Shown here in pieces: positions 1 to 64,000 of a stretch of DNA of 64,000 nucleotides (positions are counted from its first letter, which is position 1; each line of letters opens with the position of its first letter). The notes below the pieces were generated by a model. That model searched no databases. It was given only the letters and a program-made list of their open reading frames with translations, and was not told the origin of the DNA. The translations under genes were made by a program, and so were the position numbers. The stretch comes from a bacterium (GTDB lineage Bacteria > Bacillota_I > Bacilli_A > RF39 > UBA660): NCBI GenBank assembly GCA_963661295.1, contig CAVLBI010000133.1, positions 168-64,167 on the forward strand, written 5' to 3'.

Positions 1-2
1 TC

Positions 3-380
3 ACAGTAAAAGAAAATGGAAATATAATTTATAGAGATACAGAGTATAAAACAGAAGAAAAAGTAACAAATGAAAAAGAACTAGAAGAAAGATTTGCTAA
101 GTTCAAAGAAGATGTAGAAGTACTTTTAAAAAAGAAAGAAGTAAACTTTGAAACAAAAAGACAAAATAATGAAATAATCAATTTATTAGTAACCATATTA
201 ATAACGCTAGTAATAATATTAGTAATCTATTTCTCAGTAAATGAATTATTAAGTGGAAATCTAACAGGATTCATCTGGTTAATTATAATGATTATTTATT
301 ATATAATACCTAGTCTTGGTACAAATCTAAGAAATAGATATAAACAAGCATATAGATTTATAAAAAGATTATTTAAATAG
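3..380 (+). CDS. hypothetical membrane protein, 3' end only (5' end lies outside the window)
   Basis: Reading frame 3 is open from the window edge to TAG at 378..380. The C-terminal part is hydrophobic (LLVTILITLVIILVIYF...IWLIIMIIYYIIP). Confidence 0.45.
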   Translation, partial: TVKENGNIIYRDTEYKTEEKVTNEKELEERFAKFKEDVEVLLKKKEVNFETKRQNNEIINLLVTILITLVIILVIYFSVNELLSGNLTGFIWLIIMIIYYIIPSLGTNLRNRYKQAYRFIKRLFK

Positions 381-425
381 TTTGAAAAAAATAAAAATAA
401 GTGATATATTAAATAAGTAAATACA

Positions 426-614
426 TTGACAAAGGACATGATAAGTTATCTAAGTCTAAAAGAGAGTTCATGGAAGGTGCGAATGAACAGACATTTAATT
501 TATTACTACCTTTAGAGTAGAATTATGAAAAATAATTCCGGATTATTCCGTTATTAAAGTAAGTAAAACAAAGGATGGTACCGTGCATAAGCACTCCTGT
601 ACTATCCTTTTTTG
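426..614 (+). promoter_or_regulatory. T-box riboswitch leader, probably Thr-specific, with terminator/antiterminator, upstream of the MBL-hydrolase/thrS operon
   Basis: TTGACA at 426..431. The conserved T-box core GGATGGTACCGTG is at 572..585. A terminator hairpin AGGATGGTAC...GTACTATCCT plus a T-run lies at 572..614. Candidate specifier ACU/ACC in ...TTACTACCTTT... is followed by a Stem-I-like helix. Confidence 0.6.
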
Positions 615-631
615 TATTTAAAGGAGGAAAT

Positions 632-1237
632 ATGAAAATAGAAGTATTACATCACGCATCAATAAAATTAACAGATGAAAAAACAATCTATATAGACCCA
701 TATAAGATAGATTTAAAAATACATGATGCAGACTATATCTTTATAACACACGATCACTATGATCACTATGACATAGAATCAATAAGAAATATAAGTAAAG
801 ATACAACTAAAATAATAGTTCCAAAAGTGTTAAAGGATGAACCAAACAGCCTAGTAGTAGAACCAAATAAACACTATAAAATAGATAACATATTATTTGA
901 TACAATAAGTTCCTATAACATTGGTAAGAGTTTTCATCCAAAAGAAAAAGGATATGTAGGCTACAATATTCTCTTAAAAGGAGTGTACTACTATATAATG
1001 GGTGATACAGATCGAACCGAGGAAGCTGATTCTGTAAAAACCGATATTTGCTTTGTACCAATAGGAGGTACTTACACGATGAATGTAACAGAAGCAACCA
1101 AATATATAAATGATTTAAAACCAGCAATTGCTATTCCAATACACTATGGTATGATAACTGGAAGTCTTGATCTTGCAACAGAATTTAAAAATAGTGTAAA
1201 TAAAGAAATAGATGTTGAAATAAAGATAAATAGTTAG
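632..1237 (+). CDS. MBL-fold metallo-hydrolase
   Basis: HxHxDH motif (ITHDHYDHYD). RBS AAGGAGGAAAT precedes ATG 632. The track ORF starts further upstream at 575. Confidence 0.8.
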   Translation: MKIEVLHHASIKLTDEKTIYIDPYKIDLKIHDADYIFITHDHYDHYDIESIRNISKDTTKIIVPKVLKDEPNSLVVEPNKHYKIDNILFDTISSYNIGKSFHPKEKGYVGYNILLKGVYYYIMGDTDRTEEADSVKTDICFVPIGGTYTMNVTEATKYINDLKPAIAIPIHYGMITGSLDLATEFKNSVNKEIDVEIKINS

Positions 1238-1247
1238 GAGAGATAAT

Positions 1248-3020
1248 ATGATAAATTTTAAAGAAGATAAAGATTTAATGCCACTTAACCATTCATGTGC
1301 TCATGTAATGGCTCAAGCAGTAAAACACTTATACCCAGAGGCTAAGTTTTGGGTAGGACCAGTAGTAGAAGAAGGCTTCTATTATGATATGGACCTAGGT
1401 GATAAAGTAATCACTGAAGAAGATATTGAAAAAATATCAAAAGAAATGAAAAAAATAATCAAAGATGGAAAAAGAATTGTAAGACATGAATTAACTAGAG
1501 AAGAAGCTCTAGAAATGTTTAAAAATGATGAGTACAAAATTGATTTAATTGAAAGAATGCCAGAAGATACATTAATTACTTGCTACACACAAGGAGACTA
1601 CACTGACCTTTGCCGTGGACCACACGTTGAATCAGTAAAAGAATGTAAATATTTTAAATTATTAAAATTTAGTGGAGCATACTGGAAAGGTGACTCTAAT
1701 AACAAAATGCTTCAAAGAATTTATGGAGTTTGCTTTAGAACGGAAGAAGACTTAGAAAAACATTTAGAAGAATTAGAAGAAGCAAAACAAAGAGATCATA
1801 GAAAAATAGGAAAAGACATGAAAATATTCATGTTAAGTGATTTAGTAGGACGTGGTCTACCTTTATGGTTACCAAATGGATATACATTATGGAGAACACT
1901 ACAAAACTATATCACAGATAAAGAAGTAGCTCATGGATATAAACATGTTCATACACCAGACCTTGGAAGTGTAGACTTATATAAGACATCAGGACACTGG
2001 GATCACTATAAAGATGATATGTTCCCAGCTATGGAATTAGACAATGAAGCATATGTACTTCGTCCAATGAACTGCCCACATCATATGGTAATATATGGAG
2101 CAGGTCTTCATTCATATCGTGACTTACCAATTAGAATTGCAGAAATTGCGAACGACTTTAGATATGAAGCGGCAGGAGCAGTAAAAGGAATTGAAAGAGC
2201 AAGAAACTTTACTCAAAATGACTCTCACATCTTCTGTACAAAAGGACAAATTGAAGATGAATTTAAAGGAGTTGTAGATTTAATCCTTGAAGTATATAAA
2301 GATTTTGGTATAGACGCAGATAACTGTGAATTCAGATTATCATTAAGAGATAAAGAATCAAAGACAAATAAATATTTTGATGATGATGAAATGTGGGATA
2401 CTGCAGAAAATGCATTAAGAAATGTATTAAATGATATTGGAATTAAATATTTTGAAGCAAAAGATGAAGCTGCATTCTATGGACCAAAGCTAGATATTTT
2501 AATACATCCAGCAGTAGGAAATTCAGTTGCCTTATCAACAATTCAATTAGACTTCTTACTACCAAAGAGATTTGATTTAACATATATCGCTGAAGGTGGA
2601 GAAAAAGAAACACCAGTAGTAATTCACCGTGCAATATTAGGATCCCTTGATAGATTTATTGCCTTCTTACTAGAAGAGACAAAAGGAATACTTCCAACAT
2701 GGTTAGCTCCACTTCAAGTAAAAGTAATTCCAGTAAATAGTGAATATCAAAGTGATTATGCTGAAGAAGTTAATGCTTTCTTAAAAGAAAATAACATTAG
2801 AACTGAAACAGATACAAGAGATGAAAAATTAGGATATCGCCTAAGAGAAGCACAAACAAGCAAAGTTCCATATACATTAATATTAGGAGATAACGAAAAA
2901 GAAAATAAACAAATAAGTTATAGATTATATGGAGAAAAAGAAACAACTACAGTATCATTTGGTGAATTCTTAAAAATAATTAATGAAGATATTGAAAGTA
3001 AAAAAAGAAGAGACAAATAA
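1248..3020 (+). CDS. thrS: threonine--tRNA ligase (short form, lacks the N-terminal TGS domain)
   Basis: 590 aa. HSCAHVMAQAV editing-domain motif, class II aaRS core and a C-terminal anticodon-binding region. It starts 10 nt after the previous gene, so they are co-transcribed. Confidence 0.95.
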   Translation: MINFKEDKDLMPLNHSCAHVMAQAVKHLYPEAKFWVGPVVEEGFYYDMDLGDKVITEEDIEKISKEMKKIIKDGKRIVRHELTREEALEMFKNDEYKIDLIERMPEDTLITCYTQGDYTDLCRGPHVESVKECKYFKLLKFSGAYWKGDSNNKMLQRIYGVCFRTEEDLEKHLEELEEAKQRDHRKIGKDMKIFMLSDLVGRGLPLWLPNGYTLWRTLQNYITDKEVAHGYKHVHTPDLGSVDLYKTSGHWDHYKDDMFPAMELDNEAYVLRPMNCPHHMVIYGAGLHSYRDLPIRIAEIANDFRYEAAGAVKGIERARNFTQNDSHIFCTKGQIEDEFKGVVDLILEVYKDFGIDADNCEFRLSLRDKESKTNKYFDDDEMWDTAENALRNVLNDIGIKYFEAKDEAAFYGPKLDILIHPAVGNSVALSTIQLDFLLPKRFDLTYIAEGGEKETPVVIHRAILGSLDRFIAFLLEETKGILPTWLAPLQVKVIPVNSEYQSDYAEEVNAFLKENNIRTETDTRDEKLGYRLREAQTSKVPYTLILGDNEKENKQISYRLYGEKETTTVSFGEFLKIINEDIESKKRRDK

Positions 3021-3110
3021 TAAAAGAAAAGGGTAATAGCTAAAACTACTATCCTTTTCTTGACTAAAATTTAAAATTAACCTAGTATAAAAAATATAAG
3101 ACGTGATTCT

Positions 3111-3668
3111 ATGAAGACAAAAAAAGACTTTAAAAAAGAATATGAAAATCACGAAATAGAAAGCAAATTATTAAAACAAATAAATTCAAAAGAAGATTTA
3201 GAAGTAATTTTTGAACTAGAAAAGGATGAGCTTGCCGATTGTAAAAACGTATGCAGTAAAGAAAAAAGAGCCAATTATATTCAATCCTTACTCTCAAAGA
3301 TAGAAAATATATTTTCATTTTTCACAGGCTTTTATAACGAAGATGGAATATATGCAGAAGACAATGAAATATTAAATGACTATATAAAAACATTAAAGAC
3401 TCAAGAGACTTTCTTCGAATTATTAAGAACTTCAGTAACAGAAGACAATTACAAAGAAATAGCTAAATTGGTTGACTATTCAGTTAAATGTTTTAATTAT
3501 ATAATTGATTATTATGATGGAATAAGAGAACAACTTGACTATTACTATCAAGGAATAACTTATATAGGTGTAAATGAAGATACAAGAGATGCCTATACTG
3601 AGTTTATGACATCAGAAATACATAGAATAGTAAGTACAAAAAACCTAGAAAAAGTAAAAAGATTATGA
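3111..3668 (+). CDS. hypothetical protein
   Basis: 185-aa ORF with coding-like composition and no recognisable motif. Confidence 0.5.
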   Translation: MKTKKDFKKEYENHEIESKLLKQINSKEDLEVIFELEKDELADCKNVCSKEKRANYIQSLLSKIENIFSFFTGFYNEDGIYAEDNEILNDYIKTLKTQETFFELLRTSVTEDNYKEIAKLVDYSVKCFNYIIDYYDGIREQLDYYYQGITYIGVNEDTRDAYTEFMTSEIHRIVSTKNLEKVKRL

Positions 3669-3705
3669 TATAATTAAACGTGTTTGTTATATGGGTGGTG
3701 ATGTT

Positions 3706-5430
3706 ATGAATAATGATCTTGCGAATACTATTCGTAGTAGAGTAGATATTGTAGATATTATTGGAGAACGTATACCATTAACTGCCCGAGGAAAAAACTT
3801 TTTTGGAGTCTGTCCATTTCATGATGACTCAAACCCATCATTATCTGTATCAAGAGAAAAACAAATATATACATGCTTTTCTTGTCATGCAACAGGTAAT
3901 GTTTTTACTTTTTTAATGAACTATGAACATATCGATTTTAGAGAAGCCTTAAAATATTTAGGTGATAGAGTAGGAATAGACACAGGAAATATTCATATTA
4001 AACAAAAAACAAATAAATTCGATAAATTATATGCAGCATACAACTTATCATTAAAATATTTTCAAAATAATTTAAATAGTACTTATGGAAAAGAAGCAAA
4101 AAAATATTTATTAAATAGAAAAATAGATGAAAATATAATAAAAGAATTTGAAATAGGTTTATCCCTTGATACAAGAAATGATTTAACTAAGTTACTTACA
4201 AGTAAAGAATATGACTTAGTAACGTTAAATAGAATAGGTTTATCAAGTGATGATCATGATATATATAATGATAGAATTATGTTTCCACTTTATGATGTAT
4301 CTGGAAAATGTGTAGGATTTAGTGGTAGAATTTATAAAGACAATGGTCAAAATAAATATTTAAATACCAAAGAAACAGATATTTTTAAAAAAGGTGAAAT
4401 ATTATATCATTACCATATAGCCAAAGAAGAATGCCGTCTAAAAAAATCTGTAATAGTAATGGAAGGATTTATGGACGTCATAAGAGCAAGTTCAATTGGT
4501 ATAAAAAACACAGTCGCACTAATGGGAACAGCCCTAACAAAAGAACAAATAAACCTTATTAAAAGACTATCTAATAATATAATACTATGTCTTGACGGAG
4601 ATAATCCTGGTCAACATGCAACTCTAAATATTGGAGAAATGTTATTAGATAAAGGAATAGAAGTAAAAGTTATTAAACTTCCTAATCCAGATGATCCTGA
4701 CACATTTATATTAAATAATGGTAGTGAAAGATTTATTAATCTTATAGAATCAGCTCAAAACTTCTCTGATTATAAAATGAACAGTCTAAAAGAACATGTT
4801 AATTTTAAAAGTGATGAAGAAAAGGCAGATTACATTAATAAAGTTATTGAAGAAACAGCAAAATTAGAAGACCCAATTAGAAGAGAAGTTATATTAAAAA
4901 GACTTGCAAAAGAGTTTGATATAGGGTATAATACACTGGAAATGCGTATAAATAGTCTTTTGAAGAGTGAACCAAAAGTAAAAGAAGTATTTATACCGAA
5001 AAAGACTATAGAAAAAAAGGATAAGTATGTAAAAGCTTATGAACAAATAATATATTTCATGCTTAATAATGATTGGGTAATAACACGGGTAGAGAAAGAA
5101 AGAATAATTTTTCCTACTGAAGTAATGCGAACTACTTGCAGTGAGATAATATATTATTATAAAAAGTATGGGAATATAAATGTTGCAGACTTTTACACTT
5201 ATATTCAAGATAAAGAAGACATTCTAAAATTCTTAAATAATATTTTAGCTGGCAATTATCTAGAAAACACTACAGTTGAGGAGTTAGTTCTATATTTCAA
5301 TGTCACAAGAGAATACATTGAACGTCAAGAAATAAGAAGACTCACAAATTTAATGAAAAAAGAAGTGGACCCACTAGAACAAGCCAAAATATCAGAAAAG
5401 ATTAGAAAGTTAAGGTTAGGAGATAGTTAG
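3706..5430 (+). CDS. dnaG: DNA primase
   Basis: Zinc-ribbon CPFHDDSNPS...CFSCHATGN. TOPRIM block VIVMEGFMDV...LDGDNPG. RBS GGTGGTGA is 4 nt before ATG 3706. The track ORF starts at 3691. Confidence 0.9.
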   Translation: MNNDLANTIRSRVDIVDIIGERIPLTARGKNFFGVCPFHDDSNPSLSVSREKQIYTCFSCHATGNVFTFLMNYEHIDFREALKYLGDRVGIDTGNIHIKQKTNKFDKLYAAYNLSLKYFQNNLNSTYGKEAKKYLLNRKIDENIIKEFEIGLSLDTRNDLTKLLTSKEYDLVTLNRIGLSSDDHDIYNDRIMFPLYDVSGKCVGFSGRIYKDNGQNKYLNTKETDIFKKGEILYHYHIAKEECRLKKSVIVMEGFMDVIRASSIGIKNTVALMGTALTKEQINLIKRLSNNIILCLDGDNPGQHATLNIGEMLLDKGIEVKVIKLPNPDDPDTFILNNGSERFINLIESAQNFSDYKMNSLKEHVNFKSDEEKADYINKVIEETAKLEDPIRREVILKRLAKEFDIGYNTLEMRINSLLKSEPKVKEVFIPKKTIEKKDKYVKAYEQIIYFMLNNDWVITRVEKERIIFPTEVMRTTCSEIIYYYKKYGNINVADFYTYIQDKEDILKFLNNILAGNYLENTTVEELVLYFNVTREYIERQEIRRLTNLMKKEVDPLEQAKISEKIRKLRLGDS

Positions 5431-5433
5431 AGT

Positions 5434-6525
5434 ATGGTTGGAGAAATAAAAACATTAGAAGAAAGAAAAGAAAAGTTAATTGCTCTTGGTAAAAAGCAAG
5501 GATATGTAACATATGAACAATTAGCAGATCAATTAAAAGGTCTTGAAGTTGATAGTGACTCATTAGATGAGTTATATAATGCTTTAGTAGAAGCAAACAT
5601 CGAAATTGTATCAGAAGATGGTAGTGATGATGTATCTGGTGAAGAAATAACACAAGACATGTCAGTTGAAAACTTAACTTTATCAAAAGATGTAAAAATA
5701 AATGATCCAGTTAGAATGTACTTAAAAGAAATTGGACGTATTAACTTACTTACATCTGATGAAGAGTTTGAATATGCTCAAAGAGCAGTTGAAGGTGATG
5801 AAGAAGCAAAGAAAATTCTTGCTGAATCAAACTTACGTCTAGTTGTTAGTATCGCAAAAAGATATGTTGGACGTGGAATGTTATTCTTAGATTTAATCCA
5901 AGAAGGAAACATCGGTTTAATGAAAGCTGTAGAAAAGTTTGACCCAACAAAAGGTTACAAATTTTCAACTTATGCAACATGGTGGATAAGACAAGCAATT
6001 ACTCGTGCTATTGCTGACCAAGCAAGAACAATACGTGTACCAGTTCATATGGTAGAAACAATCAATAAACTAGCAAGAGTACAACGTCAATTAACACAAG
6101 AGTTAAATAGAGAGCCAACTGATGAAGAAATAGCAAAGAAACTTGGAATTACAATTGAAAAAGTAAGAGAAGTATATAAAATTAGTCAAGACCCAGTATC
6201 ATTAGAAACACCAATAGGTGAAGAAGATGATTCACATTTAGGAGACTTCATAAGAGATGAAAAGACTATGGGTCCAGAAGAATATGCAACAATTGAAATG
6301 TTAAAAGAAGAATTAAGAAATGTTTTATCAACATTAACTGAAAGAGAAGAAAAAGTATTAAGATTACGTTTTGGTCTTGATGATGGACAATGTAGAACTC
6401 TTGAAGAAGTAGGACAAATATTTGGAGTTACAAGAGAAAGAATTCGTCAAATAGAAGCCAAAGCATTAAGAAAATTAAGACATCCATCACGTTCTCGTAA
6501 ACTTAAGGATTTCCTAACAGACTAA
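5434..6525 (+). CDS. sigA: RNA polymerase primary sigma factor (sigma-70/SigA)
   Basis: Regions 1.2 to 4 are present ([43 protein letters not shown], region-4 HTH). It sits in dnaG-sigA-trmK synteny. Confidence 0.95.
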
Positions 6526-7193
6526 TGAAAATTAATGCAAGACTTAAAAAAATAGGAGATTTAGTAGAAGCTAACTCCTTTTGTTTGGATGTTGGTTGCG
6601 ATCACGCCTTATTAGATATCTATCTTATTCATAGGGATAAAAACATAAAAACAATTGCCAGTGATATCGCAAGAGGACCTCTAGACCAAGCAAAAAAGAA
6701 TATAAAAAGAGAACATTTAGAAGATGTCATCGAAACAAGACTAGGACCAGGACTTAGTACATACACGCAAGAAGTAAATACAATTATTATTTCTGGAATG
6801 GGCGGAAGAAATATAATTGGAATATGTAAAGATAATTTAAACATATTAAAAAAAATAAACACGCTTATAATAAGCCCAAACAATTATCAAGAAGATGTCA
6901 AAAAATACTTATGTAAACACGGTTTTTATATTTCTAATGAAGAATTTGTAAAAGATAAGAAATTTATTTATCAAATAATTATCCTAAAAAGAGGAAAAAA
7001 GAAATATACAAAAAAAGAATATTTCTTTGGACCAATCTTCTTAGAAAAAAAAGGACCATTGTTTAGAGAATACTTTGATAGGGAGTTAAAAACACGCGAA
7101 ATATTGATTAGTATGCTTCCTAATAATTTTAGATTAAAAAAATATAAATTAAAAAAAGAAATCAAAATGATTAAAAATGAAATAGAAGACTAG
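6525..7193 (+). CDS. trmK: tRNA (adenine22-N1)-methyltransferase TrmK (YqfN-like)
   Basis: SAM-binding DVGCDHALL motif. Its position immediately after sigA matches Bacillus. Confidence 0.8.
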   Translation: MKINARLKKIGDLVEANSFCLDVGCDHALLDIYLIHRDKNIKTIASDIARGPLDQAKKNIKREHLEDVIETRLGPGLSTYTQEVNTIIISGMGGRNIIGICKDNLNILKKINTLIISPNNYQEDVKKYLCKHGFYISNEEFVKDKKFIYQIIILKRGKKKYTKKEYFFGPIFLEKKGPLFREYFDRELKTREILISMLPNNFRLKKYKLKKEIKMIKNEIED

Positions 7194-7209
7194 AAATTAG
7201 TCTTTTTTT
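7187..7209 (+). terminator. rho-independent terminator after trmK
   Basis: Hairpin AGACTAGAAATTAGTCT followed by a T-run. Confidence 0.5.
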
Positions 7210-7238
7210 GTTTTATAATTAGTTTACTGAGGTGTAAG

Positions 7239-8570
7239 ATGAAAAGAATAGTAGTACTAATATTAAGTATCTTTACTTTATTTACATTTACAAATGTATA
7301 TGCTAAAGATACAGTATATTCATTAAATAAATATAGTAAAGAAACATTTAAAAATATAGAAAAAAGTTATAATTCAAAAAATGAAATAGATGGTTATATA
7401 ATAGCTGGATCTTATGAAACAAAAGAAGAAAGCAAAGACGAAGAATTAAGTGAAAAAGTAATCATAGTAAAATATGATAAAACAGGTAATGTATTATGGA
7501 CATACACAGATGATAGAGCAAAAGAAGAGTCATCAAATACATTAGGCTATACATATGATGAAGATGGTAAAATTAATGGTTACTTTTATACAAGCACAAA
7601 AACAACAGAAGACAATAAAAGAAATGTCATAGTAAAATTAAATTTAAAAGGAAAATTAGTAGAAGAAAAAACATCTTCATTAGAAGAAGACAAAGAAATA
7701 ATAAAGTTAGTTCCATCATTTAATAATGAGAAAAAATGTGATGGATATATTGGGATTGCAAATAGTGAAGAACAAGCATCAATTATAAAATATGATAAAG
7801 ACTTTAACTTACTATGGGTCAAAGATTATGAAGAAAATGCTAACTACAAAGATATAGAAATTATAAATACTAACGGTGAAGAGTCTGGCCTTATTGCATT
7901 AGTAGAACTAAAAACAGAAGACAAACAATTAAAACTTATAAAAAATGATTTAGAAGGAAATGTTGAAAAGACAATAAAAGAAGACTTTGAGGAAACTGAT
8001 AATCCAAGATTAGAAAAATCAGACAATGGCTTTATGGTGTATGGCTATACAAGTCAATTAAAATTAAGTAATAACAAAACGACAAGTTATTATCTAGTTA
8101 CCTTCAATGAAGATGGCGAAGAAACAAATGAAACAGTAGGTAATACTCCAATAAATCTTGAAAAAACACTAAAACTAGTTCCGATAATAAAAGAAAATAA
8201 ATTGGAAAAATACTTATTACTATATACAAATGATCTTGACTCAAGCATAGAAGTTGTAGAAATTAATAATCAAGGAGTAGAAACAAAGAAAATAAAAAAG
8301 ATTAATAATGACTACTATAATATATTAAACTTTGCCTCAGAAGGTGAAACATTATATATTATTGGTCAAATAAAATGTCCAGAAGAAGATAATTGTGATT
8401 ATAATGATAATTCATTATTAATAATAAGCGATGAAGATAAAGTTATAGAAGTAAAAGAAAGTGATAATACAAGTATCATAATCGCATCATCTATCTTTAT
8501 AGGACTAGTAGTAATTCTAGTAATCTTAAAAAAATCCAAGAAAAAAAGTAACAAGAAAAGAAGCAATTAA
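7239..8570 (+). CDS. surface protein with signal peptide, repeated KYDKxGNxLW (beta-propeller-like) motifs and a C-terminal hydrophobic segment followed by a basic tail
   Basis: N-terminal signal peptide MKRIVVLILSIFTLFTFTNVYA. Internal repeats VKYDKTGNVLWTY / IKYDKDFNLLWVK. C-terminus IIIASSIFIGLVVILVILKKSKKKSNKKRSN. Confidence 0.7.
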   Translation: MKRIVVLILSIFTLFTFTNVYAKDTVYSLNKYSKETFKNIEKSYNSKNEIDGYIIAGSYETKEESKDEELSEKVIIVKYDKTGNVLWTYTDDRAKEESSNTLGYTYDEDGKINGYFYTSTKTTEDNKRNVIVKLNLKGKLVEEKTSSLEEDKEIIKLVPSFNNEKKCDGYIGIANSEEQASIIKYDKDFNLLWVKDYEENANYKDIEIINTNGEESGLIALVELKTEDKQLKLIKNDLEGNVEKTIKEDFEETDNPRLEKSDNGFMVYGYTSQLKLSNNKTTSYYLVTFNEDGEETNETVGNTPINLEKTLKLVPIIKENKLEKYLLLYTNDLDSSIEVVEINNQGVETKKIKKINNDYYNILNFASEGETLYIIGQIKCPEEDNCDYNDNSLLIISDEDKVIEVKESDNTSIIIASSIFIGLVVILVILKKSKKKSNKKRSN

Positions 8571-8923
8571 TTGCTTCTTTTTATATGCTTAGAAAAAATA
8601 GCTCCAAGACAACAACTACAAAATATAATTAAATAATAAATTATAAGTCTAAGACTAATTGTATTAAATAGTAAACTACATATAAAAAATGGAATAATAA
8701 ACATAAGTGAATATCTAGAACCAGTAACATAACCTTTAGTCTTATAACTTTCACCAACTATAAAACTACATACAAATAAACTAATAATTAAAGAAAATAA
8801 CTTAAAAAAATTAAATATTTGTAAATTTATAATATCAAAATAATAAAAAACACTAAAAATACTAACAAATAAAACTAAAGATATAATATTAATTAAATAT
8901 AATTTTAAATATTTCATAAACAC
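8567..8923 (-). CDS. small polytopic membrane protein (hypothetical)
   Basis: 118 aa with 3-4 predicted TM segments. It is one of only five minus-strand genes in the window. Confidence 0.45.
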   Translation of the reverse strand: MFMKYLKLYLINIISLVLFVSIFSVFYYFDIINLQIFNFFKLFSLIISLFVCSFIVGESYKTKGYVTGSRYSLMFIIPFFICSLLFNTISLRLIIYYLIIFCSCCLGAIFSKHIKRSN

Positions 8924-8989
8924 CTCAATAAATAAATATGTAAAGTATAAAACAAATATTCTTGGTTATTATAATATTGGGTGAGTAAA

Positions 8990-9631
8990 ATGGAATATTT
9001 AACTATTCTTTTCAGATCAACATTATTTTATCTACTTATAAATTTATTTTATAGATTAATGGGTAAAAGAGAAATTGGTGAATTATCAATAATGGACTTT
9101 ATAGTATCAATATTCATTGCTGAAGTCGCAGGTATTTCTATAGAAAACTATGATGATAGTATATTTCGTTCCTTAATACCAATCATTGTCTTAGTATTAC
9201 TTCAAGTAATTTTTTCATTTATCACTCTAAAAAATAATAAATTTAGAGAAATTGTAGATGGAAAACCATCAGTAATAATAAAAGAAGGAAAGATTAATTT
9301 TGAAGAAATGCTTAAACAAAGATATAACCTAGATGACTTATTAACTCAACTAAGAGAAAAATCAATAAAATCAATTGTTGATGTTGATTATGCAATATTA
9401 GAAACAAGTGGTAAACTATCAGTCTTCGCAAAAGATGAGAAAAATAAAGACTATCCATTAGCCGTAATATTAGATGGAAAAATAGAAGAAGATGTCCTAA
9501 AAGACATAAATAAAAACACATTCTGGTTAGAAGACCAACTAGAAAAGCAAAAAATTTCACTAGATGAAGTATTCTATGCATTTTACAAAGATAAAGATTT
9601 ATATATAATTGAAAAATCTAAGATAAAATGA
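8990..9631 (+). CDS. DUF421 (YetF/YdfS-family) membrane protein
   Basis: RLMGKREIGELSIMDFIV and DYAILETSGKLSV motifs. GGTGAG RBS before ATG 8990. Confidence 0.75.
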   Translation: MEYLTILFRSTLFYLLINLFYRLMGKREIGELSIMDFIVSIFIAEVAGISIENYDDSIFRSLIPIIVLVLLQVIFSFITLKNNKFREIVDGKPSVIIKEGKINFEEMLKQRYNLDDLLTQLREKSIKSIVDVDYAILETSGKLSVFAKDEKNKDYPLAVILDGKIEEDVLKDINKNTFWLEDQLEKQKISLDEVFYAFYKDKDLYIIEKSKIK

Positions 9632-9676
9632 CAATATTCCCTATACAATATTTGTAATATTATCTTGGTGAAACAA

Positions 9677-10831
9677 ATGAAAAAAACAATTTTAATAGTA
9701 TTATCATTATTTCTATTATTATCAATGAATCAAAAAAAAGAAGAAACAGAAAAAGAATCTACTGAAACAAGAGCTATCTTTATAAGTTATATTGAACTAA
9801 GTAAATACATAAAAGGAAAAGATTATGACACAAGCAAAAATAATATAAAAAATATGATTAATAATATAGAAAAATTAAAATGTAACACAATAATATTACA
9901 AATAAGATTTGGATCAGATGCTATATATAAATCAAATATATATCCCACTAGTATGCACATAGTTGAAAATGAAGGAGATGAATACTATGATGTTTTAAAA
10001 TACTTCATAAATATATCCCATAAAAAAAATATTAAAGTAATTGCCTGGATTAATCCCTATAGAATAAGAACAACAGAAGATATATCTACCATATCCGAAA
10101 AAAATCCTGCATATAAATATCTAGATACAGATATTGTCTACATAAACAATGGAATATATTATAATCCATCAAAAAAAGAAACAGAAGATTTAATAATAGA
10201 AGGAGTAAAAGAAGTATTAGAATACAAAATAGATGGACTATTGTTTGATGATTATTTCTATCCTGATACAAAAATAGACGAAAAAGACTACCAAGAATAT
10301 ATAAAGAATAATAACTATATAGAGCCTGATAAATATAGATTAAATATAGTAAATGAAACAATCAAAAAGGTACATAAAGAGTGTTCTAATAAAAATATAG
10401 AATTCGGTATATCTCCTGATGGTAATATTGAAAATAATTATAATAAAAACTATGCAGATGTTAAAACTTGGTTAAAAGAAAAAAACTATGTTGATTTTAT
10501 TATGCCTCAAATATATTATGGCTTTTATAACAGTACAAGAGCATATACAAAAGTTATACATGAATGGGAGTCTCTTATAGAAAATGAAGATATTGACTAT
10601 TATATAGCTCTTGCATTTTATAAAGTAGGTAAAGAAGATAAATATGCGAAAAATGGGTTTAACGAATGGATAGAAAATGATAATATCATAATGAAAGAAA
10701 TAATATTATCAAGAAATCTAAAAAATTATAAAGGATTTAGTCTGTTTAGATATGACAATATCTTTGATAGTGATACATATTCAAGTACTAGTTTAAAAGA
10801 AATAGAAAATCTAAAAAAAGTATTAAAATAG
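9677..10831 (+). CDS. secreted glycoside-hydrolase-like protein (GHL10/DUF187 family)
   Basis: Signal peptide, then the TIM-barrel-like pattern NTIILQIRFGSDAIY ... VIAWINPYRI ... DGLLFDDYFYP. Confidence 0.55.
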   Translation: MKKTILIVLSLFLLLSMNQKKEETEKESTETRAIFISYIELSKYIKGKDYDTSKNNIKNMINNIEKLKCNTIILQIRFGSDAIYKSNIYPTSMHIVENEGDEYYDVLKYFINISHKKNIKVIAWINPYRIRTTEDISTISEKNPAYKYLDTDIVYINNGIYYNPSKKETEDLIIEGVKEVLEYKIDGLLFDDYFYPDTKIDEKDYQEYIKNNNYIEPDKYRLNIVNETIKKVHKECSNKNIEFGISPDGNIENNYNKNYADVKTWLKEKNYVDFIMPQIYYGFYNSTRAYTKVIHEWESLIENEDIDYYIALAFYKVGKEDKYAKNGFNEWIENDNIIMKEIILSRNLKNYKGFSLFRYDNIFDSDTYSSTSLKEIENLKKVLK

Positions 10832-10882
10832 TTTTTCTAAAATAAACTATTTTGATATAATTGAGTAGAAGGTAGTGATAAA

Positions 10883-11443
10883 ATGAAAAATAATAAAGGA
10901 TTTACTCTAGTAGAAGTTCTAGCAATGTTATTAGTACTTGGAATAATTGTTGGTATTACAATTCCTAACATAACAGGTATTTTAGGTAGTCAAAAAGAAA
11001 ATATATTAATTGAAGATGCAAAAAAATTAATAAATGATGCTGAAACGCAAATGACTATAAATTCAAAAATAAAAAAACCAGTAAACAGTAGTCAATGTGT
11101 AATATTTACACTTGATTATTTAGATAAGAATGAAGATGTAGTAAAAGGAAACGATAATGCTGTATACTCAAGGACAATGTCAGTTGTGGTAGTATCTAAA
11201 CATGGTAAACAATATGACTATAAGGTAAGATTACTTGAAAATGTAGATGGAATATATTATGGATTTGATAGTGTAGGAAAAGATAGCTTGGAATCTGGTA
11301 GTGCAAAAAATGCTTTAAAAAATGTTACAGAAGGACTTGTAGACTTTAAAGACAAGTCATCAACAACACAAGCACAAAGTGCTATGGGATCAACTACAAT
11401 ATGTGGATGTCAATCATCAAACTTAGTAGATTTCTATGGATAA
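10883..11443 (+). CDS. prepilin-type N-terminal cleavage/methylation domain protein (type IV pilin/pseudopilin)
   Basis: MKNNKG|FTLVEVLAMLLVLGIIVGI: class III signal with G-1/F+1/E+5. C-terminal Cys pair. Confidence 0.8.
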   Translation: MKNNKGFTLVEVLAMLLVLGIIVGITIPNITGILGSQKENILIEDAKKLINDAETQMTINSKIKKPVNSSQCVIFTLDYLDKNEDVVKGNDNAVYSRTMSVVVVSKHGKQYDYKVRLLENVDGIYYGFDSVGKDSLESGSAKNALKNVTEGLVDFKDKSSTTQAQSAMGSTTICGCQSSNLVDFYG

Positions 11444-11550
11444 ATTTATATAATAAAAAACAGTGTAAACTATGCAATAAATTATTGCAAAAAAAATTTA
11501 GACATGATATATTGATATTGTAACAATAAGATAAGAAAGAGAGTGAAAAA

Positions 11551-12147
11551 ATGAAAAAGAATTTGAGAAGTGCTGGATTTACATTAATCGAGTTACTTGC
11601 AGTTATTACAATTTTAGGTATTTTAATGATGGTAGCAATCCCATCAGTATCTCGTACAATTGAAAACGCAAGACGTGATACATTTGCAGATGTTGCAAAA
11701 GAGTATGTTAATCAAGTTAGAAATGCTGTACTTGCAGATGAATTAAACTGTGGTACAGGAACAAATGTACAAAGCGTAGGAGCAACACCAGATGGAGTGT
11801 ATTATTATGAAATTGATACAACTTCAACTGGAACAACAGATTTAATGGAATCAGGTGGAAAATCATCTTGGTCAAATGCTGAAATCAAAGGTTATGTTGC
11901 TTGGAAGAAAGAAACAAAAACAACTAGTGGAACAAATACAAAAACAACAACAACTTATGCAACATTATTAGTAGACGCTGGAGAACATGGTATTGAGACA
12001 TTTACTCTTGAAAAAGATATTTCAAGATCAAAAGTAACAACAGCAGCATCAACTAATAAATATGCAAATGCAATATCTGGTATTAGTACTACTGTTGGAG
12101 CTACTACTGCATTTGGAAAAACACCTACAAAATGTACATTAAAATAA
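11551..12147 (+). CDS. prepilin-type pilin-like protein with a Thr/Gly-rich C-terminal region
   Basis: MKKNLRSAG|FTLIELLAVITILGILMMVAIP. C-terminal Cys (NCGTG...KCTLK). Confidence 0.8.
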   Translation: MKKNLRSAGFTLIELLAVITILGILMMVAIPSVSRTIENARRDTFADVAKEYVNQVRNAVLADELNCGTGTNVQSVGATPDGVYYYEIDTTSTGTTDLMESGGKSSWSNAEIKGYVAWKKETKTTSGTNTKTTTTYATLLVDAGEHGIETFTLEKDISRSKVTTAASTNKYANAISGISTTVGATTAFGKTPTKCTLK

Positions 12148-12161
12148 TTTAAATATTACAA

Positions 12162-12187
12162 AAGAACTTTTCATAAGTTCTTTTTTC
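12162..12187 (+). terminator. rho-independent terminator after the pilin gene pair
   Basis: AAGAACTTTTCATAAGTTCTTTTTT hairpin plus T-run. Confidence 0.5.
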
Positions 12188-12236
12188 TTGTCAGAATATA
12201 ATTAAAATTGATATACTAATCTAGGAGATGATTAAT

Positions 12237-13124
12237 ATGCCAATACTTGGATGTCACGTTGGATTTAAAAAAGATACACAATTATTAGGAAGCCTACAAG
12301 AAACCCTAAGTTATAATGCTGATACATTTATGTTTTATACAGGAGCTCCTCAAAATACAAAAAGAAATAATATAGAAGATGGACTAACTCTTCAAGCTCT
12401 TAATATTATGAAAGAAAAAAATATTGATTATTCTAAAGTAATTGTTCATGCCCCATACATTGTAAATTTATGTAATGAAAACAACTTTTCATTCTCAGTT
12501 TCTTTCTTAACAGAAGAAATGAATAGGTGTAATTTATTAGAAGTAAAATATATGGTACTTCATCCAGGAAGCCATGTAGGTATTGGTGAAGAAGCAGGAC
12601 TAAATAATATTATTAAAGGTCTAAATCTTGTATTTGAAAACTTAAAAGATAACAATAATGTAACAATACTTCTAGAAACAATGGCTGGAAAAGGGACAGA
12701 GCTTGGAACAACAATAGAACAATTAAAATATATAATTGATAATATAAATGATAAAGATCATATTGGAGTATGTCTAGACACATGTCATTTAAATGATGCA
12801 GGATACGACCTAAATAATTTTGATGATTACCTAGACTCATTTGATAAATTAATTGGAATAAATAAAATAGGGTGTATACATGTAAATGATTCAAAGAATG
12901 ATATATCATCACATAAAGATAGACATGAAAATATAGGTTTTGGTACAATTGGATTTGATACACTAATAAATATTATCTACAACAAACGTCTAGAAAACAT
13001 TCCAAAAATACTAGAAACACCATATGTAGATAAAAAATACCCACCATATAAATATGAAATAGAAATGATAAGAAAAAAAGAATTTAATAAAAATTTAATA
13101 GAAACAATAAAGAAGCAAGATTAA
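12237..13124 (+). CDS. nfo: endonuclease IV (AP endonuclease, Nfo family)
   Basis: HAPYIVNL, HPGSH, LETMAGKGTELG and CLDTCHLNDAGYD metal-site motifs. TAGGAGA RBS precedes ATG 12237. Confidence 0.9.
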   Translation: MPILGCHVGFKKDTQLLGSLQETLSYNADTFMFYTGAPQNTKRNNIEDGLTLQALNIMKEKNIDYSKVIVHAPYIVNLCNENNFSFSVSFLTEEMNRCNLLEVKYMVLHPGSHVGIGEEAGLNNIIKGLNLVFENLKDNNNVTILLETMAGKGTELGTTIEQLKYIIDNINDKDHIGVCLDTCHLNDAGYDLNNFDDYLDSFDKLIGINKIGCIHVNDSKNDISSHKDRHENIGFGTIGFDTLINIIYNKRLENIPKILETPYVDKKYPPYKYEIEMIRKKEFNKNLIETIKKQD

Positions 13125-13136
13125 TGCTTCTTTTCT

Positions 13137-13352
13137 TTATAAATACTTCCTTTTATACTCAATATATAAACTAAGTAATTCTTTATATAAAACAGGATTT
13201 AACTTATCTCTAATGCTTTTAAAGACTTTAATATTTTCATCAAGTAATTCATTATAATTATACATAATAAAATCATAAATAATAATAGCTTCATCATCAC
13301 TATATTTGATGTTTTTCATATCAGCAAACTTTTTTAGATCATTTACTGTCAA
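13137..13352 (-). CDS. small conserved hypothetical protein (DUF2624-like)
   Basis: 71-aa ORF with the VNDLKKFAD ... ELL ... KELLSLY pattern. Divergent from the PBP gene. Confidence 0.45.
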   Translation of the reverse strand: MTVNDLKKFADMKNIKYSDDEAIIIYDFIMYNYNELLDENIKVFKSIRDKLNPVLYKELLSLYIEYKRKYL

Positions 13353-13457
13353 TTTATTTATATTATTTCTAATAAGTTCTTTAATTTATATCACCTCTCA
13401 ACAAAATATATGAAATTTTTATTTAATTATGTGTTAAACTATTACTAGGTGAAAAAA

Positions 13458-15506
13458 ATGTATAAAAACAAGAAGAGTAAAAAAATAAATTTTGATAAAA
13501 TAATTAATTTTAGATTTACTATTATTTTAGTATTAGTAGTTATTTTATTTGGGGTATTATTTATATCAGTGACAAATGTTATGCTTGTAAATAATAAGAA
13601 GTATAGCGAATCATTAAAGAAACTATCATATACAGAAATAACAGGTAGTAGTAGTCCAAGAGGAAGAATATATGATAGGAATCATAATGTAATAGTTGAT
13701 AATAAAGCATTAAAAACAATTATATATAAAAAAGCTAAAGGAACTAAAAATACTGAAATGATAGAAACAGCATCAATTGTTGCGCCTCATCTTGACTTAG
13801 ATTATTCCAAACTAACAGATAGAGCCAAAAGAGAATACTACTATGCGAAAAATAAAGATGAATGTAATAAGTTAGTAACAAGTAAAGAAATAGAAAAAGT
13901 AAATCAAAGAAAAATGACACAAACCGAATTAGAGGAATTGAAGCTTGCTCGAATTGATGAGGAAAAATTGAACTTCTCTGATGATGAAAAGAAAGTAGCT
14001 TATCTTTATTATTTAATGAATAAAGGTTATACTTATGAATCTAAAATTATCAAAAGTAACGCAACAGATGAAGAATATGCCTATATTTCTGAACATAATG
14101 AAGATTTAAATGGATTTAATACACAGATTGATTGGGAAAGGGTCTATCCATATGGTGACGTATTTAGAACTCTTCTAGGAAATGTTTCAACATCGACTCA
14201 AGGTCTTCCAGCGGAAGAAAAAGAATATTACTTAAAAAAAGGATATAGTTTAAATGATAGAGTAGGAACAAGTTATATTGAAAAGCAATATGAAGAATAT
14301 CTTCATGGTGAAAAAGCTGTATATGAAGTAGTTAATTCCCATGAAACTAAGTTAGTAAAAGAAGGTTCTCGTGGTAAAGATATAGTCCTAAGTATTGACA
14401 TAAATCTTCAACAAGCAGTTGAACAAATTTTAGCAGAAGAAATTACAAAAGCAAAAACTGAACCAAATACTGATTATTATGATCACTCAAGTGTTATAAT
14501 TCAAGACCCATCAACTGGAGAAATTTTAGCTATGGCAAGTAAAAAATATGTAAATGGACAAATAGTCGATAATACATCATCACTATTAACATCACCAATA
14601 ACTCCAGGTTCTGTAGTAAAAGGAGCATCAATGCTTGTAGGATATAATACTGGGGCCGTAAAAATTGGCGAAAAGATGCTTGATGAATGTGTAAAAGTTG
14701 CAGGAACACCAGAAAAATGCTCATCAGTTAATAACTTAGGCGTAATTGATGATATAACAGCTCTTGCAAAAAGTAGTAATGTTTATCAGTTCAAAATAGC
14801 AATCCGTGTAAATGGTCAAGAATACTATAGAGGAATGCGACTAAACTTTAATCAAAAAGCATTTGACACCTATAGAGAAATGTATCATTCATTTGGTCTT
14901 GGAGTCAAAACAGAAATTGACCTACCAGTTGAAAGTTTAGGTTATTCTGCAAAACAAGATGTTGCAGCAGGAAACTTATTAGATTACGTAATGGGGCAAT
15001 ATGAAACATACACTCCAATTCAACTTTCCCAATATATAACAACAATTGCAAATGGTGGCGAAAGACTACAACCACATCTTTTAAAAGAAGTTCATAAGTC
15101 AAGTAGTACAGAAGAAATTGGACCAGTAGAGAAAAAGATAGAGAAAAACGTATTAAATAAAATAAATACGAAAGAAGAATATATGAACAGAGTAAAAGAA
15201 GGATTTATTGCCGTACTAAATAGCCCAGGAGGATATGGAGTAGGTTACATGTCAAAAGATATGAAGCCAGCTGGTAAGACAGGAACATCTCAAAGTTTTA
15301 TTGATACAAATAATGATGGTATAATAGATACAGAAACAATTACCAGTTCGTTTGTAGGTTATGCTCCATATGATAATCCAAAAATGAGTATCATGGTAAC
15401 GTCACCTGATTCATCACATCCAAATTCAAGCTATAATTACGCAAGTTTAGTAACATATCATATAACTCAAAAAATATCTCAAAAATACACAGAGCTATAT
15501 GGATAA
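13458..15506 (+). CDS. class B penicillin-binding protein (PBP2-type transpeptidase)
   Basis: N-terminal TM anchor. SxxK (SVVK), SxN (SSN) and KTG (KTGTSQ) motifs. AGGTGA RBS before ATG 13458. Confidence 0.9.
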   Translation: MYKNKKSKKINFDKIINFRFTIILVLVVILFGVLFISVTNVMLVNNKKYSESLKKLSYTEITGSSSPRGRIYDRNHNVIVDNKALKTIIYKKAKGTKNTEMIETASIVAPHLDLDYSKLTDRAKREYYYAKNKDECNKLVTSKEIEKVNQRKMTQTELEELKLARIDEEKLNFSDDEKKVAYLYYLMNKGYTYESKIIKSNATDEEYAYISEHNEDLNGFNTQIDWERVYPYGDVFRTLLGNVSTSTQGLPAEEKEYYLKKGYSLNDRVGTSYIEKQYEEYLHGEKAVYEVVNSHETKLVKEGSRGKDIVLSIDINLQQAVEQILAEEITKAKTEPNTDYYDHSSVIIQDPSTGEILAMASKKYVNGQIVDNTSSLLTSPITPGSVVKGASMLVGYNTGAVKIGEKMLDECVKVAGTPEKCSSVNNLGVIDDITALAKSSNVYQFKIAIRVNGQEYYRGMRLNFNQKAFDTYREMYHSFGLGVKTEIDLPVESLGYSAKQDVAAGNLLDYVMGQYETYTPIQLSQYITTIANGGERLQPHLLKEVHKSSSTEEIGPVEKKIEKNVLNKINTKEEYMNRVKEGFIAVLNSPGGYGVGYMSKDMKPAGKTGTSQSFIDTNNDGIIDTETITSSFVGYAPYDNPKMSIMVTSPDSSHPNSSYNYASLVTYHITQKISQKYTELYG

Positions 15507-15509
15507 TAT

Positions 15510-15538
15510 TTGACAAAAAAAGAAAAAATTAATATTAT
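15510..15538 (+). promoter_or_regulatory. sigma-A type promoter (TTGACA-17-TATTAT) for the sortase gene
   Basis: TTGACA at 15510..15515, a 17-nt spacer, and TATTAT at 15533..15538. Confidence 0.45.
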
Positions 15539-15567
15539 AGGAAATATTTTAGAAGTTAGGAGTACAA

Positions 15568-16350
15568 ATGAAGTTTGAAGAGTATAAAAAAATAAATATG
15601 AAAAAAGTAATACTTAAACCCTTATTAATATTAGTAGTAATAATATTAATTTTTTCTAGTATAACAATTTATCTATTTACAAAAGAAAACAAAGATAATA
15701 ACCAAACATCAAATAAAAAAGATGATGTAGTAGAAAAAGTAAAACCAGTAAAATCGGTAGAACCATATTACAATGAACTACCAACTGCAAGAGAAAATTA
15801 TAATAATCAAAATATTATGGCAAAAATCGAAATACCAAACATGAATATTAATAATTATGTAACAAGAGCAGATAACAATAGTTATTATCTAAATTACAAT
15901 CTTTATAATGTATATGATCAAATTGGAGCTCCATTTATAGACTACAGAAATACAGATCTTGTAAATGCAAAACAAATAAATATTTATGGACATAATACTC
16001 AAAATGAAGCAATTTACGATAAATTGCCATTCGTTAATTTAGAAAAATATACAGACCAAGCAACATTCGAAGCAAATAAAACAATATATTTATATCTAGA
16101 TGAAAAGAAAGTAGAATATAAAATAATCGCAATTAAGATAGTAACAACAGACATAGAACATATGAAAGTATCATTTAGTAGTGATAGTGACTTCAAAGAA
16201 CATACAGAAAAATTACTCTCTGATAGTTTATTTAGAGACACATCAGAAAAAGTCACAAAAAAAGACAGATTACTAGTTCTACAAATATGTCACTATGATC
16301 CAATGGATTCATATTTATTAGTAATAGCAAAAACAGTTAATGAGCAGTAA
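15568..16350 (+). CDS. srtB: class B sortase
   Basis: N-terminal TM anchor. IEIPNMNINNYV, FIDYRN, NIYGHN (catalytic His) and LLVLQICHYD (catalytic Cys) align with the S. aureus SrtB blocks INYPV / FMDFRN / ILYGHH / IMTLSTCE. Confidence 0.75.
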   Translation: MKFEEYKKINMKKVILKPLLILVVIILIFSSITIYLFTKENKDNNQTSNKKDDVVEKVKPVKSVEPYYNELPTARENYNNQNIMAKIEIPNMNINNYVTRADNNSYYLNYNLYNVYDQIGAPFIDYRNTDLVNAKQINIYGHNTQNEAIYDKLPFVNLEKYTDQATFEANKTIYLYLDEKKVEYKIIAIKIVTTDIEHMKVSFSSDSDFKEHTEKLLSDSLFRDTSEKVTKKDRLLVLQICHYDPMDSYLLVIAKTVNEQ

Positions 16351-16408
16351 TCATTGAAAAAATACAAATTTTATGTTATAATACAGCCATATTAAAGGGG
16401 ATGTTAAT

Positions 16409-16606
16409 ATGAAAAATCTAAAAATAATATGGCCAACTGTACTAGCATTTTTACTTATTGGAACACTTAATTCATGTCAGGACTATCAAAAAAATCATAC
16501 TTCAAAAGAATCAGAAAATATAACTTTTAAAGTAGAAAGCGTTGATTTTGATAAAGTATTTATCAAAGCAACACCAGAAGAAATCGAAAAAACAAGAACA
16601 AAATAA
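16409..16606 (+). CDS. small lipoprotein (hypothetical)
   Basis: Lipobox LIGTLNSC after the signal peptide. Confidence 0.5.
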   Translation: MKNLKIIWPTVLAFLLIGTLNSCQDYQKNHTSKESENITFKVESVDFDKVFIKATPEEIEKTRTK

Positions 16607-16618
16607 CTAAATATTAAT

Positions 16619-16649
16619 AAAAAGCTCATATTATTATAAAAAAGCTTTT
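16619..16649 (+). terminator. rho-independent terminator
   Basis: AAAAGCTCATATTATTATAAAAAAGCTTTT hairpin. Confidence 0.5.
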
Positions 16650-16675
16650 GCAAATTAAGAAAACTTTGATATAAT
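16648..16675 (+). promoter_or_regulatory. sigma-A promoter (TTGCAA-16-TATAAT with TG extension) for rpmG
   Basis: TTGCAA at 16648..16653 and TGATATAAT ending at 16675. Confidence 0.5.
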
Positions 16676-16704
16676 ACCTATAGACGTGTAAGGAGGGAAG
16701 GAAA

Positions 16705-16869
16705 ATGGCTAAAGTAGGAAACAGACAATACAAAACATTAGTATGTAGTGAATGTAAAGAAGAAAACTACAGAGAAGAAAAAAACGTAAGAAACACAACA
16801 GAACGTCTTGAACTTAACAAATACTGTCCTAGATGTAGAAAACATACTACACATAAGGAAAAAAAATAA
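16705..16869 (+). CDS. rpmG: 50S ribosomal protein L33
   Basis: 54 aa, [22 protein letters not shown]...[14 protein letters not shown], with a C4 zinc ribbon. AGGAGGGAAGGAAA RBS. Not in the ORF track because it is under 60 aa. Confidence 0.9.
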
Positions 16870-16918
16870 AAATAAAATAAGCTAATAACTTATTTTTTAA
16901 TTTATTAGAGGTGAATTT

Positions 16919-17476
16919 ATGATTAGTACAAATGATTTAAAAAATGGAATTACAATTGAATATGAAGGAAATATTTATGTTGTAATGGATACACAACATG
17001 TTAAACCTGGAAAAGGTGCTGCTATTGTAAAAGCAAAACTTAAAAATCTAAGAACAGGAGCTATCTTTGAACAAACATTTAATGCTGGTGTTAAAGTAGC
17101 AACTGCACGTATTGAAAAACAATTAATGCAATATCTATATAATATGAACGATATTTATTATTTCATGAATATGGATTCATATGAACAATTAGAGTTAAAT
17201 GCATCTCAAATTGGAAATCAAGCAAAATTCCTTAAAGAAAACCTTGAAGTTTATATTACAAGCTATGAAGGAGAAATTTTAGGATTAGATTTACCAGATA
17301 AAGTTGAATTAGTTATTACTCACACAGAACCTGCAGTAAAAGGAAATACTACAACAAATGCCTTAAAAGATGCAGAATGTGAAACTGGATTAATGGTAAG
17401 AGTTCCATTATTCATTGAACAAGGTGAAAAAATAATTATTTCTACATCAGATGGAAAATATGTATCAAGAGCTTAA
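16919..17476 (+). CDS. efp: elongation factor P
   Basis: 185 aa. KPGKGAAIVKAKLKNLRTGA with the conserved Lys loop. Confidence 0.95.
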   Translation: MISTNDLKNGITIEYEGNIYVVMDTQHVKPGKGAAIVKAKLKNLRTGAIFEQTFNAGVKVATARIEKQLMQYLYNMNDIYYFMNMDSYEQLELNASQIGNQAKFLKENLEVYITSYEGEILGLDLPDKVELVITHTEPAVKGNTTTNALKDAECETGLMVRVPLFIEQGEKIIISTSDGKYVSRA

Positions 17477-17551
17477 TGCTCTTTTTTTATTGACTCCGAT
17501 GTTTTAAATAATTATAATAACTAACTAGTCAGAAAGAATTGGTGAATAATA

Positions 17552-18190
17552 ATGGAAACAAATGAAAATATAGAGATATGTAAAAATTGTGGCGGAAAAT
17601 GTTGCAAGAAAAGTGGATGTGACTACTGGCCTAGTGATTTGTCTGAAAAAACATATAAAGGCATTTAAAAATTCTTAGAAAGTGGAAAAGTATCCATCGT
17701 TGCAATAATGAAATTTAAAAGAATAAATGGAAAAATATGTAACTTTCCATTTCTATACCTACGTGCAAGAAATACAGAAAGAGATATAGTGGACTTATTA
17801 TCAATGAAAACACCATGCTCTAGTTTAACTGAAAATGGATGCAGCTATACATATGCTGAAAGACCATCAAGTGGAAAAAACTTAACACCAAGCAAAGATG
17901 GTCTATGCTTTCAAAAAGAAGATAATTTAAAGAAAATATTAGAGTGGCAACCATACCAAAAACAATTAGAAAAGATAGTAAAAAGATATACTGGAATGTC
18001 AGTTGATGATAAATTAAAAGAAGATGTAGTTGCACTTCTAACTGATATAAAAGAAGAAAACTTTAAAAATGTTTCAGAATTAGAAATAATAGACATAAAA
18101 AGAATGCTGCCAATGCTTATAGAATGTTATCAAGAAGAGGCAAAAAAAGTATTAAATAGTAATAATAAACTATTAGTAAAAAAAGACTGA
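17552..18190 (+). pseudogene. YkgJ-family (CxxCxxCC putative Fe-S/Zn-binding, PF03692-like) gene interrupted by an in-frame TAA at 17666..17668
   Basis: ATG 17552 encodes METNENIEICKNCGGKCCKKSGCDYWPSDL...KGI, then TAA. The same frame continues KFLESGKVSIVAIMKFKR...TPCSSLTENGCSYTYAERP (the second Cys cluster of the family) through to 18190. Confidence 0.6.
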
Positions 18191-18267
18191 TTTATATTAA
18201 TTCATTAGACATAATAACGTCATTAAAAGAGTTATTATGTTTTTATTTATCAAAAAAATGTAGTATA

Positions 18268-20580
18268 ATGATTACAGGATGTGATTATGATATGGCAAAA
18301 AGAAAAAAGAAGAAATCAAAAAAGACCTCATCAATAGAAATAGGTATTGAATTATATGCAATTTTAATTATTTTTATAACAATTATTGGTTTAGGAAAAC
18401 TAGGACCAGTTGGAAAAGCAATAACATCATTTAGCTTATTTCTAACAGGATCAGCTTATATGTTATTTTTAATATTAATGCTAATTCTTGGAATATATGT
18501 ATTTATAAAAAAAGAATGGCCTGACTTCTTTACAACAAAAATGTTAGGTCTATATTTATTTATAATAGGCTTACTAACATTCATGCATTGGGATTTTATT
18601 TCACAAAATGATGGTAATGCCAGTTTAATATTTAGAGAAACACTAGACTGTCTAGTAAAAGGATTTAATTCAATTATGGCTACTGGAACAGTATCCGATA
18701 TGGTATCAGTAGGTGGAGGAATTATTGGTGGAGTATTTGCCCTTATATTTTCAAAATTATTCTCACTTCTTGGTATGAAAATCGCAACGATTCTATTTAT
18801 TGTAGTTGGTTTGTGTATGTTTACAGGATTCTCTATTAGTGAATTTTTAAGTGAAAAAGTAACACTTGCTAAAACTCATAAGAAAGAAAATAAACAAGAA
18901 GAGACAGAGTCTGATGAACAACCTATACATAAAGATATATTTGCTAATAAAAAAGTTAAAATTAGTAATGGCAATGAAATAGAAGAAGAACCGGAAAAAC
19001 CTAAAATTAAAAGTATTGATGAATTGAAAAAGATAAATACACAACAACCAGAAGAACAAGTTCAAAACCAAATTCAAGAACCAGTTGTAGAAAAAGTTGA
19101 TGTTACTAACCCAGAATATAAATTACCACCAATAGACTTATTAAATAAACCTAAAAATAACAATAATTCTATGGACAATGCCGCAATTGAGGCAAATATT
19201 GAAAAACTAGAAGAAGTATTAAAAAGTTTCAATGTAATTGCTAAAGTAGTAGAAGTACATATTGGACCAACAGTTGCTCAATATGAACTTGAAATTGCAA
19301 GTGGAACACGTGTAAATAAAATAACAACATTAAGTAGAGAAATAGCTCTAGCTTTATCTAAAAAAGATGTAAGAATAGAAGCACCAATTCCTGGTAAAAG
19401 TACAGTAGGTGTTGAATTTGCAAATGATAAACCAACATCAGTAAGTTTCTATGAAATAATGAATAGTAAAGTTATGCAACAAAATCAAGATAAAAAATTA
19501 ATGGTTCCACTAGGTAAATCAATAATGGGAGACATTGGAGTTTGTGAAATAAATAAAATGCCACATATGTTAATTGCAGGTACTACTGGTTCAGGTAAAT
19601 CAGTATGTGTTAACGGAATAATTTGTTCAATATTAATGAGAGCAAAACCAGATGAAGTAAAACTTGCTATGGTAGATCCAAAAGTGGTTGAATTATCAGT
19701 ATATAATGGAGTTCCACATCTTATGTGTCCAGTTGTGTCTGACCCTAAAAAAGCTGCAGTATTACTTGCAAAAATGGTAGCAGAAATGGAACATAGATAT
19801 CAACAATTTAGTGAATCAGGAACTAAAAAAATTGAAGGATACAACGAATATGTTGAAAAATGGAACAAGAAAAATCCTGATGTTCAAAAGAAAAAAATGC
19901 CATATATAGTAATCATAATAGACGAGTTATCTGACCTTATGATGGTCGCTGCAAAAGAAGTTGAAGACTCAATTTTACGTATCACACAAAAAGCTCGTGC
20001 TGCAGGGATTCACTTAATAGTTGCAACACAAAGACCTTCAACTGAAGTAATCACAGGTTTAATTAAAGCGAACATTCCAAGTAGAATTGCTTTTGCCGTT
20101 GGATCAGGAATTGACTCACGAACAATTCTAGATCAAGTTGGTGCAGAAAAACTATTAGGAAAAGGAGATATGTTCTTCTTACCAATTGGAATGAACTCAC
20201 CAATTCGTATTCAAGGTTCATTTATAACAGATGATGAAATCCAAAAAATTATTGACTTTACAGTAGAACAACAAAAAGCATCATATGAAGATACATTTAT
20301 GAACTTAGAAAAAGAAGAACCAAAAGATAATGGAATAGTTGATGGAGACCCAGTAGAAGTGGATAATGAAGATTCATTATATGATGAGATAGTTAATTTC
20401 GTTATAAAAAATCAAAAAGCATCAGCTTCACTTTTACAAAGAAAGTTTAAAATAGGTTATAATAAAGCCGCAACAATGATGGATGAATTAGAAGAAAACG
20501 GTATCATTGGACCACCAACAGGTAATTCAAAACCAAGAGAAGTTCTAGTTCAATTTAGTGAATCAGAAGATGAAGAATAG
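18268..20580 (+). CDS. ftsK: DNA translocase FtsK/SpoIIIE
   Basis: N-terminal TM domain and a linker. Motor domain has Walker A GTTGSGKS, IIDELSDLMM and a gamma wHTH (LLQRKFKIGYNKAATMMDELEENGIIG). The alternative start is ATG 18292. Confidence 0.9.
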   Translation: MITGCDYDMAKRKKKKSKKTSSIEIGIELYAILIIFITIIGLGKLGPVGKAITSFSLFLTGSAYMLFLILMLILGIYVFIKKEWPDFFTTKMLGLYLFIIGLLTFMHWDFISQNDGNASLIFRETLDCLVKGFNSIMATGTVSDMVSVGGGIIGGVFALIFSKLFSLLGMKIATILFIVVGLCMFTGFSISEFLSEKVTLAKTHKKENKQEETESDEQPIHKDIFANKKVKISNGNEIEEEPEKPKIKSIDELKKINTQQPEEQVQNQIQEPVVEKVDVTNPEYKLPPIDLLNKPKNNNNSMDNAAIEANIEKLEEVLKSFNVIAKVVEVHIGPTVAQYELEIASGTRVNKITTLSREIALALSKKDVRIEAPIPGKSTVGVEFANDKPTSVSFYEIMNSKVMQQNQDKKLMVPLGKSIMGDIGVCEINKMPHMLIAGTTGSGKSVCVNGIICSILMRAKPDEVKLAMVDPKVVELSVYNGVPHLMCPVVSDPKKAAVLLAKMVAEMEHRYQQFSESGTKKIEGYNEYVEKWNKKNPDVQKKKMPYIVIIIDELSDLMMVAAKEVEDSILRITQKARAAGIHLIVATQRPSTEVITGLIKANIPSRIAFAVGSGIDSRTILDQVGAEKLLGKGDMFFLPIGMNSPIRIQGSFITDDEIQKIIDFTVEQQKASYEDTFMNLEKEEPKDNGIVDGDPVEVDNEDSLYDEIVNFVIKNQKASASLLQRKFKIGYNKAATMMDELEENGIIGPPTGNSKPREVLVQFSESEDEE

Positions 20581-20589
20581 GTGGATAAT

Positions 20590-21201
20590 ATGAAAGAAGT
20601 TACTAAAAAAACATAAGAAGAAAAGTTTGAAGAAAACATATCAAACTTAAGAAAAGAATTTGAAATTAATAAAAAAGGTACAAATAAAAGAATAGAAAAT
20701 ATTCTACTAGATATAAAACAAGAAAAAAATGGCCTAACAATTACAGAAACCCTTAAGAAAAACAAAGAAAAAGTAATGACTGGAATATTAAGTGTAGTAT
20801 TAATCATTTTAGGAATATTTGGAGAGGTTCCATCAGATGGAATATACTACTTTGGCTTCCTTTTCTTTATATTTGGTTTCTTTATAGGAATATATGAATC
20901 AGGCCCTGGTATAATATTTTTCTTTTCTCATTGAGGAACAGGACTTGCAATAATGTTAGGATCTAAATTATATCCTATATTTGAAAGCCCAATACTTACA
21001 GATATGCCAATAAAATTAATATTAGTCCTAATATTAATCGCAGCCATAACAATAATTTCATTTGTATTAATAGTGTTATTTAATGTTACAAATAAATTTA
21101 AAAGACACAAAGAATACTTACCATTAACCTTAGCTTTATTCACATTAGCTGTCTTAATATCAACATTTGTACCAAAGTTAATAGTACCTGGAATATTTTG
21201 A
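20590..21201 (+). pseudogene. membrane protein gene interrupted by two in-frame stops (TAA 20614..20616, TGA 20932..20934); alternatively two small coupled membrane-protein ORFs
   Basis: A single frame stays coding-like for 204 codons, with about 60 soluble residues followed by 4 TM segments. The only M-initiated pieces are 20776..20934 and 20953..21201. Confidence 0.4.
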
Positions 21202-21234
21202 TAAATAATAAAATAAAAATGATTGGCATGAAAG

Positions 21235-21654
21235 TCAATCATTTTCTGTTTTTATCAAATAACTAAAATATTTTGTTTTACCTGATAAAATATCTTTATA
21301 AAATTTTTGCTTCCAGTGAACAAAGTCAATCGCATCTTGTATTTCTTGCTTTTTATGTTCTAACTCACGAAGTTTAGAATCTAAAATATCTTGTCTTTCA
21401 GGTATAGAAGACTCACCCTTTAAACACAACTCCAAATATTCTTTCATCTCAGCAATACTCATCCCACAATTTTTTAGGCAAGATAGACTTTTGATCCAGT
21501 TAATGTCATTATCATCAAACACACGATAATTACTTTTATTTCTTTTAACATTTGGAATTAAACCTTCATTACAATAAAATTTTAAAGTATCATAAGTTAG
21601 TCCTGTTTTATCACAAGTCTCTTTCATTGAATATAATTTTTCTGTTTTTATCAT
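21235..21654 (-). CDS. MerR-family transcriptional regulator
   Basis: N-terminal HTH YSMKETCDKTGLTYDTLKFYCNEGLIP and a C-terminal coiled coil. AAGAGGTGA RBS precedes ATG at 21654. The track ORF uses GTG at 21663. Confidence 0.8.
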   Translation of the reverse strand: MIKTEKLYSMKETCDKTGLTYDTLKFYCNEGLIPNVKRNKSNYRVFDDNDINWIKSLSCLKNCGMSIAEMKEYLELCLKGESSIPERQDILDSKLRELEHKKQEIQDAIDFVHWKQKFYKDILSGKTKYFSYLIKTEND

Positions 21655-21801
21655 AAAATTCACCTCTTAGTACATTATAAAAAATAGAGTATAATATGCA
21701 GTCAATAAAAAATAATAAAAAAATATTGACCGTGTCTAACACACGACTATTAGAATTGTATTGTAAATTGATAGTCTTGTCAATTTAGAAAGGGTGAAAA
21801 T

Positions 21802-22692
21802 ATGGAATATATAAAACTTAACAACGGTGTAGAAATGCCAATTTTAGGATTTGGAGTTTATCAAATTCCTAAGGAAGAAACAAAAAGATGCGTGCTTGAT
21901 GCTATTAAAGTAGGATATAGAAGTATCGATACTGCCCAAAGTTATTTTAATGAAGCTGAAGTTGGAGAAGCAATTTCAGAGTGTGGTGTACCAAGAGAAG
22001 ACTTATTTATCACAACAAAAGTATGGATTGATAATTATGGGTATGAAAATTGTAAAAAATCAGTAGAAGAATCTTTAAAAAAATTAAGAACTGATTATAT
22101 TGATTTAGTATTACTTCATCAACCATTTAGTGATTATTATGGAGCATATAGAGCTTTAGAAGATTTATATGAAGAAGGAAAAATAAGAGCAATAGGTGTA
22201 TCAAACTTCTATCCAGATAGATTAAGCGACATGTGTTTATTTGGAAGAAAAGTAGTGCCAGCAGTAAATCAAGTAGAAACAAACCCAATTAATGCGCAGG
22301 TTAAAGCACAAGAAAATATGGAAAAGTATGGAGTGCATATTGAAGCATGGGCACCATTTGGAGAAGGAAGAAATGGTTTATTTGAAAATGAAACCTTAGT
22401 TAATATTGGTAAAAAATATAATAAGAGTTCAGCTCAAGTAATACTTAGATGGTTAATTCAAAGGGGTGTAATTATTGCTTGTAAATCTACTCATATAGAA
22501 AGAATGCAAGAAAACTTTAATGTATTTGATTTTTGTCTTTCAAAAGATGATATGGAAAATATTAATAAATTAGATACAAGTGATAGTTTGTTCTTCAATC
22601 ATCAAGACCCTAACATGGTTGAATGGTTTGATAATATTGTTAAAGAAAGAAGAACAAACGAAGATTGTCGTAATGACAAAAAGAATTGGTAA
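21802..22692 (+). CDS. aldo/keto reductase
   Basis: AKR signature GYRSIDTAQSY...LHQP...IGVSNF. Divergent from the MerR gene. Confidence 0.85.
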   Translation: MEYIKLNNGVEMPILGFGVYQIPKEETKRCVLDAIKVGYRSIDTAQSYFNEAEVGEAISECGVPREDLFITTKVWIDNYGYENCKKSVEESLKKLRTDYIDLVLLHQPFSDYYGAYRALEDLYEEGKIRAIGVSNFYPDRLSDMCLFGRKVVPAVNQVETNPINAQVKAQENMEKYGVHIEAWAPFGEGRNGLFENETLVNIGKKYNKSSAQVILRWLIQRGVIIACKSTHIERMQENFNVFDFCLSKDDMENINKLDTSDSLFFNHQDPNMVEWFDNIVKERRTNEDCRNDKKNW

Positions 22693-22701
22693 GGAGAATT
22701 T

Positions 22702-23343
22702 ATGAATAAGAAGATAATTATAGGAGTTTTAACAGTAATTATAATTGCTATTATAGGAATGTACAGTTACTCTTTCATTAATAGTAATAAGAACATAAAT
22801 GAAACAAACTCAAGTAATGATTATAGTAAAGATAACAAAAGTGATAATAAAATAACTTCTGATGGTAAAATGCTTGTTGCGTATTTTTCTGCGACTGGTT
22901 CTACAAAAAAAGTAGCAGAAGAACTAGCTAAAAACTTAAATGCTGATCTTTTTGAGATTGAGCCAGTAGATGCTTATACATCAGATGATTTAAATTGGTC
23001 AGATAATAATTCTAGAGTATCAAAAGAACATAATGATGAATCATTAAGAAATATTAAATTAAAAAATACTAAAGTTTCTAATTGGGATAATTATGATACT
23101 GTTTTAATTGGTTATCCAATTTGGTGGGGAATTGCTGCATGGCCAGTAAATAATTTTGTTAAAGATAATGATTTTACTGGTAAAACAGTTATTCCTTTCT
23201 GTACATCTGCATCAAGTGATCTTGGTCAAAGTGGGGAATTACTACAAGATATGGCAAAAGGTGGAGACTTTCAAAAAGGAATGCGCTTTTCATCTAGTGC
23301 ATCAACTAAAGAAATAAAAGAATGGACAGACAGCTTAAAATAA
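22702..23343 (+). CDS. membrane-anchored flavodoxin-like protein
   Basis: N-terminal TM segment, then a flavodoxin fold with KMLVAYFSATGSTKKVAEELA and IGYPIWWG. Confidence 0.75.
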   Translation: MNKKIIIGVLTVIIIAIIGMYSYSFINSNKNINETNSSNDYSKDNKSDNKITSDGKMLVAYFSATGSTKKVAEELAKNLNADLFEIEPVDAYTSDDLNWSDNNSRVSKEHNDESLRNIKLKNTKVSNWDNYDTVLIGYPIWWGIAAWPVNNFVKDNDFTGKTVIPFCTSASSDLGQSGELLQDMAKGGDFQKGMRFSSSASTKEIKEWTDSLK

Positions 23344-23413
23344 AAACTTACTATTAAATTCTTTAATTATTAAAATTTATATCAAAGTTAATAGTAATAA
23401 GACTATTTCAATA

Positions 23414-23449
23414 AACAAGTTTAAATCAATTTGAACTTGTTTTTTTTTA
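23414..23449 (+). terminator. rho-independent terminator after the flavodoxin gene
   Basis: AACAAGTTTAAATCAATTTGAACTTGTT followed by T9. Confidence 0.5.
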
Positions 23450-23484
23450 TATAAAAGTTTGTTATAATGATATAAGAAAGAAGG

Positions 23485-24207
23485 TTGATTAATGTGCCAA
23501 CACCACATATTGAAAGTAAAAAAGAAGATATTGCAAAGAATGTATTAATGCCAGGAGACCCACTTCGTGCAAAATACATTGCTGAAAATTTTTTAGAAGA
23601 TTATAAACTAATTAATACAGTAAGAAACATGTATGGATATACAGGAAAATATAAAGGAAAAGAAGTAACTGTATTCGCATCAGGTATGGGAGTACCAAGC
23701 ATTGGAATATACTCATATGAATTATATAAATTCTACGACGTAGAAAACATTATAAGAATAGGTACATGTGGATCATTCCATGAAGATATAAAATTATTAG
23801 ATGTTGTCTTATCAAGCGGAGCTTATTGTAAAAGTTACTTTGATGAACTATTAGATGGAGTAGACCTAAACTTTATTCAGTCATCTGCAGAATTAAATAG
23901 AAAGATAATGAATAAAGCAAAAGAAAAATATATGAATTTAAAAGTTGGAAAGACAATTACATCAGATGTCTTTGATCTTTACTGTGATGATGAAGAAAAG
24001 TTTAGAGGAAACTTTCCAGATATGAACTTCCTAGCAGTAGAAATGGAAGCATTCGGACTATTCTATATCGCAAACAAATTAGGAAGAAATGCATCAGCCC
24101 TAATGACTGTAGTAGATTCACTATATGATAAAAGATCATTATCAAGTGAAGAAAGAGAAAAATCCCTTAATGATATGATAGAAATGGCATTAGAATCTAT
24201 AATTTAG
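23485..24207 (+). CDS. deoD: purine nucleoside phosphorylase, DeoD type
   Basis: LMPGDPLRAKYIAE...GMGVPSIGIYSYEL are hallmark PNP-I blocks. GTG 23494 is an alternative start. Confidence 0.85.
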   Translation: MINVPTPHIESKKEDIAKNVLMPGDPLRAKYIAENFLEDYKLINTVRNMYGYTGKYKGKEVTVFASGMGVPSIGIYSYELYKFYDVENIIRIGTCGSFHEDIKLLDVVLSSGAYCKSYFDELLDGVDLNFIQSSAELNRKIMNKAKEKYMNLKVGKTITSDVFDLYCDDEEKFRGNFPDMNFLAVEMEAFGLFYIANKLGRNASALMTVVDSLYDKRSLSSEEREKSLNDMIEMALESII

Positions 24208-24241
24208 AAAAATATGTTCATAATAATAAAGAGGTGAAAAC

Positions 24242-25504
24242 ATGCAAATAATAAACAAAGATTTAGGATCATACAATTTACACATAATAAAAACAGATCA
24301 ATTTAAGACAATGACAATGCAAGTTATATTTCATACACCAATAATAAAAAAAGATATAACTAAAAGAAACATTTTATCAGATATACTATTACAATCAACA
24401 AAAGAATATGCATCTCACAGAGACTTAACAATCAAATCAGAAGAATTATATGGAGCAGATTTATATACAAGAAATAGAAGAGTAGGAAATTACATAATGA
24501 CAAGCTTCACTCTTCAAACACTAAATGATAAATATACAGAAACAGGCAATTTTGAAGAATCAGTCAAATTTCTTCACGAAATATTATTTAATCCAGATGT
24601 TGAAGAAAAAAAATTCAAAGAAGAAAAACTAGATTTAGTAAAAACTAATGCAACACTTGCCTTAAATTCACTAAAAGAAAATGCTCCGAGTTATTCAATA
24701 ATTCGTATGAATGAAGCATATGATAAAGAAAGTCCTATTTCATATAGAACAGTAGGTTATTTAGAAGATTTAGAATCAATAACTGTAGAAAACTTATATG
24801 AATATTATGAAAATATGATTGATAATGACTATGTAGATATATTTGTATTAGGAGATGTAAATGTAAAAGATGTCCTACCATTAGTTAAAAAGTATTTTAA
24901 ATTTAAGAAAGTTAAGAAAAGAAAAGCGTCATACTATCTTCAAAATAAAATTCCTCGTAAAAGAAGATTATTTGCAAAAGAGACAAATAACAATTCTCAG
25001 TCAAATCTAGCAATTGCCTGTCCTATATCAAAACTATCAGAAAATGATAAAAACTATTCTATGTTACTAGCAAACATAATATTAGGAGAAACAGCTGACT
25101 CTAAACTATTTAAAGAAGTAAGAGAAGAAAACTCTCTATGCTACACAATAAGATCAAACTATAATAGATTAGATAATTTAATGGTAATATATGCAGGAAT
25201 AGATAAAGAAAACTATACTAAATCATTAGAATTAATTACTAAAAATATTCAAGATATGAAAAAAGGTAAATTTACAGATAATGATATAAAAGTAGCCAAA
25301 GAATTCTTTAATACATCAGCTGAACTAATTATGGAGTCTCCTACAGGAATAATAAATGAAGTATTATCAGAAGAAATATTAAAAATAGAACCATTAGATA
25401 TTAGAAAAGAAAAGATTAATAAAATAACAAGAAAAGATATAATTAGAGCTAGTAAAAAAATAGATATGGATACAGTCTTCTTATTAGAAGGAGGTAATGA
25501 ATAA
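24242..25504 (+). CDS. M16-family peptidase-like protein, non-catalytic partner (YmfF-like)
   Basis: Two-domain M16 architecture that lacks the HxxEH motif. Confidence 0.7.
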   Translation: MQIINKDLGSYNLHIIKTDQFKTMTMQVIFHTPIIKKDITKRNILSDILLQSTKEYASHRDLTIKSEELYGADLYTRNRRVGNYIMTSFTLQTLNDKYTETGNFEESVKFLHEILFNPDVEEKKFKEEKLDLVKTNATLALNSLKENAPSYSIIRMNEAYDKESPISYRTVGYLEDLESITVENLYEYYENMIDNDYVDIFVLGDVNVKDVLPLVKKYFKFKKVKKRKASYYLQNKIPRKRRLFAKETNNNSQSNLAIACPISKLSENDKNYSMLLANIILGETADSKLFKEVREENSLCYTIRSNYNRLDNLMVIYAGIDKENYTKSLELITKNIQDMKKGKFTDNDIKVAKEFFNTSAELIMESPTGIINEVLSEEILKIEPLDIRKEKINKITRKDIIRASKKIDMDTVFLLEGGNE

Positions 25505-26772
25505 TGAAAAAAATAGAATTAAAAGGACTAGAAGCAACACTTTATCAAGAAACTTTAGATAATGGTTTAGAAATATATTTATTACCATATGAAAATAAGA
25601 AAAATTACTATATTAGTTATGCTACACACTTTGGAAGTGATGTCTTAGAGTTTACTGATACAACAGGTAAAAATCATACTCCACCATTAGGAGTAGCACA
25701 CTTTCTAGAACATAAAATGTTTGAAGAAGAATCAGGCATAGATCCATTTTCATTCTTCTCAGAATCAGGAACAGACTCTAATGCATCAACTTCATATGAT
25801 AATACTCAGTATATTTGTGCAGGAACTAGAAACTTTAGAGAAAATCTAAGATATTTAATTCAATTTGTAAATAGACCATATTATACAGACGAAAATGTAG
25901 AAAAAGAAAAAGGAATAATTGCCGAAGAATTGAAAATGTATGACGATATTCCGGACTACAAAATAGAACAAAGATTAAGAGAATGTTTATATAAAAATAG
26001 TCCGAGAAGAATAGATATAGGTGGAACAGTAGAAGAAATAAATAAAATTACGAAAGAAGATTTATATGACTGTTATAATAGCTTTTATAAACCTAATAAT
26101 ATGTTTATAGAAGTAGTAGGTAACTTTAATGTAGATGATGCTATTGAAGTAATAAAAGAAGAACTGCAAAATAAAGAAAAATCAAATGTTTCAGAAATCA
26201 AAGAAGTAATAGAACCGGTCGAAGTATATAAAAAAGAATTAACTATAAAAGAAGATATTGATGTAGAAAAAATAGCCCTAGGTCTAAAAGTACCAGTAAA
26301 AGATTTATCATTAAAAGACATAGAACTAGATTTATATCTTACAATGATTACTAATATCTTATTTGGATCATCATCAGAATTTAAAGAAAGAGTAAGAAAA
26401 GCAAAAATTCTTTCTAATATTTATACAGAATGGGAAACACTAAAAAAATTTAGAACGTTCTATCTTGAAGCATCAACAACAGACCCTGATAAATTATTAG
26501 AAGAAATAAAATATGAATTAAAAAACATGCAACTACCAGAAAATGTATTCAATAGAATAAAAAAAGTCTGGATTGCTAATGAAGTAAAAATGATAGATGA
26601 AATTTCCGCAACAAGTTACAACATATATGATGATATATTAAGATATAATAAAGTAATACCAAATAGATTAGAATTAATTAGAAAAATGAATTATGAAAAA
26701 CTAAAAAAACTAGTCAAAGAAATAGATTTTGAAAATATAAGTATTGTAAAAATGCTATCAAACAAAAAGTAG
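25504..26772 (+). CDS. M16-family zinc peptidase (YmfH-like)
   Basis: Inverted zinc-binding motif HFLEH...E. Start overlaps the previous gene by 1 nt. Confidence 0.8.
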   Translation: MKKIELKGLEATLYQETLDNGLEIYLLPYENKKNYYISYATHFGSDVLEFTDTTGKNHTPPLGVAHFLEHKMFEEESGIDPFSFFSESGTDSNASTSYDNTQYICAGTRNFRENLRYLIQFVNRPYYTDENVEKEKGIIAEELKMYDDIPDYKIEQRLRECLYKNSPRRIDIGGTVEEINKITKEDLYDCYNSFYKPNNMFIEVVGNFNVDDAIEVIKEELQNKEKSNVSEIKEVIEPVEVYKKELTIKEDIDVEKIALGLKVPVKDLSLKDIELDLYLTMITNILFGSSSEFKERVRKAKILSNIYTEWETLKKFRTFYLEASTTDPDKLLEEIKYELKNMQLPENVFNRIKKVWIANEVKMIDEISATSYNIYDDILRYNKVIPNRLELIRKMNYEKLKKLVKEIDFENISIVKMLSNKK

Positions 26773-26833
26773 AATAATTATTCTATTTTTTTTACTATTA
26801 TGATAGAATTAAATAAAGTAGAGGTGTAGTTAA

Positions 26834-27736
26834 ATGGATGAATTTAAAATAGGAGACGATATAGAAGAAAATCCAGGAGAATCTAAAATAAGAAATAGTA
26901 ATAGTATTGTTCCAATAATAATAGTAATTGTAGCCGCAATTGTAATAGGTTTAACAGTATTCTTTATAAGTAATGCAATTCTAAATCCATCTAAAAAAGA
27001 ACCGGACCAACCAACAGTAACAAAACTAGATCTTAAAGATGAAAATGTAGAAATACTATATAACTATGTTATATATGGAACTAATAATACAAGATATGAT
27101 AAATTTATAAAAGAACAAAATGTCACAATAGATTCATTTTCTAATTATGATAAATTTTATTATGCATTAATGTTTGTAGAAACTAGTGATATAACAGATA
27201 ATAATAAAAAAGATGAAGCAGGAAACAAGATATTTAGTATTCCAGAATCAAAAATAAAAACTTATATGAAAAGATTCTTTGGACCTAATATTAATTATTC
27301 AACTGATACTGAAATAACTTATGCTTTTAATTTCTCAAGTGGTGGTAAAAATATTGCTACTTTAACATATGATCCTACATCACAAGGTTTTAATATTGTA
27401 TTTAAAGATACATCAAAGAAGAAAGATGAAAATGTAGTAGAACCATATTATGCAAAACTATCAGATGCAACTCGGACATCAGATGGAACATTAACACTAA
27501 AAGAAAAAATAATATATACAGATATCAAAACTAATGAAGATGGAACATATAATATAACAATTTATAAAGACTACAATCATACAGAACAAATTGATATAAA
27601 AGAAAACTATAGTCAAGAATTATTAAAAACATCACCAATAACTATAGATGACTATTCAAATAAAGCATCAACAATAACATATACATTTAAAACATATAAT
27701 AATACATATTATTTTGAAAGTAGCACAATAAGTTAA
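26834..27736 (+). CDS. N-terminally membrane-anchored extracytoplasmic protein (hypothetical)
   Basis: TM segment IVPIIIVIVAAIVIGLTVFFI followed by a hydrophilic Asn/Thr/Tyr-rich domain. Confidence 0.55.
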   Translation: MDEFKIGDDIEENPGESKIRNSNSIVPIIIVIVAAIVIGLTVFFISNAILNPSKKEPDQPTVTKLDLKDENVEILYNYVIYGTNNTRYDKFIKEQNVTIDSFSNYDKFYYALMFVETSDITDNNKKDEAGNKIFSIPESKIKTYMKRFFGPNINYSTDTEITYAFNFSSGGKNIATLTYDPTSQGFNIVFKDTSKKKDENVVEPYYAKLSDATRTSDGTLTLKEKIIYTDIKTNEDGTYNITIYKDYNHTEQIDIKENYSQELLKTSPITIDDYSNKASTITYTFKTYNNTYYFESSTIS

Positions 27737-27805
27737 ATTCAGTTAAAAAAGAAGGAAAAATAATGAAAGAAGTATTATATAATTAAAACTAATGCAAAAT
27801 TTGAT

Positions 27806-27988
27806 ATGAATAATGCAAAACTAGATGACGGAGAAAGAGAAGGCAATTATACTGCGAAAACTATTCCTCTAAAAGACGTCGAACAAATTTTAATAGATAG
27901 TATTCCTGATAATCCAATAAATGAAGTAATTGTTGAAGAAATGTTAGATATTTTTAAAGAGTATAAAAAATTATCTACAAATAAATAA
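27806..27988 (+). CDS. small hypothetical protein
   Basis: 60-aa ORF with no clear RBS. The call is weak. Confidence 0.25.
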   Translation: MNNAKLDDGEREGNYTAKTIPLKDVEQILIDSIPDNPINEVIVEEMLDIFKEYKKLSTNK

Positions 27989-28036
27989 TAAAGATTGAAA
28001 AAATACTTTTGATGCTGTATTTTATATAAAAGGAGA

Positions 28037-28630
28037 GTGAAGAAAATGAATAAAATATTAATAGCGACTAGAAACAAAGATAAATTTAAAATAGTATCTA
28101 AACTTTTAAAAACTAACTTATTTCCTGATGACAACTTTTATAATATTTCCGATATAAATAAAGAAATAATAGATGATGTTGAAGTAGGTGATATAAATAA
28201 TCGTTCCAAAAATAAAGCAGTTAATGTTTTTAATCAGCTTGATGAAAATAATTATGATTTTATTATAGGAGTAGATGATGGTATAAAAATGAAAGGAAAC
28301 TTAATTCCAAACGTAAAAGATTATATAAAAGATATTTTAGATGATAAATATTTATCAGCTGGAGAAATAGTTTATATAGTCAGATCATATACATTTATAA
28401 ATAAAGATAACAAAATAAAAACCATTACAACTGAAATACCTTTTGAATATTCAAAGTTAGATCATGAGTATTCATTAGAAAAAAATTCTTATCCATTAAG
28501 TCATGTATTAAAACCACTTAATTTAGATGTTCCTGTATATAAACTAACAGATGATGAATCAAATGATTATTATTCATCTTATTCAAAAGATTCATATAAT
28601 GAAATTAAAAAGTTTTTTAATATAAATTAA
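28037..28630 (+). CDS. hypothetical protein with a faint Ham1/ITPase-like pattern
   Basis: ILIATRNKDKFKIVSKLL and DFIIGVDDGIKMKGNL loosely resemble the N-terminal and central blocks of non-canonical NTP pyrophosphatases. This is not secure. Confidence 0.45.
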   Translation: MKKMNKILIATRNKDKFKIVSKLLKTNLFPDDNFYNISDINKEIIDDVEVGDINNRSKNKAVNVFNQLDENNYDFIIGVDDGIKMKGNLIPNVKDYIKDILDDKYLSAGEIVYIVRSYTFINKDNKIKTITTEIPFEYSKLDHEYSLEKNSYPLSHVLKPLNLDVPVYKLTDDESNDYYSSYSKDSYNEIKKFFNIN

Positions 28631-28681
28631 TAAATATTATAAAGTAAAGATAATCATATTAATAAGTGGTAATTATTTATA

Positions 28682-28713
28682 TAGTCAATGTTGTTAAGCA
28701 TTGACTATTTTTT
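28682..28713 (+). terminator. rho-independent terminator upstream of lepA
   Basis: TAGTCAATGTTGTTAAGCATTGACTA hairpin plus T-run. Confidence 0.55.
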
Positions 28714-28805
28714 ATTATGTTTTTTCTAATATAAATTCTTCAATAAAATATTTAGATATGTTATAATATATATGTTTAAAAGACCGATATAGAAAGGAAT
28801 AGAAC

Positions 28806-30599
28806 ATGAAACAAGAGAACATAAGAAATTTTTGTATAATAGCTCATATAGATCATGGTAAAAGTACACTAGCAGATAGAATACTAGAACTAACAGGTGC
28901 AATAGATAAAAGAGAACTAAAAGATCAGATGTTAGACTCAATGGACTTAGAAAGAGAAAGAGGAATAACAATTAAGCTTAATGCTGTAAGTATAAATTAT
29001 AAAAAATATAATGAAGAATACTTATTAAATTTAATAGATACTCCAGGACATGTCGATTTCTCTTATGAAGTATCACGTTCTCTTGCAGCATGTGAAGGTG
29101 CATTACTAGTAGTAGATGCCTCTCAAGGAGTAGAAGCTCAAACACTAGCAAACCTATATCTTGCCCTAGATAACAATCTAACAATAATACCAGTTATCAA
29201 TAAAATAGATTTACCTAGTGCAGATCCTGATAGAGTAATTGAAGAATTAGAAACAATTGGTTTTGATAAAGACGATATAGTTCTAACTAGTGCCAAAACG
29301 GGAGTAGGAGTAGATTCACTACTTGAAAAAATAATAGAAAAAATACCAAGTCCAACAGGAGAGAATAAAAAGCCTTTAAAAGCACTTATTTTTGATAGTT
29401 TATTTGATTCATATCGTGGAGTAGTTACAAGTATTAGAGTAGTTGATGGAACACTTAAAGTAGGCGACATCATGAAAATGATGGAAACAAATGCCTCATA
29501 TGATGTAGTAGATTTAACAATAAACACTCCAAAAGAAAAGAAAATAAAAGAACTTACTGCTGGTGAAGTAGGTTATGTTTACGCATCAATTAAAAGTATA
29601 AGTGATGTTCATGTAGGAGACACAATTACCCTAGAAAATAATCCATCAACAGAAAGACTTCCTGGATATAAACCAATGAAACCTACAGTGTATTCTGGAC
29701 TATTTCCAATAGAATCAAATAAATTTGAAGATTTAAGAGAAGCACTTTCTAAATTAAAATTAAATGATGCAGCATTAACATTTGAACCAGAAACATCAAA
29801 AGCCTTAGGATTTGGTTTTAGATGTGGGTTCTTAGGACTACTTCACATGGATATAGTAGAAGAGAGAATTGAAAGAGAATACGGAATTGATTTAATCGCA
29901 ACATCTCCATCAGTTGTATATGAAGTAATATTAAATGATGACTCAAAAGTATTAATTGATAGTCCAACAAAGATGCCTAAAAAAGAAGCAATTAAAAAGA
30001 CTTTAGAACCATATGTAAAAACAAGTATATTTACACCTAGTGAATATATTGGTCCAATCATGGAACTATGCCAAGATAAAAGAGGAACATTCTTAAACAT
30101 AGATTATCTTGATAAAGAAAGAGCAACAGTAAACTATGAAATACCATTATCAGAAATAGTATATGATTTCTTTGATAAATTAAAAAGTTATACAAAAGGA
30201 TATGCATCATTTGACTATGAAGTAATAGGGTATAAAGAAAGTAACCTAGTAAAGATGGATATATTATTAAATGGAGAAATAGTTGATGCCTTAAGTGTAA
30301 TAGTTCATAAAGATTTTGCATATCAAAGAGGAAAAATAGTAGTAGAAAAACTAAAAGAAATTATCCCACGTCAATTATTTGAAGTACCAATCCAAGCAAG
30401 CATAGGTGGACATGTAATCGCAAGAACAGACATTAAAGCCTTAAGAAAAAATGTCCTTGCTAAATGTTATGGTGGAGACATTACAAGAAAGAAAAAATTA
30501 TTAGAAAAGCAAAAAGAAGGAAAGAAAAGAATGAAACAAATAGGTAGTGTAGAAGTACCTCAAGAAGCATTCTTATCAATACTTTCTACAAAGGAGTAA
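28806..30599 (+). CDS. lepA: elongation factor 4 (translational GTPase LepA)
   Basis: [17 protein letters not shown] and NKID G-domain motifs. The full EF4 length is 597 aa. Confidence 0.95.
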
Positions 30600-30604
30600 T
30601 ATTT

Positions 30605-31258
30605 ATGGGTGAATATATAACAGAAGAAATAATAATTCAAGAATATTTAAATAACTGGTTCACATATGAAGAATTAGCAGAATACTTATGTACTGATATA
30701 AATAAAATTAAATATACATTAGATAGTTACTGTGCTATGACAAAAGAATTAAATGCTAAAGTAAAACAACACAAACAGCATATAGAAAGTTACTATAGAG
30801 TAAAAGAAAATAATGAAGAAATCTATATATATCAAGCAAGTAAATATTATGCCGAAATAGCTAAATATATAATTGAAAATCATGCATCATTAAGACAAAC
30901 AGCCAAAAAATTTGAACTAGGTAAAACAACAGTATTTGACTATGTACATGAAAAGTTACCAAGCATATCAATAGTACTATATAAAGAAGTATTTAATGTT
31001 CTTATGGAGAATAAGTCATTCTCAACAAAAAATAAACGAGTAGTAGAACAAGTACTAACATCATATGATTATTTAAAAGAAGGACATATAATAGAAGAAA
31101 TAGCCCAGTTACAAAACATAGGTAGAAATGTAGTTCAAAGAAATTTAACAACGCGTCTTCAAAAAATAGATAAGAAAAAATATGAAGATGCAAAAGAAAT
31201 ATTAAGAGGAAATCAATTTAGTGGAATCAGTGAACATAAATTCACAAAGCATAACTAA
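30605..31258 (+). CDS. hypothetical protein with an embedded SpoIIID-like HTH segment
   Basis: SLRQTAKKFELGKTTVFDYVHEKLPSISIVLYKEVFNVLMENKS parallels the SpoIIID HTH and basic region. It lies between lepA and hemW. Confidence 0.55.
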   Translation: MGEYITEEIIIQEYLNNWFTYEELAEYLCTDINKIKYTLDSYCAMTKELNAKVKQHKQHIESYYRVKENNEEIYIYQASKYYAEIAKYIIENHASLRQTAKKFELGKTTVFDYVHEKLPSISIVLYKEVFNVLMENKSFSTKNKRVVEQVLTSYDYLKEGHIIEEIAQLQNIGRNVVQRNLTTRLQKIDKKKYEDAKEILRGNQFSGISEHKFTKHN

Positions 31259-32351
31259 AAGCTGCTACATTCATATACCGTTTTGTAATAGAATATGCTC
31301 ATACTGTGATTTTTGTAAAATATATTATAATAAAGACTTAGTAAAAAGATATTTAGATTCACTAAAAAAAGAAATAGAATTAAACTACAATCAAGAAGTA
31401 TTAAATACTATTTATATAGGAGGAGGAACTCCAAGTTCCCTAGATATTGATGAATTAGAATATTTATTTAAGACGCTAAGTATATTAAAAAAAGATAAAA
31501 ACATAGAATTCACTATAGAAGGAAACCTTGAAAGTACAACAAAAGAAAAATTAGACTTATATAAAAAATATGGAATAAATAGATTATCATTTGGAATAGA
31601 ATCAATCAATAAAGATAATTTAAAATTTCTAGAAAGAAGTCTTGATAAAGAAAAAGTAAAAGAAGTACTAGACTATGCAAAACTAATTGGTATATCTAAT
31701 ATAAATGTAGATTTAATATATGCAATACCAAATGAAACTAATGAAATACTAAAAAAAGATATAGAATATATTCTAAGTCTAAATGTTCCTCATATATCTA
31801 CATATTCATTAATTATTGAAGATAATACTAAATTAAAAATTAATAATGAAAAAAATATTGAAGAAGAAAAAGATTATGAAATGTATAAACTTATATGTAA
31901 GACTCTAAGAGATAATAACTATAATCATTATGAAATAAGTAACTTTTCAAAAGAAGGATATGAGTCAGTTCATAATACTTGTTACTGGAATAATGATAGA
32001 TATTATGGATTTGGTCTAGGTGCAAGTTCATATATAAATAATATAAGAAGTACAAATACAAGATCAATTACAAAATACTTAAAAAATGACTACATATATG
32101 AACAAGAAACTCTTTCTAAAAAAGATGAAATGGAATATGAAGTAATATTAAATTTAAGAAAAAAAGAAGGAATAGACTTAAAAAAGTTTAAAGAAAAATA
32201 TAATATAGATTTAATTAATATATATAATTATAAAGATTTATTAGAAAATAAATTATTATCATTATCTAGTAATACTCTTTCAATTACAGAAGATAAATGG
32301 TATATTAGTAATGAGATAATTGTAAAACTATTAGGATGTGAAGTAAAATGA
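31221..32351 (+). CDS. hemW: radical SAM heme chaperone HemW (HemN-like, oxygen-independent coproporphyrinogen oxidase family)
   Basis: CYIHIPFCNRICSYCDF motif matches CxxxCxxC plus the HemW signature. Follows lepA as in Bacillus. Confidence 0.85.
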   Translation: MESVNINSQSITKSCYIHIPFCNRICSYCDFCKIYYNKDLVKRYLDSLKKEIELNYNQEVLNTIYIGGGTPSSLDIDELEYLFKTLSILKKDKNIEFTIEGNLESTTKEKLDLYKKYGINRLSFGIESINKDNLKFLERSLDKEKVKEVLDYAKLIGISNINVDLIYAIPNETNEILKKDIEYILSLNVPHISTYSLIIEDNTKLKINNEKNIEEEKDYEMYKLICKTLRDNNYNHYEISNFSKEGYESVHNTCYWNNDRYYGFGLGASSYINNIRSTNTRSITKYLKNDYIYEQETLSKKDEMEYEVILNLRKKEGIDLKKFKEKYNIDLINIYNYKDLLENKLLSLSSNTLSITEDKWYISNEIIVKLLGCEVK

Positions 32352-32929
32352 ATATAGAAACAATGTTTGATAATGAAATAGGTTACATAAAAGATGAACA
32401 ACTTAAATCATCAATGATTAAATTATTAAAACTTTTACCAGAATATTGGTTTGAAGTACCTGCATCATCTACAGGAAAATATCATCCAGAATATGCCTTA
32501 GGTGATGGAGGTTTATTAAGACACTCAAAAGCCGCAATGCGAATAGGCTATGAATTGTTATCAGACCCATCAATTGGAGAAAAATATACTGATCACGAAA
32601 AAGACTTAATGTTGATGTCACTACTTGTACATGATGGATTAAAAAGTGGTAATCCAAAAGAAAAATATACAAGATTTGATCACCCAATTCTAATGGCTAA
32701 TTATGTATTAGATCATCATGAAGAAATTGGTCTTTCAAAGGAAGACGCAACATTTTGTGCAGATGTTATTAAAACACATATGGGATATTGGACAACAGAT
32801 TACAATGGTAATGAAGTCCTAGAAAAGCCAAAAACAAAGTATCAAAACTTTGTTCATATGTGTGACTATCTAGCTAGTAGAAAATGTATTTTAGTTCCAT
32901 TTGACAAAGATAACAAAATAAGTGTTTAA
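32348..32929 (+). CDS. HD-domain protein
   Basis: H...HD-type metal motifs (KYHPEYAL...LLVHDGLKSG...HMCDYLASR). Confidence 0.55.
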   Translation: MNIETMFDNEIGYIKDEQLKSSMIKLLKLLPEYWFEVPASSTGKYHPEYALGDGGLLRHSKAAMRIGYELLSDPSIGEKYTDHEKDLMLMSLLVHDGLKSGNPKEKYTRFDHPILMANYVLDHHEEIGLSKEDATFCADVIKTHMGYWTTDYNGNEVLEKPKTKYQNFVHMCDYLASRKCILVPFDKDNKISV

Positions 32930-32995
32930 AACACTTATTTTTCATTGTCATAAATATAAATTTTTGATAATATTATAGTAAAGGAGACAATATAA

Positions 32996-33559
32996 ATGGC
33001 AAAAAAGAATAAGAAAAAACTTTCAAAAAAGAAACAACTAGAATTAAAACAACAAAGAAAAGTAATATCTTATTGTCTAATTTTATGCCTTTTAGTACTC
33101 TTATTAACATATTTTATATTTTACAAAGATACCCTAAAAACAAGTGTTGATGAAGTAACTGCAAGTTATATTTCATTTAATAATTCCAAAACAACAGATA
33201 TGTTAAAAATATCAAATCTATCTAAAATGAAAGATGATAAGGGTAAAAGTATATTAAATCCAAGTACAAAGATGTTTGATGTTAATGGAAATATTAAAGA
33301 AAAATATGAAGTAGTAGTTTATGCTTTAGGTAATAAAGCTGATGAATCATACGTAAAATTTACTTTATATGATGAAAATAACAATGAAATAAATTCAGGT
33401 ATTTTAAATGATTCAAAAACTTCAGTAGATGGAGGAAAAGTAATATACCAATCATCAATTAAAAAAAATAACAAATTTAAACTAAATATGTGGTTATCAA
33501 AGAAATATCAAGGTAATACTAAAAATATATCATATGAAATAAAAATTAAACCTAGATAG
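32996..33559 (+). CDS. membrane-anchored hypothetical protein with a Lys-rich N-terminus
   Basis: MAKKNKKKLSKKKQLELKQQRK, then one TM segment and a hydrophilic domain. Confidence 0.5.
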   Translation: MAKKNKKKLSKKKQLELKQQRKVISYCLILCLLVLLLTYFIFYKDTLKTSVDEVTASYISFNNSKTTDMLKISNLSKMKDDKGKSILNPSTKMFDVNGNIKEKYEVVVYALGNKADESYVKFTLYDENNNEINSGILNDSKTSVDGGKVIYQSSIKKNNKFKLNMWLSKKYQGNTKNISYEIKIKPR

Positions 33560-33570
33560 GAGTGACAAAT

Positions 33571-34251
33571 ATGCCCGGAAAAATAATTGTAATAGAAGGA
33601 ACTGATTGTTCTGGTAAAGAAACACAATCTAATCTTTTAGAAAAAAAGCTACAAAAGCAAGGAAAAAAATGTGTTAGATTTTCATTTCCTGATTATCAAG
33701 CTCCAACTGGAAAAATAGTAGGGGGACCATACCTTGGAAAACCAGAAATTGGACCAAGCTTATTTAAAGAAGGTGCCGTAAATGTAGATCCATACGTAGT
33801 ATGTTTATACTATGCAGCTGATAGAAAGTATCATTTACCAAAAATTCAAGAGTATTTAGAGAAAGACTATTATGTAATACTTGATCGCTATACAACATCA
33901 AACTTAGCTCATCAAGGAAGTAAGATTCATAATAAAGAAGAAAGATTTAATATGTATCAATGGATTGATAAATTAGAATATTGGTTATTAGGACTACCAA
34001 AACCAGATAAAACAATATTCCTACATGTCCCACTAGAAAATACACTAGAGTTAAGAAAAAACAGAAAATTTATTGATGAACACGAAAAATCTCCAGAATA
34101 TTTAAAAAGAGCAGAAGAGTCATATTTAGAACTTGTAGAATTATACAACTGGGAAAAAATTGAATGTATAAAAGATGAAAAATTAAGAACAATAGAAGAC
34201 ATAAATGAAGAAATAATGGGAATTATTGAAAAAATAGAAGAAAGTAAATAG
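33571..34251 (+). CDS. thymidylate-kinase-family (dNMP kinase-like) protein with an atypical P-loop
   Basis: IVIEGTDCSGKETQ P-loop and DRYTTSNLAHQG block as in Tmk. TAGGAGTGA RBS precedes ATG 33571. Confidence 0.65.
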   Translation: MPGKIIVIEGTDCSGKETQSNLLEKKLQKQGKKCVRFSFPDYQAPTGKIVGGPYLGKPEIGPSLFKEGAVNVDPYVVCLYYAADRKYHLPKIQEYLEKDYYVILDRYTTSNLAHQGSKIHNKEERFNMYQWIDKLEYWLLGLPKPDKTIFLHVPLENTLELRKNRKFIDEHEKSPEYLKRAEESYLELVELYNWEKIECIKDEKLRTIEDINEEIMGIIEKIEESK

Positions 34252-34307
34252 CTTTCTTTTTTTTATTAAAAAAGTTAATAAAAAAAGAAGATATAATAAT
34301 ATATCTT

Positions 34308-36383
34308 CTATACCTTAGGAATTAATGGATTATTATTAATCTTAGGTTGCCCGTTACTTATATTTTGATGAACTGTTGTAGTTGAATTTATAGAACTAAA
34401 TTGTCCAGAATTATAATTGTAATTTGTATTTGAATATGGTTTTGAAGTAGGAGGCGTTGTTGCTGTCGGAGCCGTTGTAGTTACAGTTGATGAAGTCACT
34501 GTTGGTGAAGTACTTTTTGCAGTAGGAATACTTAATATTGTTGGATTAGTACTCTGAGTTTTAGCAGGAATAGTACTTTGGACTGGTGTAGTATTTATTG
34601 TTGGTATAATAGGTTTTGCCTGAATTGGAGGATTAGTAGTAATACTCTTCATAGCAGGAGCTGTTGTAGGAACACCAGCAGTACTTGGGGAAATAGGCGG
34701 CCTAATAACAGGCGCAGTAGGAATTGATGCTACAACTCCAGAAGTATTAGTATTTGTCTTTACCTGACTATCATTTTGTACAATTTGTTTATTTTGAATA
34801 TTATTATTTACATTACTAACAACATTACTTGATTGAATAGGAGCATTAGTATTTGCAACACCTGGAATATTAACTGCTGGCACAGTTTTTTTAGGAGGCA
34901 CATTTACAGAAGCTCCATTTGTCTCTGCACTAATATTTTTATTATCACTTGAATAATTAAAATCACTAGCACTAAATACTGGACCTTTCATCATATTAGA
35001 AATGTTATTTTTATCATTCTTATCAACCTTAGTATCAATTAACTCATCGCTTTCTTGCCAATCATCAGGATTGTTACTAGGTAAATTAGCAGTAACCTCT
35101 TTTAAGAAGTCACCAATTTCACTTTCATAAGTATCATCATCTTCAGTTTCAATTTCAATATTTCTATAAACTTCCTCAAAAGAAGTTTTACCTTCAAGAC
35201 ACTTTATCAAGGCATCTTGTAACATCGTAATAGTTTTATTTGTATAAACCATTTTAGCTAACTCAGTTTTTTCAAGCTTTTCATTATTAAGAGCAGATCT
35301 TATTTCATCATCAAGTTCCAATACTTCATGGAAAGCAATTCTTCCATGATATCCACGTCTACAATGCTCACACCCCTTAGGATTAGCATCCCATATCATT
35401 GGAACATCTCTATGCATAAATCTCTTAAATACTTTTTTCTCATAAGGAGTAGTAGGTCTTTGAAACCTACAATCTGGACATAACATTTTCGCAAGTCTCT
35501 GAGAAATGATTCCAGTTAAAGCAGTAGATAGCAAATATCTTTCAACATTCATATCAAGTAAACGTTCAACTGTAGCTAAAGCATTATTTGTATGGATTGT
35601 AGATAAAACTAAGTGTCCAGTAATAGATGCACGTACAGCAATTTGAGCTGTTTCAGAATCACGAATTTCTCCGATAAGTATAATATTTGGATCCTGACGC
35701 AAAATGGAACGTAGTGCAGCAGCAAATGTCATACCAATTTCTGAATTAACTTGAACCTGGTTTATTCCTTCAATATTCATTTCTATTGGGTCTTCAACAG
35801 TTATAATGTTTTTTTCAGGTTTATTAAGTCCTTGTAGAATAGAGTAAGTAGTAGTAGATTTACCAGAACCAGTAGCACCAGTAGTTAAAATAATACCATT
35901 AGGAATCTCCATCATTCTTTTAATCTTTTTTAAATTTTCTGGATGGAAACCTAAAGAATCAATACCTTCACTACTTCTAGTATAATCCAAAATACGAATA
36001 ACTATCTTTTCACCTTCATTTAATGGTAGAGAAGATACACGCATATCTAAATATGTTCCACCAAAGTCTCCCTTAATAGCTCCATCTTGTGGTAGACGTG
36101 ATTCAGTAATATTCATGTTTGCAAGCAATTTAAGTCTTGTCGTCAAATTTTTCTCATAAGCTTTAGGAACAAAAGTATAGTCCTGGCAATCACCATCAAT
36201 TCTGAATCTTACCATCATTCCATCTTCTCTAGGATCGAAATGAATATCGGAAGCCTTATGATTAGATGCAGCAATAATTATATAGTCGGCAACTTGAGTA
36301 ACAGGAGTCTTTGAAAAATCAAAAGAAACCATAAAGCTCTCAGTACCTTTTTGTACACGTTTTACGTCAAATTGTACCATCAT
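34308..36383 (-). CDS. GspE/PilB/ComGA-family secretion ATPase with a ~270-aa C-terminal Thr/Pro/Asn-rich low-complexity extension
   Basis: Walker A GATGSGKSTT, Asp box, His box GHLVLSTIHTN and tetracysteine CPDC...CEHC. No N1 domain. AAAAGGGG RBS before ATG 36383. The track ORF starts at TTG 36407. Confidence 0.85.
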   Translation of the reverse strand: MMVQFDVKRVQKGTESFMVSFDFSKTPVTQVADYIIIAASNHKASDIHFDPREDGMMVRFRIDGDCQDYTFVPKAYEKNLTTRLKLLANMNITESRLPQDGAIKGDFGGTYLDMRVSSLPLNEGEKIVIRILDYTRSSEGIDSLGFHPENLKKIKRMMEIPNGIILTTGATGSGKSTTTYSILQGLNKPEKNIITVEDPIEMNIEGINQVQVNSEIGMTFAAALRSILRQDPNIILIGEIRDSETAQIAVRASITGHLVLSTIHTNNALATVERLLDMNVERYLLSTALTGIISQRLAKMLCPDCRFQRPTTPYEKKVFKRFMHRDVPMIWDANPKGCEHCRRGYHGRIAFHEVLELDDEIRSALNNEKLEKTELAKMVYTNKTITMLQDALIKCLEGKTSFEEVYRNIEIETEDDDTYESEIGDFLKEVTANLPSNNPDDWQESDELIDTKVDKNDKNNISNMMKGPVFSASDFNYSSDNKNISAETNGASVNVPPKKTVPAVNIPGVANTNAPIQSSNVVSNVNNNIQNKQIVQNDSQVKTNTNTSGVVASIPTAPVIRPPISPSTAGVPTTAPAMKSITTNPPIQAKPIIPTINTTPVQSTIPAKTQSTNPTILSIPTAKSTSPTVTSSTVTTTAPTATTPPTSKPYSNTNYNYNSGQFSSINSTTTVHQNISNGQPKINNNPLIPKV

Positions 36384-36508
36384 TCCAACCCCTTTTGTTG
36401 AATTCAATGATAAATACCATAATTAAAAAAGATTAAAACTATGGCATTTTACTAAAATATATTATATAATAAATTCTAGATAATAGCAAGGAGAGTGACA
36501 AGGAAAAA

Positions 36509-37258
36509 ATGAAAAAAAATTCTAACAAAGGCTTCGTTCTTGCTGAAACGTTAGTAACAACAGTTTTTTTAATGGTTATCTTTACAATGATTTACTCTAA
36601 TTTTTATCCCCTAATAGGTGAATATGAAAAAAGAGAAAATTATGATACAGCAGATGGAAAATATGCAGCTTATTGGATGAAAAAAATAGTAGAAGATGAA
36701 AACTATGGTGCTAACTCTGATGCAATGATTAAAAAGAAATATAATTTGAAAAATTATGGTTATTTTAGAGTAGAGTGTACTGATTTTTCAGACTCATCTC
36801 AAACAAAAAGTTTGTGTATGAACTTAGTTAAGGATTATGAGATAAATGGTTGCAGTAGAGATGGAAAAGGTTCTAGTTGTGATATATTTTTAACTAAATA
36901 TCAAATAGGTGATACTAACCCAGACTTCAAAAAGCGTGTAAAGGACAATTTAAAGAATTGGCAAGAAGATTGTTTCACAACAAGTGGAGCAGTAGGAGAT
37001 GCAACAACATGTAGAAATGAATACATTCAAAAATGTATTTCAGAAAGTCAAAAAAACCCAGAAACACAAAGACCGATATGTGAAAAAGAAGCAGATAAAA
37101 AAGTATTTTCAAGTAATTTTCAAGACTATATTGAATACTTGCCAAAATATACAACACCATCACTAAATCTAGCCCCATATAGAGTAATTATAGTTGTTCA
37201 TCATACAAAGGATTATAATAATTACCTATCATATTCGACAATCGAGGTGAATAGATAA
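36509..37258 (+). CDS. prepilin-type pilin-like protein with a Cys-rich C-terminal domain
   Basis: MKKNSNKG|FVLAETLVTTVFLMVIF class III signal. Ten Cys in the mature part. Confidence 0.7.
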   Translation: MKKNSNKGFVLAETLVTTVFLMVIFTMIYSNFYPLIGEYEKRENYDTADGKYAAYWMKKIVEDENYGANSDAMIKKKYNLKNYGYFRVECTDFSDSSQTKSLCMNLVKDYEINGCSRDGKGSSCDIFLTKYQIGDTNPDFKKRVKDNLKNWQEDCFTTSGAVGDATTCRNEYIQKCISESQKNPETQRPICEKEADKKVFSSNFQDYIEYLPKYTTPSLNLAPYRVIIVVHHTKDYNNYLSYSTIEVNR

Positions 37259-37971
37259 TGAGAAAGTTAAATAATAAAGGTATAACAACAATCGAGTTAA
37301 TAGTATCAATAGTCTTAATCATGATGGTTGCATCATCCCTTTTCTCAACGATAACAGCTTATAATGAAAAAAGACAAGTAGAAAGTTATAAAGCAGAAAT
37401 ATTAACTTATAAAAATAATCTTACAAAACTAATTCAAGATGACTTCATAAAAATAGGAATAACAAAAGCAACTTACAAAAGATATACATCAGGAACATCA
37501 TCAAACAATACATATGATATATTAAAAGTAGAAGATAAAATGACTCTATATCAAATAGATTATATATTAGAAGATGGAACTCCAAGAAGATTAATAATCT
37601 ATCAACAATATACAAAAAGTAGTGACCATCCATCAGGCTCAAATTCAAGAAATGACTACTTCATGATTGAATATGGAACACCAGACTTAACAAAAAATGA
37701 TGTTGATGATCAAAACGAACCGCTTATAGAGTATCCACTACCAAATCTAGGAAGTCATACAGCAGATAATGGCTTAACAACAAAAGACTTAACAATCAAT
37801 AATGTTTTAATATCATTTGGACAAGATGAAACTTATTCAACAACAAATATCCTATCAATATATATAGGCTTCTATCACCCAGAACTATCAACAAAATACG
37901 GAATAAACATAATTTGCCCAATAAATTATAAAGGAAGTAGTACAGAAATAACTAATAGTTTTGATATTTAA
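37258..37971 (+). CDS. prepilin-type pilin-like (minor pilin-like) protein
   Basis: MRKLNNKG|ITTIELIVSIVLIMMVASS. Its start overlaps the upstream pilin gene's stop (ATAATG). Confidence 0.7.
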   Translation: MRKLNNKGITTIELIVSIVLIMMVASSLFSTITAYNEKRQVESYKAEILTYKNNLTKLIQDDFIKIGITKATYKRYTSGTSSNNTYDILKVEDKMTLYQIDYILEDGTPRRLIIYQQYTKSSDHPSGSNSRNDYFMIEYGTPDLTKNDVDDQNEPLIEYPLPNLGSHTADNGLTTKDLTINNVLISFGQDETYSTTNILSIYIGFYHPELSTKYGINIICPINYKGSSTEITNSFDI

Positions 37972-38852
37972 ATGAAATATAAAATATTAAAAATAATAAC
38001 AGCTAAAATAGTTCCAATAACTCTTCCAATAAAAAAATATTTATATTTAATTGAAGTATCCGAAAGGATACTTTTTACTTGTAAGTGAATAGATATACCA
38101 CCAAAACTAATAAATAATAAAACAACCAATCCCCTTAAATATAGATTACTAATTAAAACACTAGAATAAATCCCTTTAGTAAGATCAAAAACACCACATA
38201 CAATTACATATAATATCCCATTAATATCAAAAGTATTAATAATTATACAAGCAATTAAATAGAAAAATATAGATACACCATATATAGTTACTAGTACTTT
38301 TAATGAATTATGTATTGCTTTAACAAGTCCTTTCGAAAAATCATCATTTATTGTATAAGTACTTTTATATTCTTGGGTTTTACGTGAAAATATAAGAATT
38401 ATCAAATTACTCAAAATAATTGCCAGTAATAAACATCTTATTATTTTATTATCGCCTATAACGAGTGTTAGGGAGCTAATCATAAATAATGGATTAGGAA
38501 AATGACTAAACATAAGCATCCTGTTAGCTTCATTAACTCCAACAATACCACTATTATATAGATCTTTTGTATACTTACTTCCACTAGGAAAACCACTAAT
38601 CATACTAATTAAGAAAATATAAAGGTTAGTTGTTCTAACATGGAAAACTCTATCTAAAAAAGAAATAATCCCATAGTCAATTAATAAACTACTAATAATA
38701 AAGAAAATAAAACTAACGGGAAACATCTTTTTTATAAAAATTTCAGTATAATCTAAAATACTAACAATTACTAAGTTACTATTAAACAGGTAAAACACAA
38801 GCATTCCAATTAATGTGACAAGTATTAGTCTACTTTTATATATTTTTTTCAT
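37968..38852 (-). CDS. polytopic membrane protein, possibly YlbJ-like (nucleoside-recognition/Gate-domain)
   Basis: 8-10 TM segments. AAAGGA RBS precedes ATG 38852 (MKKIYKSRL...). Adjacent to a YlbL-like gene. Confidence 0.45.
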   Translation of the reverse strand: MKKIYKSRLILVTLIGMLVFYLFNSNLVIVSILDYTEIFIKKMFPVSFIFFIISSLLIDYGIISFLDRVFHVRTTNLYIFLISMISGFPSGSKYTKDLYNSGIVGVNEANRMLMFSHFPNPLFMISSLTLVIGDNKIIRCLLLAIILSNLIILIFSRKTQEYKSTYTINDDFSKGLVKAIHNSLKVLVTIYGVSIFFYLIACIIINTFDINGILYVIVCGVFDLTKGIYSSVLISNLYLRGLVVLLFISFGGISIHLQVKSILSDTSIKYKYFFIGRVIGTILAVIIFNILYFI

Positions 38853-38892
38853 ATTTATCCTTTTCTTTGTTATAATTATTTTAGGTGATAAG

Positions 38893-39912
38893 ATGATAAA
38901 AAAAGCAATCAACTATATTATGGAATTCATAAAAGAAGAATATAGATTTATTATATTTATGCTTCTACTAATAATTTTATTAAATTATCCAGTAAATTAT
39001 TACATAACTGTTGGTGGGGGTATAAGTGATGTCTCATCAAGGATTGAAGTAAAAGATAAATATGACTCTAAAGGAAATTTCAATATAAGTTATGTTACTG
39101 AACTTAAGGGTACTTTGTTTTCATATGCCATAAGTTATATTGTCCCAACTTGGGAAAGAACATCAGCTGATGACTATAAATATACAGAAGAAGAAAGTCT
39201 AGAAGACATTGAGTTTAGAAATGATTTAGATTTAAAAACAGCAAACGGAACTGCAACATACTGGGCCTATACACTAGCAAATAAGAGGCTACAAGAAACA
39301 TCATCAAAAGTCTATGTAATATTAATTGATAACAAAGATTATAAAACAGACTTAAAAGTTCAAGACGAAATATTATCAATAGATGGAAAAACATATAAAA
39401 CAACAAAAGAATATAAAGAATATCTTCAAACAAAAAATACTAATGATAAAGTAGAAGTAAAAGTATTAAGAGATAATAAGAAAAAAATAATAACAAGTAA
39501 TGTATATGATTATCAAGGTACAAAATTATTAGGAATTGGTCTTCAAACAGTAAAAGAATATAAAACTAGTCCAAAAGTAGATATAAAATTTAATAAAAGC
39601 GAATCCGGACCATCAGGAGGTTTAATCACAACGCTAGAAATATATAATCAACTAGTAAAAAAAGATTTAACTAAAGGTCATACAATTGCCGGAACTGGAA
39701 CAATAGAAGAAGATGGAACAATAGGTCAAATTGGTGGAGTAGAATATAAAATACTAGGAGCTGAAAAAGGTGGGGCTGAGTATTTCTTAGTACCAGCAGG
39801 TCAAAACTATAAAGATGCCAAAAAATATAAAGAAAAAAATAATTTAAAAATAAAACTAATAAAAGTAAAAACAATCCAAGATGCTATAGAAAAGTTGGAG
39901 GCATTAAAATGA
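38893..39912 (+). CDS. YlbL/SepM-like membrane-anchored PDZ plus Lon-like (S16) protease-domain protein
   Basis: TM anchor. PDZ-like DEILSIDGKTYKT...VEVKVLRDNKK. Lon catalytic Ser SESGPSGG and Lys block IGGVEYKILGAEKGG. Confidence 0.7.
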   Translation: MIKKAINYIMEFIKEEYRFIIFMLLLIILLNYPVNYYITVGGGISDVSSRIEVKDKYDSKGNFNISYVTELKGTLFSYAISYIVPTWERTSADDYKYTEEESLEDIEFRNDLDLKTANGTATYWAYTLANKRLQETSSKVYVILIDNKDYKTDLKVQDEILSIDGKTYKTTKEYKEYLQTKNTNDKVEVKVLRDNKKKIITSNVYDYQGTKLLGIGLQTVKEYKTSPKVDIKFNKSESGPSGGLITTLEIYNQLVKKDLTKGHTIAGTGTIEEDGTIGQIGGVEYKILGAEKGGAEYFLVPAGQNYKDAKKYKEKNNLKIKLIKVKTIQDAIEKLEALK

Positions 39913-40454
39913 GAATAGGTATTGATATGGATGATACAATTTGTAATACAACACAAATTGTCCAAGATAGAGTAAGAAAGTATGCAAAGTCGAACAATTT
40001 AAATGAATTAGACATAATGAATGATGAAGATTTAAAACAAGGATTCTTCAATATATACTTAGAAGATATTTATACAAATGTAACTCCAAAAGAAGATGCT
40101 CTTCGAGTTGTAAAAAGACTAAAAAGTAGAGGAAATGAAATATATATAATAACAGCTAGGAGTAATAATTTTTCAAATACAGTTAAAAATGTTGAAGAAA
40201 TAACCTCAGCTTGGTTAAAAAAATATGGAATAGAAGTAGACAAAATAATTACATCAGCTTATGGTGATACAAAAAGTGAAGCCTGTAAAAAATATAAAAT
40301 AGATTATATGATAGATGATGATCCATATAATTTTAAAAGAATATCATCAGTAACAAAATGTATAATATATGATGATATGGATAGATTTGAAGGAAGTAAA
40401 AACATTTTAACTAAATGGAAAGATATAGAAACCTATATAGAAAGGAATAGATAA
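39909..40454 (+). CDS. HAD-superfamily 5'(3')-deoxyribonucleotidase-like hydrolase
   Basis: Motif I GIDMDDTI (DxDxT). Motif III/IV KIDYMIDDDP. Confidence 0.6.
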   Translation: MRIGIDMDDTICNTTQIVQDRVRKYAKSNNLNELDIMNDEDLKQGFFNIYLEDIYTNVTPKEDALRVVKRLKSRGNEIYIITARSNNFSNTVKNVEEITSAWLKKYGIEVDKIITSAYGDTKSEACKKYKIDYMIDDDPYNFKRISSVTKCIIYDDMDRFEGSKNILTKWKDIETYIERNR

Positions 40455-40455
40455 A

Positions 40456-41256
40456 ATGAAAAAAACATTTCTAATTATAATAACCGCTTTAATGATAATC
40501 TTACCTGTAAATGCAGCAAACTATGACTTAAATGAACTAATACCAATAAACAAAACAACAACTCTAGGAACAGATAATCTAAGATATATAAATTTTTCTT
40601 ATAAAGAACAAGAAAATAAAATTGTATTTGAGAATATAAAAAATGTCTCAAATGAAGATAAAGCAATCACAGTAACAATAGCTCTTTTTTCAAAAGATAA
40701 GAAAAATATTGGAACTGTTAATTACTGCTCAAATAATATGCCAACAAACAATCAAGTAAGAGTACTAAAGCCAAACGAATCAACACCATATCAAATTGAT
40801 ATAACAAAAGACTATTTAGGTGAGGATTATAACTTAAGTGATATAAAATATATAGCAGTTATAAGTGACAATAAAAACTGTTTAACAAAAAATGCAGATG
40901 AATATTTAGGTCAAAAAATAGAAGAAATTGGTCAGATAAAAAACAATGGTTTATCTGATGACAGTGAACTATTAATTAAAATATTAACAATAATAGGTGG
41001 AGTTCTTTTAGTAATTTTTGTTTATAATTTTATGTTTTCATCAAAATACAGAAACGTAGATGGAGAAGATGTAAGACAAGAATATAGTTATATAAATAAG
41101 AAATTAGAAGATAAAAGAAAGTATGATGCTATTCACAATCCAAAACCTAAAAAAGTAAAAAAAGAAACAAAAACTCAAGAAGTAAAGAATCAAGAAGAAA
41201 TAGAAAACAATAATACTAATAAAGAGTCATCTGACTTACACAATTTTTATAAATAA
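40456..41256 (+). CDS. secreted hypothetical protein with a C-terminal TM segment and a long charged tail
   Basis: Signal peptide MKKTFLIIITALMIILPVNA and a TM segment (LLIKILTIIGGVLLVIFVYNFMF) in the C-terminal quarter, followed by a long Lys/Glu-rich tail. Confidence 0.55.
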   Translation: MKKTFLIIITALMIILPVNAANYDLNELIPINKTTTLGTDNLRYINFSYKEQENKIVFENIKNVSNEDKAITVTIALFSKDKKNIGTVNYCSNNMPTNNQVRVLKPNESTPYQIDITKDYLGEDYNLSDIKYIAVISDNKNCLTKNADEYLGQKIEEIGQIKNNGLSDDSELLIKILTIIGGVLLVIFVYNFMFSSKYRNVDGEDVRQEYSYINKKLEDKRKYDAIHNPKPKKVKKETKTQEVKNQEEIENNNTNKESSDLHNFYK

Positions 41257-41272
41257 TTAAAACGTATACAAT

Positions 41273-41294
41273 GAGTCTAATGACTCTTTTTTTA
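41273..41294 (+). terminator. rho-independent terminator
   Basis: GAGTCTAATGACTC hairpin plus T7. Confidence 0.55.
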
Positions 41295-41305
41295 TTTACA
41301 TCAAT

Positions 41306-41600
41306 TCACATAATTTACCACAATTTCTTAATAATAATTACATAATTTAAATGTATGATTAAATCATGAAAAGGAGGAATGCTAATAAGTAAAATATAAA
41401 GTAATAATTAATCACACAATTTCCCATAATTTTTTAATAATTTTAACACAATTATAGATTATGATGAATATAGAAAAGGAGGATTGATATTATAAGTTCA
41501 AAATAAAACACACTAAATAACAAACATAATTAAATAGTCTAACTATTATAAATATATAATGTAAAAAGGAGGCTTGATTTAGTAAAAAAAGATAAATAGT
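41306..41600 (+). repeat. imperfect tandem repeat (about 2.5 copies of ~105 bp), each copy carrying an AAAAGGAGG motif
   Basis: Copy A 41306..41411 and copy B 41412..41537 each begin TCACA(T/C)AATTT(A/C)CC and contain ATGA...AAAAGGAGG. Partial copy C is at 41538..41600. AAAAGGAGG sits at 41369, 41474 and 41564. Confidence 0.6.
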
Positions 41601-41628
41601 GTTATACTATTATTGATAGGTGGTAAAT

Positions 41629-42291
41629 ATGTATACAGTATGTTTAGTCGAAGATGAAGTTGCTCTATCTAATGTTGTAAAAGCATATTTAGAAAGAGCA
41701 GGATATAAAGTTATATGTTTCACAAAAGGAAGTGAAGCGATAAACTATATTGGTAACAAAGTAGACATTTGGATTCTAGATATAATGTTAGGAGATGATG
41801 TCAATGGATATGATGTAATCAAAGCTATTAGAGAGCAGAATGAAGATGTTCCAGTAATATTTACATCTGCGAGAGATCAAGAACTTGATAAAATATTTGG
41901 TCTCGAACTTGGTAGTGATGATTACATGACAAAACCATATTCTAGCAAAGAGCTAGTACTAAGAGTAAATAAAATATTAAAAAGAGTATATAAAGATGAT
42001 AGTCAAGTAAATGTAATTAATTATGAAGACTATATTATAAATTTAGAAAAAAGAACAGTAGAGCAAGAAAAATCAAATATAAAATTAACAACCCTAGAGT
42101 TTGACTTACTCGTTCTACTAATAAAAAATAAAGGTAAATGTTTCACAAGAGATGAGATTTTAAATAGTGTTTGGGGAAGCGACTACTTTGGAACAGATAG
42201 AGTAGTTGACGACTTAATAAGACGACTTAGAAAAAAACTTAATAAATTAAACATAGAAGCAGTATATGGCTATGGGTATAGATTATCATGA
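41629..42291 (+). CDS. OmpR-family two-component response regulator
   Basis: Receiver domain (LVEDE...DIWILDIMLGD...K) plus a winged-helix output domain. RBS GGTGGTAAAT precedes ATG 41629. The track start is 41620. Confidence 0.9.
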   Translation: MYTVCLVEDEVALSNVVKAYLERAGYKVICFTKGSEAINYIGNKVDIWILDIMLGDDVNGYDVIKAIREQNEDVPVIFTSARDQELDKIFGLELGSDDYMTKPYSSKELVLRVNKILKRVYKDDSQVNVINYEDYIINLEKRTVEQEKSNIKLTTLEFDLLVLLIKNKGKCFTRDEILNSVWGSDYFGTDRVVDDLIRRLRKKLNKLNIEAVYGYGYRLS

Positions 42292-43571
42292 GATTATTTG
42301 GAGAAAATAGTCTAGCCAAACAACTTCTAATAATAGTTGGAATTGCCTTCTTCTTACTTTTCTTATCATTAGGAATCATTTTACCAAGATTATTAATACC
42401 AATTGCAGAATCCAATATATATAGCTACTTAAGTGAACCATTGAAAATATATAACACAACTGTTGATAATGAATTATCAAACAGCGAAATAGCATTTCTA
42501 TATAAATCAGGAAATACAATAACAGCAAGTAAAAATATAGATGATGTAATAGAAAATTATAACCTAGAAAAAATAGTCAAAAAAATGACGGACCCTTATG
42601 GAAAATTTATTTATAATCATAAGACATACTACTACTATACTTTAAAAAAAAATAATATAACAAAATTTGCGATAGCTGATGATAGCTACATAAATAAGAC
42701 TAAAACATCAATAATAGGTGCAATTCTACCAACCCTATTAGGTACATTCTTATTAATTGGTTTAACACTAGTAATTTGGTCTACAATAGTTGTAAGAAAA
42801 ATAGAAAAATTAAAAAATAAAATAGATAATATTGATAATCCAGATTATGATCATAAAGTTGATTTTCAAATTGACGATGAAATGAGATCCCTTGCTTTAG
42901 CAATAGAAGATATGCGAATCTCCTTAATTAATCAAGAAGAGTATCGCAATCAAATGTATCAAAACATTTCACATGATTTTAAAACGCCTCTCACTGTAAT
43001 AAAATCATATATTGAAGCCGTTGAGGATGGTGTTGAAGATAAAACTACCGCACTAAACACCATAAAAGAACAAACAAATAAATTAGAACAAAAAGTACAC
43101 TCACTTCTTTATTTAAATAAACTCGACTATCTCAAAAATTCTAAGAATATCAATATGGACCAGATAGACATGGAGAAGGTCATACACCAAGAAGTAGATA
43201 AATTCAAATATAATAGAAAAGATATAAAATTTGAAATAAACGTAGATAAAAAGTCCACATATTATGGTTCAATTGAAAATTGGGAAACGATATTAGATAA
43301 TTTACTTAGTAATTTTATGAGATATACAAAAACTACTATAAAAATAACTGCTAAGCAAAATAAAATAATATTATATAATGATGGAGATCAAATAGATAAA
43401 GATTTTCTAGAAGCAATTTTTACCCCTTTTAGAAAAGGAATAAAAGGTCAATTTGGATTAGGATTATCAATTGTAAAGAAAACCCTAAATTTAATGGAAT
43501 ATGATATAACCATAAGAAATGAAAAAAAAGGTGTATCATTTATTATTACCCGTGATAAAAGCTATAGATAA
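42288..43571 (+). CDS. two-component sensor histidine kinase
   Basis: Two TM segments. HisKA H-box SHDFKTPLT. HATPase_c N/G boxes. ATGA overlap with the response-regulator stop. Confidence 0.85.
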   Translation: MRLFGENSLAKQLLIIVGIAFFLLFLSLGIILPRLLIPIAESNIYSYLSEPLKIYNTTVDNELSNSEIAFLYKSGNTITASKNIDDVIENYNLEKIVKKMTDPYGKFIYNHKTYYYYTLKKNNITKFAIADDSYINKTKTSIIGAILPTLLGTFLLIGLTLVIWSTIVVRKIEKLKNKIDNIDNPDYDHKVDFQIDDEMRSLALAIEDMRISLINQEEYRNQMYQNISHDFKTPLTVIKSYIEAVEDGVEDKTTALNTIKEQTNKLEQKVHSLLYLNKLDYLKNSKNINMDQIDMEKVIHQEVDKFKYNRKDIKFEINVDKKSTYYGSIENWETILDNLLSNFMRYTKTTIKITAKQNKIILYNDGDQIDKDFLEAIFTPFRKGIKGQFGLGLSIVKKTLNLMEYDITIRNEKKGVSFIITRDKSYR

Positions 43572-43689
43572 TTCTATGGCTTTTTACTTTACACAAAAAA
43601 TTATAAATTATACATAATTAGACACAATTTCTTCTTCAAAGTAAGCTCATATTTTGGTATAATGAAGATAAGAAAAGGAGTTGATAAAT

Positions 43690-44559
43690 ATGAGTAAAAT
43701 AAAAAATAAAACCACAAGAAATATAGTATCGTATGTATTACTAACTATAGGTGCAATTATATCAGCACTAGCCCTAGAATGTTTCTTAATACCAAATACA
43801 ATATTAGATGGAGGAATTACAGGTATATCAATTATTTTATTTAAGTTGTTTACTATACCAGTGTCATTATTAGTCTTAATTTTAAATATTCCATTTGTCT
43901 TTGTAGGATATAAAAATCTAGGCAAACATTTCTTGTATAGAACAATATACTCAATGATTATATTTTCATTATTCTTGTCATACTTTGAAAATGTAACACC
44001 ATTTGTAGATGATATATTATTAGCAACTGTCTTTGGAGGAGCTCTTTACGGAATAGGTGTTGGTATGGTAATTCACCTTGGTGGATGTGTAGATGGAACA
44101 GAAAGTGTAGCAATAGTAATAAGCAAAAAAACATCATTCTCAGTAGGACAAATAGTATTATTCTTTAACTTAATTATATTTACAGTTGCGGGATCTATAT
44201 TTGGAGTAGATAGAGCTCTATATTCATTACTAACATATTTTATAACATCAAAAGTAGTTGACTTTGTCTCAACTGGATTACAACAAGCAAAAGCGGCAAT
44301 GATAATTACAGATAAAAGTACAAAATTATCAAAAGAAATTTATGACAAGTTAGGAAGAACTACAACAGCAATTAGAGGAAAAGGACTAATAAGTGGAGAA
44401 AAAGAAGTTCTATATTGTGTATTAACTAGAATTGAAGTATTTGAATTAAAAAGAATTGTAGAAGAAATGGATGAAAGTGCCTTTGTAACAATAACAGACG
44501 TTTCAGATATAATTGGTAATCATATAAAAAGTAATAATAAACTAAAAAAACTAAGTTAA
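43690..44559 (+). CDS. YitT-family (DUF161/DUF2179) membrane protein
   Basis: LECFLIPNTILDGGITGISII signature. AAAAGGAG RBS precedes ATG 43690. Confidence 0.8.
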   Translation: MSKIKNKTTRNIVSYVLLTIGAIISALALECFLIPNTILDGGITGISIILFKLFTIPVSLLVLILNIPFVFVGYKNLGKHFLYRTIYSMIIFSLFLSYFENVTPFVDDILLATVFGGALYGIGVGMVIHLGGCVDGTESVAIVISKKTSFSVGQIVLFFNLIIFTVAGSIFGVDRALYSLLTYFITSKVVDFVSTGLQQAKAAMIITDKSTKLSKEIYDKLGRTTTAIRGKGLISGEKEVLYCVLTRIEVFELKRIVEEMDESAFVTITDVSDIIGNHIKSNNKLKKLS

Positions 44560-44658
44560 TAAACTACCAAATAAATTTATAAAAATAGCCCTTAAATTTT
44601 TAAGAGCTTTTTATTTGATATTTTCTATGATATACTTAAATCATGGAAGGAATGCAAC

Positions 44659-45198
44659 ATGGAGATAAAAGGATATAAAGCTTTCAATAAAGACATGACA
44701 AATATGTATGGCAAAAAATTTGAAGTTGGAAAAACATATAGCGTCGATGGAGAAATAAAGTATGGTACAACAGGTAATGGCTACCACTTTGCAAGTAGAC
44801 TAGAAGACACACTAAGATATGTTAATGCCTTAACTGAAGAAGTTAAAATAGCAGAAGTAACTGCCACTGGAACAATAAAAGAATCATTTGATGAATATAA
44901 TGGATATTATGAAGTATACAGTGTAGAAAACATAAGGATTGATAGAGTTTTAACTAGAAAAGAAATAATAGAAGAATATTTAAATATGAGTAGTGATATA
45001 AGATTAGAAAGGTTTCTAAAATCATTTAAATTAAATAAAGTTGAAATAGAACTTTTCAAAGAAAAGTGCAAACATAATCCACATCTAATTAAAGTCATAA
45101 AATATTATCAAGAACACGATAAAGAAGTCTTTGAAAGAGAATATAAAAGTAATGGAATTTATCCAAAAATATTATTAAAAAAACAAGTTAGGAAGTAA
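44659..45198 (+). CDS. hypothetical protein
   Basis: 179-aa ORF (GYKAFNKDMTNMYGKKFEVGKTY...GNGYHF) with no recognised catalytic motif. Confidence 0.5.
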   Translation: MEIKGYKAFNKDMTNMYGKKFEVGKTYSVDGEIKYGTTGNGYHFASRLEDTLRYVNALTEEVKIAEVTATGTIKESFDEYNGYYEVYSVENIRIDRVLTRKEIIEEYLNMSSDIRLERFLKSFKLNKVEIELFKEKCKHNPHLIKVIKYYQEHDKEVFEREYKSNGIYPKILLKKQVRK

Positions 45199-45202
45199 TA
45201 AA

Positions 45203-45817
45203 ATGTATAATGATACAAAGTTTTATAAAATAGTAAGACCAATTACAAAATTTTTATTTAAAATTTTATTTAGACCAGAAGTAAAAGGAGTCGAAAATAT
45301 ACCAAAAGAGGGAAGAGTACTTTTAGCTGGTAATCATACAAAATGGTTGGATCCAGTTATGTTAGTTGCGACATCACCAAGACAGATTCACTTTCTGGCA
45401 AAACAAGAATTATTTGATAGTAAATTGAGTTTTATTGTAAAAGGAATGGGCTGTGTTTCAGTAAATAGAAAAATACATGACAAAGAAGCACTAAATAATG
45501 CCTATAAGTATTTAGAAAATGAAAAATGTGTTGGAATATTTCCAGAAGGAACAATAAATAGAACAGATGATGTAATTATGCCATTCAAAATGGGAGCAGT
45601 AAAAGCTTGTTCTAAAACAAATTCAGTACTGGTTCCGTTTATAATTACAGGTGAATATAAATTTTTTAGAAAAAGTATTAAATTAGAATTTTTGAAACCT
45701 ATGAAAATAGGAGATGACTTAGAGAAAGAAAATAAAAAGTTAATGGACAAAGTAAGTAAAAAGTTAATTGAAGGAGGACGTACTCATGGCACAAAAAGAA
45801 AAAATGATCGCATATAA
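45203..45817 (+). CDS. plsC: 1-acyl-sn-glycerol-3-phosphate acyltransferase (PlsC family)
   Basis: HxxxxD block AGNHTKWLDP. FPEGT block. Confidence 0.8.
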   Translation: MYNDTKFYKIVRPITKFLFKILFRPEVKGVENIPKEGRVLLAGNHTKWLDPVMLVATSPRQIHFLAKQELFDSKLSFIVKGMGCVSVNRKIHDKEALNNAYKYLENEKCVGIFPEGTINRTDDVIMPFKMGAVKACSKTNSVLVPFIITGEYKFFRKSIKLEFLKPMKIGDDLEKENKKLMDKVSKKLIEGGRTHGTKRKNDRI

Positions 45818-46616
45818 AATATTTAGACCAATTCTAGGTTTTATATATAAAATATATTATAATCCAAAAGTAATAGGAAAGGAAAATATTCCAGAATCAG
45901 GACCAATTGTAGTAGTAGGAAATCACGTTCATATAATGGATCAATGTAATATTATTGTTAATACAAAAAGATGTCTTCACTACATGGCAAAAAAAGAGTA
46001 TTTTGATTCTAAATTTGCTTGGTTCTTTAGCTCAACAGGTTGTATTCCTGTAGATAGAAGTAAAAAAGATACTCATGCCAGTGAAGAAGCACTAGAAGTA
46101 TTACATAATTCTTGGGCACTAGGTCTATTTCCAGAAGGTACAAGAAATGGGTTAAAAGACACAAGAGCCAAAGAAATATATGATAAATATATCAATAAAA
46201 ATAAATCATTCGAAGAATTCTACAGTGAGGTAAAACATAATAAAACATCTCAAATAAATTATTTAGAAGAGTTAATGAAAAATAAAACAATTACAAAAGA
46301 ATCATTCTTAGAAAATTTAAACGATGTAGATAGTCACTTAAAAGTATTAATAAAAAAACATAAAATTACAAAAAATGATTATTATGAAAATATTCTCTTA
46401 CCATTTAAATTTGGTGCAGTTTCAATGGCTCATAAAACAAATAGTAAGATAGTTCCTTTCGCAATAACAGGAGACTATAAATTTAGAAGTAAAAACTTAA
46501 CTGTAAGAATTGGAAAGCCAATAGAAGCAACTGATGATTTAGAAGAATCAAATAAACGATTGAGAAAAGCAATCATTGAATTAATAAAAGAAAATGATAA
46601 ATATAGTGGTAAATAG
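45786..46616 (+). CDS. second PlsC-family lysophospholipid acyltransferase with an internal insertion
   Basis: GNHVHIMDQ and FPEGTRN motifs. AAGGAGGA RBS is 7 nt before ATG 45786. It overlaps the upstream gene's 3' end in another frame. Confidence 0.7.
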   Translation: MAQKEKMIAYKIFRPILGFIYKIYYNPKVIGKENIPESGPIVVVGNHVHIMDQCNIIVNTKRCLHYMAKKEYFDSKFAWFFSSTGCIPVDRSKKDTHASEEALEVLHNSWALGLFPEGTRNGLKDTRAKEIYDKYINKNKSFEEFYSEVKHNKTSQINYLEELMKNKTITKESFLENLNDVDSHLKVLIKKHKITKNDYYENILLPFKFGAVSMAHKTNSKIVPFAITGDYKFRSKNLTVRIGKPIEATDDLEESNKRLRKAIIELIKENDKYSGK

Positions 46617-46681
46617 TGTAAACTAAATTATATAATCATAATTAAACTTAAAAATTATGTTACACTTTAAGTGGTGATAAG

Positions 46682-47479
46682 ATGAAACATAATGAATTTG
46701 ATAATGAAGAAAAATACAAGTTATATAGAAATGTAAAAGATTTACTTCATCCAACAATATCTAAAAAAAATATTAGTAATTATAGAATAATAATAAAAGA
46801 TGATTTACTTCCACTAAGAGTCTTTTATCCCAAAAAAGTAACTAATATGCAAAAGATAATGATATTTATTCATGGAGAATCAAAAATAACTGGTTGTGAT
46901 AAAAACTACTCAGATATATCCGCAAGTTTTGCCAAAGAGTTTGATCATCTTATAATTTCGATTGATTATGATAATTACAACAAACCATTAAAAGAAGTAA
47001 GTATAAAGATATATGATACGATAAAATGTATATATAAAGAATTAATATCCATTGGTATTAATAATAAAAATATCATATTAGTAGGTGACTCCACAGCAGC
47101 AACAATAATCCTTAATATGACAAAGAAAATGAATAAAGAAAATATAGAGCTTGGAAAGTATATTTTATTTTATCCACCAGTATCAGGAAAATATAAAGAA
47201 TTTAATGAAAACTATGATGCTAGTATATTTAAAAACTTAAATATTTATTATAAAGGACAGAAGAAAGATTATTTTCCAATAAATCAAACATCGATATCAT
47301 ACCCAGAAACATTAATATTATGTGGAAATGTAGATCCGTTACTAAATGAAATAGATGAATTTTCAAAGAAATTTAAATTAAACTTAAAAACAATCCAGTT
47401 TGCTTACCATGGATTTCTAAATAGTAAAGATAAAGAAATAAAAGAAGAATATATAAAAGAAATAAAAGAATTTATATAA
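46682..47479 (+). CDS. alpha/beta-hydrolase-fold esterase/lipase (HSL-like)
   Basis: IFIHGES oxyanion region. Nucleophile elbow VGDSTAAT. Confidence 0.6.
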   Translation: MKHNEFDNEEKYKLYRNVKDLLHPTISKKNISNYRIIIKDDLLPLRVFYPKKVTNMQKIMIFIHGESKITGCDKNYSDISASFAKEFDHLIISIDYDNYNKPLKEVSIKIYDTIKCIYKELISIGINNKNIILVGDSTAATIILNMTKKMNKENIELGKYILFYPPVSGKYKEFNENYDASIFKNLNIYYKGQKKDYFPINQTSISYPETLILCGNVDPLLNEIDEFSKKFKLNLKTIQFAYHGFLNSKDKEIKEEYIKEIKEFI

Positions 47480-47588
47480 ATAACTAAGTCACGTACAGTG
47501 GATTTTTAATATACATATTTATATTTACAAATAAAAGTAACCTAGTAATAAATTACTAAATATGTTATAATTTTTTATGGTGATAATA

Positions 47589-48125
47589 ATGGAAAAGAGA
47601 AAGACTAAAAAAGAAATAGTAAAAATGTTATTAAAGAATAATTCTTTGGATGAAAAAGATGAAGAAGAACTACTTGACTTACTAATAGATCAGCCAATAA
47701 GTATAGACGTCGATAAACAGGAAGAGGCTAAGATGACAATTGGAGATAAAGTAGCAGACAAGGTTAGTGAAATTGCCGGTTCTTGGGGATTTATCTTAGG
47801 ATTTTCTTTATTTTTAATATTCTGGATAGTTTTAAATGGTTTTATATTAACCGGAAACAGTCGAATTGATAGTTACCCATTTATATTATTAAATTTACTT
47901 TTATCTTGTATCGCAGCTTTACAAGCACCAATAATTATGATGAGTCAAAATAGGCAAGCTGCAAAAGATAGTTTAAGAAATCAGAATGATTATCGTACAG
48001 ACTTAAAGAGTGAATTAATATTAGAAGAACTACATAATCAAATGGAAACTATAATAAAAAATCAAAAGAAAATTATGAAGTCGTTAGAAGATAATCAAGA
48101 AGGAGAAACAAATGAAAAAAAGTAG
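47589..48125 (+). CDS. DUF1003 membrane protein
   Basis: GSWGFILGFSLFLIFWIVLNG...LQAPIIMMSQNRQAAKD is the family signature. Confidence 0.75.
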   Translation: MEKRKTKKEIVKMLLKNNSLDEKDEEELLDLLIDQPISIDVDKQEEAKMTIGDKVADKVSEIAGSWGFILGFSLFLIFWIVLNGFILTGNSRIDSYPFILLNLLLSCIAALQAPIIMMSQNRQAAKDSLRNQNDYRTDLKSELILEELHNQMETIIKNQKKIMKSLEDNQEGETNEKK

Positions 48126-48630
48126 TATTATAATAGTTTTAATATTAAGCCTATTCTTAGTAACGGCTTGTCAAGAAAAGAAAACCAAAGAAAAAGTTAT
48201 TAGTAATGGAGAAACGGTAGATACATCACAAATGAAACATAAAACATGTACAAGAGATGCATCTGCCGGAGATGGAATTGATGTTACATTAAGCTATGAT
48301 TTATATTATACTGGAGAAAATTTAAATATACTTCACTCAAGTGAAAAAGTAGTCGCAACATCAAGTGAAACATTAGACGAATATGAAAATGCGTACAAAA
48401 AAATAGACTCTAATTACGTAAATCTAAAATACTATGATTCAAACGTAATAAGAGGAGATACAAGTGTCACAAGAGATTTAACCATAAATTATGATAAAAT
48501 TGATATAGATGGTTTATTAGCTATTGAAGGTGAAGAGGATAATATAATAGAAAATGGAAAAGCAAAAGTAGATAAATGGATGACTCTTGCCAAAAAGTTT
48601 GGAACAAAATGTGAAGATGTAACTGATTAA
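48112..48630 (+). CDS. lipoprotein (YehR/DUF1307-like)
   Basis: Lipobox LVTAC. 14-nt overlap with the upstream gene. Confidence 0.6.
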   Translation: MKKSSIIIVLILSLFLVTACQEKKTKEKVISNGETVDTSQMKHKTCTRDASAGDGIDVTLSYDLYYTGENLNILHSSEKVVATSSETLDEYENAYKKIDSNYVNLKYYDSNVIRGDTSVTRDLTINYDKIDIDGLLAIEGEEDNIIENGKAKVDKWMTLAKKFGTKCEDVTD

Positions 48631-48642
48631 TTACATCTATAT

Positions 48643-48718
48643 GTTCAAATAGTTTAATTGGATAAAATCTTTCCCTCCGACGGAGAAGATAAGGGTTCAA
48701 ATCCCTTTTTGAACACCA
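48643..48718 (+). tRNA. tRNA-Arg (anticodon CCG)
   Basis: Manual cloverleaf: acceptor GTTCAAA/TTTGAAC, D-arm GTTT-AATTGGATA-AAAT, anticodon stem TTTCC/GGAGA with loop CTCCGAC, T-arm AAGGG-TTCAAAT-CCCTT, discriminator A, encoded CCA. Confidence 0.75.
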
Positions 48719-48779
48719 ATAAAAATAAATAAGTAAAATGAATTTAAGTTTTACTTTTTTTGTGTTAAAATATTCTTAT

Positions 48780-48855
48780 GCCGACTTAGCACAGCTGGTA
48801 GTGCAACGCACTCGTAACGCGTAGGTCACTGGTTCGAATCCGGTAGTCGGCACCA
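48780..48855 (+). tRNA. tRNA-Thr (anticodon CGT)
   Basis: Manual cloverleaf: acceptor GCCGACT/AGTCGGC, D-arm GCAC-AGCTGGTA-GTGC, anticodon stem ACGCA/CGCGT with loop CTCGTAA, T-arm ACTGG-TTCGAAT-CCGGT, encoded CCA. Confidence 0.85.
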
Positions 48856-48896
48856 TTGATGAATCCGTTCGGACTATTCGAACTTTGATATATAGA

Positions 48897-48923
48897 AATC
48901 AATTGAAATGATTGATTTTTTTG
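48897..48923 (+). terminator. rho-independent terminator after the tRNA pair
   Basis: AATCAATTGAAATGATTGATT hairpin plus T-run. Confidence 0.5.
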
Positions 48924-48956
48924 TTTAGAAAAAAGGAATAAGAAAGATTGGTGTCA

Positions 48957-49142
48957 ATGATAAATATTATCAAAAAAGAAATACAAACACTTATCGATAA
49001 TAATGAAGCCACACAATTAAGAGTTGATACTCTAACTAAAAATAATAAAGTTAAAGATAAACAAATCAAAGATATAAAAGAAGAAAAATTTTCTTTAAGA
49101 CAATTATTATCATTTTGGAAAGATAAACTATTTGGAAAATAA
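48957..49142 (+). CDS. small hypothetical coiled-coil protein
   Basis: 61 aa from ATG 48957. The track ORF starts at TTG 48948. Charged helical composition. Confidence 0.35.
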   Translation: MINIIKKEIQTLIDNNEATQLRVDTLTKNNKVKDKQIKDIKEEKFSLRQLLSFWKDKLFGK

Positions 49143-49320
49143 AAAGAACAAGAAAAATATATAGATATTGCAAAAAAATTGCATTCAAATAAACCTATGG
49201 AAGAATATACGTTTGAAGATTTATAAGATACTTATGAATCTAGTAAAAATCACAATTGTGAGAGAAAATGATGATGTTGAAATGGAAATATGATACAATG
49301 AGCATAGGAGGTGTAAAACT

Positions 49321-49434
49321 ATGGAAAAAAATGAATTTAGTAATGATGAAATCGCAGAATTTTTTGCACAATTTAATAGAGTTAAAACACCAGAAGAAAT
49401 TGAAAAAGCAAAAGTATTTACATATAAGCAATAA
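49321..49434 (+). CDS. small hypothetical protein (37 aa)
   Basis: Strong RBS TAGGAGGTG is 7 nt before the ATG. Sequence MEKNEFSNDEIAEFFAQFNRVKTPEEIEKAKVFTYKQ. A terminator follows immediately. Confidence 0.4.
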   Translation: MEKNEFSNDEIAEFFAQFNRVKTPEEIEKAKVFTYKQ

Positions 49435-49456
49435 TTTACAGTTATTGCTTTTTTTA
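49428..49456 (+). terminator. rho-independent terminator
   Basis: GCAATAATTTACAGTTATTGC plus T7. Confidence 0.5.
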
Positions 49457-49493
49457 TGCAGAAAATGTCAATATACGTGTTATAATATAATAG

Positions 49494-50279
49494 GTGAAGA
49501 ATATGAATAGTAGAATACTTTTTATGATTTTAAATGGAGAGGTACAGTATTTACAAAACACAAATATGGATCATCGTGAATGGTTCTTATCATTGGGTGG
49601 TAAACCAGAAGAGTATGATAATTTAGTAAGAGGTTTTATAATGGATAATAAAATTTTATTCTTCAAGGGACCAGAATTTAAATATGACAATGAAGTCTAT
49701 AATAATGCTAGAAAATTTGCTAAAAGTATGCGTCAAGCATTAAATAATAATAGTCTAGTCGTATGTTGTGGAATATTACCAGGACTACCAGGACAAAAAT
49801 GGGAACCTATTTTAATACTTACAGAAGATGAAATTGAAGGATATACTGAACCTATAATAAAAGAACCACAAAAACAAGCAACAAAAGAATTTCATCAAGA
49901 ACCAGTAATAGAATTTAAAAACAACTATGAAGATGAAAAATTTATCAAGACAGCAGTAAATCTAACAGTAGTAGTTTTAGTCCTAACAGTAATATCAAAA
50001 ATATTCTTAATATTAACAAACCATTTAAACACATCATCAATTACAGAAATATTTTTAATATTAATTCAAATAATATCCTTAATTTTAACAATAGTCGGCT
50101 ACAAAAATAAAAAAAGTTATACCAAATATTTATCACTTTTCGCATCAGTCATGATAGTTTTATCATTTGATTTACTAGATGTAATAATAGGAATTATTTA
50201 TTTTATATTTTCTGTAGACCAAGGATATTTCGTTTCTTTAAGCAACTTTATAAAAGAAAAGACAAAAAGGAAAAAGTAA
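49494..50279 (+). CDS. hypothetical membrane protein (soluble N-terminal domain plus 3-4 C-terminal TM segments)
   Basis: 261-aa ORF. TM segments lie in the last ~110 residues. Confidence 0.55.
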   Translation: MKNMNSRILFMILNGEVQYLQNTNMDHREWFLSLGGKPEEYDNLVRGFIMDNKILFFKGPEFKYDNEVYNNARKFAKSMRQALNNNSLVVCCGILPGLPGQKWEPILILTEDEIEGYTEPIIKEPQKQATKEFHQEPVIEFKNNYEDEKFIKTAVNLTVVVLVLTVISKIFLILTNHLNTSSITEIFLILIQIISLILTIVGYKNKKSYTKYLSLFASVMIVLSFDLLDVIIGIIYFIFSVDQGYFVSLSNFIKEKTKRKK

Positions 50280-50293
50280 GGAGTAATAGTAGT

Positions 50294-50872
50294 ATGAATG
50301 AATTAGAAAAAGCAAAGAATGGTGAATTTTATAATCCAAATTATGATGAAGACTTAATATTAAAAAGAACTAGAATGCAAGATTTATGTTTCACATATAA
50401 TAATCTTTTGCCATCAATGATAGAAGAGAGAAAAGACCTAATAAAAGAAATGATCAATACATGTGATAGTAATTTTTTATTAGAACAACCCATACATATA
50501 GATTATGGAGATAATGTAAAAATTGGTAAGAATTTTTATTCTAATTATAACCTAACAATATTAGATGGTGTCTCAGTAACATTTGGAGATAATTGTTTCG
50601 TAGGACCAAATTGTTCATTCTATACAGCAATACATCCACTTGATTACAATCTAAGAAATCAAGGATTAGAAAAAGCAAAACCAATAACAGTAGGAGATAA
50701 TTGTTGGTTTGGAGGAGGGGTAACAGTTCTACCAGGAGTTACAATTGGTTCCAATTGCGTAATAGGAGCAGGAAGTGTAGTAACAAAAAATGTTCCAGAT
50801 AATGTAGTAGTAGCTGGTAATCCTGCTAAAATAATAAAATCTATAGAAGAGGGGATAAAAAATGAAAGATAA
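50294..50872 (+). CDS. sugar O-acetyltransferase (maltose/galactoside acetyltransferase-like, hexapeptide repeat)
   Basis: Left-handed beta-helix hexapeptide repeats (IGKNFYSNYNLTILDGVSVTFGDNCFVGPN...). Confidence 0.8.
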   Translation: MNELEKAKNGEFYNPNYDEDLILKRTRMQDLCFTYNNLLPSMIEERKDLIKEMINTCDSNFLLEQPIHIDYGDNVKIGKNFYSNYNLTILDGVSVTFGDNCFVGPNCSFYTAIHPLDYNLRNQGLEKAKPITVGDNCWFGGGVTVLPGVTIGSNCVIGAGSVVTKNVPDNVVVAGNPAKIIKSIEEGIKNER

Positions 50873-53489
50873 TAGATATTATGCTTATACAGAAGATGAA
50901 ATATTCAAGAAATTTCAAACTTCAATCTATGGACTTACAACAAAAGAAGCACAAAAAAGAATTGCAAAGAATGGTCTTAATGAATTACCTAAAAAGAAAC
51001 CAGATAGCATCTTAAAGATATTTATAAATGAACTACTAGACCCAATCGTTTTATTGTTAATTGTAGCAATCATCGCATCAATTATCGTTGGAGAATATGT
51101 AGATGCTGGAGCAATAACATTCATAATATTAGTTGACTTAATAATGGGAACATTTCAAGAAAAGAAAGCTAACACTACAGCTGAGTCATTATCATCACTT
51201 GTCAAAGAAAAAGTAAAAGTACAAAGAGATGGTAAAGAAATATTAATAGACTCTAGTGAATTAACACTAGGAGATTTAGTATATTTAGAGTCAGGTGATA
51301 AAATATCAGCAGACTTAAGAATTGTAGAATCACACAACTTCACAGTAGATGAGTCAATCTTAACTGGAGAAAGTATTGCAGTAGAAAAAAAAAGTAAACA
51401 AAAAAGAAATAAAGACTTATCAATTAATGAACAAGATAATATGCTATTTGCAGGAACTAGTGTAGTAACAGGAAGAGCAAAAGCAATTGTTGTAAGAATT
51501 GCCCTAAATACTGAAATAGGAAAAATTGCTCATACAATAAATGAAACAAAAGAAGAAAAATCTCCTCTAACAATTAGAGTAGAAAAATTCTCAAAACAAA
51601 TAACAATTTTAATAGTAATAATTTCAATATTAATAACAATCTTACTATCAACAAAAGGTCTACCATTAAATGAAATATTATTATCAGTAATAGCACTTGC
51701 AGTATCTGCAATGCCTGAAGGTTTACCACTAGCACTAACAATGGCCTTAACAATTGCTTCAAATAAAATGGCTAAACATAAAGTAGTTGCTAAAAAACTA
51801 TATTCAATCGAATCATTAGGAAGTTGTACAGTAATAGCAAGTGATAAAACAGGAACCCTTACAGTAAATGAACAAACAGCTAAGAAAATTATTCTTCCAA
51901 ACGGAAATGAGTATGCAATATCAGGTGTTGGTTATAATACTAAAGGAGAAATAGCCGGAAAAGATATAAAATACGCTCAAGAAATAGCTCTTCTAGGTCA
52001 AATAAACAATGAAGCAAAATTTTCAAAAAAAGAACATATTGGAGACTCAATAGATATAGCTTTCCTAGTTCTAGGAGAAAAAGCTAAGACAAGTATAGAT
52101 GATATTGAAATATTAGAAACAATACCATATGAATCAGCAAATAAATATTCTGCTGTATTTTATAAGAAAAACAACGAAACATTTTGTACTATAAAAGGAT
52201 CTCTTGAAGTAGTAACAGAATTTTGTAATAAAACAAACTTCAGAAAAACAAAAAACACAAAATTATTAGAAGAACAAAATGAGTCACTAGCAAAAGATGG
52301 ATACCGAGTAATTGCTCTTGCTAATGGAAAAATAGAAGAAAAAGAAACATATACTGAGAAAGATATAAAAGATTTAACATTTATGGGTATGGTAGGCTTC
52401 ATTGATCCAATTAGAAAAGAAGTAATTCCAGCAATTAATAAATGTAGAACTGCTGGTATAAAAGTGCTTATGATTACAGGAGATCACCCTCTAACTGCAT
52501 TTAAAATAGCCAAAGATTTAAAATTAACTAGAGACTACAGTGATGTAACAACAGGAAAAGAAGTAGATGAATATCTAAAGAAAAGTGAAAAAGAATTTGA
52601 TGAATTCATAAAAACAAAAATAATTTATACAAGGGTAACACCAATTCAAAAATTAAAAATAGTTGAGTCTTTAAAAAGACAAGGAGAATTTGTTGCTGTA
52701 ACAGGAGATGGAGTAAATGATGCTCCAGCATTACGAGCAGCAAATATTGGTATTGCCATGGGAAGTGGAACAGATATAGCTAGAGAAACTTCTAAAATGA
52801 TTGTATTAGATGATAATTTTAAATCAATTGTTCATGGAGTATCAGAAGGAAGAGTTGCCTACGCAAACATAAGAAAAATAATATACTTTTTAATATCATG
52901 TGGCTTAGCAGAAGTCTTGTTCTTCTGTTTATCAATATTACTTGATATGCCAATGCCACTAGTTGCAATCCAACTTCTATGGTTAAATGTTGTAACAGAT
53001 GGTATGCAAGACTTTGCACTATCATTTGAAAAAGCCGAAAAAAATATTATGAATGAAAAACCAAGAAGTCCAAAAGAAAGTTTATTTGATAAAGACTTAT
53101 TAGAAGAAATATTAATTTCAGGTATTTCAATAGGAATAATTGTATTTGCAGTATGGTATTATTTATTAAACGTAGTACATATGGAAACAACTACGGCTAG
53201 AGGATATGTAATGGCATTAATGATAATTATCCAAAATATTCATGCAATTAATTGTAGAAGTGAGAAAAAGAGTGCCTTCACAATTCCATTAGGAAGCAAT
53301 CTAGTATTCTTATTTGGAGTATTAGGTTCACTAATTCTTGGAGTAGCAGTTCTTGAAGTAGAACCATTAAATACAATATTAAAAACATCAAGTATTCCAG
53401 CAGGACATTTAGTAGGCTTATTAAGTTTAGGTTTTGTTATATTAGTAATTATGGAATTGTATAAAAAAATTAAATATAATAATGATTAA
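50862..53489 (+). CDS. P-type cation-transporting ATPase (Ca2+/P2-type)
   Basis: DKTGTLT phosphorylation site. TGDGVNDAPAL hinge. 10 TM segments. Confidence 0.9.
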   Translation: MKDNRYYAYTEDEIFKKFQTSIYGLTTKEAQKRIAKNGLNELPKKKPDSILKIFINELLDPIVLLLIVAIIASIIVGEYVDAGAITFIILVDLIMGTFQEKKANTTAESLSSLVKEKVKVQRDGKEILIDSSELTLGDLVYLESGDKISADLRIVESHNFTVDESILTGESIAVEKKSKQKRNKDLSINEQDNMLFAGTSVVTGRAKAIVVRIALNTEIGKIAHTINETKEEKSPLTIRVEKFSKQITILIVIISILITILLSTKGLPLNEILLSVIALAVSAMPEGLPLALTMALTIASNKMAKHKVVAKKLYSIESLGSCTVIASDKTGTLTVNEQTAKKIILPNGNEYAISGVGYNTKGEIAGKDIKYAQEIALLGQINNEAKFSKKEHIGDSIDIAFLVLGEKAKTSIDDIEILETIPYESANKYSAVFYKKNNETFCTIKGSLEVVTEFCNKTNFRKTKNTKLLEEQNESLAKDGYRVIALANGKIEEKETYTEKDIKDLTFMGMVGFIDPIRKEVIPAINKCRTAGIKVLMITGDHPLTAFKIAKDLKLTRDYSDVTTGKEVDEYLKKSEKEFDEFIKTKIIYTRVTPIQKLKIVESLKRQGEFVAVTGDGVNDAPALRAANIGIAMGSGTDIARETSKMIVLDDNFKSIVHGVSEGRVAYANIRKIIYFLISCGLAEVLFFCLSILLDMPMPLVAIQLLWLNVVTDGMQDFALSFEKAEKNIMNEKPRSPKESLFDKDLLEEILISGISIGIIVFAVWYYLLNVVHMETTTARGYVMALMIIIQNIHAINCRSEKKSAFTIPLGSNLVFLFGVLGSLILGVAVLEVEPLNTILKTSSIPAGHLVGLLSLGFVILVIMELYKKIKYNND

Positions 53490-53516
53490 GCTTATGATAT
53501 AATAAAGACATAGGGA

Positions 53517-55514
53517 GTGATTGAAGTGATAAAAACATCCATTGATATTAATGAAATAAATAAACAAAAAATAATAGATCAAATAAGATGTCTTGCAATA
53601 GACATGATTGATAATGCAAATAGTGGTCATCCAGGAATAGTCCTAGATGCTGCGCCAATGATGTATGCTTTATACGCAAATCATATGAATATTGATCCAA
53701 AGAACCCAACTCTTTTTAATAGAGATAGATTTGTAATGAGTGCAGGACATGGTTCAGCATTATTATATGCAACCCTTTATATGGCAGGTTATGATTTAAC
53801 AATAGATGATTTAAAATCATTTAGACAGATAGAATCAATTACACCAGGCCACCCTGAATATGGTGTAACACCAGGAGTTGATACAACAACAGGACCTCTT
53901 GGTCAAGGCATTGCAACAGCAGTAGGTATGGCAATTGCTGAAGCACATTTAGCAAAAAAATATAATTCAAAAAAAGATATAATCAATCACTATACATATG
54001 TATTAGCAGGTGATGGAGACTTAATGGAAGGGATTTCCTATGAAGCTGCATCTCTTGCTGGAACATTAAAATTAAATAAATTAATAGTACTATATGATTC
54101 AAATGATATATGTCTAGATGGTAAAACAAATAAAACATTCATAGACAACGTTCCAATGCGCTTTATCTCAATGGGCTGGAACGTACTAACAGTAGTAGAT
54201 GGTGAAGACTACGAACAAATATCAAAAACAATTGCTGAGGCAAAAACATCAGTAGATAAACCAACACTAATTCAAATAAAAACAACTATTGGTAAATACT
54301 CAGAATTAGAAGGAACAAATAAAGTTCATGGAAAACCATTAACAAAAGAAGATATAAGTAAAATAAAAGAAAAATTAAATGTAAGAGACATACCTTTTCA
54401 AGTGTCTCAGTCAACAATAGATGAATTCCAGTATGTAATAAATAATCGTTGTAAGAAGATTAGTGAGAAATTTGAAAAATCTTTAGAATCATTATCAGAA
54501 GAAGAACAAAATGAATTAAAGACATTTATGAATAATGATAAAACTATAGATATAAAAGATTTTGTTTATGATACTCCAGAATCATTGGAAGAGTCACCAA
54601 GAGATGCATCATCTAAAATATTAAATGCTATAGTAAAGAAAACTCCATTTGTTATCGGTGGATCTGCCGATCTATTTGGAGCTAATAAAACATATGTTGA
54701 CGAAGTAGGAGATTTTTCAAGCGAAGACTATTCTGGAAAGAACATCTTCTTTGGAGTAAGAGAACATGCTATGGGTGCAATCATTAATGGACTTGCCTTA
54801 TCTGGATTTAGACCATATGCCTCAACTTTCTTATCATTCTCAGATTATTTAAAGCCAGCAATTCGCTTAGGCTGTATGATGAATCTACCAAATGTTTACA
54901 TATTTACTCATGATTCAATAAGTGTCGGTGAAGATGGTCCAACACACCAACCAGTAGAACAATTATTAGCACTTAGAACTATGCCTAATATGGAAGTATT
55001 TAGACCAGCTGATACCAATGAAGTAATTGGATCATACAGAACAATCTTTAGTCAGATAAATTCACCCGCAACAATTGCACTTTCACGAAATAAGCTTCCA
55101 ATACTTGAGTATACAAAAGCAAATATGGTAGAAAAGGGCGGATATGTTGTAGTTGACCCAATGAAAAAGCCACAAGCAATAGTAATATCATGTGGTGAAG
55201 AACTACATCAAGTAATAAAAGTCGCAACAAACTTAAAGACAAAAGGAATAGACATTAGAGTGGTTTCAATGCCAAACTTAGAAAGCTTCTTAAGACAAGA
55301 TGAAGACTACATTGAAAGTGTTTTACCTGTAGAAATAAAGAAAATTGCAGTAGAAACAACACCAGAATACGCATGGAATAAAATAATATTTAATAGTAAA
55401 TATATAATTTCTCAAAATGAATATGGTGCAAGTGGAAAATATCAAGACGTATATAAAAAATTCGGTTTTGATGAAGCGTCTCTAGAAGAAAAAATAGAAA
55501 ATTTACTAAAATAA
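53517..55514 (+). CDS. tkt: transketolase
   Basis: Thiamine-diphosphate binding motifs NSGHPG, GDGDLMEG and a transketolase C-terminal domain. The alternative start is GTG 53526. Confidence 0.9.
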   Translation: MIEVIKTSIDINEINKQKIIDQIRCLAIDMIDNANSGHPGIVLDAAPMMYALYANHMNIDPKNPTLFNRDRFVMSAGHGSALLYATLYMAGYDLTIDDLKSFRQIESITPGHPEYGVTPGVDTTTGPLGQGIATAVGMAIAEAHLAKKYNSKKDIINHYTYVLAGDGDLMEGISYEAASLAGTLKLNKLIVLYDSNDICLDGKTNKTFIDNVPMRFISMGWNVLTVVDGEDYEQISKTIAEAKTSVDKPTLIQIKTTIGKYSELEGTNKVHGKPLTKEDISKIKEKLNVRDIPFQVSQSTIDEFQYVINNRCKKISEKFEKSLESLSEEEQNELKTFMNNDKTIDIKDFVYDTPESLEESPRDASSKILNAIVKKTPFVIGGSADLFGANKTYVDEVGDFSSEDYSGKNIFFGVREHAMGAIINGLALSGFRPYASTFLSFSDYLKPAIRLGCMMNLPNVYIFTHDSISVGEDGPTHQPVEQLLALRTMPNMEVFRPADTNEVIGSYRTIFSQINSPATIALSRNKLPILEYTKANMVEKGGYVVVDPMKKPQAIVISCGEELHQVIKVATNLKTKGIDIRVVSMPNLESFLRQDEDYIESVLPVEIKKIAVETTPEYAWNKIIFNSKYIISQNEYGASGKYQDVYKKFGFDEASLEEKIENLLK

Positions 55515-55560
55515 TACAAAAATAGACTTATCATTCTGTTACCATTATCTTGGTGATAAA

Positions 55561-55995
55561 ATGAAAGTCTATTATATTTTTAATGTAAAAAAAGAATTTA
55601 TAAAATTATACAGTGATACTCCAAGTGTATTATATAACATACTAAAAACGATATTTTATCTTGATAAAGAAGAAGTAGAATATGGTTATAATCTCTTTAG
55701 CCAATTAATAATACCTTTCAAAAAAGATGAAATGGATAAAAACCTATTTATAAAACTTCATCAAGATATACCATACTCAAAAAGAAAAAACACTCATTAT
55801 ATAAACAATTTATATTTAAATGAAATAAGTAGATTAGATGTAAATAATTATTATTTAAAACTAGAAGTAGAACAGAATTTTTCTAGTTTTTTTAAAATAC
55901 TAAATAGAGAAAACAAAAATTTATTCGTTTGCTGTTTCAAAAATACTGATTTCTTCTTTCTAAATGATTACTTACTGAAACAATTGCAAGATTAA
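55561..55995 (+). CDS. SirA-like (YneE/DUF2522) protein
   Basis: MKVYYIFNVKKEFIKLY matches the N-terminal YYxYLIKEEF block of SirA. It is located immediately after tkt, as yneE is in Bacillus. Confidence 0.5.
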   Translation: MKVYYIFNVKKEFIKLYSDTPSVLYNILKTIFYLDKEEVEYGYNLFSQLIIPFKKDEMDKNLFIKLHQDIPYSKRKNTHYINNLYLNEISRLDVNNYYLKLEVEQNFSSFFKILNRENKNLFVCCFKNTDFFFLNDYLLKQLQD

Positions 55996-56530
55996 TATAA
56001 AAATAATCGTTAAATTCTAAATAAAGTGCACAATTAAGTGCATTACGACCAAAAATGTGTATTTTCATAAGAAAATGCACATTTTTTTTGTCGCTAAAAT
56101 AATTTAATATGTAAAAAAATAAAAGAATGTGGTATATTATATTGCGACAAGGAACTTTAGTTCCACGTCAAAAAGTGTAGGAATTATATCATTTTTAAAA
56201 GTAAATGCACAATGCCTACATTATTTAAATTATATGGCTTTGGCAATTTGTTTGTCATATGAATAATTATAGTTCGTGGCTATAATTATTTTTATTTTAA
56301 TAAATTATTTGTTAAATCAACATTATCTGGTTCAATATAATAACAATTAAATAATTTCAATATATTTTCATCACATAAGAATAACATTGCTTCATAAGGT
56401 GATTTACCATTTAAGGATTCTCTACATAATGAATTAATATTATTTATAATTAAATTACAGTCTTCTTGAGTAATATTTTTGAAAGAAGAACCTTTAGGTA
56501 AAATATATCTAATAAATTCATGAGTTTACA

Positions 56531-56971
56531 TTGGCTAATGATAAATATAATATGTATACACCAGGAACATATGTAAATATAGTTGAGTATACAACAAACT
56601 TATTAACATATTTAACTAATACATATGAAAATTTAAATGAATTAACATTTATAACCGAAAATGAAGAAGAATTAACACCTGCTGAAACAATGGAAAGAGC
56701 ATTCGCATACTGCTCTCAAGGAGGCGGAATGAGTATTGGAGAAGAATATTCAGAGCTTTTCAGAAATAAAGGTAAAGAAGTACAATATGCAGATTTAAAT
56801 AAAATATATGATTCAAAAGCAACAAAATCTTATAATAAAGAAAAAACTAAATTAAAAAAAGGCTTATACATGAATAAAGAATTAATAGAAGAATTCTTTA
56901 AAAGATTAAAAGTCAGAATTATAGTAAATAAAAATCAAGATACTACAGGTGTCGGACAAATGGGGAGATAA
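56531..56971 (+). CDS. hypothetical protein, a truncated paralog of the C-terminal domain of the 57124..58683 product (possible gene fragment)
   Basis: TTG start with no SD. Aligns to the last ~145 aa of the downstream ORF: PGTYVNIVEY/AGTYVNFNEF, AFAYCSQGG/AFEYCMKNGN, tail LKVRIIVNKNQDTTGVGQMGR/LKVRIKVNENQDTTGVGQMRR. Confidence 0.4.
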   Translation: MANDKYNMYTPGTYVNIVEYTTNLLTYLTNTYENLNELTFITENEEELTPAETMERAFAYCSQGGGMSIGEEYSELFRNKGKEVQYADLNKIYDSKATKSYNKEKTKLKKGLYMNKELIEEFFKRLKVRIIVNKNQDTTGVGQMGR

Positions 56972-56986
56972 TCCTCATTTTTTTAT
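56959..56986 (+). terminator. rho-independent terminator (copy 1 of a duplicated terminator)
   Basis: ATGGGGAGATAATCCTCAT hairpin spans the stop codon and is followed by T7. Confidence 0.5.
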
Positions 56987-57037
56987 AGAAAAAGCAAAAA
57001 AGGCATAAATGAATTTTATAGTAAAGAAAACTTTTAT

Positions 57038-57066
57038 TTGACAATTTTATATATATTTGATATAAT
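57038..57066 (+). promoter_or_regulatory. near-consensus sigma-A promoter (TTGACA-17-TATAAT with TG extension)
   Basis: TTGACA at 57038..57043, a 17-nt spacer ending TGA, and TATAAT at 57061..57066, about 58 nt upstream of ATG 57124. Confidence 0.6.
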
Positions 57067-57123
57067 ATAGAACGTTTAAGGCCGAGGGGTCTTGAATCGA
57101 AAACAAAAATAGAAGGGAATTTT

Positions 57124-58683
57124 ATGAGACAAGAACAAGAAACAATAAAACAAAATGAAAGGAATTTATTTTTTAGGGATAAAGAAAATGATAAAATTAA
57201 ATCAACACCTATACTTATTTCTAAAGATGGAGAGGATATTGAAAATTCAAATCGTATAAAAATTAAAATTTATGACGCAACTCTTCAAAATAAAATAGGA
57301 CAAATATGTATATATAAAAATAATAGCGATATGATTTCGTTAACTACATCAGATAAATTTGAAATATCATTTGAAACGTATTTTGATTTATTAGAGGTAT
57401 TATCTAATTATTATGCTGACTCTAATCATACAAAAATAATAATTAACACTAAATCAGCAAGTGCTGAAGAATTAAAAAATTACTTAAAGAAACATATAAA
57501 TGATAAAACAATTAATCATTGTCAACTATATAGAAATAATAGGCAAGTGGAAGATTATGATGATCTTGAAGGAGAAACTCATTTGTATATTAATAATCAA
57601 GATAAAAGAGCATATATAAAAATACCATATGATATTAAGACTAGAACAATTATAAAAGACCAATTAGAAGAAACTGCAAAACATCTTCAAAGGTGTATTA
57701 GAAATGATGAATATGAAATATATGCAATAAATAATGCCAACGAAGTATATGGAAAATTAACTTTAGATAAGTTGCTTGGAAATGAGAAAATCACAGATAA
57801 AGATTTAGGGATATATGAGTATCGCTCATATGACTATAAATATGTAGTTAATAAAATGAATCAACAAATTAGTATTCAAATGATTAAAGATGAACGAAAC
57901 TATGATTTTGCCACTAAATTATTAATAGATTTTATAGTAAGGGAAGCAGGTAAATTCAATCATTATTCTTATATAGATTTTAATGAATTTCCAATTCCAA
58001 AATTAAGAGATTTTTATTTTGATAATGGTAAAGAAAAAATGATTACAACAATAAAACTACTAATAAAAGACAAAGAAAAAGATATGTTTATTGAAGGACC
58101 TATAAATACGGAATTATTAGATAGTCAAAATGCAATAGTTATAACAAAAGAAGACGAAACAGATGATATGTCATTAACAACAAGTCCAACTTTAAGATAT
58201 ATTTATGATGCAAAAAATAGAGAAAATGTATTTATGGGAGAAACTCGTAAATTCAAAGACAAAGCTGGAACATATGTAAATTTCAATGAATTTCTTGAAA
58301 GATATAACGCTATTCTTATGTGTATGTATGGAATTGATGATTTAGATAAAATAACATTTATTTCAAATACAAATAAAATATTAAAATATGACAAAGCGAT
58401 GAAAATAGCATTTGAATATTGTATGAAAAATGGAAACATATTTTGTGTAGGAAAAGAAATACGTTCGGCTTTATCATCTAAAAAGAATGAAGATATAACA
58501 TATGAAGATGTTAAAGATTTATATGATGGTTCATCAGATTCATATAAACAAGGCAGAGTTGAATTAAAACGAGGTATTTATATAGAAAAAGAAATGTTAG
58601 AGAAAGTTCTTAAGTTCTTAAAAGTAAGAATTAAAGTAAATGAAAATCAAGATACAACAGGTGTTGGACAAATGAGGAGATAA
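57124..58683 (+). CDS. hypothetical 519-aa cytoplasmic protein of unknown family
   Basis: Long ORF with no TM segment, Walker motif or other recognised motif. Its C-terminal ~145 aa is paralogous to the 56531..56971 product. Confidence 0.7.
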   Translation: MRQEQETIKQNERNLFFRDKENDKIKSTPILISKDGEDIENSNRIKIKIYDATLQNKIGQICIYKNNSDMISLTTSDKFEISFETYFDLLEVLSNYYADSNHTKIIINTKSASAEELKNYLKKHINDKTINHCQLYRNNRQVEDYDDLEGETHLYINNQDKRAYIKIPYDIKTRTIIKDQLEETAKHLQRCIRNDEYEIYAINNANEVYGKLTLDKLLGNEKITDKDLGIYEYRSYDYKYVVNKMNQQISIQMIKDERNYDFATKLLIDFIVREAGKFNHYSYIDFNEFPIPKLRDFYFDNGKEKMITTIKLLIKDKEKDMFIEGPINTELLDSQNAIVITKEDETDDMSLTTSPTLRYIYDAKNRENVFMGETRKFKDKAGTYVNFNEFLERYNAILMCMYGIDDLDKITFISNTNKILKYDKAMKIAFEYCMKNGNIFCVGKEIRSALSSKKNEDITYEDVKDLYDGSSDSYKQGRVELKRGIYIEKEMLEKVLKFLKVRIKVNENQDTTGVGQMRR

Positions 58684-58695
58684 TCCTCATTTTCT
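58672..58695 (+). terminator. rho-independent terminator (copy 2)
   Basis: Perfect palindrome ATGAGGAGATAATCCTCAT spanning the stop codon, then TTTTCT. Confidence 0.55.
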
Positions 58696-58818
58696 ATTGG
58701 TATAAAGTTAAAGTAAAATGAAAAAATTATTAAATATAAGCTTAAAACCTTCTATATCACAAAAACCACTTGTATAAATTCTTGTTTTTTGTAATAATAT
58801 TACTGAGGAGATGATTTA

Positions 58819-59028
58819 ATGCTACATGATATATTACTTGTTGTAGTTGGCCTTTTAATCGGATTAGTAATCGGTTTCTTCGTAGCACGTACATTAATGA
58901 AGAAATATTTAAAGAAAAATCCCCCAATCAATGAAGATATGATTAAAGCTTTAATGATGCAAATGGGAAGAAAGCCAAATCAAAAACAAATAAATCAAAT
59001 GATGAAAGCAATGGAGAAATATCAATAA
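58819..59028 (+). CDS. yneF: UPF0154 (YneF) small membrane protein
   Basis: [47 protein letters not shown] matches the YneF family consensus. Confidence 0.8.
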
Positions 59029-59064
59029 GATATTTCTTTTCTTAATATACTAGGAGTGATATAG

Positions 59065-60825
59065 ATGAAAGATTTCAAAGAAAAATTATCGTTAGTTCCA
59101 ACAAAACCTGGAAGTTACCAAATGAAAAATAAAGATGGAGTAATAATATATGTAGGAAAAGCTAAAAACTTACAAAGAAGACTTAGAAGTTATTTCACAA
59201 GAACAGTAACAGGTAAAACTAAAATGTTAGTAGAAGATATAGATGATTTTGACTACATTGTAACTTCATCTGAATTAGAAAGTTTAATTCTAGAAATTAC
59301 ACTAATTAAAAAATATGATCCTAAATATAATATACTTTTACGTGATGATAAGTCATATCCATATATTGAACTAACAAACGATAAATATCCAGTTGTAAAA
59401 ATAGTAAGAACACCTAAAAGAAAGAAAAATAAATCTCATTTATATGGTCCATATCCTAATGCATCAGCAGCTAGAAAAACAGTAAATATAATTAACCGAG
59501 TATATCCACTTAGAAAATGTGATAAATTAAAAAAAGATTTATGCTTATACTATCACATAGGAGAATGCCTTGGATATTGTAAAAAAGACATTCCAAAAGA
59601 AACAATAGATGAAATGAAAAAAGAAATCGTTGCCTTCCTAAAAGGAGATAGTGAAATAATATCTAAAAAAATAGAAAAAGAAATGATAAAAGCATCAGAA
59701 AACTTAAACTATGAAAGAGCTTTAGAATTAAAAAATATGTTAGAAGACATAAATACAACTCTAAAGAAACAAAAAATTGATCTTAATAATAATTATAATT
59801 TTGATTTAGTAAATTACTATTATGAAAATAACTATCTAGGAATAGAAATATTCTTTATAAGAGATGGCTTATTATTTGGAAGACATAATGAAATAATATC
59901 ATCTATTGGAGATATTTCAGAAGAAGTCACAGAATACTTAATAAAGTTTTATGATAAAGGAGTACTTCCACATGAACTTCTAGTACCTCAAGAAATAGAT
60001 GAAAGATTACTTGAAGAATACTTTAAAGTAAAAGTATCAAAACCACAAAAAGGTAAATTAAAAAATCTATTAGACCTAGCCAAAGAAAATGCCAAAGAAC
60101 AAATTGAACTACAAGGTGAAACATTAAAACGAGATGAAGAAGAAAGATTAAAAGCTTTAAACGAATTAAAAGACCTTTTAGGATTAAAAGAATTACATAG
60201 AATGGAGTCATTCGATAACTCTCATTTATTTGGAACATTCTATGTAGGAGGAATGGTTGTATTTGATGACTTTCTACCAAACAAAGATCTATATAGAAAA
60301 TACAAGATTTCAACAGAAGTTAAAGATGATTTAAGTGCTATGAAAGAAGTAATATATAGAAGATACTTTAAAGTGTTAATGGATGAGTCATATAAACCGG
60401 ACTTAATTGTAATGGATGGTGGTATGCTCCAAATTAATGCTTGTAAAGAAATACTTGAAAGCCTAAATCTTCATATACCAATAATTGGTTTAGTAAAAGA
60501 TGATAAACATAGAACTAATCATATAATGAATGAAAACTTAAGAATTTTAGATGTAGATAAGGATTCTAAATTATTCTTATTTCTTACAAGAATCCAAGAT
60601 GAAGTACATAGATATGCTATATCATATCATAGAAATATAAAAGCAAAAGGAGCTCTTGCAAGTGTTTTAGATGTTGTTCCAGGAATAGGTGAAGTAAGAA
60701 AAAAAGAACTATTAAAAAAATTTGGTTCATTAAAGAAAATGAAAGAGGCAACTCAAGAAGAATTAGAAACTGTAGTTACAAAAGAAGTTGCCGAAAAATT
60801 ATTTGTTTACCTAAAAGATATATAG
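59065..60825 (+). CDS. uvrC: excinuclease ABC subunit C
   Basis: GIY-YIG (PGSYQMKNKDGVIIYVGKAKNLQRR), UvrBC, Endo V-like and C-terminal HhH domains. Confidence 0.95.
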   Translation: MKDFKEKLSLVPTKPGSYQMKNKDGVIIYVGKAKNLQRRLRSYFTRTVTGKTKMLVEDIDDFDYIVTSSELESLILEITLIKKYDPKYNILLRDDKSYPYIELTNDKYPVVKIVRTPKRKKNKSHLYGPYPNASAARKTVNIINRVYPLRKCDKLKKDLCLYYHIGECLGYCKKDIPKETIDEMKKEIVAFLKGDSEIISKKIEKEMIKASENLNYERALELKNMLEDINTTLKKQKIDLNNNYNFDLVNYYYENNYLGIEIFFIRDGLLFGRHNEIISSIGDISEEVTEYLIKFYDKGVLPHELLVPQEIDERLLEEYFKVKVSKPQKGKLKNLLDLAKENAKEQIELQGETLKRDEEERLKALNELKDLLGLKELHRMESFDNSHLFGTFYVGGMVVFDDFLPNKDLYRKYKISTEVKDDLSAMKEVIYRRYFKVLMDESYKPDLIVMDGGMLQINACKEILESLNLHIPIIGLVKDDKHRTNHIMNENLRILDVDKDSKLFLFLTRIQDEVHRYAISYHRNIKAKGALASVLDVVPGIGEVRKKELLKKFGSLKKMKEATQEELETVVTKEVAEKLFVYLKDI

Positions 60826-60854
60826 TATAATTAACTTATAATAGAGGTGAAAAT

Positions 60855-61310
60855 ATGAAATTAAATAAAAAAGGATTTTCATTGGTTGAATTACTAGGAG
60901 CAATAGTAATCCTTGCAATCATGATGGGACTTGCAACAGCAGCATATTCAAGATATAGACAAAAAGCAAAACAACAAGGATATGATACAATGGCAGAGTC
61001 TGCAAGTAATGCAGCATCAGAATATGTAATGGATCACCCTGGAGCTTATCAAGTAACTTTTGAAGAATTGTATGAACAAGAATATATGAGTTCACTACAA
61101 GACCCAGGTAAAAAAGACAAAAATTGTACAGGAAATGTAATTTTAAGGACAGCAAAAAATGAGGATGTTGGGGCGCTAGATACGGAAGAATACTACGTAA
61201 ATGTTTGCTGCAAAAATTATAATTACTCATATGTCTTCCCAGGAGGAAGTAAAACAAAGAACAAAGAGTGCAATGTAGAAGCAGACGCATGTTCTGTTGG
61301 TTCATGCTAG
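60855..61310 (+). CDS. prepilin-type pilin-like protein with a Cys-rich C-terminus
   Basis: MKLNKKG|FSLVELLGAIVILAIMMGLATAAYS. C-terminal CTGNV...VCCKNY...CNVEADACSVGSC. Confidence 0.75.
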   Translation: MKLNKKGFSLVELLGAIVILAIMMGLATAAYSRYRQKAKQQGYDTMAESASNAASEYVMDHPGAYQVTFEELYEQEYMSSLQDPGKKDKNCTGNVILRTAKNEDVGALDTEEYYVNVCCKNYNYSYVFPGGSKTKNKECNVEADACSVGSC

Positions 61311-61384
61311 ACTAATAAGAGAAAAAATAAAAGGTACTAAGTATCTTTTATTTTTGTTATAATAGAAAAGAAGTAGGTGGTAAA

Positions 61385-63181
61385 ATGAGTAAAATTCATG
61401 TAATGGATGAAGTACTTGCAAATAAAATAGCAGCAGGAGAAGTAGTAGAAAAATGTATGAATGTCGTAAAAGAATTAGTAGAAAATTCAATAGATGCATC
61501 CTCAGATGAAATAATAATAAAATTAATAGATTCCGGAGTAAAAGAAATAGAAGTAAGTGATAATGGAATAGGTATGGATCGAGAAGATGCAAAAATGGCT
61601 TTTCAAAGACATGCAACATCAAAATTAAAAAACTTAGATGACTTATTTTATATAGAATCATTAGGTTTTAGAGGTGAAGCACTTCCATCAATTGCCAGTG
61701 TATCAAATGTTAGACTAAAAACAAGTAATGGTGAAGTCGGTACAATAGTAACACTAGAAGGTGGAAAAAACATGCAAGTAACGTCATCTGATCTTCAAAA
61801 AGGAACAACAATCACAGTATCAGATTTATTTTATAATACTCCAGTTCGATTAAAATATTTGAAGAATCTATATGTAGAGTTAGCCTATATAGTTGAATAT
61901 TTAAATAAAATGGCACTATCATATCCAAATATTAAGTTTACATTAATAAATAACGATAAAGTATTATTAAAAACAGACGGTAATGGAGATCTTTTAAAAG
62001 TCATCTATGAAATATATGGAGTAGATATTACAAAGAAAATGATCCCAATCGAAGGGGAAAATGATGATTATTATATTCATGGATATATTTCTTATCCTGA
62101 AGTAACTAAAGGGAATAGAAACTCAATCACAACTCTAGTAAATGGAAGAGTAATTAAAAATAATGAACTTAATAAATGTATTGTTGATTGTTACCACACA
62201 TACATTCATAAAGATAGATATCCAGTAATTGTACTAAATATTGAAGTAGACCCAATACTAATAGATATCAACATCCACCCAACTAAAATGGACATAAAAT
62301 TTTCTAAGATGGACACTCTAAAAGATTTAGTAATAGATTTAATTACAAAGAGGTTAGAAAATATCACATTAATACCAGAAGTATCCGTAAGAGATAGTTA
62401 CTCAGTTAGTGAAGTTCATAGACAAATAACAAATAATATAGATAAAGAAGAACAAAAAGAAGAACCGGAAAACAAATATGAAGAAATGACTCTAGACTTT
62501 GAAGTTGCAGAACAAAAGAAAGTCTATGAAAAGGAAAAGAAAGACAAATTAAAAGAAGACTTGCCATTTGAAATAGAAGAAGAACCAGAAAAAGTTGCTA
62601 GAATCAAAAAAATGATTCCTCGAGGAGTTGTTTTAATGACATACATCGTTGCTGAAAATGAAGATGGAATGTATTTAATAGACCAACATGCCGCTGCTGA
62701 GAGAATAAACTATGAAAAAATATTAAAACAGATGAATGAATCACCAATCACAATAGACTTATTAATCCCGATAAAAATAGAATTAAGGCCCGATGAATTT
62801 ATTCTCGCAAGAGAAAGATTTGACTTACTAAAACAATATGGCTTTGATGTAGATGAATTTGGATTCGACAGTATAATAATAAGATCTCATCCAAGTTGGA
62901 TTCCAGAAGATAAATCAGAAGAAATAATAAGAAAAATAGTTGATATCATAATTGATAAAGGAGAATTTGACTTTGATAAGTTTATATGGCGTATGGCCGC
63001 AACAACAGCATGTAGAATGTCTGTAATGGCAAATACATATATATCTCCTGAAGATGAAGAATGGATATTAGAAAATATTAGATATTGCGATAATCCATTT
63101 ACATGTCCTCATGGAAGACCAACAATAATTACATATTCAAGATATGAATTAGAAAGATTATTTAAACGTCAACTTGATTAA
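61385..63181 (+). CDS. mutL: DNA mismatch repair protein MutL
   Basis: GHKL ATPase motifs (ELVENSIDA, DNGIGM, GFRGEAL). C-terminal dimerisation domain. Confidence 0.95.
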   Translation: MSKIHVMDEVLANKIAAGEVVEKCMNVVKELVENSIDASSDEIIIKLIDSGVKEIEVSDNGIGMDREDAKMAFQRHATSKLKNLDDLFYIESLGFRGEALPSIASVSNVRLKTSNGEVGTIVTLEGGKNMQVTSSDLQKGTTITVSDLFYNTPVRLKYLKNLYVELAYIVEYLNKMALSYPNIKFTLINNDKVLLKTDGNGDLLKVIYEIYGVDITKKMIPIEGENDDYYIHGYISYPEVTKGNRNSITTLVNGRVIKNNELNKCIVDCYHTYIHKDRYPVIVLNIEVDPILIDINIHPTKMDIKFSKMDTLKDLVIDLITKRLENITLIPEVSVRDSYSVSEVHRQITNNIDKEEQKEEPENKYEEMTLDFEVAEQKKVYEKEKKDKLKEDLPFEIEEEPEKVARIKKMIPRGVVLMTYIVAENEDGMYLIDQHAAAERINYEKILKQMNESPITIDLLIPIKIELRPDEFILARERFDLLKQYGFDVDEFGFDSIIIRSHPSWIPEDKSEEIIRKIVDIIIDKGEFDFDKFIWRMAATTACRMSVMANTYISPEDEEWILENIRYCDNPFTCPHGRPTIITYSRYELERLFKRQLD

Positions 63182-63231
63182 AATAAAATTTTTTAGTATA
63201 ATATGTCCCATAAAAAAGGGGGATTATAATA

Positions 63232-63981
63232 ATGAAAAACAAAATATTTGATAATGTTTACCCATTCACAACAGAAGAAATCGCAAGTTACTTTCCAATA
63301 TTAGAACTAAAAGGAAAAAGTGTGTTGACAGTAGGCTCATCATCAGACCAAGCCTTTAATGCTCTTTTACTAGGAGCTAAAAATATAACAGTCTATGACA
63401 TAAATGAAAATACCGCAAGATTTGGTAAATTAAAAAAAGACATAATAATAAACACCCAATCAAGAAAGCAAATGTATGATAAAGTCTTAAGGATAAAAGA
63501 AGTTCCATTATCACAAGATGTATTTAGTTTTAATTCATTAAAATATATGAATACATATATGGCTAGTCAAAAGTCATACAGTAAATTAAGAAAACTACTT
63601 TCAGAAGAGTCAGATAAAATAAGTTATGTAGAAGGGAATATAATGGATCTTCAACCAATAAAAGATAAGAGATACGACGTTATAATAACTTCTAATGTAT
63701 TACAATATTTAGACTTTTTTGTTCCACAAGATGCATCAATTGAAGAAGCTTTACAAAGTCTATTCAATGAACTAAAAGATCATTTAACAGAAAAAGGTAT
63801 CTTACAATTATTATATTATTATTCCTTCACAAAAAATCATATGAAAAAGGATGCTAATTCTTATACGACTGCATATCTTCCATGGATAGTAGATACTTTA
63901 AGTGGTAATATGCTTTATTTAGATACATTTGAAAATTCAATGGGTAAAAAAGATGCAATAGTAACATATGTAAAAAAATAA
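63232..63981 (+). CDS. hypothetical protein, possibly a Rossmann-fold SAM-dependent methyltransferase-like protein
   Basis: SVLTVGSSSDQAFNALLLGAKNITVYDIN resembles an MT motif I / post-I arrangement but is atypical. Confidence 0.45.
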   Translation: MKNKIFDNVYPFTTEEIASYFPILELKGKSVLTVGSSSDQAFNALLLGAKNITVYDINENTARFGKLKKDIIINTQSRKQMYDKVLRIKEVPLSQDVFSFNSLKYMNTYMASQKSYSKLRKLLSEESDKISYVEGNIMDLQPIKDKRYDVIITSNVLQYLDFFVPQDASIEEALQSLFNELKDHLTEKGILQLLYYYSFTKNHMKKDANSYTTAYLPWIVDTLSGNMLYLDTFENSMGKKDAIVTYVKK

Positions 63982-64000
63982 AAAGAAAGAGATGACTACA

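Follow-up and report, generated by a model that had tools for sequence, protein, structure and literature searches.

The Com pilus of monoderms (Bacillus subtilis, Streptococcus pneumoniae, S. sanguinis; also called T4dP) is made of ComGA, ComGB, ComGC-GG and ComC. It comprises core parts only: one N1-less extension ATPase, one platform protein, one peptidase and, in this minimal form, five pilins, and it is normal in Com systems for the peptidase gene to be unlinked, comC being "a distant loner" (PMC10790768). A platform protein is required by every characterised type IV filament (PMC10790768; PMC6668835). The two other closest described systems are the type IVa pili of monoderms (the pil systems of Clostridium perfringens, C. 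difficile and S. sanguinis), with their PilB/PilC/PilD-type core, and, for the motor itself, GspE/EpsE of Vibrio (4pht, 1p9r).

Here, we describe a locus within a 64 kb stretch of bacterial DNA (hereafter, the window) in which a lone secretion ATPase gene on the minus strand is divergent from two overlapping pilin genes on the plus strand, a layout that, as originally predicted, is neither that of a comGA-GG operon nor that of a standard type IV pilus operon. We think it likely that these three genes encode the motor and two priming or tip pilins of a lineage-specific, minimalist and dispersed type IV filament of uncultured low-GC gut Bacilli, probably serving DNA capture and/or adhesion. The locus represents a familiar machine in lineage-specific form, not a new machine, and we infer that it looks minimal because its remaining parts are encoded elsewhere. 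Its lineage-specific features are a prepilin 1 head without a PDB match, a short conserved motif that closes the ATPase tail and a conserved, predicted bidirectional promoter.

The ATPase gene (34308-36383, minus strand) lies in a 699-codon open reading frame (34308-36407); its start is likely the ATG at 36383, with AAAGGGGT upstream, giving a protein of 691 amino acids in agreement with the gene call of the source contig. The catalytic core (residues 1-415; 35139..36383), made of N2 and C-terminal domains, matches the T2SSE profile PF00437 over residues 33-415 (E 2e-116; 389 bits, gathering cut-off 24.9). All four motifs of the original prediction were located in the 691-aa protein, namely Walker A (GATGSGKS, at 169), Asp box (VEDPIE, 196), His box (TGHLVLSTIHT, 255) and a tetracysteine (CPDC at 302 and CEHC at 338, aligned with the cysteines of GspE), which would be the zinc-type motif of extension ATPases; a Walker B (IILIGEIRD) is found at 234. 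The nearest solved structures by sequence are Vibrio GspE/EpsE (E ~1e-97; 8e-98 for 4pht), which has the N2 and C-terminal domains, Asp and His boxes and tetracysteine in common with our protein, and PilB (5zfr). Alignment with Vibrio GspE begins at query residue 26 and GspE residue 118, and that with PilB at PilB residue 194-200, so the ATPase lacks an N1 domain, as claimed earlier: unlike GspE/EpsE it is missing the GspL-binding N1, and unlike the type IVa motor it is without the N-terminal domains of PilB. Its scores fall under the NCBIfam equivalog cut-offs for GspE (458 against 630 bits), PilB (434 against 676) and ComGA (268 against 300), and its sequence points to an extension-type member of the GspE/PilB/ComGA family that fits no single named subfamily. 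It is the only T2SSE-family protein in the window, which holds no second (retraction) ATPase. Across 49 species-level loci the core has a median identity of 88%, against 83% for LepA (the ATPase is higher in 22 of 27 loci) and ~43% for the pilins, as expected when the motor is constrained and the surface subunits evolve fast.

The two genes opposite the motor meet in the predicted ATAATG stop/start overlap and encode prepilin 1 (249 aa; 36509..37258) and prepilin 2 (237 aa; 37258..37971). Both carry class III signal peptides, with Glu at +5 (E13) after a G8/F9 site in prepilin 1 (MKKNSNKG/FVLAE) and a G8/I9 site in prepilin 2 (MRKLNNKG/ITTIE); their leaders, MKKNSNKG and MRKLNNKG, run into the hydrophobic stretches FVLAETLVTTVFLMVIF and ITTIELIVSIVLIMMVA, respectively. 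G8 and E13 are invariant in 118 aligned homologues of prepilin 1, where F9 is kept in at least 90%, and in 30 orthologues of prepilin 2, implying continuing processing by a prepilin peptidase. Both had been described as Cys-rich, the first with about 10 cysteines. This holds for prepilin 1, in which we count eight (C90, C103, C115 and C124 invariant or nearly so, two more nearly invariant), and fails for prepilin 2, which has a single one. The N_methyl profile PF07963, proposed as a check on the pair, reaches its gathering threshold of 21.2 bits in neither (prepilin 2, 14.2 bits; prepilin 1, no score).

Prepilin 1 has no Pfam or NCBIfam assignment and belongs to a family of 394 clusters (E<=1e-10) among 1.84 billion representatives. 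Its AlphaFold model (pLDDT 89.8, pTM 0.80) predicts the "lollipop" layout of pilins, in which a helix (residues 7-46) leads into a compact, mostly helical head, for which Foldseek returned no PDB match below E 0.8. The single-sequence model of prepilin 2 is poor (pLDDT 51), with a helix at 11-60 followed by strands, and matches to solved pilins (Geopilin, E 0.006; PilE1) are weak and N-terminal. Orthologues of prepilin 2 range from 160 to 841 aa, one of 579 aa carrying Flg_new and ALK_LTK_GRD domains. Judged from size, variability and position only, as are all pilin roles given here, prepilin 1 probably acts as a minor or priming subunit and prepilin 2, given the variable C-terminal modules of its orthologues, probably as a minor pilin that sits at the tip or bears an adhesin.

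Between the motor and prepilin 1 lies a control region (36384..36508) that we delimited by promoter scan and conservation and that matches no Rfam family. A palindromic predicted -10 (ATTATATAAT, 36461-36470) is common to both strands, with predicted -35 elements ATGGCA on the pilin side (36441-36446) and TTGCTA on the ATPase side (36489-36484, minus strand), the latter abutting the pilin ribosome-binding site from directly upstream. The arrangement ATGGYA-N17-19-TATAAT-N12-16-TAKCAA is kept in 30 of 34 species, in which the pilins are only ~43% identical, and the -10 palindrome is retained in the sister clade and in more distant clades as well. These features argue for a conserved bidirectional promoter as a trait of the lineage.

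The self-contained minimal module implied by the original prediction does not survive a wider look at the window, which holds five prepilin genes in total, as many as the minimal Com pilus has pilins. Three had been overlooked; they are unlinked, lie on the plus strand 22-26 kb from the ATPase/pilin block, and pass PF07963. The first (10883..11443; 186 aa, MKNNKG/FTLVE; 24.6 bits) is over the TIGR02532 cut-off and under those of the ComGC, ComGE and GspG models; the second (11551..12147; 198 aa, ...SAG/FTLIE) scores 30.7 bits, and 28.3 bits with TIGR02532. The third, between uvrC and mutL (60855..61310; 151 aa, MKLNKKG/FSLVE; 31.2 bits), aligns with positions 1-78 of 84 of the ComGC model at 28.8 bits against a cut-off of 75, and is by its size the best candidate for a major pilin. 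The search for comEA and comEC suggested earlier located both on this contig, 5-8 kb to the left of the window, with ComEC at 295 against 190 (TIGR00361) and ComEA at 87 against 53 (helix-hairpin-helix model). Their closeness to dnaG-rpoD presumably reflects old Bacilli synteny (B. subtilis map), so their proximity is weak evidence of a functional link.

A platform or peptidase gene, reported absent from the immediate surroundings, is indeed not found there. Pfam detects no T2SSF or A24 peptidase domain in 30 ORFs of the 64 kb window; phmmer with E. coli HofC, GspF, an A24 peptidase and a relative's PilC and PilD finds neither a platform nor a peptidase among all window ORFs of at least 60 aa; and annotation of the 10 kb to the left and the 7 kb to the right, up to the contig end, holds none, so that ~80 kb of contig is covered. 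In the sister clade, where the ATPase is ~60% identical, pilC (PF00482) and pilD (PF06750 and PF01478) directly precede the block of ATPase(-), pilin, pilin and ylbJ(-). An order comEA-comEC-..-dnaG-rpoD-trmK-pilC-pilD-ATPase-pilins-ylbJ-sepM recurs across related low-GC gut Bacilli and is broken differently lineage by lineage. The lineage studied here keeps a lepA-hemW-HD-p187-tmk-[ATPase]-pp1-pp2-[ylbJ]-sepM block in ~50 species-level MAGs. That linkage is repeated in many metagenomic lineages, and pairs of pilC and pilD without a neighboring ATPase are common there (at locus L101, a pilC-pilD pair, not pilins, stands directly upstream of nfo-PBP); of 80 metagenomic pilC loci none could be tied to this lineage. 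The three additional prepilins, the nearby comEA-comEC, the linkage to pilC-pilD in the sister clade and the split order in relatives together make the window a fragment of a dispersed system, and we infer that pilC and pilD lie elsewhere in this genome.

By analogy with established type IV filaments, a prepilin peptidase would cleave both precursors after Gly8. A hexameric ATPase would then hydrolyze ATP to move a PilC-type platform, lifting pilins from the membrane into the growing fiber. Prepilins 1 and 2, encoded back-to-back with the motor, may be subunits of low abundance that prime the fiber or sit at its tip, with prepilin 2 as the putative carrier of variable surface-binding modules. 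The shaft would be built from one unlinked prepilin, that at 60855-61310 being the likeliest of the three. The fiber would probably capture DNA for uptake by ComEA/ComEC, with adhesion also possible.

Such a filament resembles the Com pilus in relying on core parts only (an N1-less extension ATPase and five pilins, with the platform and peptidase presumed), in that a retraction ATPase and PilMNO were not seen in the window, its flanks or the sister-clade clusters, in that the peptidase gene can be unlinked, and in the presence of ComEA and ComEC. Unlike the Com pilus, it has no comGA-GG operon, its genes being dispersed with the ATPase divergent from two pilins; its motor carries a GspE/PilB-type CxxC...CxxC subdomain beyond the 267-position ComGA model, along with a probably disordered tail; its pilin heads have no known relatives; and every ComG pilin model stays under its cut-off (at best 32 against 75 bits for ComGC and 28 against 49 for ComGE). 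Since the ATPase and the sister-clade PilC, which reaches 138 against a cut-off of 240 for ComGB, score higher on the GspE, GspF and PilC models than on ComGA/ComGB, and the ComG pilin models all fall short, these comparisons indicate that it is not the canonical competence pilus.

The same scores leave room for a pilus devoted to adhesion or motility, comparable to clostridial type IVa pili or the pil system of S. sanguinis, that plays no part in DNA uptake and whose variable pilin modules would bind host glycans or other cells. We regard this as possible, on the doubtful side. The PilB/PilC/PilD-type core gives scores similar to those of monoderm type IVa pili, the pilins evolve rapidly, and extra C-terminal modules (Flg_new, ALK_LTK_GRD or LRR_5) occur in prepilin 2 orthologues and in the adjacent prepilin of the sister clade; we take the S. 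sanguinis pil locus, with its modular pilins PilB and PilC, to be a parallel. No PilT-type ATPase or PilM/N/O-like gene was seen, however, in the window, its flanks or the sister-clade clusters, and ComEA and ComEC are present; adhesion and uptake are in any case compatible roles.

We also describe a tail that had been overlooked, the last 276 residues of the ATPase (residues 416-691; 34311..35138), which is a T/N/S/P-rich low-complexity region by composition and probably a disordered linker. Relatives carry tails of ~35 to ~345 residues, and the sequence of this region is not conserved among them. The tail ends in PLIPKV (34311..34328); the consensus P-[LI]-x-P-[KNE]-[ILV]-COOH occurs in 8 of the 27 species-level tails, and 2000 shuffles gave no instance of it. 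Among the 120 database relatives listed, ~105 end in PL[VI]PK[ILVF] or a one-residue variant, ~95 of these belonging to a single 726-aa species group; sister-clade ATPases terminate in SLFSxxxNIFK instead. The tail and its end motif would probably serve to tether the N1-less motor to a partner in the membrane. A bolder scenario, which we consider unlikely, has a disordered C-terminal tether ending in P-L-x-P-K-[ILV] recruiting the motor to a noncanonical partner or a platform encoded far away, or, at its extreme, dispensing with PilC, alongside a prepilin 1 with a new head fold, stabilised by cysteines although the gut bacterium is a strict anaerobe, that would prime a filament no less essential to these reduced genomes than their translation factors.

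It is more improbable still that the genes encode a type II secretion-like pseudopilus pushing proteins through the monoderm cell wall. By sequence, the ATPase matches GspE best and the sister-clade PilC matches GspF best, yet the scores are far under the GspE and GspF cut-offs, the pilins fail the GspG-K models, and GspC/L/M, secretin genes or other parts of such a system were not seen; the motor has no N1 like that of GspE/EpsE and carries a C-terminal tail with a terminal motif instead. To our knowledge, no type II secretion-like system has been established in monoderms.

We give little credence to the most novel implication of the original prediction, a platform-less, peptidase-less system in which the ATPase and two pilins operate without PilC or PilD. 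It would account for the lack of both genes over ~80 kb of contig, and the ATPases of this clade have gained a long tail and conserved end motif missing from the PilC-linked sister clade. Against it, the invariant Gly-1/Glu+5 of both pilin families are sensible only with an active peptidase, the orthologous block adjoins pilC-pilD in relatives, where splitting of these genes is common, and all characterised type IV filaments require a platform protein (PMC10790768; PMC6668835). That the locus is a decaying remnant left by loss of pilC and pilD is scarcely credible: the genome of the lineage appears reduced and the usual partners are missing at the locus, but over ~50 species the conservation of the ATPase core equals or exceeds that of LepA, its catalytic motifs are all preserved, and the ORFs, stop/start overlap and promoter are all conserved.

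The preferred reading, a dispersed type IV filament, would thus concern common, uncultured gut bacteria of humans and animals, whose records are labeled Mollicutes, Bacilli or Erysipelotrichaceae; classical Mollicutes are reported to be without pilus genes (PMC3244431). LepA-level conservation of the motor suggests that the filament is central to the life of these organisms, where it could serve in DNA scavenging or in attachment to a surface or partner. Next to the Com pilus, it would give assembly studies another minimalist type IV filament to work with, and it brings with it an unassigned pilin family and an unusually tailed motor. Because its genes are scattered, operon-based detectors miss or misjudge the system.

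The flanking genes are those expected from the original prediction. One is dTMP-kinase-like (PF02223, E 4e-25); the other encodes a YlbJ-like polytopic membrane protein (37968..38852, minus strand; TIGR02871 E 5e-29, under cut-off), convergent with prepilin 2 with a 4-nt overlap. The latter protein has no similarity to PilC and is at most a putative part of the machine; its gene is a constant neighbor, adjoining the block in the main clade (39 loci) and also in the sister clade, where it stays in place despite differing flanks.

The window, which comes from a metagenome-assembled genome and has a GC content of about 27%, encodes on its minus strand a 691-aa secretion ATPase (34308-36383), likely starting at the ATG at 36383, which has AAAGGGGT in front of it; a TTG at 36407 is a less likely alternative. 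Pfam T2SSE matches residues 33-415 (E 2e-116), the complete set of Walker A, Asp box, Walker B, His box and CPDC...CEHC motifs is present, and in sequence comparison the solved proteins nearest to it are Vibrio GspE, followed by PilB and PilF (E ~1e-97 to 1e-91). Alignments to these begin only at GspE residue 118, which pairs with residue 24-36 of the ATPase, so the protein has no N1 domain. Across a 125-bp spacer lie two plus-strand genes overlapping in ATAATG, which encode prepilin 1 (pp1, 36509-37258) and prepilin 2 (pp2, 37258-37971) with the class III signal peptides KG|FVLAE and KG|ITTIE. The original prediction had named the ATPase family, its motifs and missing N1 domain, and two overlapping genes with canonical class III signal peptides, all of which we confirm. 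It had also called both prepilins Cys-rich, which is true of pp1, with 8 Cys rather than the ~10 proposed, and not of pp2, which has 1. In a Pfam search neither prepilin reached the N_methyl threshold.

pp1 represents a sizeable pilin family without prior assignment. Its 344 database homologues are all unnamed and lack domains, and its profile recovers 394 clusters at E<=1e-10 among 1.84 billion cluster representatives. In alignments of 35 and 118 sequences, G8, E13, C103, C115 and C124 are invariant and F9, C90, C176 and C191 nearly so. The predicted structure, with 118 homologues as input (pLDDT 89.8, pTM 0.80), has an N-terminal helix of 40 residues, followed by a compact, mostly helical head with two C-terminal strands; Foldseek returned no PDB match below E 0.8 for this model, nor did the profile match any PDB sequence. 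For pp2, modelling from the single sequence gave a quality too poor for structure search. The lengths of its orthologues run from 160 to 841 aa, with additional C-terminal domains (Flg_new, ALK_LTK_GRD) in the longer proteins, and a prepilin neighbouring the block in a sister clade bears LRR_5; the length range and added domains of pp2 fit a carrier of binding modules. The pp2 gene converges on a gene for a YlbJ-like membrane protein with a 4-nt overlap (37968-37971) and no terminator between them, as in locus L005 and other relatives.

A one-genome-per-species scan found 61 loci, every one from an uncultured gut or rumen MAG; the records of relatives bear the labels 'Bacilli', 'Mollicutes' or 'Erysipelotrichaceae bacterium'. 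The order lepA-hemW-HD-p187-tmk-[ATPase]-pp1-pp2-[ylbJ]-sepM-NT5C-p266, where HD is an HD phosphohydrolase, NT5C a 5'-nucleotidase, and p187 (32996-33559, upstream of tmk) and p266 (40456-41256) are membrane-anchored proteins of 187 and 266 aa, is kept in ~50 of the 61. Both membrane-anchored proteins are conserved and flank the block throughout the main clade, and no family or PDB entry matches either of them. Among species-level loci, median identity to the window's proteins is 88% for the ATPase core, 83% for LepA and 43% for the two pilins, as a motor under constraint with rapidly evolving surface subunits should show, and the core is more conserved than LepA in 22/27 loci. The block is neither chance nor decay. 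Nearly every gene of the window lies on the plus strand, with the ATPase and YlbJ-like genes as two of the very few exceptions, and over 34-38 kb the local GC skew falls to about zero.

The spacer is conserved at the nucleotide level, with ATGGYA-N17-19-TATAAT-N12-16-TAKCAA present in 30/34 species, including species whose pilins are only ~43% identical. In the window (36441-36489, both strands), the 10-bp palindrome ATTATATAAT has ATGGCA on one side and TTGCTA (minus strand) on the other; the palindrome is also kept in the sister clade and in more distant clades. Scanning both strands for promoters gave two that diverge and overlap with a common -10 region, and the spacer looks like a pair of mutually exclusive promoters. 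Tested as a possible known RNA, it matched no Rfam family, and overlapping promoters explain it better.

Beyond its conserved core, the ATPase carries a feature absent from the original prediction: a T/N/S/P-rich, low-complexity, probably disordered C-terminal tail (residues 416-691; 34311-35138, minus strand). Among relatives the tail varies from ~35 to ~345 residues without sequence conservation, and its end reads P-[LI]-x-P-[KNE]-[ILV] in 8/27 species-level proteins (0/2000 shuffles). A majority of the database relatives listed end likewise, but these are dominated by one 726-aa species group, making 8/27 the better measure. In the sister clade the end is replaced by SLFSxxxNIFK. Such a combination of changeable linker and constant end peptide suggests, by inference only, a tether to a partner protein.

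In type IV filaments, an ATPase hexamer works with a PilC-type platform and with pilins processed by a peptidase (PMC10790768, PMC6668835). Here, no gene for a platform (pilC; T2SSF, PF00482) or for an A24 prepilin peptidase (pilD) was found in the window, in the 10 kb to its left or in the right flank to the contig end, bearing out the earlier statement that neither lies nearby. At L064, a distant locus of the species scan, a 558-aa T2SSF protein and a 255-aa A24 peptidase directly adjoin the ATPase. When this PilC was used as a database query, all of the matches listed (at least 120) were at least 72% identical to it, and the three we looked up all show dnaG-rpoD-trmK-(prepilin)-(yqfQ)-pilC-pilD-[ATPase]-pp1-pp2-[ylbJ-like], the sister-clade layout. 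ATPases of this clade are 86-93% identical among themselves and ~60% to that of the window, and pp1 is ~35% identical across the first 100 residues, from which we take the two blocks to be orthologous. The sister-clade PilC proteins (L064 5889-7565; L068, a further locus, 8001-9746) have 540-600 aa, with an N-terminal extension of 150-190 residues, comprising a hydrophobic segment and a Lys/Glu-rich stretch, that is absent from E. coli HofC and GspF.

Scanning metagenomes with an alignment of PilC sequences yielded 80 loci, in which many low-GC lineages repeat the order comEA-comEC-..-dnaG-rpoD-trmK-pilC-pilD-[ATPase]-pilins-[ylbJ]-sepM. The breaks in this order differ by lineage: numerous pilC-pilD pairs lack an ATPase gene within 10 kb; at L065, in one sister-clade genome, the ATPase comes right after trmK and pilC-pilD is missing there; and locus L101 has pilC-pilD-nfo-PBP at the place where the window has pilin-pilin-nfo-PBP. 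In the window, dnaG-rpoD-trmK lies at 3.7-7.2 kb, 27 kb away from the ATPase. None of the 80 loci shared flanking genes with the window's lineage or could be tied to it. The simplest history of these arrangements would be an ancestral compact cluster that was pulled apart.

Further parts lie on the same contig. A motif search of the window revealed three orphan prepilin genes among housekeeping genes, all with canonical G|F..E leaders and passing Pfam N_methyl or TIGR02532: two upstream of nfo-PBP (10883-11443 and 11551-12147) and a third, of 151 aa, between uvrC and mutL (60855-61310). The window thus holds five prepilin genes in total; a minimal Com pilus has five pilins (PMC10790768). About 5.2-7.8 kb left of window position 1 (L075, same contig, 2185-4798) are comEA (SLBB + HHH_3) and comEC (DUF4131 + Competence + Lactamase_B), the latter above the TIGR00361 equivalog cut-off, so the genome encodes a DNA receptor and an import channel. 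The original observation is largely correct, and the term 'minimal module', in the sense of a self-contained unit, holds only locally: with three further prepilin genes elsewhere in the window, comEA/comEC nearby and pilC-pilD beside the orthologous block of the sister clade, the three genes appear to be one piece of a wider, dispersed system.

We conclude that this system belongs to the type IV filament superfamily as a lineage-specific representative; its genes are scattered and some of its details unusual, and it is no new kind of machine. In it, the ATPase hexamer would drive a PilC-type platform to extrude peptidase-processed pilins. pp1 and pp2, which share their promoter with the motor gene, are large, variable and module-bearing; they are best read as priming or tip subunits, and the unlinked 151-aa prepilin is the best candidate for the shaft. 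DNA capture is a reasonable function given ComEA and ComEC, and adhesion is equally plausible given the pilin modules; both can coexist. Much less probably, the motor would be recruited in a novel way, or the platform would even have been lost. Judged by model scores, the system is not a canonical Com pilus: ComGA, ComGB and ComG-pilin models all fall below their cut-offs, and the sister-clade PilC scores better with GspF/PilC than with ComGB. Nor is it a standard type IVa pilus, as PilT and PilMNO were not seen locally in the window or the sister-clade clusters. A literature search on RF39 and pili found nothing relevant.

The YlbJ-like gene accompanies the block in both main and sister clades. 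Sequence comparison found no similarity of its product to PilC; it matches its own YlbJ family and was rejected as a divergent platform, as was a 443-aa protein encoded after trmK, also dissimilar to PilC. Around the block lie nucleotide-handling genes, namely the HD phosphohydrolase and dTMP kinase (32348-34251) and the NT5C 5'-nucleotidase (39909-40454), with a PNP_UDP_1 phosphorylase further out (locus L001, 21744-22181); this may be coincidence, but would be suggestive should the pilus serve to scavenge DNA. Genes of sporulation type (SpoIIID domain, YlbJ, germination protease GPR and SpoIIP; window 30605-31258 and 37968-38852; locus L074, 14011-15765) occur alongside sortase and PBP genes in this lineage often labelled 'Mollicutes', which evidently has a cell wall and possibly forms spores.

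Follow-up and report, generated by a model that had tools for sequence, protein, structure and literature searches.

A probable remnant of a strain-variable tandem array of orphan modular proteins between sirA and yneF in uncultured gut Bacilli

Introduction

Strain-variable tandem multigene families occur in host-associated bacteria, the variable surface-protein arrays of Mollicutes being an example. Such arrays place paralogues head to tail at a single locus, with a separate promoter for every copy and a shared segment joined to a shuffled or duplicated remainder; strains differ in gene content, pseudogenes are common among the copies and the conserved end shows hints of gene conversion. All of these traits recur in the gene family described here, which lies next to yneF. 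Unlike the Mollicutes arrays, however, this family carries no lipoprotein or secretion signal and no transmembrane (TM) segment, no invertible or homopolymer switch was identified, and the conserved part is a folded C-terminal domain rather than an N-terminal leader.

Two other described systems invite comparison. Polymorphic toxin and poly-immunity loci likewise form tandem arrays with rapid divergence, domain swapping and strain specificity, but the polarity is reversed in our family (constant C-terminus, variable N-termini), and it has neither a recognised trafficking, toxin or immunity domain nor an adjacent toxin-immunity pair. IS elements are common in defence islands, and islands of the type catalogued by PADLOC resemble our locus as variable accessory regions with IS traces; by contrast, the family shows no homology to any of 5027 defence models, keeps a fixed chromosomal position and has housekeeping genes as neighbours.

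Results

The interval under study lies in a 64,000-nucleotide stretch of DNA (henceforth the window), where a gap of about 2.8 kb separates a SirA-like gene (55561..55995, plus strand) from yneF (58819..59028, plus strand), with uvrC starting 36 nt after yneF. The SirA-like protein passes the Pfam gathering threshold for PF10747 (32.6 bits against a cut-off of 26; residues 3-135 align to profile positions 2-137 of 140) and gave no NCBIfam match, while YneF is a clear UPF0154 member (PF03672, 106.4 bits, E=6.8e-31, above the gathering threshold). Among the contents of the gap are a 146-codon ORF and a 519-aa ORF, and we confirmed both at the positions given in the initial annotation (56531-56971 and 57124-58683). 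The same annotation had described a broken tkt-sirA-yneF synteny, which is true in comparison with other species: sirA and yneF are adjacent in loci L015, L018, L019, L021 and L022-L025.

In closely related genomes this site holds as many as five tandem paralogues (573, 548, 654, 868 and 524 aa, henceforth types A to E). Six loci (L004, L005, L006, L009, L012 and L013) hold three to five of them between flanking genes that are 97-100% identical, yet their content differs and includes fixed frameshift fragments, and gene content varies even among genomes with 99% identical tkt, yneF and uvrC. The family is absent altogether from four loci of the clade (L016, L018, L019 and L021). The interval is thus accessory and variable, as had been proposed. 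IS elements lie in or beside the locus, and a nearby pilin gene is likewise hypervariable. Each array paralogue has its own TTGACA/TATAAT promoter and a hairpin spanning its stop codon, indicating monocistronic transcription. Common to all is a C-terminal domain of about 180 aa, upstream of which N-terminal modules are shuffled or duplicated.

Family genes occupy exactly this site in all of the closely related genomes. Other species of the clade have a single, simpler and more distant member on the other side of yneF, between yneF and uvrC (9/9 loci), composed of a helical N-domain, acidic 14-aa repeats and the C-domain. One such distant locus has, beside the family gene, a 537-aa ORF that is not annotated and whose Gly-rich N-terminus is helical. 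Synonymous divergence of the E gene (dS 0.23) is close to that of uvrC (0.27), although its dN is 14-fold higher (dN/dS 0.48 versus 0.03); paralogues A, C and D have dN/dS values of 0.16-0.47. The idea of a recently inserted mobile cassette fits neither this dS nor the position of all nine distant members. Judged by position and divergence, the family is best described as long resident near yneF and vertically inherited.

The single syntenic copy with simple architecture that distant species retain between yneF and uvrC could also be expected of a protein that helps to build a cell or spore structure specific to the lineage (coat, septum or nucleoid-associated), quasi-core at first and later amplified in the species studied here. 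The organisms do encode the sporulation genes SpoIIP, GPR and SirA, the proteins have no export signal, and fast evolution is typical of such proteins. The promoters look like sigma-A sites, however, rather than sigma-E or sigma-K ones, and the lack of the family from several species of the clade (the four loci named above), together with arrays that decay freely, argues against an essential structural role. We regard this explanation as improbable.

The 535 nt preceding the short ORF had been taken as noncoding, but six-frame translation, profile search and tblastn reveal on the minus strand the tail of an IS30-family transposase, 77 residues ending at its C-terminus (56292..56525 with the stop codon; coding 56295-56525). 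The remnant matches NCBIfam transpos_IS30 at profile positions 235-266 of 267 (E=0.004), and annotated IS30 transposases are 47-50% identical to it over 99% of its length (E=9e-12 for the 50% match). It is not a full-length DDE transposase, as the N-terminal ~250 codons are absent, and the window contains no second IS30 copy. A terminator-like hairpin follows downstream of the remnant on the minus strand (56042-56027). On the left, similarity to closely related genomes ends within the last few sirA codons or right after the stop, and the segment from 55996 to 56291 (no strand assigned) has no counterpart in them: no alignment to L006 or L009 extends past the sirA stop. This segment probably represents the IS30-family element's non-coding end, and it stands in place of the first array gene's promoter and leader; as no IS30 inverted repeats or target duplication were identified, the IS origin of these 300 nt is presumed. 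The arrangement resembles deletions adjacent to IS30-family elements in having a recognisable transposase C-terminus exactly at the junction where genes are missing, but differs in that 77 codons survive and neither terminal repeats nor duplicated target are seen.

The right junction falls at about 56516-56530, inside a gene of type D. Homology to the full-length paralogue begins with ...IHEFTLANDKY at ~56516, five codons upstream of the TTG at 56531 and just after an in-frame TAA. The short ORF called at 56531-56971 is therefore the larger part of a 3' stump of a D-type paralogue (56516..56971, plus strand; ~151 of ~865 codons), 74% identical in amino acids to the C-termini of L004 D868 and L005 D863 and directly upstream of E, the place that D takes in both of those genomes. 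The stump has no Shine-Dalgarno (SD) sequence and no promoter of its own. The ORF and its missing SD are hence as first described, whereas the TTG proposed as its start codes for a Leu inside a truncated gene. The paralogy with the 519-aa protein also stands (40% identity to residues 381-519, E=2e-27), but the two ORFs do not form a two-gene module, since the short one is a truncated stump and every array gene is transcribed on its own. From these alignments, we interpret the short ORF as a pseudogene remnant, truncated at its 5' end by an IS30-associated deletion. That 146 codons remain an open frame in a genome of 27% GC suggests that the truncation is recent or that the stump keeps some use. 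Its own intrinsic terminator, found by a terminator scan, spans the stop codon (56958..56987, plus strand; fold -10 kcal/mol, z=-2.5).

The 519-aa ORF is an intact gene of type E (57124..58683, plus strand). The near-consensus promoter claimed for it was borne out: at 57038..57066 (plus strand), a sigma-A-type TTGACA-17-TATAAT sequence matches at 12/12 positions and carries the TG of an extended -10. It is the sole perfect promoter match in the region and is conserved before the E-type gene in L004 and L005. A 5'-leader stem-loop follows at 57073..57099 on the same strand (core AAGGCC-GAGG-GGTCTT; fold -13.5 kcal/mol, z=-3.0), and then the SD sequence GAAGGG at 57112-57117. The stem-loop is also conserved in L004 and L005, with a G-to-A change in L004 converting a G.U pair to A-U, and it may have a role in mRNA stability; a search for a riboswitch or other known RNA in the leader found no Rfam family in the region at gathering thresholds. 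The E gene is probably well expressed. Its stop-spanning terminator (58665..58696, plus strand; fold -13.6 kcal/mol, z=-2.9) is 91% identical to that of the stump and was missed by the consensus scan because of a weaker T-tract.

The protein encoded by the E gene is identical in two metagenome-assembled genomes (MAGs) and one sequencing run, while its L004 ortholog is 78-79% identical; its AF2 model has a pLDDT of 76. Comparison with family members by blastp and alignment delimits an N-terminal module of about 320 aa (57124..58089, plus strand) of which paralogues A, B, D and E each have one or two copies. The family-defining C-terminal alpha/beta domain (58096..58680, plus strand) has near-invariant G-x-Y-x-N and G-x-Y motifs and a single near-invariant Gly (the G of an RFG motif), its last ~11 residues are disordered, and no conserved pattern of catalytic residues runs through it across the family. 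Two possible relationships, a C-domain that duplicates the N-module and an N-module descended from the distant members' N-domain, were considered and rejected (hhalign probability below 1% in each case). Membership in the T3SS/YbjN-type (TY) chaperone superfamily was likewise rejected, there being no adequate match in sequence or fold.

The two ORFs had been reported to share ~90% DNA identity over their last 36 codons plus the terminator. Indeed, identity reaches 91% over the last ~60 coding nt with the stop and the following 12 nt, but 36 codons give 79%. Two other genomes show the same conservation of tail and terminator between genes of these two types. As to the recent gene conversion suggested for this tail, two variants shared within the genome fit it, whereas over the last 140 nt orthologues are closer to each other than paralogues within a genome are. 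The two shared variants alone hint at conversion, so occasional conversion at the tail is possible. Nearly all family members end in Lys or Arg.

The family is small. An exhaustive HMMER search placed its members in 35 clusters among 1.84 billion, where a word-index protein search had given just 3, 3 and 5 matches, and a GTDB pattern scan with the close-family profile found nothing. By these searches it is an orphan family, restricted to a single clade of spore-forming gut Bacilli that are uncultured and low in GC. The absence of any recognisable motif or known family noted at the outset withstood profile searches, both ORFs returning nothing above noise in Pfam, NCBIfam, PHROGs (E>=0.019) and PADLOC. 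A Pfam scan of 37 family members yielded single sub-threshold matches to HopA1 and Chap-C and nothing else. In PDB sequences, no match below E=0.1 was obtained with the C-domain (searched as two alignments), the N-module, the N-domain of distant members or paralogue C. A phage-derived module was considered and rejected: two profiles found no relatives in IMG/VR viral contigs, PHROGs gave only noise and a BFVD Foldseek search returned nothing at E<=0.001.

These results bear on the initial suggestion of a candidate defence or abortive-infection system. In such a system, variable N-modules would sense infection, the C-domain would act as effector and the short ORF would be a partner or decoy. 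Strain-varying copy number, fast evolution, variable N-termini on a constant C-terminus and the IS elements in and beside the locus are all in keeping with such a cassette. Yet neither ORF matched any of the defence families at E<=1 in PADLOC-DB v2, viral contigs hold no relatives, and the C-domain lacks a conserved catalytic pattern. The short ORF, moreover, is a product of truncation and no partner, with no multi-gene operon of cooperating components; the neighbours (tkt, sirA, yneF, uvrC and mutL) are housekeeping rather than defence genes, and across species the family keeps to a single chromosomal site rather than spreading horizontally. We consider a defence function very unlikely.

The N-domain of paralogue C, found in the closely related genomes, weakly matches HopA1 (PF17914; E=0.002, 18.3-18.7 bits, below the cut-off of 22.7) over profile positions 25-144 of 170, while the proteins of the window give no HopA1 match. 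Proteins like HopA1, itself a type III effector of Pseudomonas, act as phospho-Ser/Thr lyases (PMC9486802). The likeness to the HopA1/LanY family is limited to that N-domain of paralogue C, and the locus has neither a RiPP cluster nor a type III secretion context.

A candidate pSer/pThr lyase in paralogue C would suit an exported effector or surface repertoire directed at the host or competitors, with the C-domain or its tail as a non-classical export or anchoring signal and the N-modules as payloads. A constant C-terminus with variable payloads, strain-level variation in gut-associated organisms, the Lys or Arg ending nearly all members and the hypervariability of the neighbouring pilin gene would also be expected. 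However, all members lack a signal peptide and a TM segment, the locus has no linked secretion system, HopA1-like enzymes also work in the cytoplasm in RiPP pathways (PMC9486802), the HopA1 match is below the Pfam threshold and missing from the window, and conservation of the extreme tail is confounded by the terminator hairpin overlapping the stop codon. We find it unlikely that the array encodes undescribed, fold-novel modular effectors whose C-domain, perhaps with the basic C-terminus, directs export or docking and whose payloads hit host, phage or competitors; were this so, the differing strain repertoires would reflect an ongoing arms race.

Soluble proteins built of small alpha+beta units without catalytic motifs, encoded by tandem, strain-variable and pseudogene-rich genes, could alternatively be cytoplasmic immunity-like binders that neutralise the toxins of competitors, and the Gly-rich 537-aa ORF beside one distant family gene could be cited in favour of such a poly-immunity locus. 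Against it, the 37 members scanned had no Imm or SUKH Pfam match, neither the window nor L001-L014 has a toxin gene next to the family genes, a HopA1-like enzyme domain is a poor fit, and lengths of 520-870 aa are far above the typical size of an immunity protein. We hold this reading to be very unlikely.

Discussion

Our preferred account is that the interval is the eroded remnant of a lineage-specific, strain-variable tandem array. The ancestral locus would have held up to five monocistronic genes, A to E, each with a sigma-A promoter, a leader and a stop-spanning terminator, and each giving a soluble modular protein that ends in the shared alpha/beta domain of ~180 aa. An IS30-family element would then have entered next to sirA, and a deletion with one end within the IS and the other within gene D would have taken out A, B and C together with the first ~83% of D; that insertion came before deletion is what we infer. 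Left over are the 77 transposase codons, ~150 codons of D with their terminator and the intact E gene.

As for function, the C-domain might serve all paralogues for docking or assembly, delivering exchangeable N-modules to one shared partner or site, the modules being the ~320-aa unit, used once or twice, or the HopA1-like putative enzyme of paralogue C. The invariant G/Y/N residues could instead line a small-molecule or nucleic-acid site and not a protein interface. The locus would be under weak purifying and diversifying pressure, and dispensable enough to decay in individual strains. Such pressure is typical of genes at the interface with host, phage or competitors; dN/dS below 1 and frequent pseudogenes are equally compatible with a simple relaxation of constraint. 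We put the probability that this account, with its history and its docking reading together, is the best explanation at roughly 60%. The anatomy and history taken by themselves are highly likely, while the docking role with its variable modules is a tentative proposal.

For annotation, the 146-aa 'hypothetical protein' becomes a pseudogene fragment, the seemingly empty intergenic stretch becomes an IS30 scar, and the pair of ORFs should not be read as a functional two-gene system. The C-domain of the family has a confidently predicted fold and no counterpart in the PDB. Without a function, the family is one of many metagenomic orphan families. Its locus nonetheless combines strain-level presence and absence, domain shuffling and a 14-fold excess of amino-acid change, and since such loci often lie at the interface with host, phage or competitors, the family would be a reasonable target if these bacteria are ever cultured.

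A degraded paralogue array between sirA and yneF

The window (27% GC) carries, in the order given by the initial annotation, tkt at 53517-55514, a SirA-like gene at 55561-55995 (32.6 bits to Pfam SirA; cut-off 26) and yneF/UPF0154 at 58819-59028 (Pfam, E=6.8e-31; uvrC lies 36 nt downstream). Between sirA and yneF are two ORFs, one of 146 codons (56531-56971, the short ORF) and one of 519 aa (57124-58683), which are paralogous with 40% identity across 140 residues (E=2e-27). A promoter scan found a sole perfect match in the region, at 57038-57066 before the 519-aa ORF (12/12 plus an extended -10 TG), and by folding both ORFs end in hairpins across the stop codon, of -10 kcal/mol (short ORF) and -13.6 kcal/mol (519-aa ORF). 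The feature first noticed is thus real and correctly located, with its extents slightly corrected: the ~90% DNA identity ascribed to the last 36 codons is 91% over the last 60 coding nt, the stop codon and 12 further nt, and 79% over those 36 codons, dropping to 50-65% upstream of them. A conserved plus-strand stem-loop (57073-57099), directly after the predicted transcription start, forms the leader of the 519-aa gene; one of its G.U pairs is an A-U pair in L004, a closely related locus. It has no Rfam match, the only Rfam matches in the window at gathering thresholds being two plus-strand tRNA genes (48643-48715 and 48780-48852), and it might serve to stabilise the mRNA.

In a word-indexed collection of 5.8 billion proteins, the 519-aa protein has only three matches. 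Close-relative genomes, whose tkt, yneF, uvrC and mutL products are 97-100% identical to those of the window, carry same-strand tandem arrays between sirA and yneF, built from five paralogue types (A to E; the 519-aa ORF, E519, is an E type). The array of L004 comprises A (573 aa), an IS605-type TnpB gene, B (548), C (654), D (868) and E (524), and that of L005 comprises C (659), D (863) and E (873), reaching the contig end. L006 and L013 hold A, B and C, with B and C frameshift-split in some genomes, and L009 has the same content with B in five pieces; assembly noise does not explain these frameshifted pieces, which were seen on 12-13 independent contigs. All paralogues have a C-terminal domain of ~180-190 aa in common (the C-domain). 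Every one is equipped with a separate promoter (TTGACA/TATAAT), a leader and a terminator across the stop codon, the hairpin sequences varying by type.

Viewed against these arrays, the short ORF is the stump of a D-type gene. It shares 74% identity with the C-terminal ends of D868 and D863 and takes the place of D, immediately upstream of E. DNA homology to D starts at ~56516 (...IHEFT-LANDKYNMYTPGTY...), five codons upstream of the proposed TTG start, which is therefore an internal Leu codon; the short ORF lacks both an SD and a promoter of its own. The homology is immediately preceded by an in-frame TAA, at the junction with an IS30 fragment. The 535-nt stretch initially called noncoding contains an IS30-family transposase remnant on the minus strand (56295-56525), an open frame of 77 codons only (THEFIRYILPKGSSF...NNLLK) that aligns with the very C-terminal end of the IS30 transposase profile (positions 235-266 of 267) and, over 99% of its length, is 47-50% identical (E ~1e-11) to transposases annotated as IS30-family on plasmids of Clostridium and Butyrivibrio. 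Similarity between the window and the closely related genomes ends at the end of sirA, where the latter continue with a hairpin and T-run and then the promoter of a 573-576-aa gene. We infer as the simplest history that an IS30 element inserted next to sirA, and that a deletion reaching from within the IS into gene D then removed A, B, C and ~720 codons of D. A contig of MAG GCA_963596385.1 has an arrangement identical to that of the window. The IS605-type TnpB/OrfB gene of L004 (1966-3096, plus strand; 376 aa; OrfB_IS605 and Cas12f1-like_TNB domains) sits between A and B, so that different mobile elements have hit the locus in different genomes. We conclude with high confidence that the interval is the end of a lineage-specific tandem array, eroded and carrying an IS scar, in which one monocistronic gene is intact. 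A defence, abortive-infection or variable-cassette system, as suggested initially, has the least support of the readings considered, as there is no PADLOC match and no operon, the chromosomal site is fixed and the neighbours are housekeeping genes.

Tail similarity and evolutionary rate

The D/E tail identity (84-96% over the last ~75 nt) is also present in L004 and L005, and the tails and hairpins of A, B and C differ from it. The last four codons of the D/E tail are part of the terminator stem, and the ~11 residues before them are predicted to be disordered (pLDDT <50). Two variants, GAC in L004 and a final AAA in L005, are common to D and E within a genome and differ between genomes, which hints at occasional gene conversion; over 140 nt, however, orthologues are closer than within-genome paralogues, leaving the recent conversion proposed for the tail a possibility. 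Separately, 33 of 36 distinct family proteins (P0001-P0037; window 58675-58680) end in Lys or Arg, often as ...TK. This residue is kept although the 10-20 residues before it differ in both sequence and length, and in close paralogues its codon overlaps the terminator stem.

Rates were estimated by the Nei-Gojobori method, comparing the window with L004 for E (dS 0.23, dN 0.111, dN/dS 0.48), uvrC (0.27, 0.008, 0.03) and yneF (0.11, 0.006, 0.05), L004 with L005 for D (0.36, 0.169, 0.47) and C (0.49, 0.078, 0.16), and L004 with L006 for A (0.22, 0.082, 0.37). That E and uvrC have equal dS speaks for vertical inheritance of E, and dN/dS values well under 1 argue that the intact genes are functional. 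The 14-fold excess in dN, together with the frequent pseudogenes, argues for weak and/or diversifying selection. We tentatively regard the array locus as exposed to diversifying or relaxed selection.

A second strain-hypervariable gene, pilin-like with an N-terminal methylation motif, lies between uvrC and mutL (window 60855-61310, plus strand; L004 13748-14203; L005 9804-11655; L006 14435-16286). It shows 70-76% aa identity where uvrC shows 99%, with a dN/dS of 0.27, and encodes 151 aa in the window; its counterparts in closely related genomes encode 473 aa and are accompanied by an additional ORF of 133 aa. On the minus strand, amid housekeeping genes that otherwise run on the plus strand, lies a gene (34308-36407) for a type II/IV secretion ATPase of 699 aa (T2SSE, E=2e-116), possibly the one that drives assembly of this variable pilin, encoded 25 kb downstream.

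Domain organization and wider distribution of the family

The AlphaFold model of the 519-aa protein (pLDDT 76) shows small beta-beta(-beta)-alpha-beta-beta units strung together in a chain, and the C-domain modelled alone reached pLDDT 87.7 and pTM 0.82; a fold search in BFVD found nothing. Since the invariant positions of the C-domain are only Gly, Tyr and Asn, and the Cys of close paralogues is not conserved across it, a binding or assembly domain appears to fit better than an enzyme. An N-terminal module of ~320 aa is present as one copy in A, B and E519 and as two copies in D and E873. Paralogue C (L004 5144-7108; L005 167-2146; L006 10296-11834) has a different N-domain, containing an R.DT(I/V)V(I/L)YC-type motif and resembling HopA1 by a long, sub-threshold profile match (PF17914, 18.6 bits, cut-off 22.7); paralogue C may thus join an enzyme to the family C-domain. 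HopA1 itself is a type III effector of Pseudomonas; proteins resembling it act in RiPP pathways as pSer/pThr lyases (PMC9486802). The window lacks both paralogue C and a HopA1-like domain. TM segments and signal peptides are absent from all members (maximum 19-residue Kyte-Doolittle mean <=1.26). That these proteins are exported effectors strikes us as improbable, and the readings as a poly-immunity locus or as a structural protein are weakened.

An exhaustive HMMER search of 1.84 billion cluster representatives (E<=0.001) found 35 proteins, all matched through the C-domain only. Among named records, the closest are MAGs of uncultured 'Mollicutes', Erysipelotrichaceae and Bacilli from the guts of humans, ruminants and rodents. 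Most of the distant members are 300-400 aa long; they consist of an ~80-aa helical N-domain (M.K.DYI..L...ENPFLT.EDI..L...EYFA.AM.K.I), a varying number of acidic ~14-aa repeats and the C-domain; by profile comparison, the ~320-aa module is unrelated to this N-domain and to the C-domain. The family gene (X) lies between yneF and uvrC at all nine examinable distant loci (L015, L017, L022-L028), in the order tkt-sirA-yneF-X-uvrC-pilin-mutL. Four other species have no member at the locus (L016, L018, L019, L021), and in three of them tkt-sirA-yneF(-uvrC) is fully contiguous; a search of 2.9 million viral contigs gave no relative. The family is therefore an old, vertically inherited, dispensable resident of the yneF neighbourhood; in the window's species it is found on the sirA side of yneF instead and has been amplified there, with new N-terminal modules. 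Syntenic copies in most relatives, which would have spoken for a core gene over the proposed insertion, were thus half borne out: the family is syntenic, but its content is not conserved and it is not universal.

A further module (motifs …GLIMYDKDG…HH… and …LLLEG..xQIYLP..I…) is a free-standing ORF of 167 aa between sirA and yneF in L017 (11004-11507, plus strand) and is also N-terminal in some distant members (L015 8508-10637, P0013, P0027, P0028, P0030); domain shuffling therefore spans species. In L022, from a distant species, the family gene and uvrC are separated by a 537-aa ORF (8777-10390, plus strand) that combines a Gly-rich N-terminus with a helical region and an Ala-rich C-terminus; it has no Pfam match and might be toxin-like or secreted.

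We cautiously suggest that the constant C-domain could be a docking or assembly domain presenting interchangeable N-terminal modules. The orphan family is undescribed and its fold apparently unmatched; the strain-variable tandem paralogue array with IS-mediated decay is a familiar kind of locus.
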